From Blasia pusilla (taxonomy: Eukaryota): a stretch of 64,000 nucleotides of DNA. Under the pieces are notes generated by a model. The model saw only the letters and a program-made list of their open reading frames with translations. It ran no database searches and was not told the DNA's origin. This document shows positions 1-64,000 of the stretch, piece after piece; within the stretch, counting starts at the first letter, position 1; every line of letters starts with the position of its first letter. Location: NCBI GenBank assembly GCA_050084515.1, contig CM114271.1, positions 18,538,001 through 18,602,000 of the forward strand, in the 5' to 3' direction. A program made the translations under genes and the position numbers.

Positions 1-1628
1 TTCTATTTTGCAACCCGCCGGATTTCCACAGCTTGCAACTTTTCACATTTTGACCACTGCAGCTTTTTAACCACTTCCAAGCAATCGGTCCTATTCCGAC
101 AGGTTGGCTGCGTGAGTGGTCGGACTATTTCGGACTCTTTAGAGGCATTCTGGAGGGCTTCTTCACTTTGGCACCTTCCCTAGTATCGTCAAACAAGGCG
201 TAGGCTTCTTCTCTTCTCTAAGACATGTTGGATTCCTCCTACCTGTTGGATTGCCATCATGGTATTTCCAAGAACGGAGCACATATTGATACTGGATGGG
301 GGTCACATTGCAGAGCGTACAAGATATACAGTCGAGGAAGGCGATGGGACTCAAATCAGGTTACATGGGACCGTTATGGTGTACCAAGGGGGGGGGCCAA
401 GGCTCTCGAATTCGCCAACATTTTTTATCCCCGTCTACAATCGGCCAGAGGAGCCACTTGTATCCCTGGACATTCCTTTTGTACAGGAACCTAGGAGAGT
501 TAGGAGTAGATTTGTAGATGACGAGGCTGAAGAAATCATAGACTAGGTCAAATATACATTTTCGAGATTCCTTCGGATGTAATAAAGGACAAGATTTTTC
601 CAACCGATAATGGTGTTTGGAAAATTTTGCTGAATATTTTTTTTGGGCTTGTGGATTGTGTTCTTCTAGCTAATCAGAATTACAATTTTGAAACCGTATG
701 ATTCCGACGGGTTGCAACTTTTCACTTTTTGACTACTACAATTGTAAAACCATTTCCAGGCAAGCTGTCGGATTCCGACAGCTAGGCTGCTTGAGTGATC
801 AGACTCTTTCCCTGTGAGACCAACTTCTGGCGTATTGTGGCCGGCTTCTTTACTTTTGGCTCATTCCCCTAGATTTGTCAAACCAGTTGTAGGCTTCTTT
901 TCTTGTCTAAGATGTGCAGGATTTCTACTACGTGTCGGCTTGCCATTTCCTCCTCCGAACCTGTTGAATTCTCGTGGGTGGTGGGTGGAATGAAATCACT
1001 TCTCAAAATCTTTCCTTTGTTATGGTGAGCTTGCTTGCAAGGGGTGCAAGCCATCTGATTCCGACGGGTTGCAAGAGTTGCAACCTGTTAAATTCCGACG
1101 GATTGGGAGGGGTGCAGCTTCTCGGTTTCTTAGATTTAGGATGTGAATGAAGGGACATCAATTTCTCTTTACTCCAGACAGCTAATAATCTTTTGGTTCA
1201 ATTATCGTCTCCTATGTTCACATTTCACAAAGTTGGTCTTTATTTGATCCTTTCATTGAGATGAGATTGCTACTTCTAGTCAAAGTATCTGCCTAATGGT
1301 CCTCCAACAAAAATACCCTTGGGCGGAGCTTACTATAGACTGAGACAGGCAATGTGAAGAAACTTAGGCTCACATGGAGAGTGATGTAGTGGGCTTATGA
1401 TGTCTACTTGTTTTTCGCCTCCTGGAAAAAGAAGGTTTATTTAGGCCCGAATGTGGACCACTACCTACTCTCTTCTAAAGATTTCATGAATTTGAAAGGA
1501 AACAAAAAATTCAAATATGTCAAAAAGTTTCAAAGAGAGGAGGCGGATTTGGCCCTTTCTTTTGAAGAGAGACTCTTCTCTCTTCCTCTCTTCCTCTCTT
1601 CCTCTCTCTTGCCAAAATACCAGCCCCC
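1..1628 (+). mobile_element. Right arm of a second copy of the MULE-like ParB-MTase transposon (runs off the window's left edge)
   Basis: Colinear and highly similar to about 50438-52070. Similarity stops at the shared terminus ...CCA(A/G)AATACCAGCCCCC (1628 vs 52070). Beyond it lies LTR sequence of the DNMT-Gypsy element, so this copy appears to have inserted into that LTR. Confidence 0.85.
259..546 (+). CDS. Small 95-aa ORF of unknown function in the transposon right arm (intact copy)
   Basis: ATG in GCCATCATGG context; MVFPRTEHILILD...RVRSRFVDDEAEEIID*. The same start and stop occur in the copy at 50693-50978. Confidence 0.4.
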   Translation: MVFPRTEHILILDGGHIAERTRYTVEEGDGTQIRLHGTVMVYQGGGPRLSNSPTFFIPVYNRPEEPLVSLDIPFVQEPRRVRSRFVDDEAEEIID

Positions 1629-1870
1629 AATCTCTCCGATCTTTCCTAAAAAGTTGAGACAGTTGTTGTGTGCATACACATCGCTCGCCCAACTTGCTGG
1701 TGTTTAGGTCCCTCTAACTGATAGCCATCTTTCCCTGCCTACCATGACATACATCTGTCAAACGCTCTGAGCAAGAAGGCCGAGTGGTCATGTAGCCCGA
1801 TCGTTAGTCGCCTTATTGTCATCCATGTTAGAGAACAAGTCAAAATCTAGAACTAGCTATCTTATGTACA

Positions 1871-2025
1871 TCACGGACATATCCATTGTCCCTCGAGATG
1901 CCTAATGAGAGGTGGCATCACACATGGCATATGCCATCCTCCCGACCACCCATAATAGACTAGCATAGTGGTTGCACCATGGGTGGAACCACACAACATA
2001 CATTGCAAGCATGTAGGAACTTTTG
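1871..2025 (-). pseudogene. PHD finger at the integrase C-terminus (degenerate)
   Basis: CMLCGSTHGATTMLVYYGWSGGWHMPCVMPPLIRHLEGQWICP matches a partly decayed C4HC3 PHD pattern; a better-preserved copy is at 55046-55183. Confidence 0.8.
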
Positions 2026-3329
2026 CTGAGCTCAGATCAACTATACCGTCTATGTCTAGAAGATGATATGGCACACAACTATGCATATGTTCCTTCCAAA
2101 CCATACCATCGTATCCCTCGAATAAGAGAAGAGCCGATGGTAAAATCTCACGCACTCTCAAGATAGTTTGCCCAGTAGTCACATCCAACGTCGTGGGTTT
2201 CATCTCCTGCAAGTTGACTTTATCTCCTTGATGAAACCTCCGAAGAGTAGGTAAAAAACCACCCCCCCTAATAGTCGCATACCTCAATGCATCTTGATAT
2301 TGGGCAATCGCCAAGTTCTCAAACGCCATGGGTATTACTCTCTGAAATAGCTCAGCCCTCTGAGAACATGCTTGCATCCATACATCCAGGTCATCAAGGT
2401 CAAGCACCTCACCAACATCTCGATGAATGGCCATAGGTAAATCTGGCTCTCGGCCATACAAAAGCAAGTACGGTAAGAAAGACGATAAGGATGCCTACGT
2501 GTTAAATTTGTATCCCATTGCCAACCACGGCAACAGGAGGTCCCAATATCCTACATGACCTCTCTACAAGCCATACTTGCATAATCCTCTCTTCATTTTA
2601 TGCAAAAAACGCTCCACGAGTCCATCCGCCTCATGATGATCTCACTAAGTAGTGCGGTGGTCGATGATTGCCTTATGACGTAAGGTCTAAAACTCTCCGC
2701 GAAACTCTATACTCTGGTGTTTCACCACCTTAGCAGATGCGCCATAATGACTCAACACTTGATCAAGGAAGGCATATGCTACTCTCTTACTTATTTTGTC
2801 AGGAAATGCAACCAACTCTATCCACTTCAAAGTCCCCAACCATCACAAACACATAACGACTATGGCGATCCGTCAAACGCAAAGGTCGTGCAAATTCCAA
2901 ACTCCATCTATAACCTAAAGCCATGAATCAAAGAGGATGTAACAGTGGAGTCTCACCATTGAACGATGCGCAGACTTTATCACACATCATACATCTGGCA
3001 ACAAACCGTTGAACGTCAATGTGCATGCCTCGCCACCAATACTAAATCTCGAGCAAGCTACACGTCCGCTTCACTCTAAAATGACCCAACTCCTCGTGGG
3101 CATAATGCACCAAATGTACTCTCTTCGAAGGATGAGGCACTACACACACTCTACGATCCTTCCAAACTAGCAATACATGTGACCCCTCCCATCGGAACCA
3201 TCTGGCTCCTTGTAGGATCCGATTCCACTCTCTAGCACCCAGTGTGCTTACGACGCTACCAATACACAAGTACTCCTAGAACACTCCATCGTCATGAATG
3301 TCTCGGCCACCTATCTTCTCCTCACTGGC

Positions 3330-4900
3330 CTATGGATCTAAGGACTCTCCATCACACCTTGCAACTGAAGTCTCAACAACTTGGCTCTCCATAGCCAACA
3401 AGCCCAAATAAGCTAACCCATGCCATCCTAGCACTAACTCCTCATTTCTCTCATCATGCCAACTAGCTATTGGAGTATTTCGCAGACCCGAGCATGGGTT
3501 ACTAATCAAACTATCTGCATCCTGGTTGAGCGTCCCAAGTCTATGCACCACCTGAAAGTCATACTTTTGCATCAAAAAGTGCCCACCTCGCAAGCTTCCA
3601 TGTAAGCTTGTTGGACTCCATCAACCACTTAAGTGGCTGATGATGAGTTATGATGGTAAAGGGGTTGTCGTATAGATAACGCTAGTAATGTGCGAGAGCC
3701 CCTACCGCAGCCAAGCACTCACCCTCATACGAACTATACTTTGCCTCTACAACATTGTTTGAGCGAATTGCGTAAGCCATCACAAACTCTCGACCATCAT
3801 CGTCATGCTTGGTGAACATGGCTCCAAGCCCCATCATGCTTGAATTGGTATACAATTGGAAAGGACGCCCCCTGACCGGTCTCCTCAAAATGGGGGCGGA
3901 CGCTAATTTGTCCTTGAGTTCTTGAAATGCTCTCTCTTGCTCATCCCTATAGTGCATGCTTCTCTTGATTCACCTTGGTCTGCAAGGTTAGCGGCTTTGC
4001 AATGGAACTGAAACGCTTGACGTACCATGATAGAAGTTTGCCAATCCTATGAATGCATGAACTCGACTTTCATCTCTAGGGCGTGGAATGCGTGAAATAG
4101 CCTCTACCTTCGTCTATTGCACACCAAGCCCCCTTGGGTATATCGTATGACCCAAGTACTCAATCTAGTCATAGAAGAACTTGCACTTGCTGGGATGTAG
4201 CTTAATCCCATGTTACTACAATCATCGAAACACCTCCTCTAGATGTCGCTCATGGTCCTCAACCGTGCTGCTATAGACCACGATGTCATCAATATAACAC
4301 CTAGCAAAATCGGGACCTCCCAAGATCCTATCCATGACACTCTGAAACTCAACCGAGGCCTTTTTAACCCAAAAGGTGAGAACTGCCACCCGCACAAACA
4401 ATCCTTCCCATGAGGATCGATGCCCCAAAATATCGTCTTCTGCCTGTCCTCTAATCTGATAGGTAGCTGATGGTTTTCGGCTCGAAGATCTTACCAAGTG
4501 AAGACCTTTGCATGCTTAATCCCATCAAAGATCTCCTCAAGGGTGGGCATGGCATACCTATCCAACTTTTTGTGCCGATTGATAGGTCGGTAATATCCAC
4601 ACATCCACCTATCCGTCCAGTTGGAATGCATATCCTTCTTAGCGAGCATGAGAGTGGCAAATGTATATTCTACATGGAAGATCTCCACTAGTCTTGCTCC
4701 AACCAAGTACTGGCTCCTTATTAGAGTCAAAGCCCTTTCCATGTCATTGTACTTGTAGGGTCCTTGGAAGATGGGTGTGTCACTCGACAACATAGTGCAC
4801 ATCCCTGGACCCTTCAACGTATCCAAATCCTACATGCTAAATGCAAAACATCTCCTATTACTCCTTAGGAGCTGATTTATCGAGCGTCACTCTTCTCGTG
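3330..4900 (-). pseudogene. Gypsy reverse transcriptase and RNase H (frameshifted)
   Basis: RMCGYYRPINR, YAMPTLEEIFD, CYIDDIVVYS, AFQELKDKLASAPIL, YSSYEGECLAAV, YDFQVVHRLGTLNQDADSL. Confidence 0.9.
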
Positions 4901-5279
4901 TGAATTTAGGGCCCATATCTTGCTCCCAAGTCTCCATCTTGATTTTGGTAGGACTCTCCAGTTTTCAGTGGCTGATATGCTACGACACGGTCTCTGAAAA
5001 TAGAACTCAACAACTCTCATGCTGCCAACTGCAAAATTTGATCTCCACTTGTTGTACCCAGAACCACACTCCATGTTATGGTTATCATCTTATGACATGC
5101 CTGCAAAACATCCCAAGAAGTCTAAGGGTGTCTCTCCAGAACATCCCAAGTGTGTCAATCTCGTCGGGTCTCGCCCCAAGCCACTACCTCAATCGTCTCG
5201 GTAGGTATGAGGCTCACCAACTCAACAACTATGATAAATCGCATCCGCAAACAATTTTGCTCAGCTACTCTGAAGCTGA

Positions 5280-6215
5280 AAATCCATGTCAAGAAGTTTA
5301 GGTCCATCGCCTGACCTAAGACATGACGTTGTGATGCCTCTCATAGTGACGATATTGCCATCACTCCTATGGGGAATCCCATCGCTCGCTCTCTCTTATC
5401 GACGTTGAGCTCCACCAACCACTGTTCCACATCATGCCAATTCAAGCCAGGTCCAGCCTCCTTAAATGCATAGGAAGCAGGAAATCTCATAAATGTGGGA
5501 AAGGCTCCCTGTGGCGATCCAATCCTGTTGACCTTAGTCAATGGCGCTCAATCATCATGCCTCACTTTCTGTTATCGATGACAAGAATCCAAAATCAAAT
5601 CCACGAACAAATCAGAGGGGTGCTCCACTCTAGCAGACGCCATCCGCAAAACCTCATATGGCACCAAGTTGGTCCACCAAAGACGTGGGCGATGTGCTTG
5701 TGAACCTACACTCTCCGCATCCAACAAAACTGCTAGGGCAATCCATGCGTACACCTCATGTGCAGTCGTCACCACGCAGGACCTTGAATCGCCCAAAATT
5801 GGCACATTCTCTAGACTGTATGTTGAAGGACTGATACTCCTATAGATGTTGCAAGACCCGAATCATCTCCTAGAACAAGTTGGACCGCGAGTCTCCTACT
5901 CCGCTATCCCTTCTTGGACCCTACTAGCCCTAATATCGCCAATCAGCAATGACCAAGTCTATGGTCCCTACTCGCTCCAAATCGTGCATCCCTAGCAATG
6001 AAATATCCCTTGGTAGGGAATCGAGTATGCGTAGATAGCGGACGCAGACAACAAGTTGGGAAAACTGAGGTGTTATTGCGCCGACATGGTGAAGTGAAGC
6101 GCACTTCTTAACATCATCAATCTCAACATATATGAACTTCTCTACGCGTACTCATGCCTGCTAAACAACACCTAACCGAGTGCTGATCCCTCCAAAGAGA
6201 TCCAACACCCGAAAA
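5280..6215 (-). pseudogene. C5-cytosine DNA methyltransferase domain embedded in Gypsy pol
   Basis: Manual - strand translation: motif I RVLDLFGGIS (6211-6183), II FIYVEID, III LPRDI, IV IDLVIADWRY*G (decayed GWPCQG, ~5962-5928), V DSRSNLF, VI LENVP (5814-5800), VIII GSQAHRPRLWW, IX ERAMGFP, X HVLGQAMD. Confidence 0.88.
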
Positions 6216-6779
6216 TCCTCCTCTGGGATGTGCCACACAATGGGTGTGGTATCCAAGGGCGTCATCATAGCACTTTGGGCTACCTTGGTTTCTCTGACCC
6301 GTCACACTCAGGTGCAAACGTCTCGCTCCATATGGTCTGCACATGCTCAATGGCTAAGCGTCAAAGCTCCTCACTCCAGCCCCAAAGTGGCACCTCTCCT
6401 CTATGGATAGATGTGGCAAACATGACACTCCTGTCCATAGAAATATCGAGAATAGGAGTATCCTCTAGATGGAGATGTCCCTCAATCAAATCAGTAGGCC
6501 AAGTGATGACTGAGCTAAATGTTGCTAAGGTTGCCATCTCTCCAGGCCGGCGCTCAATCACTCCACCAGTGAATCAAATGGGTAGTGAGCTAAGGCGCCC
6601 ATCACCTGACTGCCATCCTGGTATGTAGGACGTAGAGTCCTCTCACTAATCTTGGGAAAATCCCATCAAGTACAACATTGATCCACCAACCAGAATGTCT
6701 TTGGACTCTACATGAGTTAGTAACGCCTTGGCTCACACCTCGGACTGATCTGTAGGATGTATCGGGAGAGGCCTCACCA

Positions 6780-7149
6780 CGACCTCTTGTTGAGTGATAA
6801 ACTATGTGGTACTTACTCCACCCAAGGATGTATATATCCAAAATGGAAAATGCTCCACATCGGTCCTCGTCACGCCCAAACTTTTGAATGCTGCTTTCCC
6901 TGACATCGGGGATTGCACTCCTAAATCCAACAAGACACGCCACACACTAACAGCTCTACCTCCTAGACTCAGCAACTGGAAGAGATCTCCCCAATAATCA
7001 AGCAAAACAATGCCAAGAGAACCCATGGCACGCTCTATCGCGGGTCTAGCATGCATCTCCACCATCCTAGAAGCCGCCTGCCATGAATCTGACGTGGACG
7101 GCCTGAGCATCAACTCCTTGGGCAGGTCCATCACCTCCTCCGCAATCAC
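6780..7149 (-). pseudogene. Retropepsin-like aspartic protease of Gypsy family A
   Basis: RVLLDLGVQSPMSGK resembles the LLDSGA catalytic motif and lies between gag and DNMT/RT. Confidence 0.6.
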
Positions 7150-10129
7150 CTCTGAACACTATGCACAAACTCCAAATCCTTGCTCACATAGCATAAAGGC
7201 CGGTCAAAAAACCTGGACGGGCGGACCTCCCAAGGTCATACCATCAGAAGCTGAAAATAAAGGAGCGCGGTACACAATAGTGGCCGCCCCCAACAACGTG
7301 CTCGACACATGCTCCTTGTGAGCATCTCCAATAGCAGCCGTTGCTCTCGCTTCTCCCATCGCCCTTCGTGCCTACACACCAACCATATCACAAAATCTAT
7401 GAGAACTCTGATCAAGACCTATCGATAGGGTCCTCATTGCCTCGGACAATGTGAAGGACTGAGGAAGCCTAGTCTATTTCCTGGCTTTCCCTTGTTGTGG
7501 ATCCAACTTTGCGGCTCCTGCACAAGAAACGACTACGGCGGCCTCTATTTGGGCAACACCGCACATCCAATGAGGATCCTCCACATCTCTGGCACCTCCA
7601 TAAGACGTCGATGCGACAGATCCAGAATCGGATAACCTTAATGCCAAAGCTGCAATATGTTGTTGTAGCTACTGTTTCTGAGCTGCCATCCTAGCCTCAC
7701 GCTCGACCTCTCTCTCGAGGCATCTAGGTGGTGGGACTCTACCTCCTCCACGTGCAACTCCACCATCCCCTCGGGTGAATCCAACTCCTCATCCCCCAAC
7801 GAGAGCACCTGGTGTTCAACCTGTAGGCCCACCCGGACCGGAAACTCCCTGTGAGGCCCCCTCATGCCCTCGGTCCGAACGTAACTCAGGGTGCAAGTTG
7901 AAACACTTGTTGCATGTGTGACCGTACCTCACACCGATAACCTTATGGTGCAACACCATCTCCTCCCCCATGCTGAGGCACGCGACCATGACCCTTATGA
8001 GTGCCATCGGGGACACTCACAAGGCAAGGGAGCAAAGTTGCGCCGCCTCATGCCAAAAGGTTCAACAAAGAGAGAATGAGCTCTCAACCTCTCTCTCCTT
8101 GAGGTATCCCGGCTTCCCTCTCCAAAAGTCTATCCTCGGTAACGTATGTGCGCATGTCACCTCCTTGGCTCTTGACCTACTGTAGGGGGTCAAGAGCCAC
8201 TTCCCAAAGTGGAAAGTCAACTCTTCCAAACATGCAAACTTACCGTGAATAGTAAGTCTCCCATGTTTCAGGTTTCCCAGGACATGAGCAGGTCATCGTC
8301 GACCTCCTGAGCGCCTCCTCTTGTACTCGCGAAGGCGCTCCACCAAATCTCTCAGGTCTATCCAAAAAAATCATGATTGTACATGTACTATGTTTTGCTC
8401 ATAGCTTTAAGAGAGTCAAACCTAGGAGTAGTCTTTATATTAGGTTTAGATGATACTCTTTATAGTAGATCTAGTAGGCATCTCTGCCAACATGAAACTG
8501 GAATCTTCTAAAAATTAAGGATAGATGTCTTGAGCAAAGGCTCAAAGGGCAGGTCGTCCTCCTTCTTTGGAATGAGTTTTGAACTTAAGGCAAAAAGGCC
8601 TGCTTCATTCTCACATACCATAGCCGCAAAAAAAAAAACCTCCCAACATCACAACATCAATAGAGAAAACCCATATGGGTGATATATGGCACTCGTTGCC
8701 CCCAAAAATGTACTGGATGGGTCTTCTCTTGAGCATCATCAATAGGTTGTTGTACTCGCTTTTCCCATCGCTCATCATACATGCATACCAACAACATCAC
8801 GCCTTTGGGGACCTAGTCATGACCTATGCATACCAAGCTTGCATATGGAAGAAGTTAGTGTCTGCGGAAACGTCGATCTGGTGCTCACCACCCCTTAATT
8901 TCTCATCCCCCTGATCCGCACATTTTTGTTCCTTCCTCCCCCCACCTCCACTCCCTTCCCCATTATTTCCCTGCCCACCCTCGCCCTGCCTTCTACCATG
9001 AGTTGTAAGTGTGGATCCATCCGCTTGCTATTCATGTCTGTGGACATGTTTAAACTTGTCCATGCATGTCCGCTTTAATTTTGCAACCAAGATCAATAGT
9101 TCCTTATTACCTTAAACAACATCAATATTTTAGAGAGCCTAGTTTGCTTCTTGGATTCTTCTTTCTGTGGATCTAAATCTATTATGGCTTCACGTCTGAT
9201 ATGATTGCCACTATCTACGTTACTCTTCACATCCAATTCAACCAAGATTCTCCATATCCCTCTCTGTTCCAAACAAAAAAAAAAAACCAACGCCGCAGCA
9301 GGAGATAAACTCTATGTCATCGTTGTTGTTGTAACAACTCTATGTAAGGGGGATTTCCACATTCACGCGTTGGGTCTCTCTTGACTTGTCTAGGTGGTGG
9401 ATCTCTACCTCCTCTACAAGAAAATCCACTTCCCCTGTGGGCATATCCGCCTACTCATCCACCTAAGAGACCACCTAATGTACGACCTTAGGCTCTACCT
9501 ATAACTCCAACTCCCTTTTGTTCCCTCTCCAACACCTGATCCAAATATAGCTCTAATGTAAACCGAAAATTCTTTCTTGTATATGGCCAAAGCGCTAGCA
9601 TTTCTCACATTGGAAAATTCAGGTTTGAGGCCCATTAGGTCCCACCAAATACAACACTTATCTACTACCATGATGGGTGCAATCTTTCTGGCGCTAGCCT
9701 CCCCCACATGCCCAAAAAATAACTCCTTGTTGTTATTGACTTGCATACAATATACGCCATCCATTTTTGTTGCACTAGTTCACCATAACTTCCCTGCACA
9801 TACTCTTGGTTTCATACTCCTGTCTCAAACTACATATGGTTGTACTTGTGGTATGGATGCCACTTGAGGTATCTGTCACATCTTTTAGGATGGTTCGACG
9901 AGTATTGACATGAATTGACCCTCCGTGGAGATCAATCAGATGATATGCTCATAACGTGGGGGATGAGTTGTAAAGGCCTTAGATAACCTAAAAGAGCAAG
10001 TTTCCCTTTTATTTTGGCTCATTTGGAACCATATGATAGCACTTAACATTTCCGGAAAGCTCAAATTATGGGACCCAATTGTCTTTGCAAATTGGGAAAT
10101 GGCTTTTGACCCCTTAAAGTAGGTCAACT

Positions 10130-10480
10130 ACCAAGGAGGTTACATACGGGCATATATTAATTTTCATAGAGAGACCTTAGGGAGAGGGAAGGGGTATCTC
10201 TTAAAAGTGAAATATTTAGAGCTTATTCATTTTTTTTGGAAACTCTTACAATGAGGCATCGGAGTTATGATCCTCCTTATCTTATGAATAATCCTTGCCT
10301 CTCAAAAGGAGAGTGGGTTTGGATTGATATGAGAGATAGATGGATATTATATGAGAGATTGGACTACTTTTAATTTCTTGGAAATATTTGGTTTATGATT
10401 GGCTTCATGTTCACTGCCATAAGTGGATATGGTATCTTATGATTATGTGCTTATTGTCAATGATATCGATGCATGTTGTG
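10130..10480 (+). mobile_element. Decayed family-A LTR fragment
   Basis: Similar to 28760-29020 (GGGAGAGGGAAGGGGTAT...ATGAGGCATCGGAGTTATG). Confidence 0.6.
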
Positions 10481-10749
10481 GAGCGACGCGCGTCAATACA
10501 ACATACATCTACCGAATAGTTCAAGGTTGCTACCCTCTCCTCTACCATTTGGCTCTTAAGTCACTTAATTAGCCAACTCAAACATGTCTCTTCATGTAGG
10601 TTATTATGATGTATGGTGTCACATCTTCCACCCTTCATCGTAGATGCCTCTCTAGCATCCCATACAAGAAGACCATCGGTTGGGTTCTGATGGAATCTTG
10701 TTACCATATGGGTTGTTACTATGATCTTTGGTTAGAGTAAAATTATTGA

Positions 10750-11225
10750 GCTTTACATCTCCAAAGTAGTAAAGCATTTTCACAATATATCGTTCGCATA
10801 CATGTCGGTACACAACATACATCATTGTCACTGAACATACACTTCACCGCGCACAATCTCATGCTAACTCATGGCATCCAAACATCAAGCCATTCAGTAC
10901 CAAAATATTTGCAATAACTCAATCAAATATTGATCACACACACACACACACACACACACTCTCTCTCTCTCTGAAATCAACCCCACTCTCCTAATGAGAG
11001 GCTTGGATTACACACACCAACTAAGGAGGAGTATAGCTCTGTTGCCTCATGCCAAGAGGTTTAACAAAGATAAAATGAGCTCCCTCCCCGGTCATCTCCT
11101 TTGTTGTTGATCAGCTGTAGCGGATCAAGGGTCACTTCCCAAAATAGGAAGTCAACTATATAAAAATGGTTATTTTCTCGAAATAGTAAGTTACTCAATA
11201 TGGTTCCAAATGAGCCAAAATGTTG
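10750..11225 (-). mobile_element. Family-A LTR fragments flanking a (CA)n(CT)n microsatellite (~10935-10972)
   Basis: The reverse complement of 10914-10790 matches the LTR start at 28380; 11225-10980 matches the LTR middle. Confidence 0.65.
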
Positions 11226-11239
11226 ATGTTCCTTGATCT

Positions 11240-14200
11240 CTACCTTATCCTAGAGCGGATATGGACCATTGACTTGGTCATTTATGGTTCGTCATGTTAG
11301 GGCCAGTCAAGTCTTGGACGAGGTAGCGGATTAGCTGATTCTCGGTCTTGGTTGTTTTGGGAGATGATGCAGATCTTGCAACACTTGCAGGAGCATCAGT
11401 CTCGTCCTCCAACAAACATTATGGAGAATGTAGCGATTTTGAGCGATTCAAGGTCTCGTGTGTTGACAAGTGCACATCATGTGCGCGCATGAATTGGCCT
11501 GGCAGTTTTGTTGGATGCGGCGAGTGTGGGTTCACAAGCACATTGGCCGCGTCTTTGGTGGACCAATTTGGTGCTACACAAGGTATTGCGGAGGGCATAT
11601 GCGAGAGTGGAGCGCCCCTGTGATTTGTTGGTGGATTTTATATTGGATCTAGGCCGGCAATCACAGGTAGTGAGGCTAGATGCTCGACCGCCATTGACTG
11701 TGGTTAACACGATTGGCAAGCCACGGGCATCCTTTCCCCGATTAGCGAGTTTCTCTACTTCCTATGCATTTAAGGAGGGCGGACCTGCCTTGCTTTGAGA
11801 TGATCAAGTATAGAGGTTGGTGGAGCCAATGAGCGAGCAATGGGATTCCCCACAAGAGTGATGCGAGTATCGTCATTATCAGAGGCATCATGACGTCATG
11901 TCTTGGGTTAGGCAATGGATCTAAACTGCTTGACATGGATTTTCAGCTAAGGAGTAACAGAGTAGTGTCGTTTGAGGATGCGAGACATCACAACTGTTGG
12001 ATTGGTGAGCCCAATGCCTACCAAGACGGTTCAGGATGTGGTTGGGAGCGAGACCTCAAGAGATCGATATACCAAAGGTGATCGGGAGACACACCCTTGG
12101 ACTTTGTGGGATGTTTTTCGGATACGCCAAGAGATGGTAGTCACAACATCGAGCGTGGTTCCGGGGGTGCACATGGAGATCCGATTTTGCAAATGGCTGC
12201 AAGGAAGGAGTCAAGTTCTTTTGACCGAGACGAAGTTGCACCATAGCAACCACCGCCATCCGCGTCAGAGAGTCATACCGTAGTCACGATGGAGACTTGG
12301 GAGCGAGATATGGGCCGTAAGTTGAAAGGAGAAGAGACGGGCCGGATACAACAGTTCCTTAGGAGTTATAAGAGTTGTTTTGCGTTTAGTATGGATGATT
12401 GGGGTATGCTAAAGGGTTTAGGGATCGACATTGAGTTGTTGAGTGACACGTCGATCTTTCGATAAACCTATTGGTACAATGACATGGAGAGGGCTCTGGT
12501 TCAGAGTAGGAGCCAAGACTTGGTTGGAGCAGGACTAGTGGAGATGTACCATGGAGAGTTTATATCTAGCACTATCATGTCCGCCAAGAAGGATGTACAT
12601 GGCAATTGGACGCATAAGCGGATGTGTGGAGATTATCGACCCATCAATCGGCAAACAAAGTTGGATAGGTATGCCATGCCCATTCCTGAGGAGATCTTTG
12701 ATGCTATTGGGTATGCAAAGATCTTCAGTATGTAAGATCTTTGAGTTTAATACCATTCGCTGCCTTTCAGATAGGAGGACAGGTAGAAGACGGTATTTTG
12801 GGGCATCGATCCTCATAGGAAGGATTGCTTATACGAGTGGCTGTACTTACCATTAGGATTAAAGAACGCCTCGGTTAATTTTGAGAGGGTAATGGATAGA
12901 ATCTTGTCAAGTTGGGATGTTCCTAGATGTTATCTTGATGACATTGAAGTCTTTAGTACTGCAGTTGAGGAGCATGAGGACATCTAGAGGAGGTGTACGT
13001 CAAGGGTTTCAGTTTGATTGCGAAGCCGCTGACCTTGCTCACCTTGTTGCACTGGGGGATGAGCATGAGAGAGCAATTTCATATGCTCAAGTAGAGCTTC
13101 ACGTGCGTGCCCATATTGCGATCAAGAGGCGTCTTTTCCTATTGCATACCAATTGGAGCATGTTGGGGCTTGGAGTCGTGCTCACCCAACATGATGTTGA
13201 TGGTAGAGAGTTCATCGTGGCTTACGCTAGTCGCTCGAACAACGCTGCACATTCAAAATATAGCTAGTATGAGGGTGAGTTCTTGGCTGCAGTGTGGATT
13301 GTCCCACATTTTAGATGTTATCTATTCGAAAATCCCTTTACCATCATTACTGATCATCAGCCACTTAAGTGATTGATGGATTCCAGAAGCTTGCAAGGTG
13401 GGCTCTTTTGTTGTAGGAGTATGACTTTGAGGTGGTGCATGAGCCTGGAAGGCTCAACCAAAATGTTGATGGTTTCAACCGTACTGCGTGCCCGAGTGAG
13501 GGAGAGAGGACTAGAGCTCGTTGGCATGGTGAGAGTGATGAGGAGTTGGTGCCAGGATGGCATGCGTCAACCTAGTTGGGCTTGTTGCATTGGCTATGGA
13601 GAGCCTGATTGCTAAGACTTCGATGGCCAGATCTCATGGAGAGTCCTTAGATCTAGAGGCCAAGGTGAGAAGACTAGTGCCTCATCCTTTGCAAAGAGCA
13701 TGTTTGGTGGGTCATGCCCACGAGGAATAGGGTCATTTTGGAGTGAAGCGGACGTACAGCTTGCTCCACATTCAGTATTTGTGGCGAGGCATGTAGAATG
13801 ACGTTCAGTAGTTTGTTACCACATGTATGGTGTGTGATGAAGTTTGAGCATCGTTCAATGCTGCGACTCCACGTTTGCATCCACTTTCGATCATGGGTTT
13901 AGATTATAGATGGACTTTGGATTTTGCATGACCTTTGCCTTTTGGAGCACCATAGTCGCTATGTGTTGGTGATCGTCGAGCACTTCTCCAAGTGGATAGA
14001 GTTGGTTGCATTGCCCAACAAAGCGAGTGAGGGAGTAGCATATGCCTTCCTAGATCGCATGCTAAGTTATTACGGCAGACTAGCTAAGGTGTAGACATAT
14101 TAGGGTACAAAGTTCCGCAGGGAGTTTTAGGCCTTGTGTGATGAGGCACTAATCGACCACCACACTACTTCACGAGATGATCCTCACACGGATGGACTAG

Positions 14201-15220
14201 TGGAGCGGGTTGTCCAAACAGTGGAGAGAGGACTACGCAAGTATGGCTTGCAAAGAGGTCGCCTCAAAGATCGGGACCTCATGTTGGCTTGGTTAGCGAT
14301 GGGATATAGATTCATCATGGTGGCATCCTTAGCGTCTTTCTCACCATACTTGCTTTTGTATGGCGGAGAGCCAGATTTACCTGCAACCATTCGTTGAAAT
14401 GTTAGTGACGTTTTGAACCTTGAAGACTTTCATGTATGGATGCGAGCATGTTCTTAAAAGGCTTAGTTGTTTCCGAGAGTGATGCTCATGGCGTTTAAGA
14501 ACTTGGCAATTGCACAACATTGGGATACATTGAGGTATGCGACAATTCAGGGAGGTATTTTAGGTCATTATCATTACTATTTTAGGTAGGTATCATTTTG
14601 AGTATATGATCCACTTTCTATTTTTGGTAAATGGGCCTTCACCTCCTACATCAGGTCAAGAGCCAAGTAGTTGACTTGCGAGCATAGGTTACCCTGGAGA
14701 GAGCTTGGGAGAAAGGAGGATTGTTCCTCAAGGAGAGATAGCTTGAGAGCTCAGTCTCTCTTTGTTTAACCTCTTGGCATGAGTCGACGGAGCGATGGTC
14801 TTGTTTGCCTTCTGTGTGTAACCTAAGCCTCAATAGGAGAGTGGGTTTGGTTTGACATTGAGAGAGACATGTGAGAGTGCACACATTTAAAAGCTATGGT
14901 GTTGAGAGAGATTGGATCTTATTTTACGAAGAGAGAATGAGTGAATGAAAGAGCTTTCTGGGAGAGCTCGCTGGTTGCTTGATGTTCGGTGCAGGTTGGG
15001 CATTGTGTTCCCCGCTTCATGGCTCATAGGAGTGCTCACTTGAGCAAGAGCCTTATGAGATTGGTCTTTTGCTTTACTGAGTTGTTGTGAGGGAGCGTGG
15101 CACGCGGAAGCGCTCCCCAAATTTTGATAAGAATTGAGTACTGGTGTGGATTGCTCCATGTCGGTGCTCTCGGGAGCACCATGTAGCTTGATGATTTATG
15201 TTCTCACAAGTTTAACATTT
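11240..15220 (+). mobile_element. 5'-truncated Gypsy family A copy: DNMT (motifs IV-X), RT, RNase H, integrase, partial 3' LTR
   Basis: IDLVIYGSSC*G (~11268-11304), DSRSWLFWE, MENVA (~11421), GSQAHWPRLWWTNL, HVLGLGNG/HVLG*AMD (~11900), RMCGDYRPINR, YASRSNN, DGLVERVVQTVERGL. LTR-like sequence 14570-15220 matches 28670-29020. Confidence 0.88.
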
Positions 15221-16699
15221 TTGTTGTCTCTTTCTACTTTTGTGTAGTAGAAAGAGACATTGGGCTTTACAAAAATCTCTATCCCTTTTTACTCAAATGT
15301 CCGATTCACAATATTTGTTCACGCTATCGTAGATCTTGAAGCTTTCCACAATGTGCTAGAGATGGTGCGCAATTTTGAGATGCAAGCAAAAAGTTCTGGT
15401 CGACCTTGAATAACTGCCATTGTAAGGCGATTTTAAGGATTAAATTGTTCAAACACTTAATCAGCCATCGCCCTCAACAGTCCACCATCAATGGTCAACA
15501 ATCACCTTCAATGATAAACCATCACCATCCATGGTCAATGGTCATCATCAATAGTACATCGTCCTTGTCAACGGTCAACCGTCCACCTTCCATCATCGGC
15601 TGCCGCCGCCGCCTAGTGCTACTTAGAGCCGTGTTCGGCCGTTGTCCACCCTTGGTTGCCATTGCCTCCATTACGGAGTGATCGGACTTCCATGACTACC
15701 GTTGATTCTCTAACTTGCGCCGCCACCAGGAACTTTGTTTTGGCCTTCATGGTCATCGCAGTTCCGTTATCAACCAGTGACGGCTCGTGACCTCGAGTTA
15801 TGGTGTCTGAGTTTTCATTCCAAGATGCTTTATTTTGATTGGTAGCATCTTAACGACGATCGAGTATTGTGCCCTAACGCTCGTAGCTGCAAGGCGCCGC
15901 CAATTGCCACGCCGTGCCGCTGGTAGCCGCACCACACCATCTCGATCTCCAAGCCGCTCCTTTACTAAGGAGAAGAGCATGTGAGTTGCTCATTGAGGAG
16001 GGTATGCCCCCAAGTTCCGCACCCTTTTTTTGAGTGTCGTACTATTTGTAGCAGTTATGTGCCGCCAATGCCACACCAAACCGTTGGACCTATACCGCAT
16101 ATTGAGAAGGTTAGAGCAATGTCAGTACGAGAGGAGTACGGATTTCAGATTGGAGAAGTTGTCTTCATGACCAAGTTGGGTCAAGATTTGGAGTCGCCAA
16201 AGAGCGACATTGACATTCATGTCTCTTACCCTGGAGGTGTGAGGGATTTTTCGAGTATTGGGAAGTTATTTGGAATATTGGGTTTCGTGCTCATGTTGAG
16301 AGCATCGATGATGTATGGGTTTAGGGGACATAGATCTGTGTGGGATGTCTAGAGTTGAGGATGGATTTGTCGATGAGACGATAGATAAATTGATTTGCTG
16401 CACCACGCTCCTTTTGCACAACACATGCCTCAATGAGAGTGTAGATTGCGTGGCGCATGTTTAGCTTGAGAGATTGCGGGATTACTCACAAGATTGAGAG
16501 TGATCATGTGAGAAGGGCACAAGGGCCATTACAGCATCTTTTTGGGATGTTGAGAGGCAAGGTAGTGTACCTGAGAGTAACTCTTGAGGGTTTATCCAAA
16601 GAGATACGAGGTTTCGAGGATGTCCGTATGAGAAACCACCTCGATCTCCTTCTATGTCGTCCTCAAACCAGGGGGGCGTGTAGAGGAGTGTGTTAGTGA

Positions 16700-17420
16700 T
16701 CCAACGTACACATTGAGTGGTCTTACCAGTTGGGATTACGAGATGGACGTTTGGGATAGAAGACCGCATAGGCTTTCGGATCCTGTAGGCACTATAGAGC
16801 TACAAGACTTCATTGCAAATTTTAGGAGTTGGTGTAACTCACAAGAGGCTAAGAACTCTAGAGAGTTCCTAGTCCCTTGGATAATTACCAAGAGTTGTCC
16901 TACATAATTGCCTTGGAGATTGAGGCATGGCGACTCTACTATGACCCACACTATGTGTCATGGACAAAGCCATTCCTAGATGAGGAGGAGGAGTCATGAG
17001 AGGCTACTCCCTCTTGCACTAGTGATGTTTTAGGAGGGGTCACTCGTCCTGGTTCACTTGCACCATCTAGTCGGGTTCGTCCCAAGTTCAGCCCCGTGGT
17101 TAAGTCCTTTGCTCAGTTGAGGGCGAGCTACTAAGGGTACGCACAGAGAAGTTGCAGAGTGTTCACGACTTCCAGAGGGTTTGCGTGAGGCTTACACTCG
17201 CGTACGCCGATTCATCAACGTCAGTCAGGGAGTGAAAGAGGCTCAGGCTATCCAGTCATGGTACGGGATGCTCGACCGGACCTTACGAACACGGGTGCAA
17301 GAGGGGATGCTTCTTATGAATACCTCCCCTACATTGAGAGATGTTTTTAGGATGGCCAAGAACAGTGAGCGCAACATGGCGGAGGAGAGCGTAGCCACCA
17401 TGGGATCTGAGCAAGAGTAG
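16700..17420 (+). pseudogene. Retrotransposon gag fragment
   Basis: ELQDFIANFRSWC and LREAYTRVRRFINVSQGVKEAQAIQSWYGMLD resemble a Gypsy capsid region; family assignment is uncertain. Confidence 0.5.
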
Positions 17421-17629
17421 TCATGATTTTCTGCACCACCAATATAGTAAAGTGGACTCGGAGATAGGTTGACAGTGGCACCACGAGCTCAGAGAGGATA
17501 CCAAGAGGCTGTGCCACATAGACGTGTGCCTTGCAATCTCTTCTAGCATGTCTTAGAACCTATGCCATGCGACGCGTGGCATGGGTAGTAACGAGGCATT
17601 TTGGATTAGGACCATGGAGTGGACCGTGC

Positions 17630-18000
17630 GATGCATAATCCCCTCACAGATCCTTACTAGTTTGCTACTGTTATGGATCCCTTATGAGTATTTAAAGAGA
17701 AGGGAGTTAGCTTCAAGGGTTCACTACCTTTAACTTAATTTCTCGAATTTTCCTTGTCACTCTTGAATGGATGATATTAGACTTCCTTGCTCTTCTTATG
17801 AGAGTGGATTATCCCTCTTGGGATAATCATTTCTTAAGGAGTCATGATCTATTCTTAAGGAGTAAGAAAGTCTGATAAGTGTGGAGTGGAGTGGACTATT
17901 TTTTAGAGATTTGTTATAATAGTTCCTTCTCTCATTATCGAGATAATATATGGATTTAGACTCGGCTAGTCTTCCAATGAGAGTCGATTATCCCTCTTTG
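17630..18000 (+). mobile_element. Fragment related to the family-B Gypsy LTR
   Basis: GGATCCCTTATGAGTATTTAAAGAG...TTCAAGGGTTCA is similar to the reverse complement of 41890-42040. Confidence 0.6.
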
Positions 18001-18569
18001 GAGATCAAAGCGGCCATAATTGATTCTTGCAAAGTTAGAGATTAACAAGTGTTGACTGTTTAAGGGAATTTATCTTCCATGATTTTGACAGAATATGGGT
18101 ATATCGTAACATCTATCTATGATCTAAATTTGTGTAGGGAAAGCAAGTGAGGATGATAAATGATGTCCGTTAATCATGTATACATATAGAATTCAAGTGG
18201 CTTTATTATCCTAGTTACCTTTTCATACCCCATTTCACCTAAAGGTCCTCTTTGTTGATATGCATCGGTTCCTCATTATATAGTTTACCTCTTTAGGAAG
18301 GCATTCATGAATGAAAAAATGCAATCCCCAACTTCGTTGATACTTACTCGTTTAAACCTATAAAAGGACTTATGATCGTACTTGGTATGTCCTTATTCAA
18401 AGTCCTAAGGATATAAACACGCCTCCTTTAGTAGGGTGTGATACTATGTGTGATATTTCATTCTCTATAAAGGCAAAGAAGTTAAGACAGATTACATAGT
18501 TATGAATTTTGCAGTTAGGTGCTCTAAAAAAGTTATCGACTTGACACAACCATTTGTGATTCTTATCAT

Positions 18570-19350
18570 AAAAGAATGGTGTTGTGCGCATACACATTAC
18601 TACACAATCCATATTTTTTGTCACATCTACATACAACACAACATTGATCTTTCCAACACATGGGTTGATCCATCCATAAACCAAACAAACTCACACATAT
18701 CCATCGAGAGCCCACAACAAAAATCAAAGTAAAAAAGGGTGAAACGGCCTAAAACTCCGCTCATATATCAACATCATCATATCGAGCAATATTCATTCTC
18801 TATTATAAGGGAATCCAGAGGTTAGCACCCTAGTTCCTTCAGACCCAAACACACACACACACACATGCAAAAGAGGTGCTCCTAAGGCTCAAAATGAGAA
18901 AATTGGCTTGAGAAAGCCATCTCTCCCTCTCTTATATCCTTGGGAATAGCCAAAAGGCCCTTCCCCCAAAAATAGCCCTCCCAAGGATAAACTCAGTGCA
19001 CAAGTTACAGGGTGGCCTTTGACTCAGGTAACACGTCACTTGATCGATCAAGACCAAAATAGGGAAATTGCCATAAATCACATTCCCGATTTAATAGACT
19101 TGTCGCCAACCTCATTGGACATCTCGAGACGAAGTTACAATGATGATAGTCCGAAGCGGTCTATGCCATCGCCATGATAGATTTATACTTATTGGCCTCT
19201 AAGATGTGATATGTATTGTTGTGCATACATATCATTATACAATCCACGTCGCTAGTCACATCAACACACAACACAACACTAATCTTCTCAACACATGAGT
19301 TGATCCTTCCATTAAAAAAAAAAACTCATATATCTATATCGGGACCCCAT
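18570..19350. repeat. Dispersed LTR-like repeat with an internal duplication
   Basis: 18580-18720 is repeated at 19215-19350, and 18870-19030 is repeated at 52878-53030. Confidence 0.5.
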
Positions 19351-19449
19351 AATCGGCCCTCTAGTTGGAAGTTGGCTCCCCCTAACTCTAGCTAACACAC
19401 ACATATATACCCGAGATGATCTACTATCCTATACACATCTAGCATCATT

Positions 19450-20900
19450 GGTGCCGGCGCCCCGCAACACTACAATACTTCAGCAACCCTCCGTGTTGAC
19501 CCCTGCAAAGAGATCTTATACTCTCGTACCCTACTCCAAATGCTAATACTTTACAGGTGTGGTATATCAAGTTTCCACTCCAAGAGCACGACAATCACTT
19601 GACTATGTCTGTTTCAAGACATAGGCACATCTCCACGCCTGCCTCACGAGCTCCACGACGTGCCTCATGTCGTTTCTCAGGTCCTACCACATTCGAGAAA
19701 CGATCCGTGTTGCGATGGACCATGTCGTCCAACTCTCTACATATATCCCTGTCCTTGTTCGCGATCTTGTCATGTGACTTGTTGTCTAATGATGACGATC
19801 CAACCACTGATGGAAGTCAAGGTGATTCCTCACGAGAAAATTTTTGATACCTTTTGCCACTCCGTCTCACTCCACTATCGCTGCTCCCACTACCCCGTTC
19901 TACTAAACCTTGTTCTATTATCTTGATGAGAACCCGCTCTAACTAGCTCAAGCACTCAAACTCACTAGCTCATAAACTCTAATGGTTATATCGTGAGAGC
20001 TCAACCGTCTTTACGCACACTCTATACTGAGGCTCATCATGGGCTTCTCGAACTTACTCACCTAAGCTCTAGACACTCTTAGGTCATACACGCAACCCCT
20101 ACTAACAAACTGCCATATATCCACTAACATATTATACATGTATGGTGACAACACTGGTCACCATCGCTTCACACATCTAGCACCAACAACTACTAGATAT
20201 CGAACACTCTGAATCACACAAGATACGTATGAGAAAAGGGACTCAAATGGATTACCTATACACGCCCGCCAAGCTATTGCATCGTCAAAACTCACTCCTC
20301 CATGTAGTACGGAAACCTCCGCAACACAATCATCTCCTCGCACAACACGTCAATCCTCTTGTCAACAAATACAGACTATCCTTCAGCATTGGCCCTTTGA
20401 TCTCCATCACTTACACGCCTTTGGACACCATTTCAACTCCAATCTCCTTAGTACAAGAGGACCAACCGTCCGTCAAGACTCTAAAAAGTCAATAATCCCC
20501 ATAGCAAATCACAACCTTCCACTGCAAAGTACCATGTCCCAAAAAATCTCCTACTAAGTTGACCAAATCATTGTGAAATCAACCACATCCATTCCCTAAG
20601 CGGGTTAGCCCCTAACCATGTAGCTACTTGGCTACTACGGTTTCTAACAAGGTACCTGTCTATTTTTTTGTGACCTCTGGCTCTTCCGTCCAACAACTAG
20701 AACCCGGTGCCTACCAGACGCTCTACCTTACGACCTTCTAGCCTCCACGTGTGGCGCTTCTTGACCCGCATCTTCTCTGGAGCCCCTTCAAAGTTTTCGA
20801 CCTATTTTCGGGCCAACAAGTATGAATATTTGGTAATATGGAAGGGCTACCAGGTGAAGGAGGCAACTTGGATTGCGGAGGCGGATTTGGAACACGCGCC
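19450..20900 (+). mobile_element. Heavily decayed chromovirus-like pol 3' remnant ending in a chromodomain
   Basis: KYEYLVIWKGYQVKEATWIAEADLEHAP (~20818-20900) is a chromodomain signature (YLVxWxGY...ATW). The upstream sequence is too decayed to read confidently. Confidence 0.6.
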
Positions 20901-21207
20901 TCATCGCCCTATGTGGGCTACCCTCCAAGGTGGCACTCCTCTAGTTTTCGCTACACCTTTCCTAATGGAGCAGAAACCATGCCTTCTCCTTTTCCTTTGA
21001 GCTCCTTAGCTTTGGTACGCCCAACTTCCGTCCTCATCCTTTCCACACACTTGGAGCCCACCTTACTCCCCCTTTACTCCTCCTACATTTATTCTCTATG
21101 GACACGCCCCCTATGCGGGGCGGCTCCCTTCACCCCGGTTGTCCCCTAGTGGCTTCATTTGAGCCTTACTCTATCTCCTTCTCCGACCTTGCCTCCTCAT
21201 CGCACGG

Positions 21208-22454
21208 TGTCGTGTGGAGAGCCTTTCTTTGAGTAAGGCCGGACCTTCTTAATGCAACAAATGTGGTTGATGCAAGTTAAACTCTATAAGAAGTTATCAT
21301 TTTTCAAAACATAATTATTATATAAGCCCTCTTTTCTCTCATGAGAGGAATCACTAATGGAAGTGCGGAGGTGATGACTTCTTCATAACCTGCAACCTCA
21401 AAATTGGTAACTATAAAGTCCCTGTAAACTATTTTACATTTGAACATAAGGAAAATACCACATCTAGTGTCAAAACCTACTCGAGCAGGCCTATTGACGT
21501 CCATGGATTGCTATATAAGAACATACAAATAACAATCCCATGTTCTTCCGTATGTGATTATAGGAAGAATCACCGGAGTTGGAGATTGCATGAGTTAGTT
21601 CATGAACGCCTCCCCAAAGTGATTAGATAGATAGCGAGTGAAGGAGTATGCGTTAAGGAAAATAAAATCGGGAAAACTCGTACCCTAAGCCTATTTATAC
21701 TTGAAATGCATCCTCTATTATGCTATAGAATGGGATTTGGCGGAGTTGCTGTCCCAAGAGGGATAATCTTCTCTTATTCGGAAAATAACAAGCCAAATTA
21801 TCTACATTTTCTAGTATGATTAAATTCCCCTAACGTGACAAGTCTCTCATCTCCACACATACCACACTCTAGAATCCTCTGAAAAAAATACCATTGTCAA
21901 GTTAGTAACTCAAAAAGGGTAATCCGCTCTCATTTAAAGAGCAAGAAATCCCAAATTCATCCACTCAAGATTGACACGAGAAACTCAAGATGCAAAGTAG
22001 AAGGTGATGAACTGTTGGAGGTCCCTCCTCTTTATATACTCACAAGAGATCTAGAAGAGAAAGAAATAGGGCCTATCTTATTTTGTGCCACATGGCTTCC
22101 TCTCAAGGCTTAGCCAATCACATTTTGACATAAGTAGATAATCTTTGATATCTTCCAAAATATCCTTCTTACTCATTTCATATCTTTTAAATTACCCAAA
22201 CTACCTTAGCCACCAACCAAGACTACTTTTTCTTTTCTTTCATCAAAGTACCAACACCATTAACTTACTTTTATAATCCCATATTTTATTTATTATCTCT
22301 TTTCCTAAAGTTGGGCCCGTACGAATGAGTCATCCTAAAGAGGTTTAAACATGAGAATTTCATTTTCTTAGGGAAATTTACTCAAAACTAATAAAACTTT
22401 CTCTAACACTTAATGATAGAGGATTTTACATACTGGATGATTTACTATTCAACA
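21208..22454 (-). repeat. Family-B LTR (~1.25 kb)
   Basis: TG...CA ends; similar over its length to 41160-42442, and similarity ends exactly at ...ACGACA (21208). Confidence 0.85.
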
Positions 22455-25290
22455 TTCACCCCGTCCAAATTTGCACATCCTCCGATATGTGCTCAAAACA
22501 CCAAGACTTATTTTTTTGTTTCTCTAGACCCATTGAATAGACTGATCAAAATCAATAAATCTCTCATGTCTACGGAAAATCTTTACCCTTTTTCCTGCAA
22601 TGGGCAATTTGAGAATTGTGCCATCTTGCTCACGTTGTTTGTAAGTGGCATTGTAAAAAATGAAGACTACAACGTATGGACCAAACCCAGGACGTGCAAA
22701 TTTCTTAACTGTACTTTGCTGGTTGTCGAGGCTATAGTCGTGCAACATGACTCAATCTCCTTCTCTTATAGGCTCCTTCCAAACTCGATGGGTTTTGTCG
22801 AAGCGCTCCATGTTTCTCAACCTTTGTTCCTTCATTTTGACTAATGCTTGTGCGATATCTTCTTCACGCCGCTCTAGCCGCTGCATTCAAAGTGCGAGGA
22901 GCTCTTCCCTATCAAGCCCAACCTCCTAGACCAAACCCATCCAAGTGGGAATATCTCCTTCTATTGGCATTATTGGCTTTTGATTTGTCATCAACTTTGT
23001 AGGGATGAGGCCTATAATGGTATTGTGAGTGGTTATATCTGCCCATAAAGCAAATAGAAGCAATATAGGCCAATTAGCATAACGATCTCCACACCCTTTT
23101 ACCAATGCTTCAATGATTTACCGATATCCCCTTTGGCTCTCGCCATTTTCCTTCGGACTCATAGAAGTTGTTAATCTCAGTTGCACTCCATTGTCCCATA
23201 ATCTCACTTGCACTCCATATCTCTTGAAGAACTCTCGAGCTTCCTCTGTATTCTATTCGCCTCTATCTACGTGAATTCTCCCGATATTCCCATATCGAAC
23301 AACAATATCTTCTAGAATAAAATGACATATAGACTATGTTGTTTTAGCTCATTAAGCCCTACCTTCAACAAAGTTGAACAATTATTCTCGTGCTATCTCG
23401 TTCCCCAATGACCTAGTGGCATAGCAACTAGATCTACTACTCAATTAAGATGAATAGACAAAGGATACGTGGGTTTAAGTCCATCTCTCACCCTGATTTT
23501 TAATTGAAATTGACATTCAAGACATGACCCAAGATATCTCTCAACATCCTTATATAGGACTTTCCATCAATACCTTTCTTTAATCTTGCTGAAATTTTCC
23601 CAATTATCCGTCTGTCCTTCCCATAAAAATTGTGGAATTCTTTGAGCACATGTATTTTTATCCCATTCTCATCCACCACCCTCAAGGGCATTCCATCTTT
23701 CCTCTTTCTTGTAGTAGATAGCCATACGCCCTATGTCGAATCTCCTTGAAGAACCTTTTTGTCCACCCTCCTACTCTTTGAAGAGTGCTTAAATAGTGCC
23801 CAATTTCTTTTAACTTGCCCTCATACACATTCTCTTTGAAGGCTATATCATCCTCTATGCCACCCTTCTTTCGAGATGACAATTGCCACACATATGCATC
23901 ATCTTCATCTATCTTAGCTTCCTCCTGATTTTTTTCTTGACGAAATCTAGCTTTAGAAAACATGTTTGCTATTGATTTCTCTTTCCCAACTATCTGCCTC
24001 AATTATGCATTCAAGGACCTAACGTGGGCTATCCAACGTAGCATGGCTATATCTTAAGTTGTACAATTTGCAATCATACCTAACAAGGACAAACAATCAA
24101 CCTCAAGCAATACATAGACTCCCATACGATACTCCTTCTTAACTTTCATCGGAGTCACAACTCCCCAAAACTCCCTCTTTACGTGAGGATACCTCCTCTT
24201 TTGTTTTGGGAGTGTATGAGCTCTAAATCTTGTTGCAAATCTTCTTTTTTCTGCATCATCTTGCCCAACTGCCCACCTGATAGCAATATGGACAGTGTCC
24301 ACTCAGATAATAATAGGTCTTCAACATTCGTATCTCATTTGTTGTAGAATCGTTGGCAACTTCAATACCTCCTTCAATTGCATCATTACTACTATTTGCA
24401 TTTTCTCCCAAGTGAACTTCTTCTTCTATCTCAACAGCTCATACAAAGGATCAGATATGTGGCCAAATGAGGAATCCACACCTGATAAAACAAACAAGCT
24501 CCTAAAACCTTCTCACTTCGCTTACATTTTTGCATTTTCCTATCCTCTCGATGCCATCAACTTTTGCTGAATTTGGTTTTCGGCCAAACTCTCCACAAAG
24601 ATGACCCACTATCACAATCTAAGGAATCCCAAAGCTCCACTTTTCTCCAAAAAGAGTAAGATTGACCTCTTCTAGTCTTGTTAGGATCATATCCACATCA
24701 CCAATATGATTAGACACAAATTTTCTACGCCCATCTTTCATAATTATCTCAATTATATCTTCTATTGCGCATCCCTTTATAAGAATATCATCTACAAAAG
24801 GAATAGTTTTCTTGATAATGAACTCTCTCAAGATCATTTTCATTGCACTTTGCATGTGAGCGACAAAATTTATTGCTCGTTGAGGTAATGTGGACATTAA
24901 AGGCCCAAGTGGAGTGCACGTAGTGGTAAAATCTCTACTCTCCATAGATAATTGGAATTGATCATATCCTTAATGCAAATATCTTATCAAATAGATAGCA
25001 CGGGCTACAAAAGCTTGTGCAACTTCATCTATTCTAGGCCACGCTCCAATATTTTGAATAGTAATCTTATTTTCCGGTTGCATATCTTGAATCGGAGAGC
25101 TCATAATTTCCTCGGCACAATGAACCATCGACTCAATTAAGGCCCCATAGATGGCTCTAGCATACCCATATCCATCTTCTCTTTCAATAACTCAATCAAG
25201 TTGGGAATCATAGCTTGTAGTAAAAGTATGGGTTTCAAATCTCAAGGCACGTATAGAATTGTGAAAATTACCATGATTGTCACCATACTT
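21208..25290 (-). mobile_element. 5'-truncated Gypsy family B element: RT, RNase H, integrase, PPT, 3' LTR
   Basis: RT IPFVDDILIKG (~24790), RNase H RRYPHVKREFWGV, integrase GPY/F module KKFARPGFGPYVV (~22690), PPT TTGGACGGGGTGAA next to the LTR. Confidence 0.85.
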
Positions 25291-27989
25291 GTATCTACGT
25301 TGTGCGCCCCTTCATAAGTGGCTCCCATGTGTGTTAGATACTTTTGGGTCTCTAGTTAGGTGAGTGGAAGGAGCTAGAACAACAGTCTGCAATTTAAATG
25401 GGTGAGTTAGGTGATAGAAGTAGTTAGTTGGGGTTACTCTATACTCTTAACTCAAGGTACTCTTTAACCAGAGTAACCTAGATAGAGAAAGCAAGTGTAT
25501 AGTGAGGCAACCTGGTAAGCACTATGCTCTTAAGTCTAACGAGGGGATAGGTCAGCTTTAGTTAGACTAACAAGAGTAAAATTAACCATAGTTAGAATAA
25601 CCGTAGTTACTTTAGTTGTAGTTAAGTCAACCTTGGTTGGATTGAGTGTATGTAGCGTTAGCCTATGGCCAAGATAATCAATGTTACGAAAGTGATTGAT
25701 GAATGGGACACCTCTCTGTAGCACTTATCAAATTCTACTAGGAAGGCTAGACTTGGGGAAGGTTTTTAGTGGAGTTTTAAGGCCACTCTAAACTGGTAGG
25801 TCTACTAAAGCGGTGGCTAAGTTAGGGGAAGTTTAAGAAGGGACTTACTAGCCAGTAGAGTGAGGTTAGAATAGTGTCAATAGGAAAGTGTTGAGGCCTG
25901 AAGTTCGAGGGGCACATGATAAAGGTTGGAGCTATGGTGGCCAGCATAGAGGGGAGAATCAAATGTTGATGGCTGGAGCTTGGCAATTCGATTTGGTGAT
26001 TGAATAGGCTCGTTGGAAAGGTCCTTGGATGCTCTTCAAGATGATACATTCAAATCAAGATATTGGATGCTAGGGTAGAATTATCAAGGTAGATTAGAAA
26101 GGCAAGGAATCTTGATTTTTGGAAAACAGGAGGGTAGGCTGTTCGAGGGCTGCTACCTAGAGCACTAGTAAGCCAAATCTTGATCTGATTGATGGTATGG
26201 CTTTGCCTTGAGATGCTCTACACTAAGGAGGTCATCAACAAGAATTTTCAGCAAGTAATGAGGAGCATAGGATACTCCACAAGGGCTGATCTTGGGAAGA
26301 TATTGTGACAGAAAAGTGAACAAGTAGGTAGGTTGATTTCAAGGGCTTGGGTGGACCAATTCTTGAGAGGAGTGGTGGCATATCTTCACCCTTGGACTCT
26401 TTATATGTTTGTGGTCTTGAATCAACCTTATCAAGGATTGGTTGGGCACATAGGATGCTCGAGGGGAGGCTGGAATACAGGGAGATGGTGTAGGCACTAG
26501 GGAGTCTCCAGGGTATCCAATGAAGGAGATAGAGTGCTTGATTTTTGTTGTAAAGGAGGGTTCGAACCAAGGAGGTGGATCTGATTGTTAGGGCCAAGAA
26601 ATGAAGAATAAGGCGCTAAGAAGAGGTCAATGGGGGCTGAGCTCGAATGCTTGGACTCTTATGGGCTAGAAGCATACTCATGGAAGCCTAAAGGGCCTCA
26701 TTTGAAGGCTTGAAAGCTTGAGAATCCAAGGGAGAGATCTATGGAGTTGAGAGGATCCAAGGAGTAATTTCTGGAAGATTTGTGCAGGTGGAGCTAAGTG
26801 GAGGTGTGAACTGAGGGCAGGGCTCGAACCAGCTTGAGAAGAAGCAAGCATGGGAAGAATATAGAGGTAGATATTACCTTCAACCATGTCCAAGAGTAAG
26901 GTCGAGCCTATGCCATCAATGCTGCTCAAGAGGCTTTAGTTAGGGCAGGTTCAGAAGTAGATGAGGTAGAAATTTCAGGCAGTAGATGCCTTGGAGTATA
27001 TGCTTAGGGGGTAGATTTGTAGGAAGGTAGAAGACAAGAATGCCTGAGAAGCTCAAGTAGGTAGAGGGCTCTCAGCTTCACTTATAAGTGCTCGGCTTGG
27101 TTTAGTAGAGGGGGCATACATGTTGTTGGCTAGTAGACACTTGATCTCTTGAGCCAAGCTAACCAGCAGAGTATGTGCTCCCAGATCTAGGTAGTGTGTG
27201 CTTGAAGGGGCTGAGACTAAGGAGGTCTCCCATGTACAAGATGGCTTTGTGATATACATAAAGTAGCCCCTTTGGAATGATTTCACTCTACTGCCCTGTA
27301 TCTGAGTTTGTGCATGATTGAGTGATGAGTTGGAGGGCTTGATGAAGTGAGATTCTTGGAGCTAGTTCAACTAATCATTCAAAAGTGTAGTGAGTGGACA
27401 AGAGGCTATACCAGTTGAGGAGAGGCAAGCTTAGGTTCCAAGATTGTGCTCCTCCAAGGTGTGCTTTGAAAGCTTGTTGTTCTGCCCATCTGAGTATGGC
27501 CTTTGACACCAATCATTGATTACTTCCACGGTGTGACAACCTGGACTACGAGATCTGGTAAGTGATAAGAGATTAGTGAGTGGAGAAAGAGGGACATGCT
27601 TGAGCTTCACTAGAGGTAGAAGACCATGGGATCAGCTTGTTAAGTCTCCTACTACCTGAACAAGGAGGGAGAAAAAAGGACCAGCAAGGTAATAGGAGAA
27701 GAAGAAGGGATGTGGGTGTTGGTTTGAGCAAATAGAGAGTTTAAGCCCTTTCAGGCTACCATGGGGGTGTATGATTATACTAGACAGCGTATTGGATGGC
27801 CTTATGTTGTTTTAGTAGTCTCTAGTTGTGAGCCTTGAGTAGGTGTGCTGGTTGGATTGCCACTGGACACTCTATCTAAGGACTCAAAACTACATCCAAG
27901 CTCTCACTAGATACTCGGTGAGGAGCAAAAGGTGATTGCACTACTTGATCAGTAAGGAGTTGTAAGTGCTTAAGAGGATTTCCTTGGAA

Positions 27990-29118
27990 CATTCAACTAG
28001 TCCAAGGCAGCACATTGGAGGACCAACCAATAGTTCTTGTAGGCTTGCGTTGTATGTTGTGTGGCTCTGCTCGTGGTATGGCCACGATGCTAGTCTATGA
28101 TGGATTTTCGAGAGGTTGGCATAAGGCATGTCTAACGCCACCTCTCACTAGGGTTCCCTGGGGAGGATGGATATGTCCCAAATGTACATTGAAGAGATAC
28201 TAGGTAGGTTTTGATTCCAACTTTTTCTATGACATGGATAACAAGAAGGTGACTAACGATGGGGCGATATGAGCACCCGGCCTTTCTACTCCTACCGTCG
28301 TAGAGATGTATGTCGTGGTAGGTAGGGATAGAGGGCTAGATGGAGTTAGAAGGACCTAACCAGCAGATAGGGGGGCCATTGGAAATATTTTAGTTCTTCT
28401 TGTCTCGTTGTTTGGATTTCATGAGCTAGCATCGGATCGTGCGTGTTTGTGTGTGTGCTCAGTGACAGCGGTGTATGTTGTGTAGCAATATGTATACGCA
28501 CAACAGATGTCACGTCTTTTAGGATAGATCGGTGAGATCCAGTAGAACGCCTTTATGAGTAGTGGATGAAAGGCTAAGTAGGTTGAGGATGACCTATTGA
28601 GGCCTCGGGAAACCTGAGAGAGCAGATTTCCCCTTCGTTTCGGCTCATTTGGAGCCATCTTGAGGAACTTACTATTTTAGGTAAGTATCATTTTAAGTAT
28701 ATGATTAACTTTCTATTTTTATTTAGTGGCCTTTGACCTCCTACATCAGGTCAAGAGACAAGGAGGTGACTTGGGATAATAGATTACCATGGAGAGAGCT
28801 CGGAAGAGGGGAGGGGTATACCTTAAAGAGAAAGCGCTTGAGAGCTCTTTGTGTCTTTGTTGAACCTCTTGGCATGAGGCAGCGGAGTTATGGTCCCTTC
28901 CCTTGTGAGTGTTACTAAAGCCTCTCATAAGGACAGTGGGTTTGGTTTGACATGAGAGAGAGTGCACACCTTTGAGAGCTAGGGTGTGAGATGATGTACA
29001 GAGAGATTTGATCTTACTTTATTGGACATATTTTAGTACTTCTTGTCTCGTTGTTTGGATGCCATGAGTTAGCATGGGATCGTGCGTGTTTGTGTGTGTG
29101 TGTGTGTGTATGCGCACG
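27990..29118 (+). mobile_element. Gypsy family A 3' fragment: PHD, PPT, LTR, then a restarted LTR
   Basis: CMLCGSARGMATMLVYDGFSRGWHKACLTPPLTRVPWGGWICPKC (28015-28203). PPT AGATAGGGGGGCCA ~28365-28378. LTR from ~28380; the LTR start recurs at ~29023-29118. Confidence 0.8.
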
Positions 29119-30404
29119 ACAACTTCACTACGTAAGCCGAGAGCTTTAACAACTCAATCTTCAATAGTACAAGAGATTAAAATGGGTTTCTTCCCTCAAA
29201 ACGAAACTCTTCTCAAGTACAGCGAAAGAGTCATGCGAATCTTGGATACCAAAGTTCAAACAAGGACCTCAGAGAGAGATCAAGAAGACTCCCGCTCATC
29301 CTACTTTAAGAATTGAATTTTCATGGCACGTTACTCAATGTCTAACAAATTTCATACACTTTTCTTGACTATCCTCTAGACATCTAAAATCATAGACTCA
29401 ACTCTCATCCCTACTTCAGCCCAATAAGATTGACTCTCAACTCCGCACATCAGAAAGAATGAGCGGAGACACTTCTATTGCATCAAAGAATGGAGGAAAC
29501 AAGAAAGTATTACAAGCTTCAAAGTGTACAAGACTCTTTGACTCGAACCATCCCTAAAGAAACTACTTCTCACATGATCAACAAGAGTGATGGAAACTCA
29601 AGACACAAGGGAATAATCCTTCGCTCTTCTGCTTTACTCTTTAAATAGTCTCTTTATAATTCATGGCTGACCTTTCTACTTCCTTCAAGATTTCTAATTA
29701 TCAATAACCCGGTTTTGATCTTCCAACCCTTCATTTCCCTTAAGTCGGTTGAGTTCTCTTCTGCTTCCATTTGAACCCTTGGCGCCGTTCCATTTCTAAC
29801 TTTCCAAATTGCTGCGACGGTCCACTATCTATAGTCTTCGCTCGACGCAAAGCACTCCTATCCTATCTTCCACACACTATACTACTGTTGCGGCCACTGA
29901 AAAGAAGTTCTCCTTGCGACCTTCCTTTCATCCATTTTCTTCAAAAACATCATTCCTCTTCCTCTTCCTAGTCTTCATACCAATTACCACTTTGTGATGT
30001 CTCTCGCTGATTCCTTCATCTTCTTTCTTCTGCTTCTTTGCTTTCTTAGTCTTCACTCTTTGGTCTTTGTTCTTTGTTCAAAATCTTTGCACGAAGACTC
30101 TCTTTGAACTTATGTTGCAAAGAAGAAGTCCTTAAAAGGTCTTCATTTAACAGTCTTAACCATCTTCCTGAAGTGCAGTCTTCGCTACGCAGCATTTGCG
30201 CCTCGTACTCTTACTTCTTTCTTGACCCTTCAGTGGAGTTCACCCCATTCCACACTTCCATGCCTCAACATGCTTCAACACAATTTCTAAAAATCATTCT
30301 TCTTTACTTTGAGTCCTAAGCCTTCACTCTTCAATGCGTGAAGACTTCTCTACAATTCTCTACAAAATTGGTCTACCTATCAAAATTTAAAAAATATGGG
30401 TACC

Positions 30405-33400
30405 ATAGGCCCTTGATCTCACTTAGGAACTATAATTCTGAATGCCCCCGTTCGGGCTCAGTTCTCATCTTTGGAATTGTAACGTGAGTTTCAATTGATC
30501 CTCCTTCTCATTTCAAGAACACGATCTAGATTTCTGATGGTGAGGATGCCGGGAAGGAGGCATGCCTTCTTATTTGGGAACTAAAATTCCAAAGGCCCTC
30601 GTTCTAGGATGGACTCTCATCTCTAGAACAAGAACTTGAGTTCAGATTGATCCTCCTTCTCATTTTGAGAATTCAATCTCTTGTTCCAATGGTAAGAAAG
30701 TCGTGAAAGAGGCCTTGAACCCATTCGGGAACTATGGCTTTGAACGATCCCGTTCGCGCTCAATTCTCCTATCAGAAACCAGAATCTGAGTTAAGATTGG
30801 TCCTCCATCTCATTCCAAGAATTGAATCTCTTGTTCCAATGGTGAGGAAGTCGGGAAAGAGGCCCGCGATCCCATTTGGGAACTACCGCTTTGAACAATC
30901 CCGTTCGTGCTCAGTTCTCCTATCAGAAACCAAAATCTGAGTTTAGATTGATCCTCCTTCTCATTTCAAGAATTGAATCTCTTGTTCCAATGGTGAGGAA
31001 GCCGGGAAATAGGCCCGCTATCCCATTTGAGAACTATAGCTTTGAACACTCCTGTTCGGGCTTAGTTCTCATCTCTGGAACTGCAACCTCAATTCCGTTT
31101 GATCCTCCTTCTCATTCTAAGAATTGGATCTAGAGTTCCGATGGTGAGGTTGCAAGGAAAGAGGCCGGAGATTTGATATTGGAACTAAAGTTTTGAAAGC
31201 CCTCATTTAGGGGGGGACGCTCGTCTCCGTAACCGGAACTTGAATTCTGATTTATCCTCCTTCTCATTTCAAGAACTGGATCTAGAGTTCCGATGGTGAG
31301 GTGGCAAGGAAAGAGACTGGCGATTTGATTTGGGAACTACAATTCCAAAAGTCCTGCTTTAGGGAGGGACTCTTGTATCTGGAAACGGAATATGAGTTCA
31401 GATTGATCCTCCTTCTTATTTCAAGACTTGAATCTCTTGTTTGGATGGTGAGGAAGCCGAAAAAGAGGCCCGCAATCCCATTCAAGAACTACAACTTTGA
31501 ACGCTCTCATTGGGGCTTAGTTCTCATCTCTGAAGCCCAAACTTGAGTTTTGTTTGATCCTCCTTCTCATGTTGAGAACTAGATCTAGAGTTTAGATGAT
31601 GAGGTACCAAGGAAAGAGGCCGACGACTTGATTTGGGAACTACAGTTCCAAAAGCCCTCGTTTAGGGGGACTCTCATCTTTGGAACTAGAACATGAGTTC
31701 TGATTGATCCTCCTAATCATTTCCAGAATTGGATCTAGAGTTCTGATGGTAAGGAATCCGTGAAGGTGACCCGCGATCTCATTTGGGAACTACAATTCTA
31801 AAAGCTCTCGTTCGGACTCAGTTGTCATCTTTGGAACTGGAATCTGAGTTTTGATTGATCCTCCTTCTCATTTCAAGAACTAGATCTAGAGTTCTCATGG
31901 TGAGGAAGTTGGGAAGGAGGCCCACGATCATTTTAGGGAACTACAATTGCGAATACCCCCCGTTCAGACTCAATTCTCGTCTTTAGAATCGGAACTTGAG
32001 TTCTGATTTATCCTCCTTCTCATTTCGAGAATTGGATCTAGAGTGATGATGGTGAGGTAGCAAGGAAAAAGGCCGGCGGTTTGATTTAGGAACTATACTT
32101 CCAAAAGGCCTTGTTTAGGGGGGGACTCTCGTCTTTAGAACTGAAACGTGCGTTTCGATTGTTCCTCCTTCTCATTTCAAGAATTGGATCTATTGTTTTA
32201 ATGGTGAGGAAGCCACGAAGGAGGCCCACAATCTCATTTAGGAAGTACAATTCCGCGAGCTCCCATTTGGACTCGTTGTCATCTTTGGAAGTGGAACTTG
32301 AGTTCAGATTCATCCTCCTTCTCTTTCGAGAATTGGATCTATAGTTCACATGGTCAGGTAGTCGGGAAAGAACCCGCGATCCCATTTGGGAGCCATAGCT
32401 TCAAATGCTCCTATTCGGGCTCAGCTCTCATCTCTAGAATGGGAACTTTAGTGTCTATTGATCTTCCTTCTCATTTTGAGAAGTGGGTATAGAGTTCAAA
32501 TCGTGATCTAGAGGGGAAGGAGGCCCGCGATATGATTTGGGAACTCTAGTTTTGAAAGCCCTTGTTTAGGTAGGGACTCTCGTGTGTGGAACTGGAACAT
32601 GAGTTTTGATTGATCCTCCTTCTCATTTTGAGAATAGGATCTAGAGTTTTGATGGTGAGGAAACCGAGATAAAGGCCAACGATCATTTTTGGGAACTACA
32701 GTTCCGAATGCCCCGTTTGGACTCACTTCTCGTCTCTGGAACCGGAACCTAAGTTGTGATTGATCCTCCTTCTCATTTCAAGAACTAAATCTATAGTTCC
32801 AATGGTGAGGAAGGCGAGAAGGAGGCGCACGAGAATTTTGGGAACTACAACTCCGAACGCCCCAGTTTGGGCTCAATTTTTGTGTCGCGCCCCTACTCTC
32901 CTTGAACGTCAATCTTTAGTGTTGCGGAAGCGTACGTGCAGTAGGTCACGATCTCATCGCCGATCTGCACCCAAAAAAGCACTATCGTTAGTTGGGTCTG
33001 GGCCAACCAGCGTTCCAACCCACCAAGTTCTCAACTCGGCGTCTCGTCAACCTCAACCCTCCTTAGTTCCTAGTTTCCAAAACATGGCAAGTCCTTCAAG
33101 ACTTGGAATAGACTTCCTAGTTAGTCCAAGGATCGGAAACGGCACTTGGGTGCATAGCGATCCCTACTATTCAATGGATCTCGTGTGAACTCCAAAACGA
33201 GACCTAAGTATTTGAGTCGCGGGGTGAAATCCAAGAGGGACGTCTAAAATTGCCTCAATAGACTTGGTGCAGGTTTTCCAACCCAACCCCCAAACTCGCG
33301 TTCCGTTCCATGCCCTTGAGCCGCCCCGCGGCGCCCAAAGTGGGGTTCAGGTTCCAAGCACTCTAGGAGACCTTCCCCTTTTCTAGTACTTGTGAGGTTC

Positions 33401-34500
33401 TCCAGTAACCCCCCCCCCCCTTTGGAAAAGGAGGGTCGGGCCCTTCATTGTGGCCCTCAACCCGACCCTACTTCCAGTCGTTTCTGGGTTGTTTCTCAGC
33501 CGCTGCTATGCGTTTGCAAAGATCTTTCGTGCATTTGAACCGACTTTCTATAAGCCTTCCAACGCACCCTTATTTACTCCAAATGCATCTTTTTTATAAA
33601 AGTTATGGCCATAAATACAGTCCGAAACTCTCAAACGCTAATGGCGTTCCAAATCCGAATTCTTCCTTTTGGCAACCCACTTTCTAGACTCGACTTCTTT
33701 CAAGTTTGATTCCGTGTTTGGTCGAGGTTTCTCGGTCGTGACCATAACCTCTGAAACGCGAAGCCTTGCTTGCGTTTCTTCTCTTATCTCTTCTTCGAGA
33801 CCACTCCAACGTGAGCCTGCTAATGTTCCGATGTTCCGCTTTGGGACTTGTTTGGTCATGAGGGTCGCAACATTTTGTGCCAAGAATTGGAACTTGAGTT
33901 CTGATTGATCTTCCTTGTCTTTTATAGAATTGGATCTATAGTTCCCATTGTGAGGTAGCATGCAAAGAGGCCAGCGATTTGATTTGGGAACTCGCGTTGA
34001 GAAAGCCTTGGTTTAGGTATCTGTTCATTTTTGGATTTAGGGCTATCAAACCGAACCTATATCCATAATTCCGATGCAATTGGATGTATATCTTTTATTG
34101 CGAGGTGGGAGATGTGATCCTGAGCTTGATTCTCGAGTGTCCTTCGTGAAGGTATTTTGGTTGTTCTATCATTTCCAGAACTGCTTTGCATGTCAATGTT
34201 TAGGGTTTAGGGTTTTTAACTAGACTTTCGATTGACACTAATTCAGAGTTCTTGAACTAGATGTAGAGTTTCGAAAATGGTTTAGGGAATTGGATTCAGT
34301 TATCATCTTTTAAACTAAATCTATAGTTCGGATTCTTAGGTACTCCCGACCGACCGAGGCCAACTTGTTTTTTTGGAACTAGAGTTCCAATTGCTAACTG
34401 GAACTCTAGTTCAATTAGTTTGCATACCTGGAACTGGATCTATAGTTCTCATTCTTAAGTAGTCCCCGTAAAGGCGAGCAATTTCATTGGGAACTATAGA
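30405..34500. repeat. Tandem satellite of ~151-bp monomers: about 16 units at 30405-32882, degenerate continuation at 33873-34500
   Basis: The anchor GATCCTCCTTCTCATTTCAAGAA recurs at about 30497, 30649, 30799, 30950, 31101, 31253 ... 32762. Confidence 0.92.
32883..33872. mobile_element. Solo LTR (990 bp) inserted into the satellite
   Basis: Starts TGTCGCG and ends CGCAACA. Flanked by the 5-bp direct repeat TTTTG (32878-32882 and 33873-33877). The satellite monomer resumes in register after it. Confidence 0.88.
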
Positions 34501-34939
34501 GTATTCGGCTGATTCGAGTGAGGTTATCACACTGCAATTACAATACCGAGGCCTACAACCGCCTTAATGAGCTTTAGTTTCGAATCTGTTTTGTAGCTAG
34601 CCAGCGATGGTTTTCAAGGAGTTGGGTCACTAGTCTATTTATCTTCTTTATCCGTATTGTAAACTTCTCTCCTTTAATCCCATCTTACAAAAGTAGATAA
34701 ATGGGTGAGGGACAAGGAGAAGGAAGAACGTCAAAGTCCGTAATACTTGGCCTCTAACACTTGGGTTTCTTCCTAATAGTGTATTTAATTTCATAAAAGG
34801 GAATGGCTTGTGCCATTTGGATATCGGACGTAACGGTTAGTATGTTTAGATCTACACTAGGGAACCACATAGATTATGACCTACCATGTTCAGTCAAGTA
34901 TGGAGTTGAGATCCTATTGCATGTTAGAAGGTAATGGTT

Positions 34940-35190
34940 CAACCGTAGTAACCCTTCAAATGCAAGAATGCGCCGTTCAGACGTGGTAATATTTTTGACG
35001 TAGTAGCCTTTGTGACGTGGTAAGGATCCAGACGTAGAATCCTCTCAGACGTGGTAATGCTCCATCCTTGAGACTCGCAAGCGCTTCACACGTAGTAGCC
35101 CATCAGAATTGGAAACCCTTTAGACTTAGTACCCCTTCAAAAGGTATCACCGCTTCTGACGTCGTGGCGATTCAGATCTAATATCCCTTC
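34940..35190 (+). repeat. Degenerate 17-bp minisatellite with a GACGT(A/G)GTA core
   Basis: Consecutive units gacgtagtagcctttgt / gacgtggtaaggatcca / gacgtagaatcctctca / gacgtggtaatgctcca. Confidence 0.7.
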
Positions 35191-36635
35191 GGCATTGTGG
35201 TAAGTTGTTTGTACTGCAGACAAAGAACCAATTGTGAAGAATTGCTACCATTCATAACTTCGTGTTTCAATGGGTAGAGGTTTGGAGGGAGTCATTCTGC
35301 AACTTCCCTACAAATGTTATCTATTGTAGCCAAGCGAGCCTACATAGTTTTGGCGGGCGAATGTACGCCAAAACTATACCGAATATGGAAGCTTGAACCA
35401 CACATGTTTATTGGAACGTGTGCTAGGGTAAGGAATCTTGTAACACAATCACACTTCTCTCAAATTCCTCCTCTTGCGGACATTGAGTTTCTGACCAAGA
35501 TGGACGTCATCCTTGCACACTAGAAGGAAATAGGTGATTTTAGAACTAGAGTATTTACAACTATGTCTTATGGCACTAGTTTTACAACAAGAAATCATAG
35601 GATTACTAACATGTAATCATATAGTCATAGTATGTCACTAAACATAGTCACTAAGTATGACATGTAATTAAAAAAATTTAATTAGGTCACTAAGTATGAC
35701 ATGTAATTAAAATTTCCATTATTTTATAGTATATTTAATGACGTGGAAATGAAGTTAACTAGATCTAGTCCTCTTAACTAAATGTCGTTTATTTTTAATA
35801 ACTAATAGACTAACTAAGTATATGACGTGTTAAAACTTAGAATAATGATAAATAGGTTAATCTTTGATTAATAAGTACATAAATTAGGTGGAAATTAAAG
35901 TACTAATTGTAGTCATAGTCCCAATATGAAATTGAACAAAATATAACTACAAAGAAGGGAAGATCCAAGTGGCTGATGCCTTGTAAAAACACACGGGAGC
36001 CAAATATATGCAAATACACAAGTTTCAAAGAAGAGGCTTATCGTGACCGCCTGAACAAAACCCCACGTGTCCATAGGAACATCTCCGGAGTCCATAGGTT
36101 CCCTCTCCTTGCCTCCTCTCATGTACTCTCGCTTGTCTACTATCATGTTGCTTAAACGATTCGGCTACCCTAATTCATTTTTGAGAAGTGAGGTGTTTAT
36201 TTGTATTCAGCAGGGTGGATATGATAAATGAAGTTTAAAAACGATACATGTGCAAGCAAGCTCTAGCATCCAATGTGAGTCTCCTTCATCCACCCTTTCA
36301 AGTCCATAAACTTTTCGTCTCGGGATCATCGATATTCATTGCATTTTTTGCCTCTCTAGGTGTAGCTCGCGTGGCAACAACATGGTCAGGGAACGTGACT
36401 CCTTCCTCGTTGTGTGTGTCTCTTTCTATTTATCTCCTTGACGCTCCCGCATTTGCAACAATGTGCTTAATCATTGTGTTAGGGAGTCGACAAAGGTGAA
36501 GATAGATAGATTTAAGTTTAATTATTCCTGCCGGCATAGTTTCGGCAAGTGTAAGAACTCGGCAGTAGCGCAAAATGGAAAGGAGCGGTGATTTAAGAAC
36601 GGGACTTGATTGAAACCTGATAATTTCTTCATAAC

Positions 36636-36636
<1 letters not shown>

Positions 36637-36729
<93 letters not shown>
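36637..36729. repeat. (CT)n microsatellite
   Basis: About 92 bp of uninterrupted CT dinucleotide. Confidence 0.98.
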
Positions 36730-36731
<2 letters not shown>

Positions 36732-36789
36732 ATGCTTGATATGCACCATGACCACGGAAGTTTTAGGCACGACCCCTGGCTGTGTTTGA

Positions 36790-38083
36790 TCCATAACTTT
36801 CAAATAACGCACTCTCTTGCAGACTAGACGAGCTACCGTTGCCTACTAGGCGCATCTCTTCATTGATCAACAGAGGAACTAACTCTTCAAAGGTTGGACA
36901 CTTCTGTCTCACAAATATAGAGGTCTCAAAGAACTTGTAATCCTTTGGAAGGCCTTAAAGAGTGAATAAAATCATATCATCATCTTCTACTGTCACTCTA
37001 ATGCTATTTAACTAATAAACAATATATATGATACTCAAAATATAATCATTGATGCTTTGCGATCCTTTCCTCACTTCGTTCAATTACGGTTTCAATTGAA
37101 GCTTTCAAGCCTATAAAGATATTTGGAACAGCTTTTCCAATGCATCCCAGGCCTCTCAACATCTTGGATGTGACCATCATTGGGGAACTGATCGTTATTG
37201 CAAAAATGGATTACTTGCCTTGTGCGTTTGTTCCAAGCGCGAAAATTCAAGTCTGTAGAGTCATCTTCAGGCTTGGCGTCATCAACTCTAACAAGCTCCC
37301 ATAGTTCTTGACCCATCATAAATTTTTTCATGCGAAACTTCCAGACATTGTAGTTCCGCTTGTCTAGCTTCTCCCCTGTGATTGTTGTTCAGGAATACTC
37401 CATAATAAACGATTTCACTCACAAAAATATAATTTTAGGCTTTCTATTGCTCCAATTGAAGCAATGACCACTCCTACGCACAAATGGATCCAAAATTTGC
37501 CAAAAGTGATCAAGTGTATGAAAGAATAAGTCAAAATTGGCCTGTAGAGAGCAAACTCCACAACTTTTCTTCACTAATTGTCCTTTCCTACATTGAAATT
37601 ACTACTGGAGGAGCACATAGTGTCAAAATTGAGCGATTTTGGGGGCGTTGGAGATGAAGAAAATTTCTTTCTCCCTAACTAAAATTATGCCTTCTCTTGC
37701 CTCTCTTCTCTCTTCAAACACCAAGAATTTCAAGTGATGTTCTCCTTGGGCTCTGATACTATGTGGAAAACTACTAAACAAGCATAACGGGCGGAAAATC
37801 GCTCTCACACACACACACCATCATGGAGAACAAAATTTGCAATGAGAAAATGAGTGGATGTTGTTTCTCTTCTCAATTATATAGGATACGTACAAGAAAA
37901 CCTAACCCTACCCTTAACCATAGTCTCAAGTTAGACTAACTGTGATTAACTAACCCTAGTTAAGATAATCGTGTTTAACTCACTTATCGAGATTAAGCTT
38001 CCCTACTATGTGTGAGTGACAAATGTAGCAGTTCAGGTGTCTTATGAGCTTGACTTTAACTCAATCTTCAATAATCCCCTCCA
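36790..38083 (-). mobile_element. Ty1/Copia fragment: PPT, LTR (37762-38070), PBS, gag
   Basis: gag GEKLDKRNYNVWKFRMKKFMMGQELWELV and MILFTL*GLPKDYKFF. PBS TAGTATCAGAGC (one mismatch to the tRNA-iMet PBS TGGTATCAGAGC) at 37761-37750. LTR has TG...CA ends, with PPT GGAGGGGATTAT at 38082-38071. Confidence 0.8.
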
Positions 38084-38469
38084 ATTCGGAAACGATGTAG
38101 CGTTTCTTTCGTGAACTTGTGTCCTATCTTCCTTACATCTTGCAGATTTGGCTCTACTGATGCACACTCTACTTGTTTCCCACAACCCTTTGGTAGTTGA
38201 GTAACCATTGGTTTAACCCTTATGACCACCATCTTGTATTTTGTGTGCACTCGTGCCTCCATGGGATGTTGGTCTGCCTCAAACTCGTGCCCATCCGCTT
38301 TATTATTCATATTGTGTGTTACTTGTAGACACACAAGAACCATGTCATATCTTCCATATGATTCGAACGAATATCATGGTTTTTGATTTGACATAAAAAT
38401 ACGAGTCATATTAACATGACTCCATGTCCTACATATCACATGACAAGTGATTTGATGATATGGACTAAA

Positions 38470-38830
38470 TGACTAAAACTTTTGTCAAACCATATGCCCC
38501 ATCCTCCATCCGTCGATCCATTCCTCCATCCATTATTTTCACCAATACGTCGGAACCTCCATCCGTTACTTTCATCCTCTATCTAGATCCCTTTCATCTT
38601 CCATTTGTCCATGAATTTTATTTTCTGATTCTTACTCCATCCATTCTCTTCATCCATCCAACTGCCCCACGCTCTATACGTCCATCAACTCTTTCTCCAT
38701 CCACACTCCATCCATTGATGTTATCCGTGAACCCCATCCATCCATTCTTCTCCTTCTAAACTCCATCCATCAACCTTGCTCTATCCATTAATCCCATCCT
38801 TCCGTGCATTCTATCCTCCATGCGCCTACT
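38470..38830. repeat. Low-complexity (CCATCC)-rich tract
   Basis: Irregular repeats of TCCATCC. Confidence 0.6.
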
Positions 38831-39699
38831 TTATATTCATTATCTTGATTTGCCCAACCATGTGTTAGGCAAGATTTTAACCTCCATCACTATGCCTATA
38901 ATGGAATCTTCTACCAATAATCCGCACATTATTCTATGTAGATGTGTAATAATTTGAAATTTTTATTTTTTGAAAAAATTCCTTTTTGCATATTTTTCCT
39001 TTATAATATTCATATTTGTTTTTTATTTCAAAATAGTTCTCATATTTATATTCTTTTATTTGTAAGTCTTTAAGAAGCTAAAGATCCGTACATAAAATAA
39101 AATAAAATTTATGTTAAAATAGTTGAAAGTATATCAAAATAGTTAAGTTCTTAATTTAATCCAATATGATATTTTATTTGATCATATTAAGTCTACAAAT
39201 AAAATAATAATAAGAAATATGGATCCTCATATTTTAAAAAAAAACCATTTTGTTTAACAAAAGAATGATTCAATTATTGGTACGTTGATGGATGGACATT
39301 TCTTGATTATAATTTTTTAAAATTAAAAATAACGATATCCCTTGACGTAAGAAGATACAAATGCACACGATAGTTACATTTCCCCTTAAAGACCCCACTT
39401 TGTCTTTTTTTTTTTTTTAAAAATTTTCTGTCCAAAAAGGAATGCATAAATCATGCAAAATTTTCACAATATCTACTTTGGTCTCAAGAAACATACCAAC
39501 TTTTTTTTTTCTCAAAACGACCATCCAAAACCTAAATTAGAAATAAAAAATATTAAATTTTATTTCCCAATTATTGTCTCATCTAGAAGAGTGAAAGAGC
39601 TTTAGACTGTTCAAGTGAGAGAAGGTCTTCCCAACATCAAGTCCTCCAACTCTAACGTGAATCAAATGGTGAAAACAAATGATATTAGTGATCTATGAA

Positions 39700-42600
39700 A
39701 ATATGATCTATGAAAATACTAAAACATTTAAAATATCTCTTCTTAAAGTTCTCATCTTCCTCTTTGTATTGTCTCTTTCTTTTTAACGTTTCTTTCCGAC
39801 CAAGAACTCGTTAATCATGCCATTTGATCACAAAATGCAATTTGTTGTTAGGATCGTGCGCCAAAATGAAAATATTGAAATGATCGACCAAGCATTAAAT
39901 GAAATGGTAAATCCTATATAAGATATCCTAATTATGGTTTCATTATATAAGACTAAATGGGAGGTCTCATCCGATGGAGAGGTAGAAGATCTTGCCAAAA
40001 TCCATTCCTTCAAGTTTGAAATCAATCTTACAATGGAATCTGATGATGGTTTCAGATGAAGAAAACACATAGAAGAATACACGTGACGTGTCCACATAAA
40101 GACAATGATCATTATCGTTATTAGTCTTCCTTATTTATATGGCCCATCTTTGAAGTTTACTATTCCATTTCTAAGAGCTTATGAAAACTCCTCACATTCT
40201 CGACGTCGATGCTCAATCCTATCACACCATATACATCTTCTCACAAAGTTCATACTTTTCGAAGGAGCACCAACACTAGGATTCCTATCAAGTTTAAGGT
40301 CGGCCATTCCTACTCTCAACTCTCTCAAACCTTTCACAAAGTCATCAATGGCAGAATCTTCAAGCTTTGTTGAGATGGGCTTAGGAAATGGATTTGAAAT
40401 TGATACCTCTTACTTGAATAGTGCGGTTCTTCCTCTTCTTCAACTTTGATTTGTGAGGACAGCAACAACTTCTTCCACTTTCTTCCAATTATTTTTTACA
40501 CCTCCTTCTTTGGTCTTGTCCGCCAACATTATGAAAAGCTTATCATCCAAATTCTCATCAGTCGCCTCAAGGAATAACTACGTTTTCCTCAAGTCTAGAG
40601 ATGCCCTTCCGGAAGAAGAAAGCCGAAGAAAGCGCTTCTCAAACTAACCCAACAATTCATTTTGAATCATTCCCTTCACTAGATGTTGCTTTATCCATTC
40701 TAGAAAACTCCTCTAAGTCGTCCGATGCATATCATCATCAAAGAATTCTCCTTTCAACAATAGCTCATACTCCTCCCACGAGGTTGGATTTTATGCTCTC
40801 AACTTCTTTTCTTGACTACGGATATCTGATATTATAGCTAACTCAAAATTTGATATGATATCATCTTCGAGTCCACGGTTTACCTCCATCTTACATACAT
40901 ACTCTCGAATATACTTGGCGATGTTCCTCCCGTCAAATCTCCCCAACTTCTTTACAATCGCTTGGAGAGCCCTTGTTGATCTTTGCTCTCCTATGTGAAC
41001 TCCTCCTTGCTAGCTCAACAATATTGTCAAAGTTCGGAGAAGATCCTCAACTCCCTCAATTCCCATTGATGAAGTACTCCCAAAAGTAGTCATCTTGATA
41101 AGACTCTAACTTGCAAACACAATCTACCACCTCAAAGATCTCTCAACGGAAGCATTATTTGTCGTATCGAGAGCCTTTCTTTGAGTAAGGGTAGACCTTC
41201 TAGGTGCAGCACACGTAGTTCATGCAAATCGAACTCTTTAAGAATTAATCATTTTTCAATAGAGAATTATTATGTAAATGCTCCTTTCTCTCACGACAGG
41301 AATCATCAAAGGTAATGTCGAGACGATCACTTCTTCATAAAATGGAACCCCGAAATTCCTAACTATGAAGTCCTTATAAACTACTTTGCGTTTGTGCACA
41401 AGGAAAGTAGCACAACTAGTGAAAAATCCTACTTGAGCTGACCTATTGACGTCCATGGATAGCTATATAAGGACACACAAAGTGCAATCCCTTGTCCTTC
41501 CATTCGTAAATCTACAAAGAATCACCGAATTTGAAAATTGCATGCCTTGGTTCATGAACGTATTCCCAAAATAATAAACTAGATAGCTAGTAAACAAGTG
41601 CCGATCTACAAAGAGAATCTTGACGTGGTACGGGTTAAGGAAAGGAAAATCCGACACAACTCGTGCTCCAACCCTATCAATACTTGACAAACATCATGTA
41701 CTCTCTTCTATGATGGGATTTGGCGGAGTTACTCTCCCAATAGGGGTTATCCACTCTCATTGGGAAAATGACAAGCCAAACCATTCTCTATTCCTAGTTT
41801 GACTAAACTGATCTAAGGTGACAAGTCTCTTATCTCCACACATACCACACACTAGAAACCTCTCGAATAATAGACTAAGGTCAAATTACCCTCCCAAAAG
41901 GGATAATTCATTCTCATTGGAAGAGCAAGCAATCCCAAAGCCATATTCTCAAGAGTGACACGAGAGACTCAAGACGTGAAGTAGAAGAGGATGAACCCTT
42001 GAAGGACCTCCTCTTTATATACTCACAAGGGATCCATAAGATTACGAAATAGGGATAATGTTATCTTGTGCCACATGGTTTCCTCTCAAGGTTTAGCCAA
42101 TCACATTTTGAAACAACTAGATTACCTCTTATCTACTCCAAAATATCATCTTTTACTCCGTTCATATCTTCCAAACTACCCTACCAACCCTAACCACTAA
42201 CAACAAAGACTACTTTTGCTTTTGCTTTATTAAAGCATTAAGACCACTATTTTACTTTTCTAATCCCGTGTTTTATTAATTATATTTTTTCCTAAAGTTG
42301 GGCCCGTGCAAACGAGTCACCCTGAAGAGGTTTAAACATGGGAAGTTCATTTCTCTTGGCTAATTTTCTTAATACTTATAAAACTCTCTCTAACACTTAA
42401 TGATAGAACAACTTACATAGCGGGTGATTTTACTATACGACATTGAGCCCCTCCAAATTTGTACATCCTTCGATATGTGCCAAAAACATTGAGACTTCTT
42501 ACTATTTTACTCACACTTATTTTTGTTTTTCCACAAGACACATTGAATCAAAATCAAGAAATCCCTCACGTCTGCGGAAAATTTGGACCCTTTTTCCTGC

Positions 42601-44194
42601 AATGGTCAGCTTCACAATTGTGCCATCAAGTTGATGTAGTTTGTAAGTGGCATCGTCAAAAGCAAAGACTATAACGTATGAACCAAACCAACGACGTGCA
42701 AACTTCTTAATTATATTGTGCTGGTTATCGAGGCTATTATTGTGCACCAAGACCCAATCTCCTTCTCTTATAGACTCCTTCTAAAATTGATGAGTTTTGT
42801 CAAAGCATTCCTTATTTTTCCAATCTTGCTTCCTTCATTTTGACTAATGCTTCTGCAATAAATTTTTTTGCCGCTCTAGCTGTTGCATTCGAAGTGGTAG
42901 GAGCTCTTCCCTTTCGGCCCTATCTTCCCACGGTAAACCCATGCAAGTGGGAATATCTCCTTCTGCTAGCATTATCGGCTTTTGACCTGTCATTAACTTT
43001 GTAGGCATGAACCTTATAACGGTGCTATGAGTGCTTCTATATGCCCATAAAGAAAATGGAAGTAATCTTGGCCAATTAGCATAACGCTCTCCACACGCCT
43101 TCACTAATGCTTGAATGATTGGCGGATGTCCTCTTTCTGTTTGCCTCCGAATTCATGGAGGTTGTTAGTCTCAGTTGGACTCCATACCTCTTGAAGGACT
43201 CTCGTGCTTCCTCCGCATTCAACTCTCTTCTATCTGCACGGATTCTCCCAACAGTCCCATATCGAGCAACTCTATCCTCTAGAAAAAAATGACATATAGG
43301 CTCTATTGTTTTATTCATAAAGCCCTCGCTTCTACAAAGTTGGACAACTCTTCTCGTATTAGGACCAGGTAGCGCATTCCCAAACAACCTAGTGGCATAG
43401 CAACTAAATCTATAACCCATTGATGATGATTAGACAAAGGATACATGGGTTAAAGTCCATCACCCTGATTTTAGAGTGAAATTGACATTCAACATATGAC
43501 CCAACACATCCCTCAACATCCTTGGACACGCCTTTCCACCAATCCTTGTCTTTCATCTTGGTGAAAGTTTCCCAAGTACCTTTGTGTCTTGCCCATAAAG
43601 AATGGTGAAATTCTTTGAGCACCTACACTTTTGTCCTATTGTCATCCACCACCCTCAAGGGCATCCCATCTTTCCTCTATGGCCTTTTCCAAAGATATCC
43701 ATCTTGTAGTAGATAGCCATACGCCTTATGCCGAATCTCCTTGAAGAACTTATCTCTTCATCCTTCGTCTCTTTACAGAGTGCTTAAATAGCGCCCAATT
43801 TCTTTTAACCTTCCCTTATACAAATTCTCTTTGAAGGCTAGAACATCATCTATTACACCCTGTTATCGCGATGATCCTTGCCACACATATTTATCATCCT
43901 CATCTATCTGAACTGCTTCTATATCTTCCAAACTACCCCCACCAATCCTAACCACCAATCAAGACTACTTTTGCTTTATTAAAGCGCCAATCCCATTTTT
44001 TTACTTTTTCTAATCCCATCTTTTATTTATTATCTTTTTTTTCCTTAAGTTGGGCCTGTGCAAATGAGTCATCCTAAAGAGGTTTAAACATGGGAATTTT
44101 ATTTTCCTAGGCTAATTTAGTTAATACTTATAAAACTCTCTCTAATACTTAATGATATAGGAGGTTGGATAGTTGGTGATTTTACTATACGATA
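39700..44194 (-). mobile_element. Gypsy family B tandem structure: partial LTR, deleted pol/integrase, full LTR, gag
   Basis: Partial LTR 44194-43925. Integrase 43700-42517 (KKFARRWFGSYVI, WPRLLPFSLWAYR). LTR 42442-41160. gag from ~41097: MTTFGST...KKLGRFDGRNIAKYIREY. Confidence 0.85.
41160..42442 (-). repeat. Family-B LTR (1283 bp)
   Basis: Perfect 8-bp terminal inverted repeat TGTCGTAT...ATACGACA; PPT TTGGAGGGGCTCAA upstream. Confidence 0.9.
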
Positions 44195-44889
44195 CCGCTT
44201 TAGTGGTACGAGTAAACTTCTACTACCACTCGTACACCCATCGACTTTTGCAAAATCCCATACCACCCCATCTTAACTCATGTTGAGTTTAATCCGCTCA
44301 CACCACTCAAAGACCATCTTCAACGTGGGCCTCGTCGTATAAACCAACATTGTATCTGAGACTCTTTTCTATAACTCCCGAGCTAGAAACCTAAACCAAT
44401 ACTCCAACAATTTTGCCTCACTCAGTCCATATGTAGCAATGATCAATTATTGCATGTGTGTGAACGCATCTCATAAACTCTCACTCCATGTACGCTTAAA
44501 ATCATGGAGGTGCGGTAAGAGGAGAGGAAGAGAGGAAGAGAGGAGAGAGGAAACTACCTTCAACCTATATATATACTGTTTTTTGAAGAGAGTTTCCGTT
44601 GGGTTGAAGAGAGGAAACTTTTTGTTTGAATTTTTTTTGCTCTTTTTTGTTCATATATTAAGCAGTCCCAATTTTTTTTTTCCTCTTCCATATTTTGGCA
44701 AACCCTCTGAGTCCGACGAGTTGCAAATTGTAGAAAATTTAGAAAAGTGAAAAATCAGTGGAATCATAAGTGTGGAACCAATCACTTGTTCCATCCAAGG
44801 TCTGGAAAAAATCTATCATTTGTCCGGGGCTGAATAGAGTTAAAGCTCAAAGTGAAGGTTAAGGAAAAATAAAAGTCCAATCTAAAACC

Positions 44890-45875
44890 TCATTTTGCAT
44901 CCTCAAAGTGGTTTGTTTCAAATACTGCCGCATGAAGTTTCCCCATTGTCTTATACGTTCAGTCCACCAACTCAACCAAGAGCACAACTCTTTGTACTTC
45001 CCCTCAATCGCATGCTTCCTCCATCACCCATGAAGTTCTTCTTGGCATTCCATGGCTTGCTTCAAGGTTTTGCTGTCCTTGCAGCGTTAGAGTAGAGTGT
45101 CATGCCCTGTCCTCTTATTCTCCTTGATGCAAGATTTGGTGTACCGGGTCATAGACTGTTGCCAATGGAAAGCATCCGACCTTTCCCTCTATGGTTGAAC
45201 CTCTCCACCCCAGAACACTTTCCGTATAGCAATCCACCCAGGTTGTGCATTGTCTGCCATGAACCCATAAATTTCCGGAGGTGGCCTTTTGTTTTCCTTC
45301 ACCACCTCCAATAAGAGTAACCAGCACATCTTCAAACTGCCAACGTCTTCTGCCTTTACTTCACAGACAAATATAGTTTTGAGTCCCTTCTCCACATGGT
45401 CATAAACGTGAGCACCCATTTTCAACCATCCGTTCAGCACTCTGTAGCAAATATCAAAGCTTACCCAGCTCCCGTAAAGATCTTCCCCTTCCCTCATTCG
45501 ATCTATAAGATCGAGGCCACTTGACACACCTGTGGTTGACGTTTTGAAGACAAAGGCCCTGGATCCCTCGCGTCCTTGGCCCATGAACTGCCATCTCTGA
45601 ATGAATGGAAATATGGAGTAGGCCTTGATTCTGGCGATGGCATCCATTTCGGCCGTCTTTCCACCGAGAACTCGTTTTTGACGTAGCAAATTCCGGAAGC
45701 TTTCAGGATCAGCGGATACAAAGATGGTTCCAATTTGAAGAAGAAATCGAACAGAGAGAAAATTTTCATCCACTGGTATGAAAGACTCACGAGTTTGGGG
45801 TCGAATGATTTCTGATTGAGGAAGGGCCGCCAGATGACTGCCACAAGTGAGCTTAACATAATTATCCATTCCCAC
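44890..45875 (-). pseudogene. MULE-type DDE transposase (partial, with premature stops)
   Basis: SWVSFDICYRV (first Asp), AHVYD, IYGFMADNAQPGWIAIRKVF (second Asp). Past the stop: ERSDAFHWQQSM (C/D-x2-H signature) and WLSWWTERIRQWGNF. The third catalytic Glu and the N-terminus were not found. Confidence 0.72.
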
Positions 45876-46119
45876 AAATTTCGTACAGGAGGAGGGTGAG
45901 AATGAGAAAAAGAATGGGAATGAGAATGAGAATGAATTTTTTTAATTTCTAGTGAATAGGAAAATAGATACTCTTGACAGATTTTTACTGACAAGATGAA
46001 TTTAGTAGGTGACATTGTCTGACATAATGGATCCAATTCAATTGTAACACATTCAATTTTGTTGCAATGTGTTACCGGATTTGGGAAGCAGAGACGTGGG
46101 TTGCGAAGCACACTTCATT

Positions 46120-46740
46120 TTGTTGGAACCCGTTGGAGTCCTGGTAACTCAACAATTAACAAGCTAATCAAGCCGCGCAACCCGCCGCCCGTGACGGGTT
46201 GCACGCTTCTGCGTTACCTTCAAACGCAAACATGGTCGAAGCTGGAAACCCGTCGCTCCCCGACGAGTTGCTCGGATATCGCTCCTTCTTGCCCGAAGAT
46301 GCGGGAGGCGTGCAAACCGTCTGTTCCCAACTAATTCCGCGGGTGCCGCACCTATTTGTCCAAAGACGACGAGGCGTGCAACCCGTCGCCCTCCAACGGA
46401 ATGCGCAAGGGCCTAACCTTGTGGTGCTTACATGAAGGAAGTGTGCAACCCGTCAGACTCCGAAGAGTTGCGCAGGAAGCCCGCGTTCGAACCCCTAACG
46501 AGGGAAGCGTGCAACCAAACGATCTCCAACGGATTGCCTAGGTACGTCTCGTCCTTGTCCAAACACGTCAGAGGCATGCAACATGTTGGTCTCCGACGGG
46601 TTGCGCGGGTACCTCGCGTTCTTGTCCGAAGACGACGGAGGCGCTCAACCCGTCGGTCTATGACAGGTTACTCGCGCACGTGGCAACGTACCCAGGACGG
46701 CGGAGGCGCGCAACCTTTCGTACTCCGACGGGTTGCCATT
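46120..46740. repeat. Array of ~10 palindromic motifs (~66-bp spacing) between the divergent genes
   Basis: Variants of GCAACCCGTCGGANTCCGACGGGTTGC at about 46177, 46245, 46312, 46378, 46445, 46511, 46577, 46646, 46710. Confidence 0.85.
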
Positions 46741-46826
46741 TTTCACCTCTGGAACTCCTGTAACCTCCGGCACGTCATTGTCGAAAGGACGACGGGACCC
46801 AACGGTCAGCCTAATGGCTAGAAAAG

Positions 46827-46834
46827 TATAAATA
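46827..46834 (+). promoter_or_regulatory. Putative TATA box of the cargo gene
   Basis: TATAAATA directly after the palindrome array, followed ~30 bp later by a CT-rich leader and then the + strand ORFs. Confidence 0.55.
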
Positions 46835-48339
46835 GGGCAGAAATTGCTCATTTCCGGTTTCTCATTTCGCGATCTCCATTCCTCTCTCTCCTGCGTAGCA
46901 ACTAATCAGATACCAAGGGGCGTTTCATCGCGAGTCGATACGAGGGAACCAGAGAGAGACGGTTCGACCGAAGGAGAGCGAGACGGTTCGACAGAATGAT
47001 CCCGAGACGATTCGAGCTACCCATCAAGGCTATTCATCTCCACATCAGCAAGGCGACTGATCAAGCGATTCATCGTGGACATAGGTGGAGGCATTTCCAG
47101 AAAAAATGACAAGGAAAAAATCACAAGCCAACAAGTCTGGGAGCTTCACTCCGAAGTCCGTTATGACTCCTGCGTCAGCATCTACAGTCGTTCGGCGAAT
47201 GAAATTAGGCAGCAGGAAATCGAGCAGCGGGAAAGGGAAGCGGAGATGCACAACCATGAGCTTCTTGCAAGATGTGTTCAAGAGGCGCTCGATTGACAGA
47301 ACGTAGAGGCTGAGACGTCGCAGGCCTTGAAGAAAAGGATCGCCGACGAAAAGAGAGAAAAGAAGCGTCTGGACGCTTTGGTGAGGAGAACAAAATTGGC
47401 TAAAGCGAGGAGGGAAAAAGCGATAGCCATTGACAACAGCCCTGCCCGTCCAAGCGAAAGTGTTGAGATGCGGGAAATATCCCCGATGAAGTCCGGGGAC
47501 ACAATCAACATAGCAGAAACGCCGAAGTTCAAATCACGGACAACGAGGTCATGAGGACCCCCAACATGGAGATGGTGGACATTGCCAAAGAAGCTGGAGA
47601 GCGGTCATTCTGGTTTCCAAGCCGGGCGGAAGACATCGTCCTCTATCGGATCGACGATTTCCTAGTCGATTTGCCAACTTCTGCCTCACACAAGTTGGCT
47701 GGTCAAGAAACCGACCCAATTTTCGAGCGGGTAAGAGAGGATCTAGGTTTTTTGAATTATGTGAATTGCAATTCATTGGGAATTCAAGGTAGCTTATTGA
47801 TCTTGTCCTGGTTTTGACTGGTGGTAAAGCAAATGGTTCTCATGGAGGGCCACAACGCCACGAGGATTCCACTCTGCCGATTGGGGACAATGGAATACGT
47901 CAGCAAAATTCAATCCCACGAGGACATCGCGAAGCTTAAACAATTGGCGGCGACAGCATCCTACGTTGACAGCTTTCCTCCCTTCTATGTTCAGCCTTAC
48001 GACGAGCATGGAACCCAAGCCCTGGTTACGGAGGAGGACTTGGATAAGCTTGACACATTGTGGAGGATGAGAGACCAGGATGTCAGAAGGCAAGTAGAGG
48101 GCACAGAATTCAGCTGGATGAGGAATCTGTATTTCTTCATATGGGATGGAAATCACAGGTTCATGGCGTGGACCAAGTTTGCAGAGGAGCGTCCCTACTC
48201 CTTGGAGGCACATTTTTGCGTGAAGGGAGTGGTCCTTCATCCATTCCCTCATCACATGGCGACGGTGGAGATGGCAATGCATGCCATGAACACGTGAGTA
48301 TCTTCTTGCAGGGTCGGGACTCTTGTTGGGATGGTTTTG

Positions 48340-49030
48340 GCCAAACGCATTTCGTCGCACTCCGACAAGTTGCTCGATTGATGAGTGGGTTAGGTTTTTT
48401 TTTGCCGAAAGCAACTCGTCCGACTCTGACGAGTTGCTCTACTCGACGCTTTTTCAAGATGTTTTTTGAAGAATCGAACTCGTCGGACTCCGACGAGTTC
48501 TTCAACTAACCACAGATTTAATAAGTTTTTAGCCCAAAGCAAACCGTCGGAGTCCGAGGGGTTGCTCGACTCGTTGCCTTTTCAGGATGTTTTTTGAAGA
48601 AAGAAACTTGTCAGAATCGGACGAGTTGTTCGACTGACCGCAGGTTTAGTATGTTTTTTGCCCAAAGCAATCCGTCGGTGTCTGACGGGTTGCTTGACTC
48701 GAAACTGTTTTTGGCCGAAATCAACTCGTCGGAGTCCGACGGGTTGCATTCGGAAGTTGGTTTAGCAAATTTCGCGTCAAATTGCAAGTTTCCATTCAAT
48801 TGCGCAACCTGTGGGACTTCGACGGGTTGCTATGTTCATGTTAGTATGTTCAGTTGCACAACCCGTCGGAGTCCGACGGGTTGAAACCAGGCATTAGCAA
48901 ATCTGAATGCAATCCGTCGGACTCCGACGGGTTGCATCATTTAGCTCGTTCCTAGAATCCGACCTTGAGCTGTGACAACCCGTCGGAGTCTGGCGGGTTG
49001 TAGGAACCCATGTAATTTTCTGACGGGTTG
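48340..49030. repeat. Intronic array of ~12 palindromic motifs
   Basis: Perfect example CAACCCGTCGGA-G-TCCGACGGGTTG at 48859-48883; the first six copies are spaced ~64 bp. Confidence 0.9.
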
Positions 49031-49239
49031 AGTTTGGATGTGCAGGATTGTATCAGAGGGGAATGTCATCCACCACTAGATACAGGACTGCAATCGGATG
49101 GATAAAAAAAAATGAGTTTCCACTCCGATCCGCGACGAGTCACATTCGGGTAAGGCTCAATTCCTGTAGTATAATCTCAAATATATTTTCAAATTCGGGT
49201 AAGGCTCAATGAGTGTTAATCTCTGTTGTTTTTGTCCGT

Positions 49240-49625
49240 GAGCAACTTGTCGGAAGGCGACGGGCTGGTGTCTTAGAGCTGCCCATGCTCGGCTTAGAGC
49301 AACCCGTCGGTTTCCGACGGGTTGTATCTTTCCCAGATACACAGGGAAAACCGTGGTGTACCTGCAACCCGTCGGAACCCGACGGGTTGCTGTTGCTTTT
49401 GGTTTTTCCCTGTGGTTCCGAAAAGCTGCAACCCGTCTGATAGCGACAGGTTGCTCTCAGCCGAGCATGGGCTGCTCTGGGCCAGCAACCCGTCGCCTTC
49501 CGACGGGTTGCTCACGGACAAAAACAAAGGAGAGCCCGACGGGTTGTTTTGTCCCTAACCAACCCGTCAGAAGGCGACGGGTTGGTCAAGGATAAAACAA
49601 CCCGTCGGACTCCGATAGGTTGACC
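49240..49625. repeat. Intronic array of ~8 palindromic motifs
   Basis: For example GCAACCCGTCGGTTTCCGACGGGTTG (~49299) and GCAACCCGTCGGAACCCGACGGGTTGC (~49364). Confidence 0.9.
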
Positions 49626-50692
49626 CAAAGTTAGTAATTGAAAAAGTTCTCTAGGGTCAAGCCGACTTCTTTAGTTGTTGACATTGTTTCCAACGTGCTT
49701 CTTTACAGATGGACCACTCCTACGTGTACTGCTTCGTTCGGCCCGAGCACAATTTCCAGGTGTTCAAGATCCAGGCTCCTGTGGATCCATGCTTAGATGG
49801 GTACAGCTTAGATAGTTTGTACAATTCCCCCCCGGGAATTTACATGCAAGACAGTACCCCACTTCTGGGAGGAAGGAAAAAATCGCCAACCCTGATGCAA
49901 ATGCTCATCGAGCTCTGCTCAAGGCCGGGTGACTTGGTGTTCGACTTAGTGGGACTTTCAGGGGCAAGTATCAAAGGCGCCTGGCAGAGTGGCAGGAACA
50001 TTCTCTGCCTCGAGGGAATGCAAGAACTGTTGGACCTTTGCAAGGAGGCAAAGGCAGAATACGAAAGGCTCGTTGGGGTGTACAACTCTCCACCGAAGCC
50101 GAGAGCTCCGGTTCCAGACCCACCGTTGGTATTGACTCCATCGTCACTTCCAACGATTCCAAAAATCGGGAGGGCAAGGCCGAAAGTAATTTTGCAGGAG
50201 CTCTTGGAGATGACGAGTGAGTTCAAAGAACTCAACGACCCAGCTTGACTGTAGCGTTTGGAGTCGGGAGTTTTTTATGATGAGGCAAAAGATTTCATAG
50301 AATAGATCAAATGTACAGTTCGGAGCTTTTTTCGGATGATATAAAGAGATGATTTTTTCGAACGATGGTGGTGCTTGTTAAAGTTTTCTGAACATTTTTT
50401 ATGTCTTTTCCAATATGATCGTCTATGTACTCCGGACTTCTATTTTGCAACCAGTCGGATTTCTCCTCCTTGCAACTTTTCACTTTTTGACGACAACGCC
50501 TTTTTACCACTTCCAAGCAACCTGTCGGATTCGACAGGTTTCCTGATCGGACTCTTTCCATGTTGGTCCAACTTAAGAGGCAGTCTGGCAGGCTTCTTCC
50601 CTTGGCACCTTCCCCTCAACTCGTAAAGGCAGGCGTGGGCTTTTTTCTTCTCTCAAACGTGTTGGATTCCTACTACTTGTGCAATTGCCATC

Positions 50693-50978
50693 ATGGTATT
50701 ACCAAGGACGGAGCACATATTGATACTGGATGTGTGTCACATTGCAGAGCGTACAAGGTATACTGTCGAGGAAGACGGTGGGACTCAAATCAGGTTACAT
50801 GGGACTATTATGGCGTACCTAGGGGGGGCCAAGGCTCTCGAATTCGCCAACATTTTTGATCCCCGTCTACAATCAGCCAGAGGAGCCACTTGTATCCCAC
50901 GACATTCCTTTTATACTGTCACCGAGGAGAGTTAGGAGTAAATTTGTAGATGACGAGGCTGAAGAAATCATAGACTAG
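50693..50978 (+). pseudogene. Frameshifted copy of the small ORF at 259-546
   Basis: Same ATG and TAG; 2 nt shorter in a G-run at ~50822. The C-terminus RVRSKFVDDEAEEIID is readable in the shifted frame. Confidence 0.45.
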
Positions 50979-53294
50979 GTCAAATGAACATTTCCAAGGT
51001 TCCTTCGGAGGTAATAAAGGAAGAGATTTTTTCAACCCATAATGGTGTTTTTAAAAGTTTGTTGGAATATTTTGTTGGACTTGTGGATTGTGTTCTTTTA
51101 GCTACTTAGAATTACAATTTTGCAACCCGTATGATTCCGACGGATTGCAACTTTTTGCTTTTTGCCCACTGCAACTTTTTAACCATTTCCAGGCAAGCTG
51201 TCGGATTCTGACATGTTGACTGCTTAAGTGATCGGACTCTTTCCCTATGAGACCAACTTCTGACGCATTGTGGCGGGCTTCTTAACGTTTGGATCGTTCC
51301 CCTACATTTGTCAAACCAGTTGTAGGCTTATTTTCTTGTCTAAGATGTGCAGGATTCCTTTCCTACTACCTGTCGGATTGCCATTTCAGATTCCCAACCT
51401 GTTAGATCGTCGTGGGTGCAGGGTGGAAGAAAATCACCTCAAAAAATCTTTCCTTTCTTATGGTGAGCTTTCTTACTGGTTGGGAGGGGTGCACCTTCTC
51501 GATTTCTCAGCCTTAGAATCTGAATGAAGGAACATCAGTTCCTCTTTAGTCCAAACAACTAACAATCTTTTGGTTCAATTATCCTCTCATGTGTTCACAT
51601 TTCACAAATTTGGTCTTGAGCGCACACCATTCATAACCAACATAAAGTTGGTTATGGGGCAATTCAGGGGAGGCCATGATGCAGGCAACAATCCCTGCAA
51701 AAAGAGAGGTTGGCATCCGGGTGGTCCTCCAACAAAAATACCCATGTGCACTGCTTTTTGTAGACCGAGACAGGTAATGTTAAGAAACTTAGGCTCACAT
51801 GGAGAGTGATGGAAAAATGTTTGTAGTGGTCTTATGATCTCTACTTTTTTTTCGCCCCTAGGAAAAAGGAGGGTTTTTTAGGGCCAAATGTGGACCACTA
51901 CCTACTCTCTTCTAAAGATTTCATGAATTTGAAAGCAAACAAAAATTTCAAATACGTCAAAAATTTTTGAAGAGAGGAGGCGGATTTGGCCCTTTTTTTT
52001 TAAGAGAGACTCTCCTCTCTTCCTCTCTTCCTCTCCTCTCTTACTCTCTCCTGCCAGAATACCAGCCCCCAAAATCATGTAGACTCTTTAGTTGGTCAAT
52101 TAATGCAACCTTGTAGATCCTTCCCAACTATCAAAATAACTTAATTGTAGTCCTAAAATTGGATTGTGCTCTTCCACTTGAGGTCTGTGCCATCTCAATG
52201 CCGTCACTACCATCGACTTCATCTGGTTAATAGATTGATGGCTTAGTTCTACTCCAACTCATAATCCTATCATACGCCTTGCGGCAACTCGGGGAGACAT
52301 ATCTTGGAGCCAAATACATCTTGTATGTATTGGGCTTCAAAGTGCATGTCAATATGTGTGATCTTCGATCAATCGATATCCTAGCTCCGTATTCAAGAGA
52401 GAATCCAAGCTGAATGCATGTAAGTTGCACTGTATAGTAGATCCCATTATGGGTCTGATCATAAGGAAAATGAGTTCTAAGTGAGCTTCATCCTATGTAT
52501 ACCCCCTAAAACCTCCATAGGTGACGTGTACATACAGAAAATATCCCCTCTAGCGGGTCACTACCAACCTCGAGTATACAAAGTACTTACTCCCCAACAA
52601 CCATCGATGTGTTCCTATCGTCAGACCAACTACCAACAAACCCTTGACCTTATAGGCCAAAGTGGTTAGAGAAACCTCCCTATATCCACAAACCCGCTAC
52701 ACACCCAAGAGATCTAGCTTGTCATCCTTGCTACATTTATGAAGCCTACCCTCTTCTTGATATCCAATTGCAACACCCTCTCCTCTAAAATCTACATCGG
52801 CATATAGAGCGATAGCCACCCTCCGCTATGAGAGAATTCAAATGCTAACAATCTAATTCCCTACTAGGCATCAAGCAAGAGAGGTGCTCCAAAGGCTCTC
52901 CATAAGAAAGATGGCTTGAAAAACTTTCCATCTCTCTCTTATACACTAAGGAAGAATCAAAATGCTCTTCCCCCCAAAATAGCCTCTTGAAAGAGAACCT
53001 GCAAGTTCAAAGTAATGGATGATAGTTGACTCAATCAATGAGTCATGTAGAAAAAATAACATACTATTTTTTCTATATGACTCGTAGAAACACAAGTGCA
53101 GATTGTAGCATTGCTCTTGCCTGGTCCTTTTGGCATGCCTGAATGAGAGAGATTTTTGACATGTTTGTGATGACCTCTAGGAGGAATGGACACTCTCGAC
53201 TCTTCTTGTGTTGGGGCAGAGGGCATTTTCTTGAATGTTAAGTCCCTACACACGAAAACTTATCAATTGATGGAGGGAACGTCTAAGTGTTCAA

Positions 53295-53730
53295 TGCTTG
53301 CAACCCGTCGAAATCGGTCGGGTTGCAAGATTAATTGTTCTCGCTTTAAGTAACTTCCAACCCGTCCGAATCGGATAGATTGAAAGATTCAAATTTCTTC
53401 CTTTAAGTAACTTGCAACCCCTCAGATTCTCACCGAAAGCACGGTGAATTTTTTTTCAACTTTTTTCAACTTTTTTGATTCTGACGAGTTGTATGATGAA
53501 CTTTTTAAACAAAATTTGCAACCCGTCAGATTCAGACGGGTTGCAAGATGAACTTGTTTTGCAAAAAAGTAGCCAAAAAAGTTGAAAAAAATTTACAATC
53601 CGTCGGATTCTCACGGGTTGCAAGCCGTCGGATCTGGATATTCGGCAATTCCATGTAACTTGTCAATTCCGACGGGTTGCTTTACCTACCTTCTTTGCAA
53701 CCCGTACAATTCCGATGGATTGCAACCTTA
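53295..53730. repeat. Separate cluster of the same palindromic motif (fragment of a related transposon)
   Basis: GCAACCCGTCGAAATCGGTCGGGTTGC (~53299), GCAACCCGTCAGATTCAGACGGGTTGC (~53518) and several more. Confidence 0.75.
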
Positions 53731-53859
53731 CACTTGGACCATACACTTGGAAAAAATGGAGAAAACTCACCAGCCGCATAAAGTTTCCCATTGTCTCATA
53801 TGGACGGTCCACCAACTGAGCCACCAACACAACTCTTTGTATTTATCCTCAATTGCATG

Positions 53860-55930
53860 CAACTAAATGGGACACATGTGTTGCGAGTTTGGGAGGATGG
53901 TAGAGTACGTGAGCACGTGCTCATCCTTCACAAAGAGCACGTTTGGTGCATCATGCCCATGAGGAGTTGGGTGATTTTGAAGTGCAGCGGACGTGCAACT
54001 TTCCCTAGAGTATGGTGGCGAGGCACGTAGACTAAAATTTAGCAATTGGTCACCAGATGCATGATGTGTGATCAGGTCCATATATCATTCAATGCTCCGA
54101 CTCCACACTTACATCCAATTCCGATCATGGGTCTAGGTTATAGATAGAGTTTGGATTTTGCAGGACCTTTAACCTTGACAGAGCGCCATAGTCGTTATGT
54201 GTTGGTGATGGTTGAGCACTTCTCAAAGTGGAAAGAGTTGGTTGCATTTCCTGGAAAAGTGAGTGAAGGAGTAGCGTATGCCTTCCTAGATTGAGTGTTG
54301 AGTCATTACAATACATAAACTGGGGTGTTGAGAGACCAAGGTACGGAGTTTCGCGGGGAGTTTCAGGCCTTGTGTGATCAGGCGCTGATCGACCACTGCA
54401 CCACTTCGCGAGAGCATGTTGAGGCAAATGGACTAGCGGAGAGGGTTGTGCAGACGGTAAAGAGAGGATTACCTATGGCTTGTAGAGAGGTCGCCTAGGA
54501 TATTGGGACCTCTAGTTTCCGTGGTTGGCGATGGAATATAAATTCATCACGCAGGCATCCTTAGCATCTTTCTCACCATTCTTGCTACTTTATGGCCGAG
54601 AGCCTGATTTACCTACGAGCATTCATTGAGATGTCGGTGAGGTGTTGAACCTTGATGACCCTGATGTATGGATGCAAGCATGTTCTCTAAGGGTTGAGTT
54701 ATTTTGGGGAGTGATGCCCATGGCATTCGAGAGCTTGGTGATTGCGCAACATTAGGATACGTACGAGGTATGCGACCATTCATGTATATGGTGATCGATC
54801 GACTATCCGGAGGTTCCATCAGGGAGACTATGGCAACTTGTAGCAGACGGCATCCACGACGTTGGATGTGACTGCAAGGCGCACTATCTTGAGAGTGCAT
54901 GAGGTTTTGCCATCTGGCGTTCTTTTATTGGAGGGATGCAATGGTATTATTTGGAAGGACCATGTGCGTAATTGTACGCCATGTCACCTTCCTAAGAGTG
55001 ATGATACAGTTGATTCGAGTTTAGCAGTAGTTCCTACAAGCTTGCAATGTATGTTGTGTGATTCTGCTCGTGGTGCAGCTATTATGCTAGTATGTGATGG
55101 ATGTTCGAGAGGGTGGCACATGGCATGTCTGACACCACCTTGCACTAGGATTCCTCGGGGATGATGGATGTATCCTAGATGTACGTAGAGTACGTAGTCT
55201 AGATTTTAACTTGTGTTTGTGACATGGATGACAAGTAGGCGACTAATGATGGGGCCACATGAGCACCCGACCTTTTTGTTCTTAGCGTTCGAGAGATGTA
55301 TGTTATGGTAGGTAGGGATAGATGGCTATTTGGAGTTAGAGGGATGTAACCAGTAGCTAGGGGGCGATTGGAGATATTTTGGTACTCCTCGTCTCGTTAT
55401 TTGGATGCCATGAATTTGTATGGGATCATGTGTGTTTGCATGTGTGTTTGGTGACAATGATGTATGTTGTGTAGCGATGTATATGCGCACGACATTTGTC
55501 ACATCTTTTAGGATAGATCGGAGGAATCTAGTAGAGCACCTTTGGAGATACTAAAGGATAACATCATGAGTTTGAGGATGCCCTGTTGACGCCACAGGTA
55601 ACCTGCGAGAGCAGGTTTCCCCTTCGTTTCGGCCTATTTGGAGCCATATTGAGAAACTTATTATTTTGGGTAAATTACCATTTTTGGTTTAGTTGAAACT
55701 TTGGGAAGTGGCCCTTTACCTACTACAACAGTTTAAGAGCCAAGGAGATGATATGCGATCATAGATTACCGTGGAGAGGGCTTGGGAGAAGGAAGGGGGT
55801 ATACCTTGAAGAGAGAGAGCTTGAAAACTCAAACTCATTCTCTCTTTGTTGAACCTCTTGGCATGAGGCGGAGGAGCTATGGTCCTCCTTTCCTTGTGTG
55901 TGTAATCCAAGCCTCTCATTAGGAGAATGG
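53860..55930 (+). mobile_element. Gypsy family A 3' fragment: integrase, PHD, PPT, partial LTR
   Basis: Integrase fragments homologous to 3200-2050. PHD CMLCDSARGAAIMLVCDGCSRGWHMACLTPPCTRIPRG*WMYPRC (~55046-55183). PPT ~55358-55367; LTR from ~55369. Confidence 0.88.
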
Positions 55931-58172
55931 GTCAAGTGTTTTCTCTTAGTTATGTGATCGCTCTACTAACTCGACCTACACAACATGTGCGACAAGTTAG
56001 GTCTTAGATCTACCCCACGTCTTTTGCTCATAAGGCTCAAGGTAAGATAATCTTTGTAGAGAGTTGTAGGAGTGGTGAGGGGATGTAGAGAAGGTTACTT
56101 TATAACATAAAACCTATTTTATTTCTTAGGTGGATTGGTACAACTCTCTTCAACATTTTTTCGAACTATTTCTTATGTGTGGAGCCACCTACCTTTATTT
56201 CCATGTATTTGTTCCTTGGATCTTTTGCCTTTTCTTGATTCTTGTCTTCTTGAATCGAGAAAATTTTTTTCTTCCAAATCTTATATTATTATAACTAAAG
56301 TTTTAGGAATGTCCAAGTGATATTCTAAAGAGTTGAGAAAGGTTATGCAAAAAGCTCATATGTAATTTTGAAATAAATGAGTTATGTGGTTGTTTTCGGT
56401 GTTTTCATTTGTTGAGCTACTTCTTCTTAGATGTTGAATTCCTCCTCTCCATAAAAATACCGAGGAGAATGAAAATATTAGATGAGTTATTCTCTCATCC
56501 ATCAACCACTTCATGTATCCTCTAGGTAGATATGTCATAGCCTAGCTATGGTCGCGAGGGTTGGATATAATGTGTTGAATGATTATTATGTTTGTGATTG
56601 TTCTTGGTTGCTCTCTTGCAACAACATATATTCAAGATATTAAGATCATTTTTTGGGGATATTTTTTGTGACCATTTTTCTACATTGATTAAATTTCTAT
56701 TGGACTTCTATAGATTTTCCAATCAAACGATGTCTTAGGTTGTTAGGATTGGATCAAATTATTTCGGGTGGTTGGGATACCTTGGAGATTTGAAGTAGGA
56801 ATGAAAGTTGAGAATTAAAGTGGGAATGACCGTGGCAAGTGATGCCCTTGCTACTTTGTTGGAGGGTGAAGGTTGACGTGTAACACTATTTGAATGATAG
56901 GAGTAAAAGAAGATTGCGCAAGGATTTATGAGAGGTTGCAATGAGGCAATGTAGTGAGGTTATGGAGCGGGCAATATGATTTTAGATTGCTTGTGTAATC
57001 GATGATGAGAGAATTCTCTCACATGAGAGATGACAAGGCGTTGCAAGTATGTGGAGATGGTGCATATTGGTGAGTATAATTATTCCGAAGATTGAAACAT
57101 GGGACAGTATTATTTGATGGGGGATGGAAGCATTGATTGCTATTTCTTATCATGAAGGGAACAAATTTTATTTATCATAATGGAAATTTTATTTTCAACT
57201 AAAGAATATTGTGATGATAGGTAGCATCCCCGTGGCCTTTTGTCTTTTGTTTCACTTGTGCCATTTTGTTCACATCTACGAAAGGAGAGGATACCCTGAA
57301 AGAGTTAATGTGGTCACGATTCTCAAAGGAGAAGCATTTTTTTGCATCCGTTTGTTTTTTCAAGTATACGTGCATTGCTTGCCACGTACACTATCTTGCC
57401 TTTCTTCCCAAGCAATGCTTAACATAGTTCAACCAGTTGCCAAGTGACAATATGAGCCAGCTGGAAACTCTTATCCCATTGGAGCATTATCACCTACTCC
57501 TCATTGAACAAGCACCACTCCTTTTCCCTCCCACTTGTACTTTCCCCACTAATATCACCTACTCCCCAATGAATGAGGACCGTTCCTTTTAGGGTCCCTC
57601 CCCCCACACCCTCTATCTTCCTTCACTTGGCAGTAATGTTCTCTGCAATATAGTACAACCACCTTCTTTTTTTACACGTGAGCTTCTCTCTCTCTAATTT
57701 TCCGATTTATGAGTGTTCTAACATTAGGTCAAATTTAGACTCTCTCAATTCCACGAGCCCATAATGAACGTGCGGATCGCCCGAGAGGCAAGTCCTCCTT
57801 GTCCTCATGCTTTAATGTTTTCCTTCTCATAGTCAGTGCTTTTTTCATTTATATGAATGATTATTTATTATTTTTATTCCAGCTCTGCCCACTCCGTATG
57901 CTGTGGTCCATGGCATAGCACAACCTAGCCTAGCCGAGCCGCTGGCCATGTCCAGCTGGAATGTCCGGCATTCCCCTGTCTGTCCTCTGCGGAAGTGGCG
58001 GCGGGCGGGCCCCACCGCCGGAGTTAAGTAAAGCGGGCGCCTCTCTAAGGGATGCGCCGAACAACAGTTTTCACTGTTGTTTGAAAGGAAAGAGAGGTGG
58101 AAGGGTAAAGTGACTGTCATTGGAAATGGGAATCTGAAAGGAGGAAACAACACAGCAGAATCTAGCAGCAGC

Positions 58173-58200
58173 TGGAGGAGGAGGAGGAGGAGGAGGAGGA
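58173..58200 (+). repeat. (GGA)n microsatellite in the probable 5' region of the host gene
   Basis: Nine GGA units. Confidence 0.9.
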
Positions 58201-60162
58201 TGTAAATGCAGTGCCAGGGTGTAAAGTGCTGAGGTGCTGCTGTGTTGACCTTTTCTGGTGGGTACATAAGGAGGGGAGGAGACGGTGAGGGTTGATGAAC
58301 TTGTGGAGAAAAACAGAGGGAGTGGTGCTTAAAACCCTGCAATGCAAGGAATGAAAGAAGAAACCAGAGGTGGTCACATCTTGATGTGTGGAATGTGGTG
58401 AACTGGAATGATGACAGAAACGGTCTACAACAGTCCATGACTGCAAAGAGATGCAGGGTCCAAGGAAAAATGTCAGTTACTGTGCCATATGCAACCACCA
58501 CTTCCCCTCCTCATGCTCCGTTTCCTCGATGATGTTGGGCGGATTTGTTCTTGTTGCAATCTCATAGTCTTTCGTCACTCTCTCCTGATTGTCACCGTTC
58601 TCTATCTGTACAACATTAATGCGCCTGCTCTGCACTGGATCTTGGATGAGGTTTGCTCCGAGTTGGGTTAAAAGTAAGGGCTCTTTCGTCAGTTTGGTTA
58701 GCAGTGTGTGGGGATGCCTGATAATCGCCTCCTCTGGATGGTTTCAAACTTGGTCGCGAAAATTCTGAACGTAGGATCGCCTGGACCCCCAGCCTTGCCC
58801 TGCAGCCGTGTTTTTCCAGACTGAGGCGGAGAAGGCTCTCCTTCTCTGTGCACTTCACGCGGCCGCGTCCACTCCAAATTAGGTTTTGAGGCCCCCTCTT
58901 TCTGGACACTTCCCATGTCAGCTTGTCTCCCTCGTGTGGTTCTCAGGCCCACCTGACGTTTCCTGGAGTAGCCCGGGAAGCCTGATGAACGGACAGACAT
59001 TTGCTCGTCCTCCCGCCAAAATTGCGCCGCTCGAAAGCTTCCTGAATTGGCCGTCTCCGCCGCTGCCAGGCATTTGGATTTCGAGATCATCGCTTGTGGC
59101 GAGTGCTCGAGGTGGTTGTGGAGCGTTTTGCGCCTCGGGATTTTGATTCGGTGGTTGAAGGGTTTCTGCAATGAACCTCCGGGAGAGCTTCTGGATCAGC
59201 AAGAGATCTTGGAAGTGGATTCGAGTGCGGGCTAGATCTGTCGAGTAATGTCAGTTGGAACTTCCGATTACCATCCTGACCTCGTAGCTTGATTTGATTG
59301 GTCGGAATTCGTCACTCTTTCTTCCCCGACGCACGGCACACCATGAGACCTTCACTATTGATGGTCGTCGTCCGGATCTAGATATGCCTTCCCAGCTGCG
59401 ACACCACCACGATGTCTCCTCTACCAGCTTTCCCCTCCAGATGACTCCCCCAACCGAAATCTGGTGTTCGAAGACCTCACCCGTGGACAATTTTGTCGAA
59501 TTGGCGATGAATCTCTGGGCTTGGATGGGGTGGTGTACATCCCTTCGTCATTTCCCCAACATTTGCGGGCAGCTTATGAGAGATGCTTCACCATTTCCAA
59601 ATTGAATTCCAAGGTGATTCGTGGGTCTTTTCTCCAGACTCTATCACGCCTTGTCGATCATGAAGTCAGCATTATCAAGGCATCCAACATTCCATTGAGC
59701 TGTGTAGCAGAATTTACACGTGGGAACCAACGCGCTTCGACTCCATTATCATTGCATTCTCTCGAGCATGAAAAAGGAACAAGCATTTAGTCCCAGGTGT
59801 GACAGCTATTAATCTAATGCAGGCATGAATCACAAGAATTGCGCGGTTACATCAAGCGTTTGTTACAAGGAAGATGCAGAACATCTAGATGCTGCATCGT
59901 CGTGTTAATCAGACCTTGCTTTTTGATTTTTGTCGAGGGTGCTGATTGGGCTCCTCGTCTGCAGCATATGTCCAGGTTGAGACAATGAACGTAATGGAAA
60001 GTTTTTTTGAAAATTTGCGTACCGCTAGAGAGCAATTTACGCTCAAGTTTTCTGTCGATGAGCCTACATTATTACGTGAGAATCATTTCATTCTTCGTTT
60101 GCTGTTTTTTACTGGTCTCCTGAGAGTCTCTTTCATGATGACAGTGCGATGCTTCCACAAAG

Positions 60163-60799
60163 ATGGCTTCCAGGCAGCCTGCAGACTCCTTGGGAGAATC
60201 ATCACAAAAGCCGACAGAGGGGCCTTTCATCGTTGAAGGCTGGAAGGGGGATGAGGACGAGGACGTTGACATAGACACGTCTGATGAAAAGGAAGGAGAC
60301 AGTGAAGATTTTTGCGGGGATGGAGAGGTGGAGTCTGCTGCTACTAGAGGATCAAGCTCCCAATTCTTCAAGTCTGTATTGCGGGAACGGAGAAGCCAGC
60401 TACATGGAGTTTGCAGAGATGATTTACAGGCTAACAGTCTTAAGGGGGATGCCGTATCTTGTAAGATTCCCAAATTAAGTATCTCTCTTGAGGAGAGCAG
60501 GGTTGATGTGCAGGAGTGGGGAGAAGATTCAGGGGCTCGTTTAGCTGGTATCGGGAATGGGGTACCAATCGTCAGAAGGCCAAGGTCGGTAAAGTCTTTC
60601 AGAATGGATAGATTTGGGTCTGGTCCTGGAAGTAGCTCCAAGATGAATGGAAAGAGATTGGATGCCAGGCGATTCCGGAGGGAGTTTTCAGCAAAAATTT
60701 CTGTCAGTAAGATCCCCGGAATGCAAAAGCACCCCTCTCGTATGAGGGGAAGCATTGGAAGCGACAACACGGATAGGAATAGTTCTTCTCAGGACGAAG
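60163..60799 (+). CDS. Host gene of unknown function, coding exon (probably the first)
   Basis: Stop-free acidic and Ser-rich ORF from ATG 60163 to donor GAAG|GTGAGC (phase 1), compatible with the next exon. Confidence 0.7.
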
Positions 60800-61690
60800 G
60801 TGAGCATGGACAGATCTATTGGATAGGCTGGGATTTATTGCTCATGTACTTACCGGAGGATTGAATCGTCTACCTCAGAGAAATGTTGACGTGTACCTTG
60901 CCGATGAAACATTGTCTGAAGACAACTCGGAGTAGGCTTTTCTAAGCAGTTATCGATACCCTCTTTGATTTGTTGCTCTCCATATTCATGAGAATTCTGC
61001 CTCTTGGGAAGAAGTCTGGCTCGTAAGATCCTCATTTGTTATACTTGGCATACTGTGGAATTGTTGCCTTTCTACACTTCGTCATATTTTCTCTGGTTTT
61101 GAAGTGTCAAAGTGGTGTCATGTACCTGTATATAGGGGGAATCAATTACTGCCTTGTTTCACTTTTTTCTGCCATTAATGTCTGCTTGATATCCTTGGCG
61201 AGATAGCTCTAAGGAGTTCAAGAAACGAACAAGCTGATCTGTCAAACCTTGCTCACGTAGTTGAATTAATAATGGGCGACAAGCCTTGATTCTGGTTAGT
61301 ATGTAGAATCGCTTCCAGTTGAAAGTATGTATCTGCAGGGGATCCTTTGTGGTGGTAGGTCAACGAGTGTGCTGATGTATTGTTAAACACGTGCTGCTCA
61401 CTGATGTGGAAACCTATGAGCTCAGTTTTGTCCAAAATTTGCAGGCATGAACAACTGACAGAACTTGATGGTGAAGATGATTCTTTTTGCTTTGGTGTAT
61501 TGTCCTAGCAGTGACCAGCTGGTGATCTACTTGAGTTTCCTCTCTAGATTATTTCGGAAGCCAGTGCGGGAGGTTGAGAACTTTAATCATTTAACATTTG
61601 TGGGTTTGATTCTATGGGCAATCGTAGCTAATTTCATTGTCCCTTCCATAGCTTTTCACTTAACTTGTTGAATGTGGTCGACTGTCACAG

Positions 61691-63201
61691 ATGTGGAGGC
61701 AGGACAATCAACTAGATGTTCACCAACTGCCACAACCAGAAGCCCAGTTAAGCAAGGATCACGTAGGTCCACAGGTGATATGTACAAGAAGTTACAGTCT
61801 GATTCTCAGGACGAATTATCTATACAGCTAGATCAGGCAGTAGGGAGGAACACTGGGGACAAAAAGGAAATGATGGACCACTCCAAGAAAGAAGCAGGCA
61901 AGAAAAGGAGGTATGAGGAACTTGCGAAGGCACAGCTGGCTGCAGATAGAAAGCTAAGTTTAAGAGACAGGTCAGAGTTGCGGTCAAGAGAAGATGTATC
62001 AAGAAGGGATTCTGGTGGGCTATACAATTCCCCTCGGAGGAGCCGAGCCCTGCAGGATGTGGACAAGGGATCTCCACCTAAGTCCATAAGTAGCCCCCCT
62101 CATAAATTCAAACGCTTAAAGAAGGATACTGAGCCTGTCTCAGTCTCCTCCGAAAAACAGACTCCTGAGGTCAGATCGCCTAAGAGGCCCAATAAATCTG
62201 TTGAAGAAGGCAATGGCTTAGCAGTGACAGAGTCTGCAGGCATCAAATCAAAGGAGAAGTTACATCAATCAATTGAAAAACTTGGAAGACCTGATGGGAA
62301 AGAGAAAGTTTTGAACAAGCAGCCTGTCAATGTCTCTGTCGAATCAGTTAAAGATCAAGATTTGTCAACGAAACTGTGGGGGACCGAGAGGTTGGAGAAA
62401 CTTTTTGAGAGAAAGGCATCAAAAAATAATGAAAAACCTACAGGTGAAACTTTGCCTCTAACGCAGGCTGTAGGTTGTTATGAAGAGCCAGATGTTGCAG
62501 TGGCTAAGGAGCCACAAGGTAAGGAGAAGGTTGAGAGAGTCTTTGAAAGAAGACCTTCAAAGAGTAAAAACATAGCTCACAAAGACAAAGGAGCTCAGCC
62601 TCATATTGTTAAAGACAGTCAAGAGTTTCAGAAGTCAGTTGTCAGACAGTCATATGACATGGTGGATGGAGGGAAAGTTTTTAGGCGCAGACGAAACATG
62701 AGTCCAGAGAAGGACTCTGCACATCAAGGAGCATGTGGGATATCACTTGAAGGAAAGGTCAAGGGTTATGGAGATAAAGAGGCAAATGCAGAAACCAAGA
62801 AGAATGTGGTAAGCGGTGCAGATAACAAGCATGAACTAATTCCTTCAGAACGGGTAGGTCAAATAAAAGAAAAGACAGAAGTTGCTGACTGTGAGAAGTT
62901 TCTTAGTCGTAAACTCACAACTGAGGTCAATCTGAATGGTAAGAGAAAGAAAATCCGGAGCCGTACAGAAACTGATAACAATTCACGGACTCTGGAGAGC
63001 ATGGAGACTGGAGCTGAGTTAGATATTGAGGAGGGAGATGAGGAGGAGGAATTGAACAGCGAAGGACAGTTAAAGCAAAAGGCAAGAAAAGTTTCTGCTT
63101 GTACAGGAAATATGGTGCCTAGTCTAGTTGTGAGTAGCATGGAAAGTTCAAGCCCACGATGTGTCAACAGCGTATGGAACCCACAGAGTTCAATTCCCCA
63201 G
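61691..63201 (+). CDS. Host gene, large exon encoding a Lys/Glu/Ser-rich, probably disordered and nuclear region; gene likely continues past the window
   Basis: Acceptor TCACAG|AT restores the frame (G+AT = Asp). 1.5 kb without stops, NLS-like KKRR and KRKKIR, donor CAG|GTTTGA at 63202. No recognisable domain. Confidence 0.8.
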
Positions 63202-64000
63202 GTTTGAGTCTAGCTCAACCAGACGCATTGTGTTCGGTTTTTCAGATTACTTTTTTGACAAGCATGGTGCAACATTATCTGGTTGTTGGAAATTCCACAG
63301 TTTAGGCTTAGACCACACGCATAGATATTTGTAATTCCTTTGCAAATGTTCAGCTGGCAACTTTGGAGCTGACCGCAAGTACATATCTTGATATGTTGTC
63401 CTTCCAGAGCAAAAGATCAGTCCTCTGTCAAGGGACTAGAGCACACATGATGATTCCTTCTTTCATGGACCCAGCTGAACGTGCAAGAAATGATACTGAT
63501 AGCCACAGAGACTCTGAAGTACTCTGGAGATGTAAGGAAATCCAGAGCTCTTCCGATAAAGAACTGCAGCCTTTGAAGGTTTGGAGCTTGAGATTTTCTT
63601 TGAACTTTGAGATCAAAGGCATGAATTTATCCGAGAGACAAATGACTGTAGGTAGAAGTCATTTTTTTCATATGCCGCAGGAATGGTTATTGGAGGCATC
63701 TTTTATCCTAGAGTTGGGTGTGATCTGCAAATAGCAATTTAGGAGGCTGGAAGTCTTCTTTGTTAGTTTTACCCCAAGTGTAAGTAATTATTCCTTTGTC
63801 CGACAATGAATTGAAATTGTTGTCCTTGACTGTGTCATCATTGAGGGTTGATCCCATGTTAGTGGGTGAATTTGTAGTCTGTCCTAGTTGACTGGATTCT
63901 GTGGAGGACAAAGGTTTCTTACTGACTTCAGCATCTAACATTTGCAAAGGGGATATGGCTATTTCAAACTTAAGTCTCTAGTGTTGTCTGTGCTGATAAA

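Follow-up and report, generated by a model that had tools for sequence, protein, structure and literature searches.

Does a Ty3/Gypsy retrotransposon in a land plant carry its own cytosine methyltransferase and, if so, what does the enzyme do for the element? Retrotransposons with a cytosine methyltransferase, their hosts' own silencing enzyme, have been described in dinoflagellates and in one charophyte alga. The window analysed here is a 64,000-nucleotide stretch of contig CM114271.1 of Blasia pusilla, in which the original prediction had placed C5-cytosine methyltransferase (DNMT) motifs inside a Ty3/Gypsy element at 5280..6215. The best explanation we can propose, to which we give a probability of roughly 85%, is that positions 8368-1868 on the minus strand (copy A) and 11250-14819 on the plus strand (copy B) are dead copies of a family of Gypsy elements that carry a DNMT3-type enzyme (Gypsy-DNMT3).

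Copy A consists, in order, of an LTR-like segment, an N-terminally deleted gag, protease (PR), a DNMT3-type methyltransferase, an in-frame stop, reverse transcriptase (RT), RNase H, integrase and a PHD finger (Table 1). Its order of PR, RT, RNase H and integrase is that of Ty3/Gypsy elements and is collinear with the Marchantia protein P0006 and with ORF2 of an intact relative, L045. A second Marchantia protein, P0005, extends the collinearity into RT (4934-4560), confirming the predicted position of the DNMT between protease and RT. The gag-protease part, into which ORF 6802-7158 falls, is 35% identical to P0006 residues 339-846 with 13 in-frame stops (tblastn) and has LLDLG at the protease active site (approximately 6933-6919). 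The N-terminal third of gag, equivalent to P0006 residues 1-338, is absent. The part from RT to the PHD finger is 42-55% identical to residues 12-1034 of L045 ORF2, with 21 in-frame stops and three frame changes (tblastn). Pfam searches of copy A identified RT_RNaseH_2 at 6.7e-21 and weak matches to RVT_1, Integrase_H2C2 and PHD. The PHD finger of the integrase tail (1868-2000, minus strand) has an E-value of 0.03 in ORF 1871-2494.

The LTR-like segment of copy A recurs in three other fragments, each time behind the end of the integrase (14613-14819, 28517-28932 and 55650-55903). A matching 3' LTR of copy A was looked for and not found, and no LTR pair flanking one and the same copy was seen in the window. 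A DIRS-like inverted-repeat structure was rejected: the inverted match between 10998-11082 and 14747-14831 fits better with a third fragment on the minus strand, made up of an LTR piece (11044-11157) and a gag piece (9493-9375).

Table 1. Positions of the features of copies A and B in the window (asterisk, stop codon).
Feature	Position	Strand	Basis or remark
Copy A, whole element	~8368-1868	-	Ty3/Gypsy LTR retrotransposon, decayed
Copy A, LTR-like segment 5' of gag (putative 5' LTR)	7975..8368	-	Repeat comparison within the window; ends approximate
Copy A, C-terminal part of gag (zinc knuckle remnant) and protease	6310..7929	-	tblastn, Marchantia P0006 residues 339-846
Copy A, decayed DNMT3-type C5 cytosine methyltransferase domain with tail	5086..6271	-	tblastn, motif reading
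Copy A, N-terminal half of DNMT	6271-5828	-	45% identity to Marchantia P0006 (gag-PR-DNMT, 1278 aa)
Copy A, motif I (LDLFGGIST)	6205-6179	-	
Copy A, motif IV remnant (DLVIADWRY*G)	5947-5927	-	
Copy A, C-terminal half of DNMT	5820-5086	-	51% identity to Marchantia P0006
Copy A, ENV (LENV)	5811-5803	-	
Copy A, GQAMD	5316-5302	-	
Copy A, in-frame TAG at DNMT/RT junction	4980..4982	-	Homologous to the conserved ORF1 stop
Copy A, RT-RNase H-integrase-PHD	1868..4964	-	tblastn, L045 ORF2 residues 12-1034
Copy A, RT	4964-4341	-	
Copy A, RNase H	4380-3574	-	
Copy A, integrase	3608-2829	-	
Copy A, integrase C-terminus and PHD finger	2827-1868	-	
Copy B, whole	11250-14819	+	5'-truncated second copy
Copy B, DNMT	11250..12142	+	tblastn; 5' end cut just before motif IV
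Copy B, motif IV remnant (DLVIYGSSC*G)	11280-11300	+	
Copy B, in-frame TAG at DNMT/RT junction	12244..12246	+	Followed by CAA CCA; fits UAG-CAR-YYA
Copy B, RT-RNase H-integrase	12277..14556	+	
Copy B, 3' LTR-like segment	14613-14819	+	

Read on the minus strand with stops replaced by X, frame 5800-6400 of copy A contains LDLFGGIST, YVEID, DLVIADWRY*G and RSNLF*EMIRVL (stops given here as asterisks). Beyond a frame change near 5825, frame 5155-5961 continues with LENV, QAHRPRLWW, ERAMGFP and GQAMD. Aligned to intact relatives and to DNMT3A, these sequences represent blocks I, II, IV, V, VI, VIII, IX and X in canonical, non-permuted order, numbered by the usual convention. The C-terminal DNMT piece matched 11 proteins at E <= 0.001 among 5.8 billion. 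The best match was a protein of Calypogeia fissa (57% identity, E 1.2e-69), followed by Marchantia polymorpha proteins, and the N-terminal piece aligned to the same Calypogeia protein over 149 residues (48% identity, E 2e-40). Judged by these alignments the likeness is far above chance, and the motifs lie where they had been predicted, on the minus strand. A check against Pfam PF00145 (gathering score 22 bits) divided the window from its relatives: five ORF pieces and three read-through frames of the copy A DNMT region gave no match, but the gathering score was passed by ten of the 11 first matches, which carry GWPCQG and ENV, and by ORF1 of the intact loci L045 (51.1 bits) and L044 (46.2 bits). 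Lack of a PF00145 match had been set as a refuting outcome for the original prediction; on it the window copy fails, and only the intact relatives come through.

Searched alone against PDB sequences, the DNMT pieces of the window matched only DNMT3A/B/C, weakly (E 0.25-1). A profile of the family gave much stronger matches to DNMT3A (2.4e-18), DNMT3C (3e-17) and DNMT3B (1e-15) than to M.HaeIII (4e-8), tobacco DRM (5e-8), DRM2 (1e-4) or DNMT2 (3e-3). M.HhaI was also far behind DNMT3, and DNMT1 was not matched at E <= 0.01. We also modelled the L045 domain (pLDDT 65, pTM 0.73); its top Foldseek matches were all DNMT3A/3B/3C (E 3e-14 to approximately 2e-12), with a target-normalised TM of approximately 0.7 against isolated methyltransferase-domain chains. 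By profile and predicted fold, the family DNMT is therefore assigned to the DNMT3 class, closer to it than to DNMT1, DNMT2, DRM or the bacterial enzymes. Animal DNMT3A/3B/3C give the best profile matches (2.4e-18 to 1e-13) as well as the best fold matches, and share the motif order with PC and ENV. However, the family is only about 20-22% identical to them, lacks PWWP and ADD, is embedded in a retrotransposon polyprotein, and has a longer region between motifs VIII and IX, which is modelled at low confidence. No PWWP or ADD family of Pfam was found in the 11 proteins or in the L044 and L045 frames, which contain gag, protease, RT and integrase domains instead.

A search with the Marchantia DNMT region retrieved 58 proteins, including 15 Marchantia polymorpha gene models (several of them 90-98% identical to one another), one protein of Calypogeia and one of Sphagnum fallax; a single match labelled as a bacterial MAG is probably misbinned. 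ORF1 is intact in Marchantia Mp_4g09160. A profile search of 1.84 billion representatives returned 490 matches at E <= 1e-30. We also compared 80 metagenome loci, which are 66-69% identical to copy A at the DNA level; most are decayed, and an open frame of at least 428 aa spans the DNMT domain in seven. L045 and L044 each have an ORF1 (gag with CCHC, protease, DNMT) and an ORF2, in which Pfam identifies RVT_1, RNase H, Integrase_H2C2, rve and PHD in L045 (PHD finger at residues 990-1034, 40.6 bits) and the full set in L044 too. An LTR search found no terminal repeats in the L044 and L045 contigs, which probably end before the LTRs.

The phylogeny of the DNMT was reconstructed from 122 rows (quick IQ-TREE run, unrooted, with SH-aLRT support only). 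Copies A and B are sisters (support 100) within a clade of 17 rows (99) that contains Calypogeia, eight Marchantia rows and a few others. All 45 gag-PR-DNMT rows form one clade (97), and a separate clade of 70 rows (93) consists of RT-RNase H-DNMT-integrase-PHD proteins. It is plausible, by this tree only, that the window copies are of liverwort type. Together with the intact L044 and L045, which carry the DNMT, the single gag-PR-DNMT clade indicates that the family regularly includes this segment. Its matches come from the liverworts Marchantia and Calypogeia, from the moss Sphagnum and from many environmental contigs. The predicted extension of the range to land plants is plausible, if indirectly, in so far as the window copies group with Calypogeia and Marchantia, but it was already latent in annotated public proteins. 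Because the land-plant sequences were public, the finding extends a known kind of system and describes it more sharply, without adding a new kind.

In L045 and L044 the two ORFs are in the same frame and are separated by one TAG. Intact members with PCQ and ENV in frame with RT, as had been sought, hence exist as far as the frame is concerned, but with one in-frame UAG before RT. The junction reads TAG CAG TTA in L045 (L045:5083-5091) and TAG CAA TCA in L044 (L044:4661-4669). Across 49 places with an ORF2 start, CAR follows the first upstream in-frame stop at 37 (25 TAG, 11 TAA and one TGA). The complete CAR-YYA context occurs at six of these 37; most have CAA CCC instead. We assume that these departures and the 11 TAA stops are due to decay in dead copies. 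In the window, ORF 12247-12465 begins directly behind the junction TAG of copy B. The TAG of copy A is followed by decayed codons (CAT ATC) and stands 14 codons before METWE, the same spacing as in copy B. The Marchantia gene models treat the junction differently: P0006 ends at the stop, and P0005 and P0020 jump over it, which we read as skipping it by predicted introns. UAG-CAR-YYA is a readthrough signal of tobamoviruses in plant cells, according to the accessible part of PMC3159437. As there, a single in-frame UAG precedes the polymerase part in the family, and the codons behind it are CAA or CAG and then pyrimidine-rich ones. Unlike the tobamoviruses described in that text (PMC3159437), it is an LTR retrotransposon and not an RNA virus, and it mostly has CAA CCC rather than YYA. 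The sequence of the junction suggests that the UAG between DNMT and RT is a leaky readthrough stop.

These features are consistent with the following mechanism. ORF1 of intact members would be translated into a Gag-PR-DNMT polyprotein, and occasional readthrough of the leaky UAG (UAG-CAR-YYN) would extend it to RT-RH-IN-PHD. Because the DNMT lies ahead of the stop, in the Gag-PR frame, it would be made in Gag-like amounts and would probably be packaged in the virus-like particle. There it might methylate the new cDNA of the element de novo, so that the insertion would arrive already methylated; this step is a guess, to which we give slightly less than even odds. The PHD finger of the integrase, at the place where chromoviruses carry their chromodomain, is a possible histone-reading module and would read histone tails in the choice of a target.

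The same PHD finger suggests work at the level of chromatin. The substrate of the enzyme could be host chromatin, where the element inserts or nearby, or resident copies reached in trans, instead of the element's own cDNA; the element might in this way damp its own transcription or mimic host marks at the target. The original prediction had already named the insertion site as an alternative. The sequence does not tell cDNA from chromatin as the substrate. However, a DNMT in the Gag-PR frame would be expected to be abundant and packaged, not delivered with the integrase. We consider action on chromatin unlikely.

It is more doubtful still that the family DNMT is not a working DNA methyltransferase at all but a structural, DNA-binding, chromatin-tethering or RNA-acting module with a non-catalytic role in assembly or targeting. 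According to the available part of PMC5890265, the DNMT domain of a related element, KnitGypsy-Dnmt3, gave no DNA methylation in yeast; human DNMT3B failed in the same assay, and the authors called the result inconclusive. RNA methylation is raised in that text for a LINE-borne DNMT (PMC5890265). A mere scaffold, however, would not need the residues that are invariant in the relatives, namely GWPCQ, E-N-V and the A-H-R-x-R block (11/11 rows in alignment A1, 6/6 in alignment A2). Selection on the coding sequence also argues against it. dN/dS, calculated by the Nei-Gojobori method with our own script for intact copies only (in the dead window copies the ratio would have no meaning), is 0.138 for the DNMT of L045 and L046 (dS 0.26), 0.126 for L045 and L044, and 0.104 for L046 and L044. 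This was one of the checks proposed with the original prediction, and all three intact pairs fall below 0.2. The values for RT, RNase H and integrase of the same copies are approximately 0.03-0.04. On these ratios, the DNMT of intact members is under purifying selection.

Broken repeats form a patchwork across the window and copy A is full of stops, as might be expected if nested insertion or misassembly had brought the DNMT stretch into the element, either as a pseudogene of a host DNMT3 or as an unrelated fragment. This is hardly credible and we regard it as refuted: the order gag-PR-DNMT-stop-RT recurs in both window copies, in proteins of Marchantia, Calypogeia and Sphagnum, and in independent contigs by the dozen, the frames are uninterrupted in L044 and L045, and no PWWP or ADD lies alongside.

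How far the two copies have decayed is clear from their reading frames. The DNMT of copy A retains its full extent, as the claim of a complete domain implied, but it is broken by 12 in-frame stops (seven TAG, four TGA and one TAA) and by two frame changes, near 6300 and 5825. Over the element as a whole, the tblastn matches contain 46 in-frame stops, and the frame changes at least five times. Of the 140 DNMT columns that are invariant in the family, copy A keeps 101. Copy B keeps 78 of 112 and has eight in-frame stops in its DNMT (tblastn). ENV is retained in both, and PCQ reads R-Y-stop in copy A and S-C-stop in copy B. The motif IV remnant of copy A is A-D-W-R-Y-stop-G, so its catalytic cysteine is gone, replaced by tyrosine. 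Copy B does read IYGSSC*G, as noted earlier. The idea that comparing the two copies rebuilds the catalytic GWPCQG fails, since both have lost P and Q; only the relatives show the motif.

Copies A and B are 78% identical (K2P 0.26, ti/tv 1.23). They have one stop in common, at the Q of PCQ, against 12 private to copy A and eight private to copy B. Nearly all stops being private, the copies decayed separately, and we dropped the possibility that a dead master was copied and the inactivating mutations share their ancestry. The codon in common is TAG in both (5932-5930, minus strand; 11298-11300, plus strand) and was either inherited or arose in parallel, through C-to-T change of a CAG. That recoding or an unusual genetic code keeps the window copy a working methyltransferase is practically out of the question and is refuted by the sequence: all motif blocks are recognisable in order, but the DNMT stops are of all three kinds, nearly all are private, frame changes intervene and the catalytic cysteine is lost. 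Both copies are relics without coding capacity and long dead, so nothing at this locus methylates anything. The region is a graveyard of the Gypsy-DNMT family; other remains of this family or of related elements, consisting of gag pieces, integrase ends and LTR pieces, lie at 9375-9493 (minus strand), 11044-11157, 16764-17399 (plus), 28028-28932 (plus), 44147-44503 (minus) and 53869-55903 (plus). Among public sequencing runs, four of DNA contained 5-8% of the sampled sequence words, and no RNA run containing them was listed.

The closest described system is KnitGypsy-Dnmt3 of Klebsormidium nitens, reported, in the part of the paper available to us, as a Gypsy element with a non-rearranged DNMT3, conserved catalytic residues and Ka/Ks < 0.2 (de Mendoza et al. 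2018, PMC5890265). The existence of a DNMT-bearing retrotransposon in Klebsormidium, on which the original prediction had drawn, is thereby supported (PMC5890265). Both systems have a Gypsy-borne, non-rearranged DNMT3 under similar constraint (Ka/Ks < 0.2 there, 0.10-0.14 in the intact relatives here). They differ in the host, a charophyte there and liverworts and a moss among the named relatives here. They also differ in the place of the DNMT, which is "in the Pol polyprotein ORF" in that text and ends the gag-PR frame ahead of a UAG here, and in the repeats, DIRS-like there and, by look, ordinary direct LTR pieces here (PMC5890265). No protein named Klebsormidium was among the 11, 58 and 88 matches of our protein searches; the nearest protein cluster is labelled no more closely than Streptophyta. 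Later literature speaks of "streptophytes (Gypsy-DNMT3)" in general. Outside subscription papers, our literature search found no paper on Gypsy-DNMT3 elements in liverworts, mosses or Marchantia, and the accessible part of the supplement of a 2025 survey does not mention Marchantia (PMC12344493).

Elements of the Gypsy-DNMT3 kind thus also populate bryophyte genomes, including that of the model Marchantia polymorpha, and what is new in detail is the place of the enzyme, which is encoded with Gag, ahead of a stop that is probably read through. Range and position together offer an experimental handle on what the enzyme does for the element. A bolder account joins these points into an old streptophyte Gypsy-DNMT3 lineage that survived into land plants, is young and possibly active in Marchantia polymorpha, and has a packaged, Gag-side DNMT that methylates cDNA before integration. 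As a whole this is improbable; if it were true, the question of why a transposon carries the silencing enzyme of its host would be directly testable in a tractable plant.

A second group of elements, found as metagenome proteins (P0036, P0046 and P0055), has a homologous DNMT (35-41% identity, E 1e-45 to 1e-65) and shares the integrase with the PHD finger at its C-terminus. In contrast to the family described here, its DNMT lies between RNase H and integrase, an order confirmed by Pfam, and it falls in a clade separate from the gag-PR-DNMT rows. Proteins of this abundant group (P0036, P0046, P0055 and P0062) extend C-terminally by approximately 350 further residues that match nothing in Pfam and in which DPW-x-G and A-P-P-L strings are, by eye, reminiscent of amino-methyltransferase motifs. 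Elsewhere in the window, two plus-strand ORFs lie approximately 1.4 kb apart. The first (47818-48297) has a D-G-N-H-R string, and the second (49682-50248) resembles Pfam N6_N4_Mtase weakly, scoring 20.7 bits (E 4e-4) where the threshold is 26.7. Liverworts have reportedly acquired a bacterial 4mC methyltransferase (cited in the accessible text of PMC12344493), and the two ORFs may be what is left of a gene for an N4/N6 DNA methylase.

Follow-up and report, generated by a model that had tools for sequence, protein, structure and literature searches.

A conserved spaced palindrome in the non-coding parts of a Blasia Mutator-like element: putative operator-like sites for an element-encoded protein

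The sequence analysed here, a 64-kb stretch of the Blasia pusilla genome (the window), carries arrays of a 27-bp palindrome. Our analysis supports the view that this motif evolves under purifying selection at the sequence level and is confined to the non-coding parts of a single family of Mutator-like elements (MULEs). Judging from the sequences and from analogous systems, we consider it probable that the palindromes are operator-like sites for a dimeric protein encoded by the element, putatively acting in self-activation like that of VANDAL/VANC elements. The larger share of this probability falls to the accessory protein of the element, the most likely candidate binder, with the transposase a close second.

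Form and arrangement of the palindrome

The initial annotation had described about 30 copies of the palindrome, recurring in three arrays between positions 46120 and 49625. The palindrome is real, and a scan of the window with the 27-mer confirmed the arrays: it returned 42 matches at ≤8 mismatches, and 20 block-shuffled control windows gave one match in total. None of the copies in the window is an exact match. The region 46120–49625 holds 25 copies at ≤8 mismatches (23 at ≤6), and more degenerate copies are visible at about 46126, 46177, and 46312, so that the original count was slightly high but fair. The arrays comprise 7 (46245–46736), 11 (48347–49001), and 7 copies (49242–49623). Their spacing, given earlier as 55–66 bp, measures 37–83 bp and mostly 54–67 bp, and the narrower range does not hold strictly. 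We make no claim of helical phasing, as the spacings are mixed (42, 54, 64, and 83 but also 46, 57, and 67). The scattered copies were recovered at 44698, 50447, 50517, 51122, and 51193. Between 1107 and 44697 the scan found no match at ≤8 mismatches; 12 further copies lie outside the element, at 10–1106 and 53300–53723, in two other family members. The palindrome was multiplied by local tandem duplication, the arrays being tandem repeats with a variable number of units.

The conserved unit is better written as GCAACCCGTCG-N5-CGACGGGTTGC, two 11-bp arms separated by a fixed gap. Of 2,178 half-sites, 1,885 have their inverted partner at exactly 5 nt, and such a fixed half-site gap is what a protein dimer would be expected to need. 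Exact arms occur at 2,221 sites in the genome, only 522 of which also keep a GANTC centre, and the reversed-pattern control gave zero matches in both scans. Because it is kept at so few sites, we treat the GANTC centre as a methylation target only as a lead.

The element carrying the arrays

The palindrome belongs to a high-copy MULE of about 12.5 kb (family consensus 12,493 bp), which contains, besides a transposase and a divergently oriented accessory gene, only an open frame of 124 aa. The copy in the window (44507..52070), a member of subfamily A, is reduced to 7,564 bp by three large deletions (at about 45714, 44925, and 49107). It has short, GA-rich, imperfect inverted ends and is flanked by identical 9-bp target-site duplications (44498..44506 and 52071..52079, forward strand). 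Target-site duplications of 9–10 bp were found in seven of eight copies with both ends, and a loose search of 25 short elements gave duplications of 8–11 bp for 18; the MULE superfamily range is 8–11 bp (PMC6446971). The terminal inverted similarity spans only about 43 bp, offset and GA-rich, which points to a non-TIR type of MULE rather than one with long TIRs. The GA-rich repeat at the ends differs from the palindrome, which would free the internal arrays to act in regulation.

A single palindrome (44698..44724), conserved in subfamilies A and B, lies about 190 bp inside the left end. It is followed by the remnant of the transposase gene (44906..45867, reverse strand), whose DDE-type core keeps D..D..DxxH; the deletion at about 45714 has removed its Cys/His-rich N-terminal domain, and that at about 44925 a five-motif intron and the SWIM exon. 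Array 1 (46120..46736; 7 palindromes at ≤8 mismatches and about 3 degenerate ones) lies between the two divergent genes and stops about 90 bp short of the downstream TATA box (about 46827). The accessory gene is read on the forward strand. Its exon 1 (47106..48294), the first half of which is broken in this copy, ends in a ParB/Srx-like part with the sequence WDGNHR (47818–48294). Array 2 occupies intron 1 (48295..49047), whose splicing is visible in RNA reads on a sister copy. The remnant of exon 2 (49048..49149) has lost the helical region and methyltransferase motif IV to the deletion of about 1.9 kb at about 49107. Array 3, partly a local inverted duplication, lies in the predicted intron 2 (49150..49709), and exon 3 (49710..50248) encodes the part of a beta-class amino-methyltransferase fold, about half of it, that binds SAM (motif I). 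The 3′ region (50277..51384) consists of two duplicated blocks with one palindrome pair each (50447/50517 and 51122/51193). The two other family members are a diverged subfamily B fragment (53097..53860, reverse strand), a transposase intron with 6 palindromes in unrelated AT-rich spacer that is cut off by a retroelement, and the right end of an element reaching left of the window (1..1628), also with 6 palindromes.

Across the family, the motif is found in every non-coding compartment, namely the divergent promoter, three introns, and both end regions. The claim that it avoids coding exons holds: none of the 37 motifs of the consensus lies in an exon, although exons make up 7,282 bp (58%) of its length. 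Two array-bearing introns are spliced in RNA data (16 and 7 junction reads; three runs of a single study), at low depth and in reads that derive from other copies (<99% identity). No junction of accessory intron 2 was seen among the same reads, some of which cover the intron arrays; upstream of the TATA box they are sparse.

Family restriction and conservation of the motif

All of the first 50 exact sites listed, which lie on contig 1, trace to this MULE family, and none of them is in a host promoter independent of it; the motif is thus not abundant in unrelated loci among the sites checked. Queries with Riccia proteins recovered from the genome only subfamilies A–C, all with the same motif. 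An array adjacent to a Helitron, considered as a second host, is a subfamily B intron fragment without target-site duplication, and the site is empty elsewhere. Among short elements with two ends, 24 of 25 contain one to four motifs and no gene, a rate inflated by their selection with a motif-containing query (the 25 best of 40 scored, from 1,584 candidates). Scans with the arm pattern gave one match in prokaryotic genomes and two in metagenomes, all isolated, single, and unrelated, and scans of metagenomes and viruses for distant family members returned no locus.

The observation that spacers diverge while the palindrome is kept was borne out between subfamilies, whose motif consensus is unchanged and whose spacers are unalignable at a synonymous distance (A versus B) of dS 0.5–2.0. 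In ten pairs of arrays, motif identity was 0.74–0.82 versus a flank identity of 0.27–0.35. Of 11 groups, nine have the same consensus arms and two deviate by a single base, and the motif has sharp edges, with an information content of 1.4–1.5 bits in the arms and 0.13 bits in the flanks. Outside CG/CHG columns, 24 intron 1 copies share 0.069 alleles per column in the arms, 0.079 in exons, and 0.186 in spacers, indicating that the arms are constrained like exons. The arms have been retained better than the spacers by 22 of the 24 intron 1 copies and by 14 of 17 miniature elements, counts that are not independent since element copies are related to one another. At CG/CHG positions, singletons arising after insertion are equally frequent in arms, exons, and spacers (0.025, 0.023, and 0.025), which means that dead copies have no lasting protection from methylation-type mutation.

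Candidate binding proteins

The accessory gene encodes a ParB/Srx-like motif and a beta-class methyltransferase fold. The protein is about 1,200 aa long, with the ParB/Srx-like part at its N-terminus, a helical middle, and the methyltransferase fold at its end. It is under purifying selection (dN/dS 0.06–0.19), and WDGNH is invariant in 12 of 12 homologues. The ParB-like part matches DUF1015 weakly (E 0.011) and, as a language-model lead, an Atlas cluster with 11% ParB_N (score 0.94). A profile search of the element with the ParB_N HMM (PF02195) gave no match, the helical region matches no Pfam or PDB entry, no HTH was found, and the family consensus contains no ParA. A fold model of the ParB-like exon was too poor (pLDDT 46) for structure searches to return anything usable. 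The methyltransferase fold matches PF01555 below the cut-off (E 4e-4), with the motif IV region preceding SAM-binding motif I, and, by profile, DpnA (E 3e-5), with weaker matches to CcrM and N4-cytosine methyltransferase; a homologue of the protein matches NF010253 (E 1e-3). The catalytic motif of the beta class follows the consensus (D/N/S)PP(Y/F/W). Here, motif IV reads D-[LMIV]-P-x, and none of 17 aligned sequences has the aromatic residue, which makes it doubtful that the palindrome is a methylation target. The fold would probably serve as a DNA-binding or base-shielding module, and the gene may be an instance in which a plant DNA transposon carries a bacterial methyltransferase fold.

The idea of binding sites for a dimeric, element-encoded protein thus stands as far as selection, family restriction, the fixed gap, and the existence of both candidate proteins are concerned. 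A ParB/parS mechanism is doubtful, given the negative PF02195, HTH, and ParA searches, and the term "parS-like" is apt only as an analogy for the repeated palindrome.

The transposase is itself a possible binder, a reading that takes the smaller share of the probability given above. A Cys/His-rich domain of the WRKY-GCM1 type at its N-terminus would contact each arm, the arrays would be autoregulatory sites and transposition enhancers, and the accessory protein would do something else. By pattern, the transposase has the (C/D)xxH 15–45 aa after the second D and the C-terminal SWIM that define MULEs: DAFH follows the second D at a distance of 26 aa, and exon 2 carries CxC...CxH. A Pfam search gave no match. 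A Cys/His pattern spans residues ~240–355, and the named Atlas clusters nearest to the N-terminal domain are ALS2CR8, GCM, FAR1, and ZSWIM3_N (0.79–0.87, leads only). MULE transposases are known to carry WRKY-GCM1 domains (PMC1702500), and the GCM site ATGCGGGT (PMC2172107) has CGGGT in common with the arm, a 5-bp match that is weak. Furthermore, the AtMu1 transposase activates cognate copies, subterminal repeats raise the excision of Muta1 (PMC5499845), and miniature elements keep the motif. Against this, the N-terminal domain has no Pfam, PDB, HMM, or fold support (its fold model reached pLDDT 38, too poor for a usable structure search) and no homologue in the protein database. Moreover, most arrays lie 2–5 kb from an end, the AtMu1 and Muta1 transposases bind ends, and the ends of this element have a repeat of their own.

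In the preferred reading, the palindrome would be a selected, sequence-specific site in double-stranded DNA that an element-encoded protein with two-fold symmetry recognises. The dimer would dock on the arrays and mark family members as self, and docking would hold the divergent, CpG-rich promoter open, allowing transcription of both genes and movement of the element, much as VANC acts on VANDAL and TnpA on Spm. Miniature derivatives without genes may keep the site to exploit the mechanism in trans. The constancy of the motif between subfamilies is a point against this reading, as VANC targets do diverge.

A more specific version, which we regard as doubtful, is that a Mutator lineage of the liverwort type acquired a ParB/Srx and beta-methyltransferase module from prokaryotes and uses it for self-recognition. 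Its dimer would load on parS-like dyads, spread over the element in a nucleotide-dependent manner, and shield or re-mark its CpG-rich DNA against host 5mC silencing; GANTC, which would be the ancestral centre of the dyad, is the CcrM/HinfI site. If true, a bacterial clamp or restriction-modification mechanism would have been reused as a eukaryotic transposon anti-silencer, independently of VANC, and exploited by miniature elements.

Alternative explanations

It is unlikely that the palindrome is recognised by a transcription or chromatin factor of the host and was multiplied by the element to take advantage of host expression, for instance during a germline window. The motif is constant although the candidate DNA-binding proteins of the subfamilies differ by 15–30%, as would be expected for a slowly changing host protein. 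However, 22 specified bases are long for a host factor, and no family-independent host promoter was met among the 50 sites checked.

Quite unlikely, and largely refuted by the array comparison and by the arm and spacer allele counts, is a neutral by-product spread without function by slippage, gene conversion, or hairpin-templated repair. The variable unit number of the tandem arrays, the partly inverted duplication in array 3, and the free decay of dead copies would fit. Conversion, however, would homogenise spacers too, yet flanks are at chance identity and motif edges sharp, and the CpG-rich arms survive a dS of about 1.

Selection for nucleic-acid structure, as intron RNA hairpins (in splicing, small RNAs, or as decoys) or DNA cruciforms, is very unlikely: intron 1 folds far better than shuffled sequences (z −20.7) and some RNA reads of intron arrays exist, but good folding is expected of any palindrome array, the loop length is fixed while the sequence lacks co-variation, and reads are sparse over the array that precedes the TATA box. 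Symmetric double changes do exceed expectation (407 versus 237 in 1,548 instances), but the excess is confined to positions 6–7, CHG/CG sites prone to C-to-T change, is largely one inherited variant, and almost disappears at invariant positions. We therefore rejected it as evidence of compensatory change. For the compensatory, symmetry-preserving changes that the initial annotation set as a criterion, we saw no convincing example; the criterion probes a hairpin rather than a protein site, and the lack of such changes indicates that the sequence is selected, not a hairpin.

Relation to known systems

The Mutator family and its non-coding motif arrays appear to follow the known VANDAL-like kind, and the long unchanged dyad and the ParB-like/methyltransferase-like protein appear to be new; in the literature, we found no description of a Mutator element with such a protein. 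Arabidopsis VANDAL/VANC elements (PMC5735166, PMC10398659) are likewise MULEs with degenerate ends and an accessory gene, and their motif is tandemly multiplied in the upstream regions and introns of its own family (PMC5735166) and absent from exons. VANC motifs, however, are 8–9 bp long, have one orientation, and change fast between families, whereas the 27-bp dyad is unchanged at a dS of about 1. In the Pfam and PDB searches, the Blasia accessory protein, ParB-like/methyltransferase-like, was matched to a methyltransferase fold and to no VANC family.

Nearly all documented cases in which transposons counter silencing in a sequence-specific way come from flowering plants (VANC, TnpA, AtMu1). 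The Blasia family would represent a second architecture, built independently in the genome of an early-diverging plant. Its site is long and sharp and its two candidate proteins are named, which makes testable how DNA transposons recognise and reactivate themselves. A binder specific for 22 bases and possibly opposing methylation would be a useful chromatin-targeting part.

The Spm TnpA and AtMu1 activators (bioRxiv 10.64898/2026.08.24.746577) are also element-encoded proteins acting on dense motif clusters, with the motif shared by non-autonomous elements, but those clusters are terminal, whereas the Blasia clusters are mostly internal and consist of a spaced palindrome. ParB/parS (PMC8494293) similarly combines a repeated palindromic site and a ParB/Srx-type motif protein on the same mobile DNA; parS, in contrast, is a 16-bp site recognised by the HTH of a CTP-dependent clamp that works with ParA, no HTH, ParA, or CTP site was identified in the Blasia element, and an integrated transposon does not need partition. 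The beta-class amino-methyltransferases (DpnA, CcrM, rotifer N4CMT, Marchantia MpDN4MT1) share the profile match and motif order, but MpDN4MT1, which has been described as a gene of the host, reads TSPPY, whereas the Blasia motif IV lacks the aromatic residue and its fold ends a transposon protein. Finally, Muta1 (PMC5499845) is a MULE whose repeated units bind protein and may promote its mobility; these are 12-bp direct repeats inside the TIR, and their Blasia counterpart is the GA-rich end repeat, from which the palindrome is separate.

Palindrome structure and abundance

Scanning the window at up to eight mismatches returned 42 matches to the 27-mer, 25 of which fall within 46120-49625 as arrays of 7, 11 and 7. 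The initial annotation had counted about 30 copies there; its three arrays stand, with a count of 25, and the scan found no perfect copy in the window. Positions 1107-44697 contained no match at this threshold, and 20 shuffled windows together yielded one. Genome-wide (390 Mb, 26 contigs), we found 522 exact copies and 2,221 sites with exact 11-bp arms around any 5-nt centre, vs 0 for the reversed-pattern control. Loci fetched from the genome contain 2,178 well-matched half-sites; an inverted partner lies exactly 5 nt away from 1,885 of these and at another gap from 99, and 194 have none. Given this pairing and the excess of arm-exact over fully exact sites, the unit consists of a pair of 11-bp arms separated by a fixed gap, whose sequence is looser and most commonly GANTC.

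A family of non-TIR Mutator-like elements

The arrays belong to a Mutator-like element (MULE) at 44507-52070, bounded by 9-bp duplications. Its exon at 47818-48294 has 2,884 candidate genome matches, and the 150 that were scored are 87-93% identical, the window itself excepted. Twenty copies were fetched with flanks and 11 of those aligned to the window copy; seven of the eight aligned copies having both ends show a duplication of 9-10 bp. Full copies span 11.5-12.8 kb (script-computed consensus, 12,493 bp) and end in short, offset, GA-rich inverted repeats. The transposase gene, on the minus strand of the consensus, has two exons encoding a D..D..DxxH core and a SWIM finger and is unrecognised by Pfam; the divergent accessory gene has three exons. 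These features agree with the non-TIR class as portrayed in parts of PMC6446971 and PMC5499845, and by sequence the element fits that class. The window copy lacks consensus blocks 427-2345, 3134-4201 and 7597-9521 and is dead. A 120-124-aa open frame without a family match (window 50491-50920 and 137-546) lies between two duplicated 3' blocks in several subfamilies and is possibly a small third gene.

All 37 consensus motifs are non-coding: one near the left end, five in the transposase intron, nine between the promoters of the two genes, 11 and 7 in the introns of the accessory gene, and four in the 3' region. The reported absence of copies from coding exons thus holds across 7,282 exon bases. 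Three RNA runs of one study, sharing the species label of the best DNA match, were aligned at 85% likeness to a sister copy. Element reads were few (374-484 per run of 10-12 million records, none 99% identical) and had opposite orientations on the two genes. Predicted intron ends were joined by 16 such reads for the transposase intron and by seven, flagged “between: not known”, for accessory intron 1; splicing of accessory intron 2 was not seen among these low read numbers, and unspliced reads over the arrays were present. Separately, 44 bases of the ParB-like exon (locus L152:5552-5595) recur within an otherwise unrelated transcript (28-47 reads per run), possibly as a captured fragment in an expressed gene.

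Restriction to the family was confirmed for all of the first 50 exact sites listed, on contig 1, of the 522. Forty-seven lie within gene-bearing members, 46 as established from fetched DNA and one from a ParB-exon match 360 bp away, two within miniature elements, and one in a subfamily-B intron fragment inside a Helitron-associated repeat, for which an empty site was found elsewhere. The array of this fragment (L169:686-1351; contig 1, ~16.41 Mb) was inserted without duplication, and the repeat that received it adjoins a Helitron Rep/PIF1 gene. It lies ~2 kb upstream of a host gene of UBA/FAF1 type, and its empty site is L208. The gene-less miniature elements (L154, L183-L207; e.g. G000:C1:14817595-14817945) measure 306-734 bp, have 8-11-bp duplications and keep both MULE ends around an interior that is AT-rich and bears no relation to the full element. 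Twenty-five of 26 loci are two-ended, and 24 of those 25 carry 1-4 palindromes, a rate biased upward by a motif-containing query; a 343-bp element has a single perfect copy. A lone half-site lies near their left end. Family members are often nested or adjacent, sometimes inserted beside a palindrome (L028, L106, L116, L120, L122, L035), possibly through self-targeting.

Conservation of arms and spacers

Subfamily B, to which fragment 53097-53860 belongs, is 70-84% identical to subfamily A in exon DNA; subfamily C also carries arrays. Comparison of A with B gives dS 0.5-2.0 and dN/dS 0.09-0.26 in both the transposase and the accessory gene; A against one C copy gives dN/dS 0.06-0.42. Spacers in the same introns and promoter are unrelated across subfamilies (flank GC 0.28 to 0.60); among 11 groups, nine share an identical arm consensus and two differ from it by a single base. 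The claim that the palindrome is kept while spacers diverge was borne out in ten array pairs, with motif identity of 0.74-0.82, inflated because motifs were picked by consensus likeness, vs flank identity of 0.27-0.35, which is not inflated.

Across 24 distinct subfamily-A copies of intron 1, shared alleles per column outside CG/CHG amount to 0.069 in arms, 0.079 in exons and 0.186 in spacers, and inside CG/CHG to 0.34, 0.54 and 0.61, respectively. CG/CHG singleton changes are equal (0.025, 0.023 and 0.025). Together, these allele patterns indicate that arms are constrained in active lineages and, after insertion, decay like the rest of the element. Among 1,548 motif instances, symmetric double changes numbered 407 vs 237 expected; this excess stems mostly from two methylation-prone positions and from inheritance, and we did not accept it as the compensatory, symmetry-preserving change considered in the initial annotation.

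Proposed function and candidate binders

The palindrome is genuine: a cis-element under selection in a new MULE variant. Arms and gap that stay constant, spacers that vary freely and an absence from exons all fit a homodimeric DNA-binding protein, which would dock on the arrays and impose the gap and arm constraint. By lying in the divergent promoter and in introns, the arrays follow the layout of VANDAL elements, whose VANC protein binds to tandem motifs located upstream and within introns and lifts silencing, according to parts of PMC5735166 and PMC10398659. Because of these homodimer-type constraints and this placement, the arrays are probably self-recognition sites that would license element transcription and mobility. 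Binding sites for a dimeric element-encoded protein had been suggested in the initial annotation; selection, fixed gap and family restriction support this, and binding, dimerisation and any effect on methylation are inferred. The likeness to bacterial ParB/parS, as covered in part of PMC8494293, is an analogy.

We tentatively favour the accessory protein as binder, because the transposase has a repeat of its own at the element ends and because the accessory gene shows strong conservation although its catalytic motif is not intact. Its product has 39 homologues at E<=0.001 among 1.84 billion representatives; of ten whose records were consulted, two are unnamed and eight are annotated as hypothetical proteins in Riccia sorocarpa or R. 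fluitans, at 22-41% identity. The C-terminal part resembles beta-class amino-methyltransferases (PF01555, E 4e-4; DpnA, E 3e-5; CcrM, E 0.08), with motif IV reading D-[LMIV]-P-x: the aromatic residue is missing in 17/17 rows, and H replaces D in one. The N-terminal part contains WDGNH in 12/12 aligned homologues, which we take to be a ParB/Srx-type signature, and has weak DUF1015 and Atlas support; a PF02195 search gave no match. Elsewhere, a true ParB_N match above cut-off (contig 23, G000:C23:43897-44163) lies on a small contig, is unrelated to the element and may be organellar or bacterial carry-over. An open frame adjoining a family copy (L073:1-906; G000:C1:55905283+) weakly matches C5 cytosine methyltransferase (E 0.25) and possibly belongs to another mobile element.

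The transposase follows closely as a candidate binder. WRKY-GCM1 domains occur in MULE transposases (part of PMC1702500), the AtMu1 transposase activates its own family (part of bioRxiv 10.64898/2026.08.24.746577), CGGGT is common to the palindrome arm and the GCM site (part of PMC2172107), and the motif is retained in miniature elements; the dedicated terminal repeat argues against this assignment. The N-terminal part of the element's transposase is Cys/His-rich, and Atlas leads to the GCM, FAR1 and ALS2CR8 families score below 0.9 and were not confirmed by HMM and fold searches. A palindrome acting as a paired nucleic-acid hairpin would permit changes in loop and paired sequence, but here the gap is fixed and the arms are invariant. 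Spread by neutral conversion would bring along the spacers, which are free.

Searches of openly available full-text literature found no account of the element, the motif or a MULE-borne ParB-like/methyltransferase gene, an absence that is provisional. Main-text passages of a review of eukaryotic adenine methyltransferases (PMC4738411) report that chlorophytes and chytrids have ParB-HTH fusions and that DIRS1 elements contain inactive methyltransferases; this family is absent from them. Part of a Marchantia 4mC preprint (10.1101/2021.02.12.428880) describes TSPPY enzymes without ParB.

Other repeats in the window

About 16 units, each 151-152 bp long, are repeated in tandem at 30407-32875, with stragglers at 33859 and 34431. 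Degenerate retroelement pieces in both orientations, with integrase-like and PHD-finger-like coding remnants, lie at 1700-14600, 28000-28900 and 53861-55900, and one cuts off the subfamily-B fragment at 53860. A second dispersed repeat (21208-23134 and 41160-44182) forms ~80% identical blocks 20 kb apart that flank the left side of the element.
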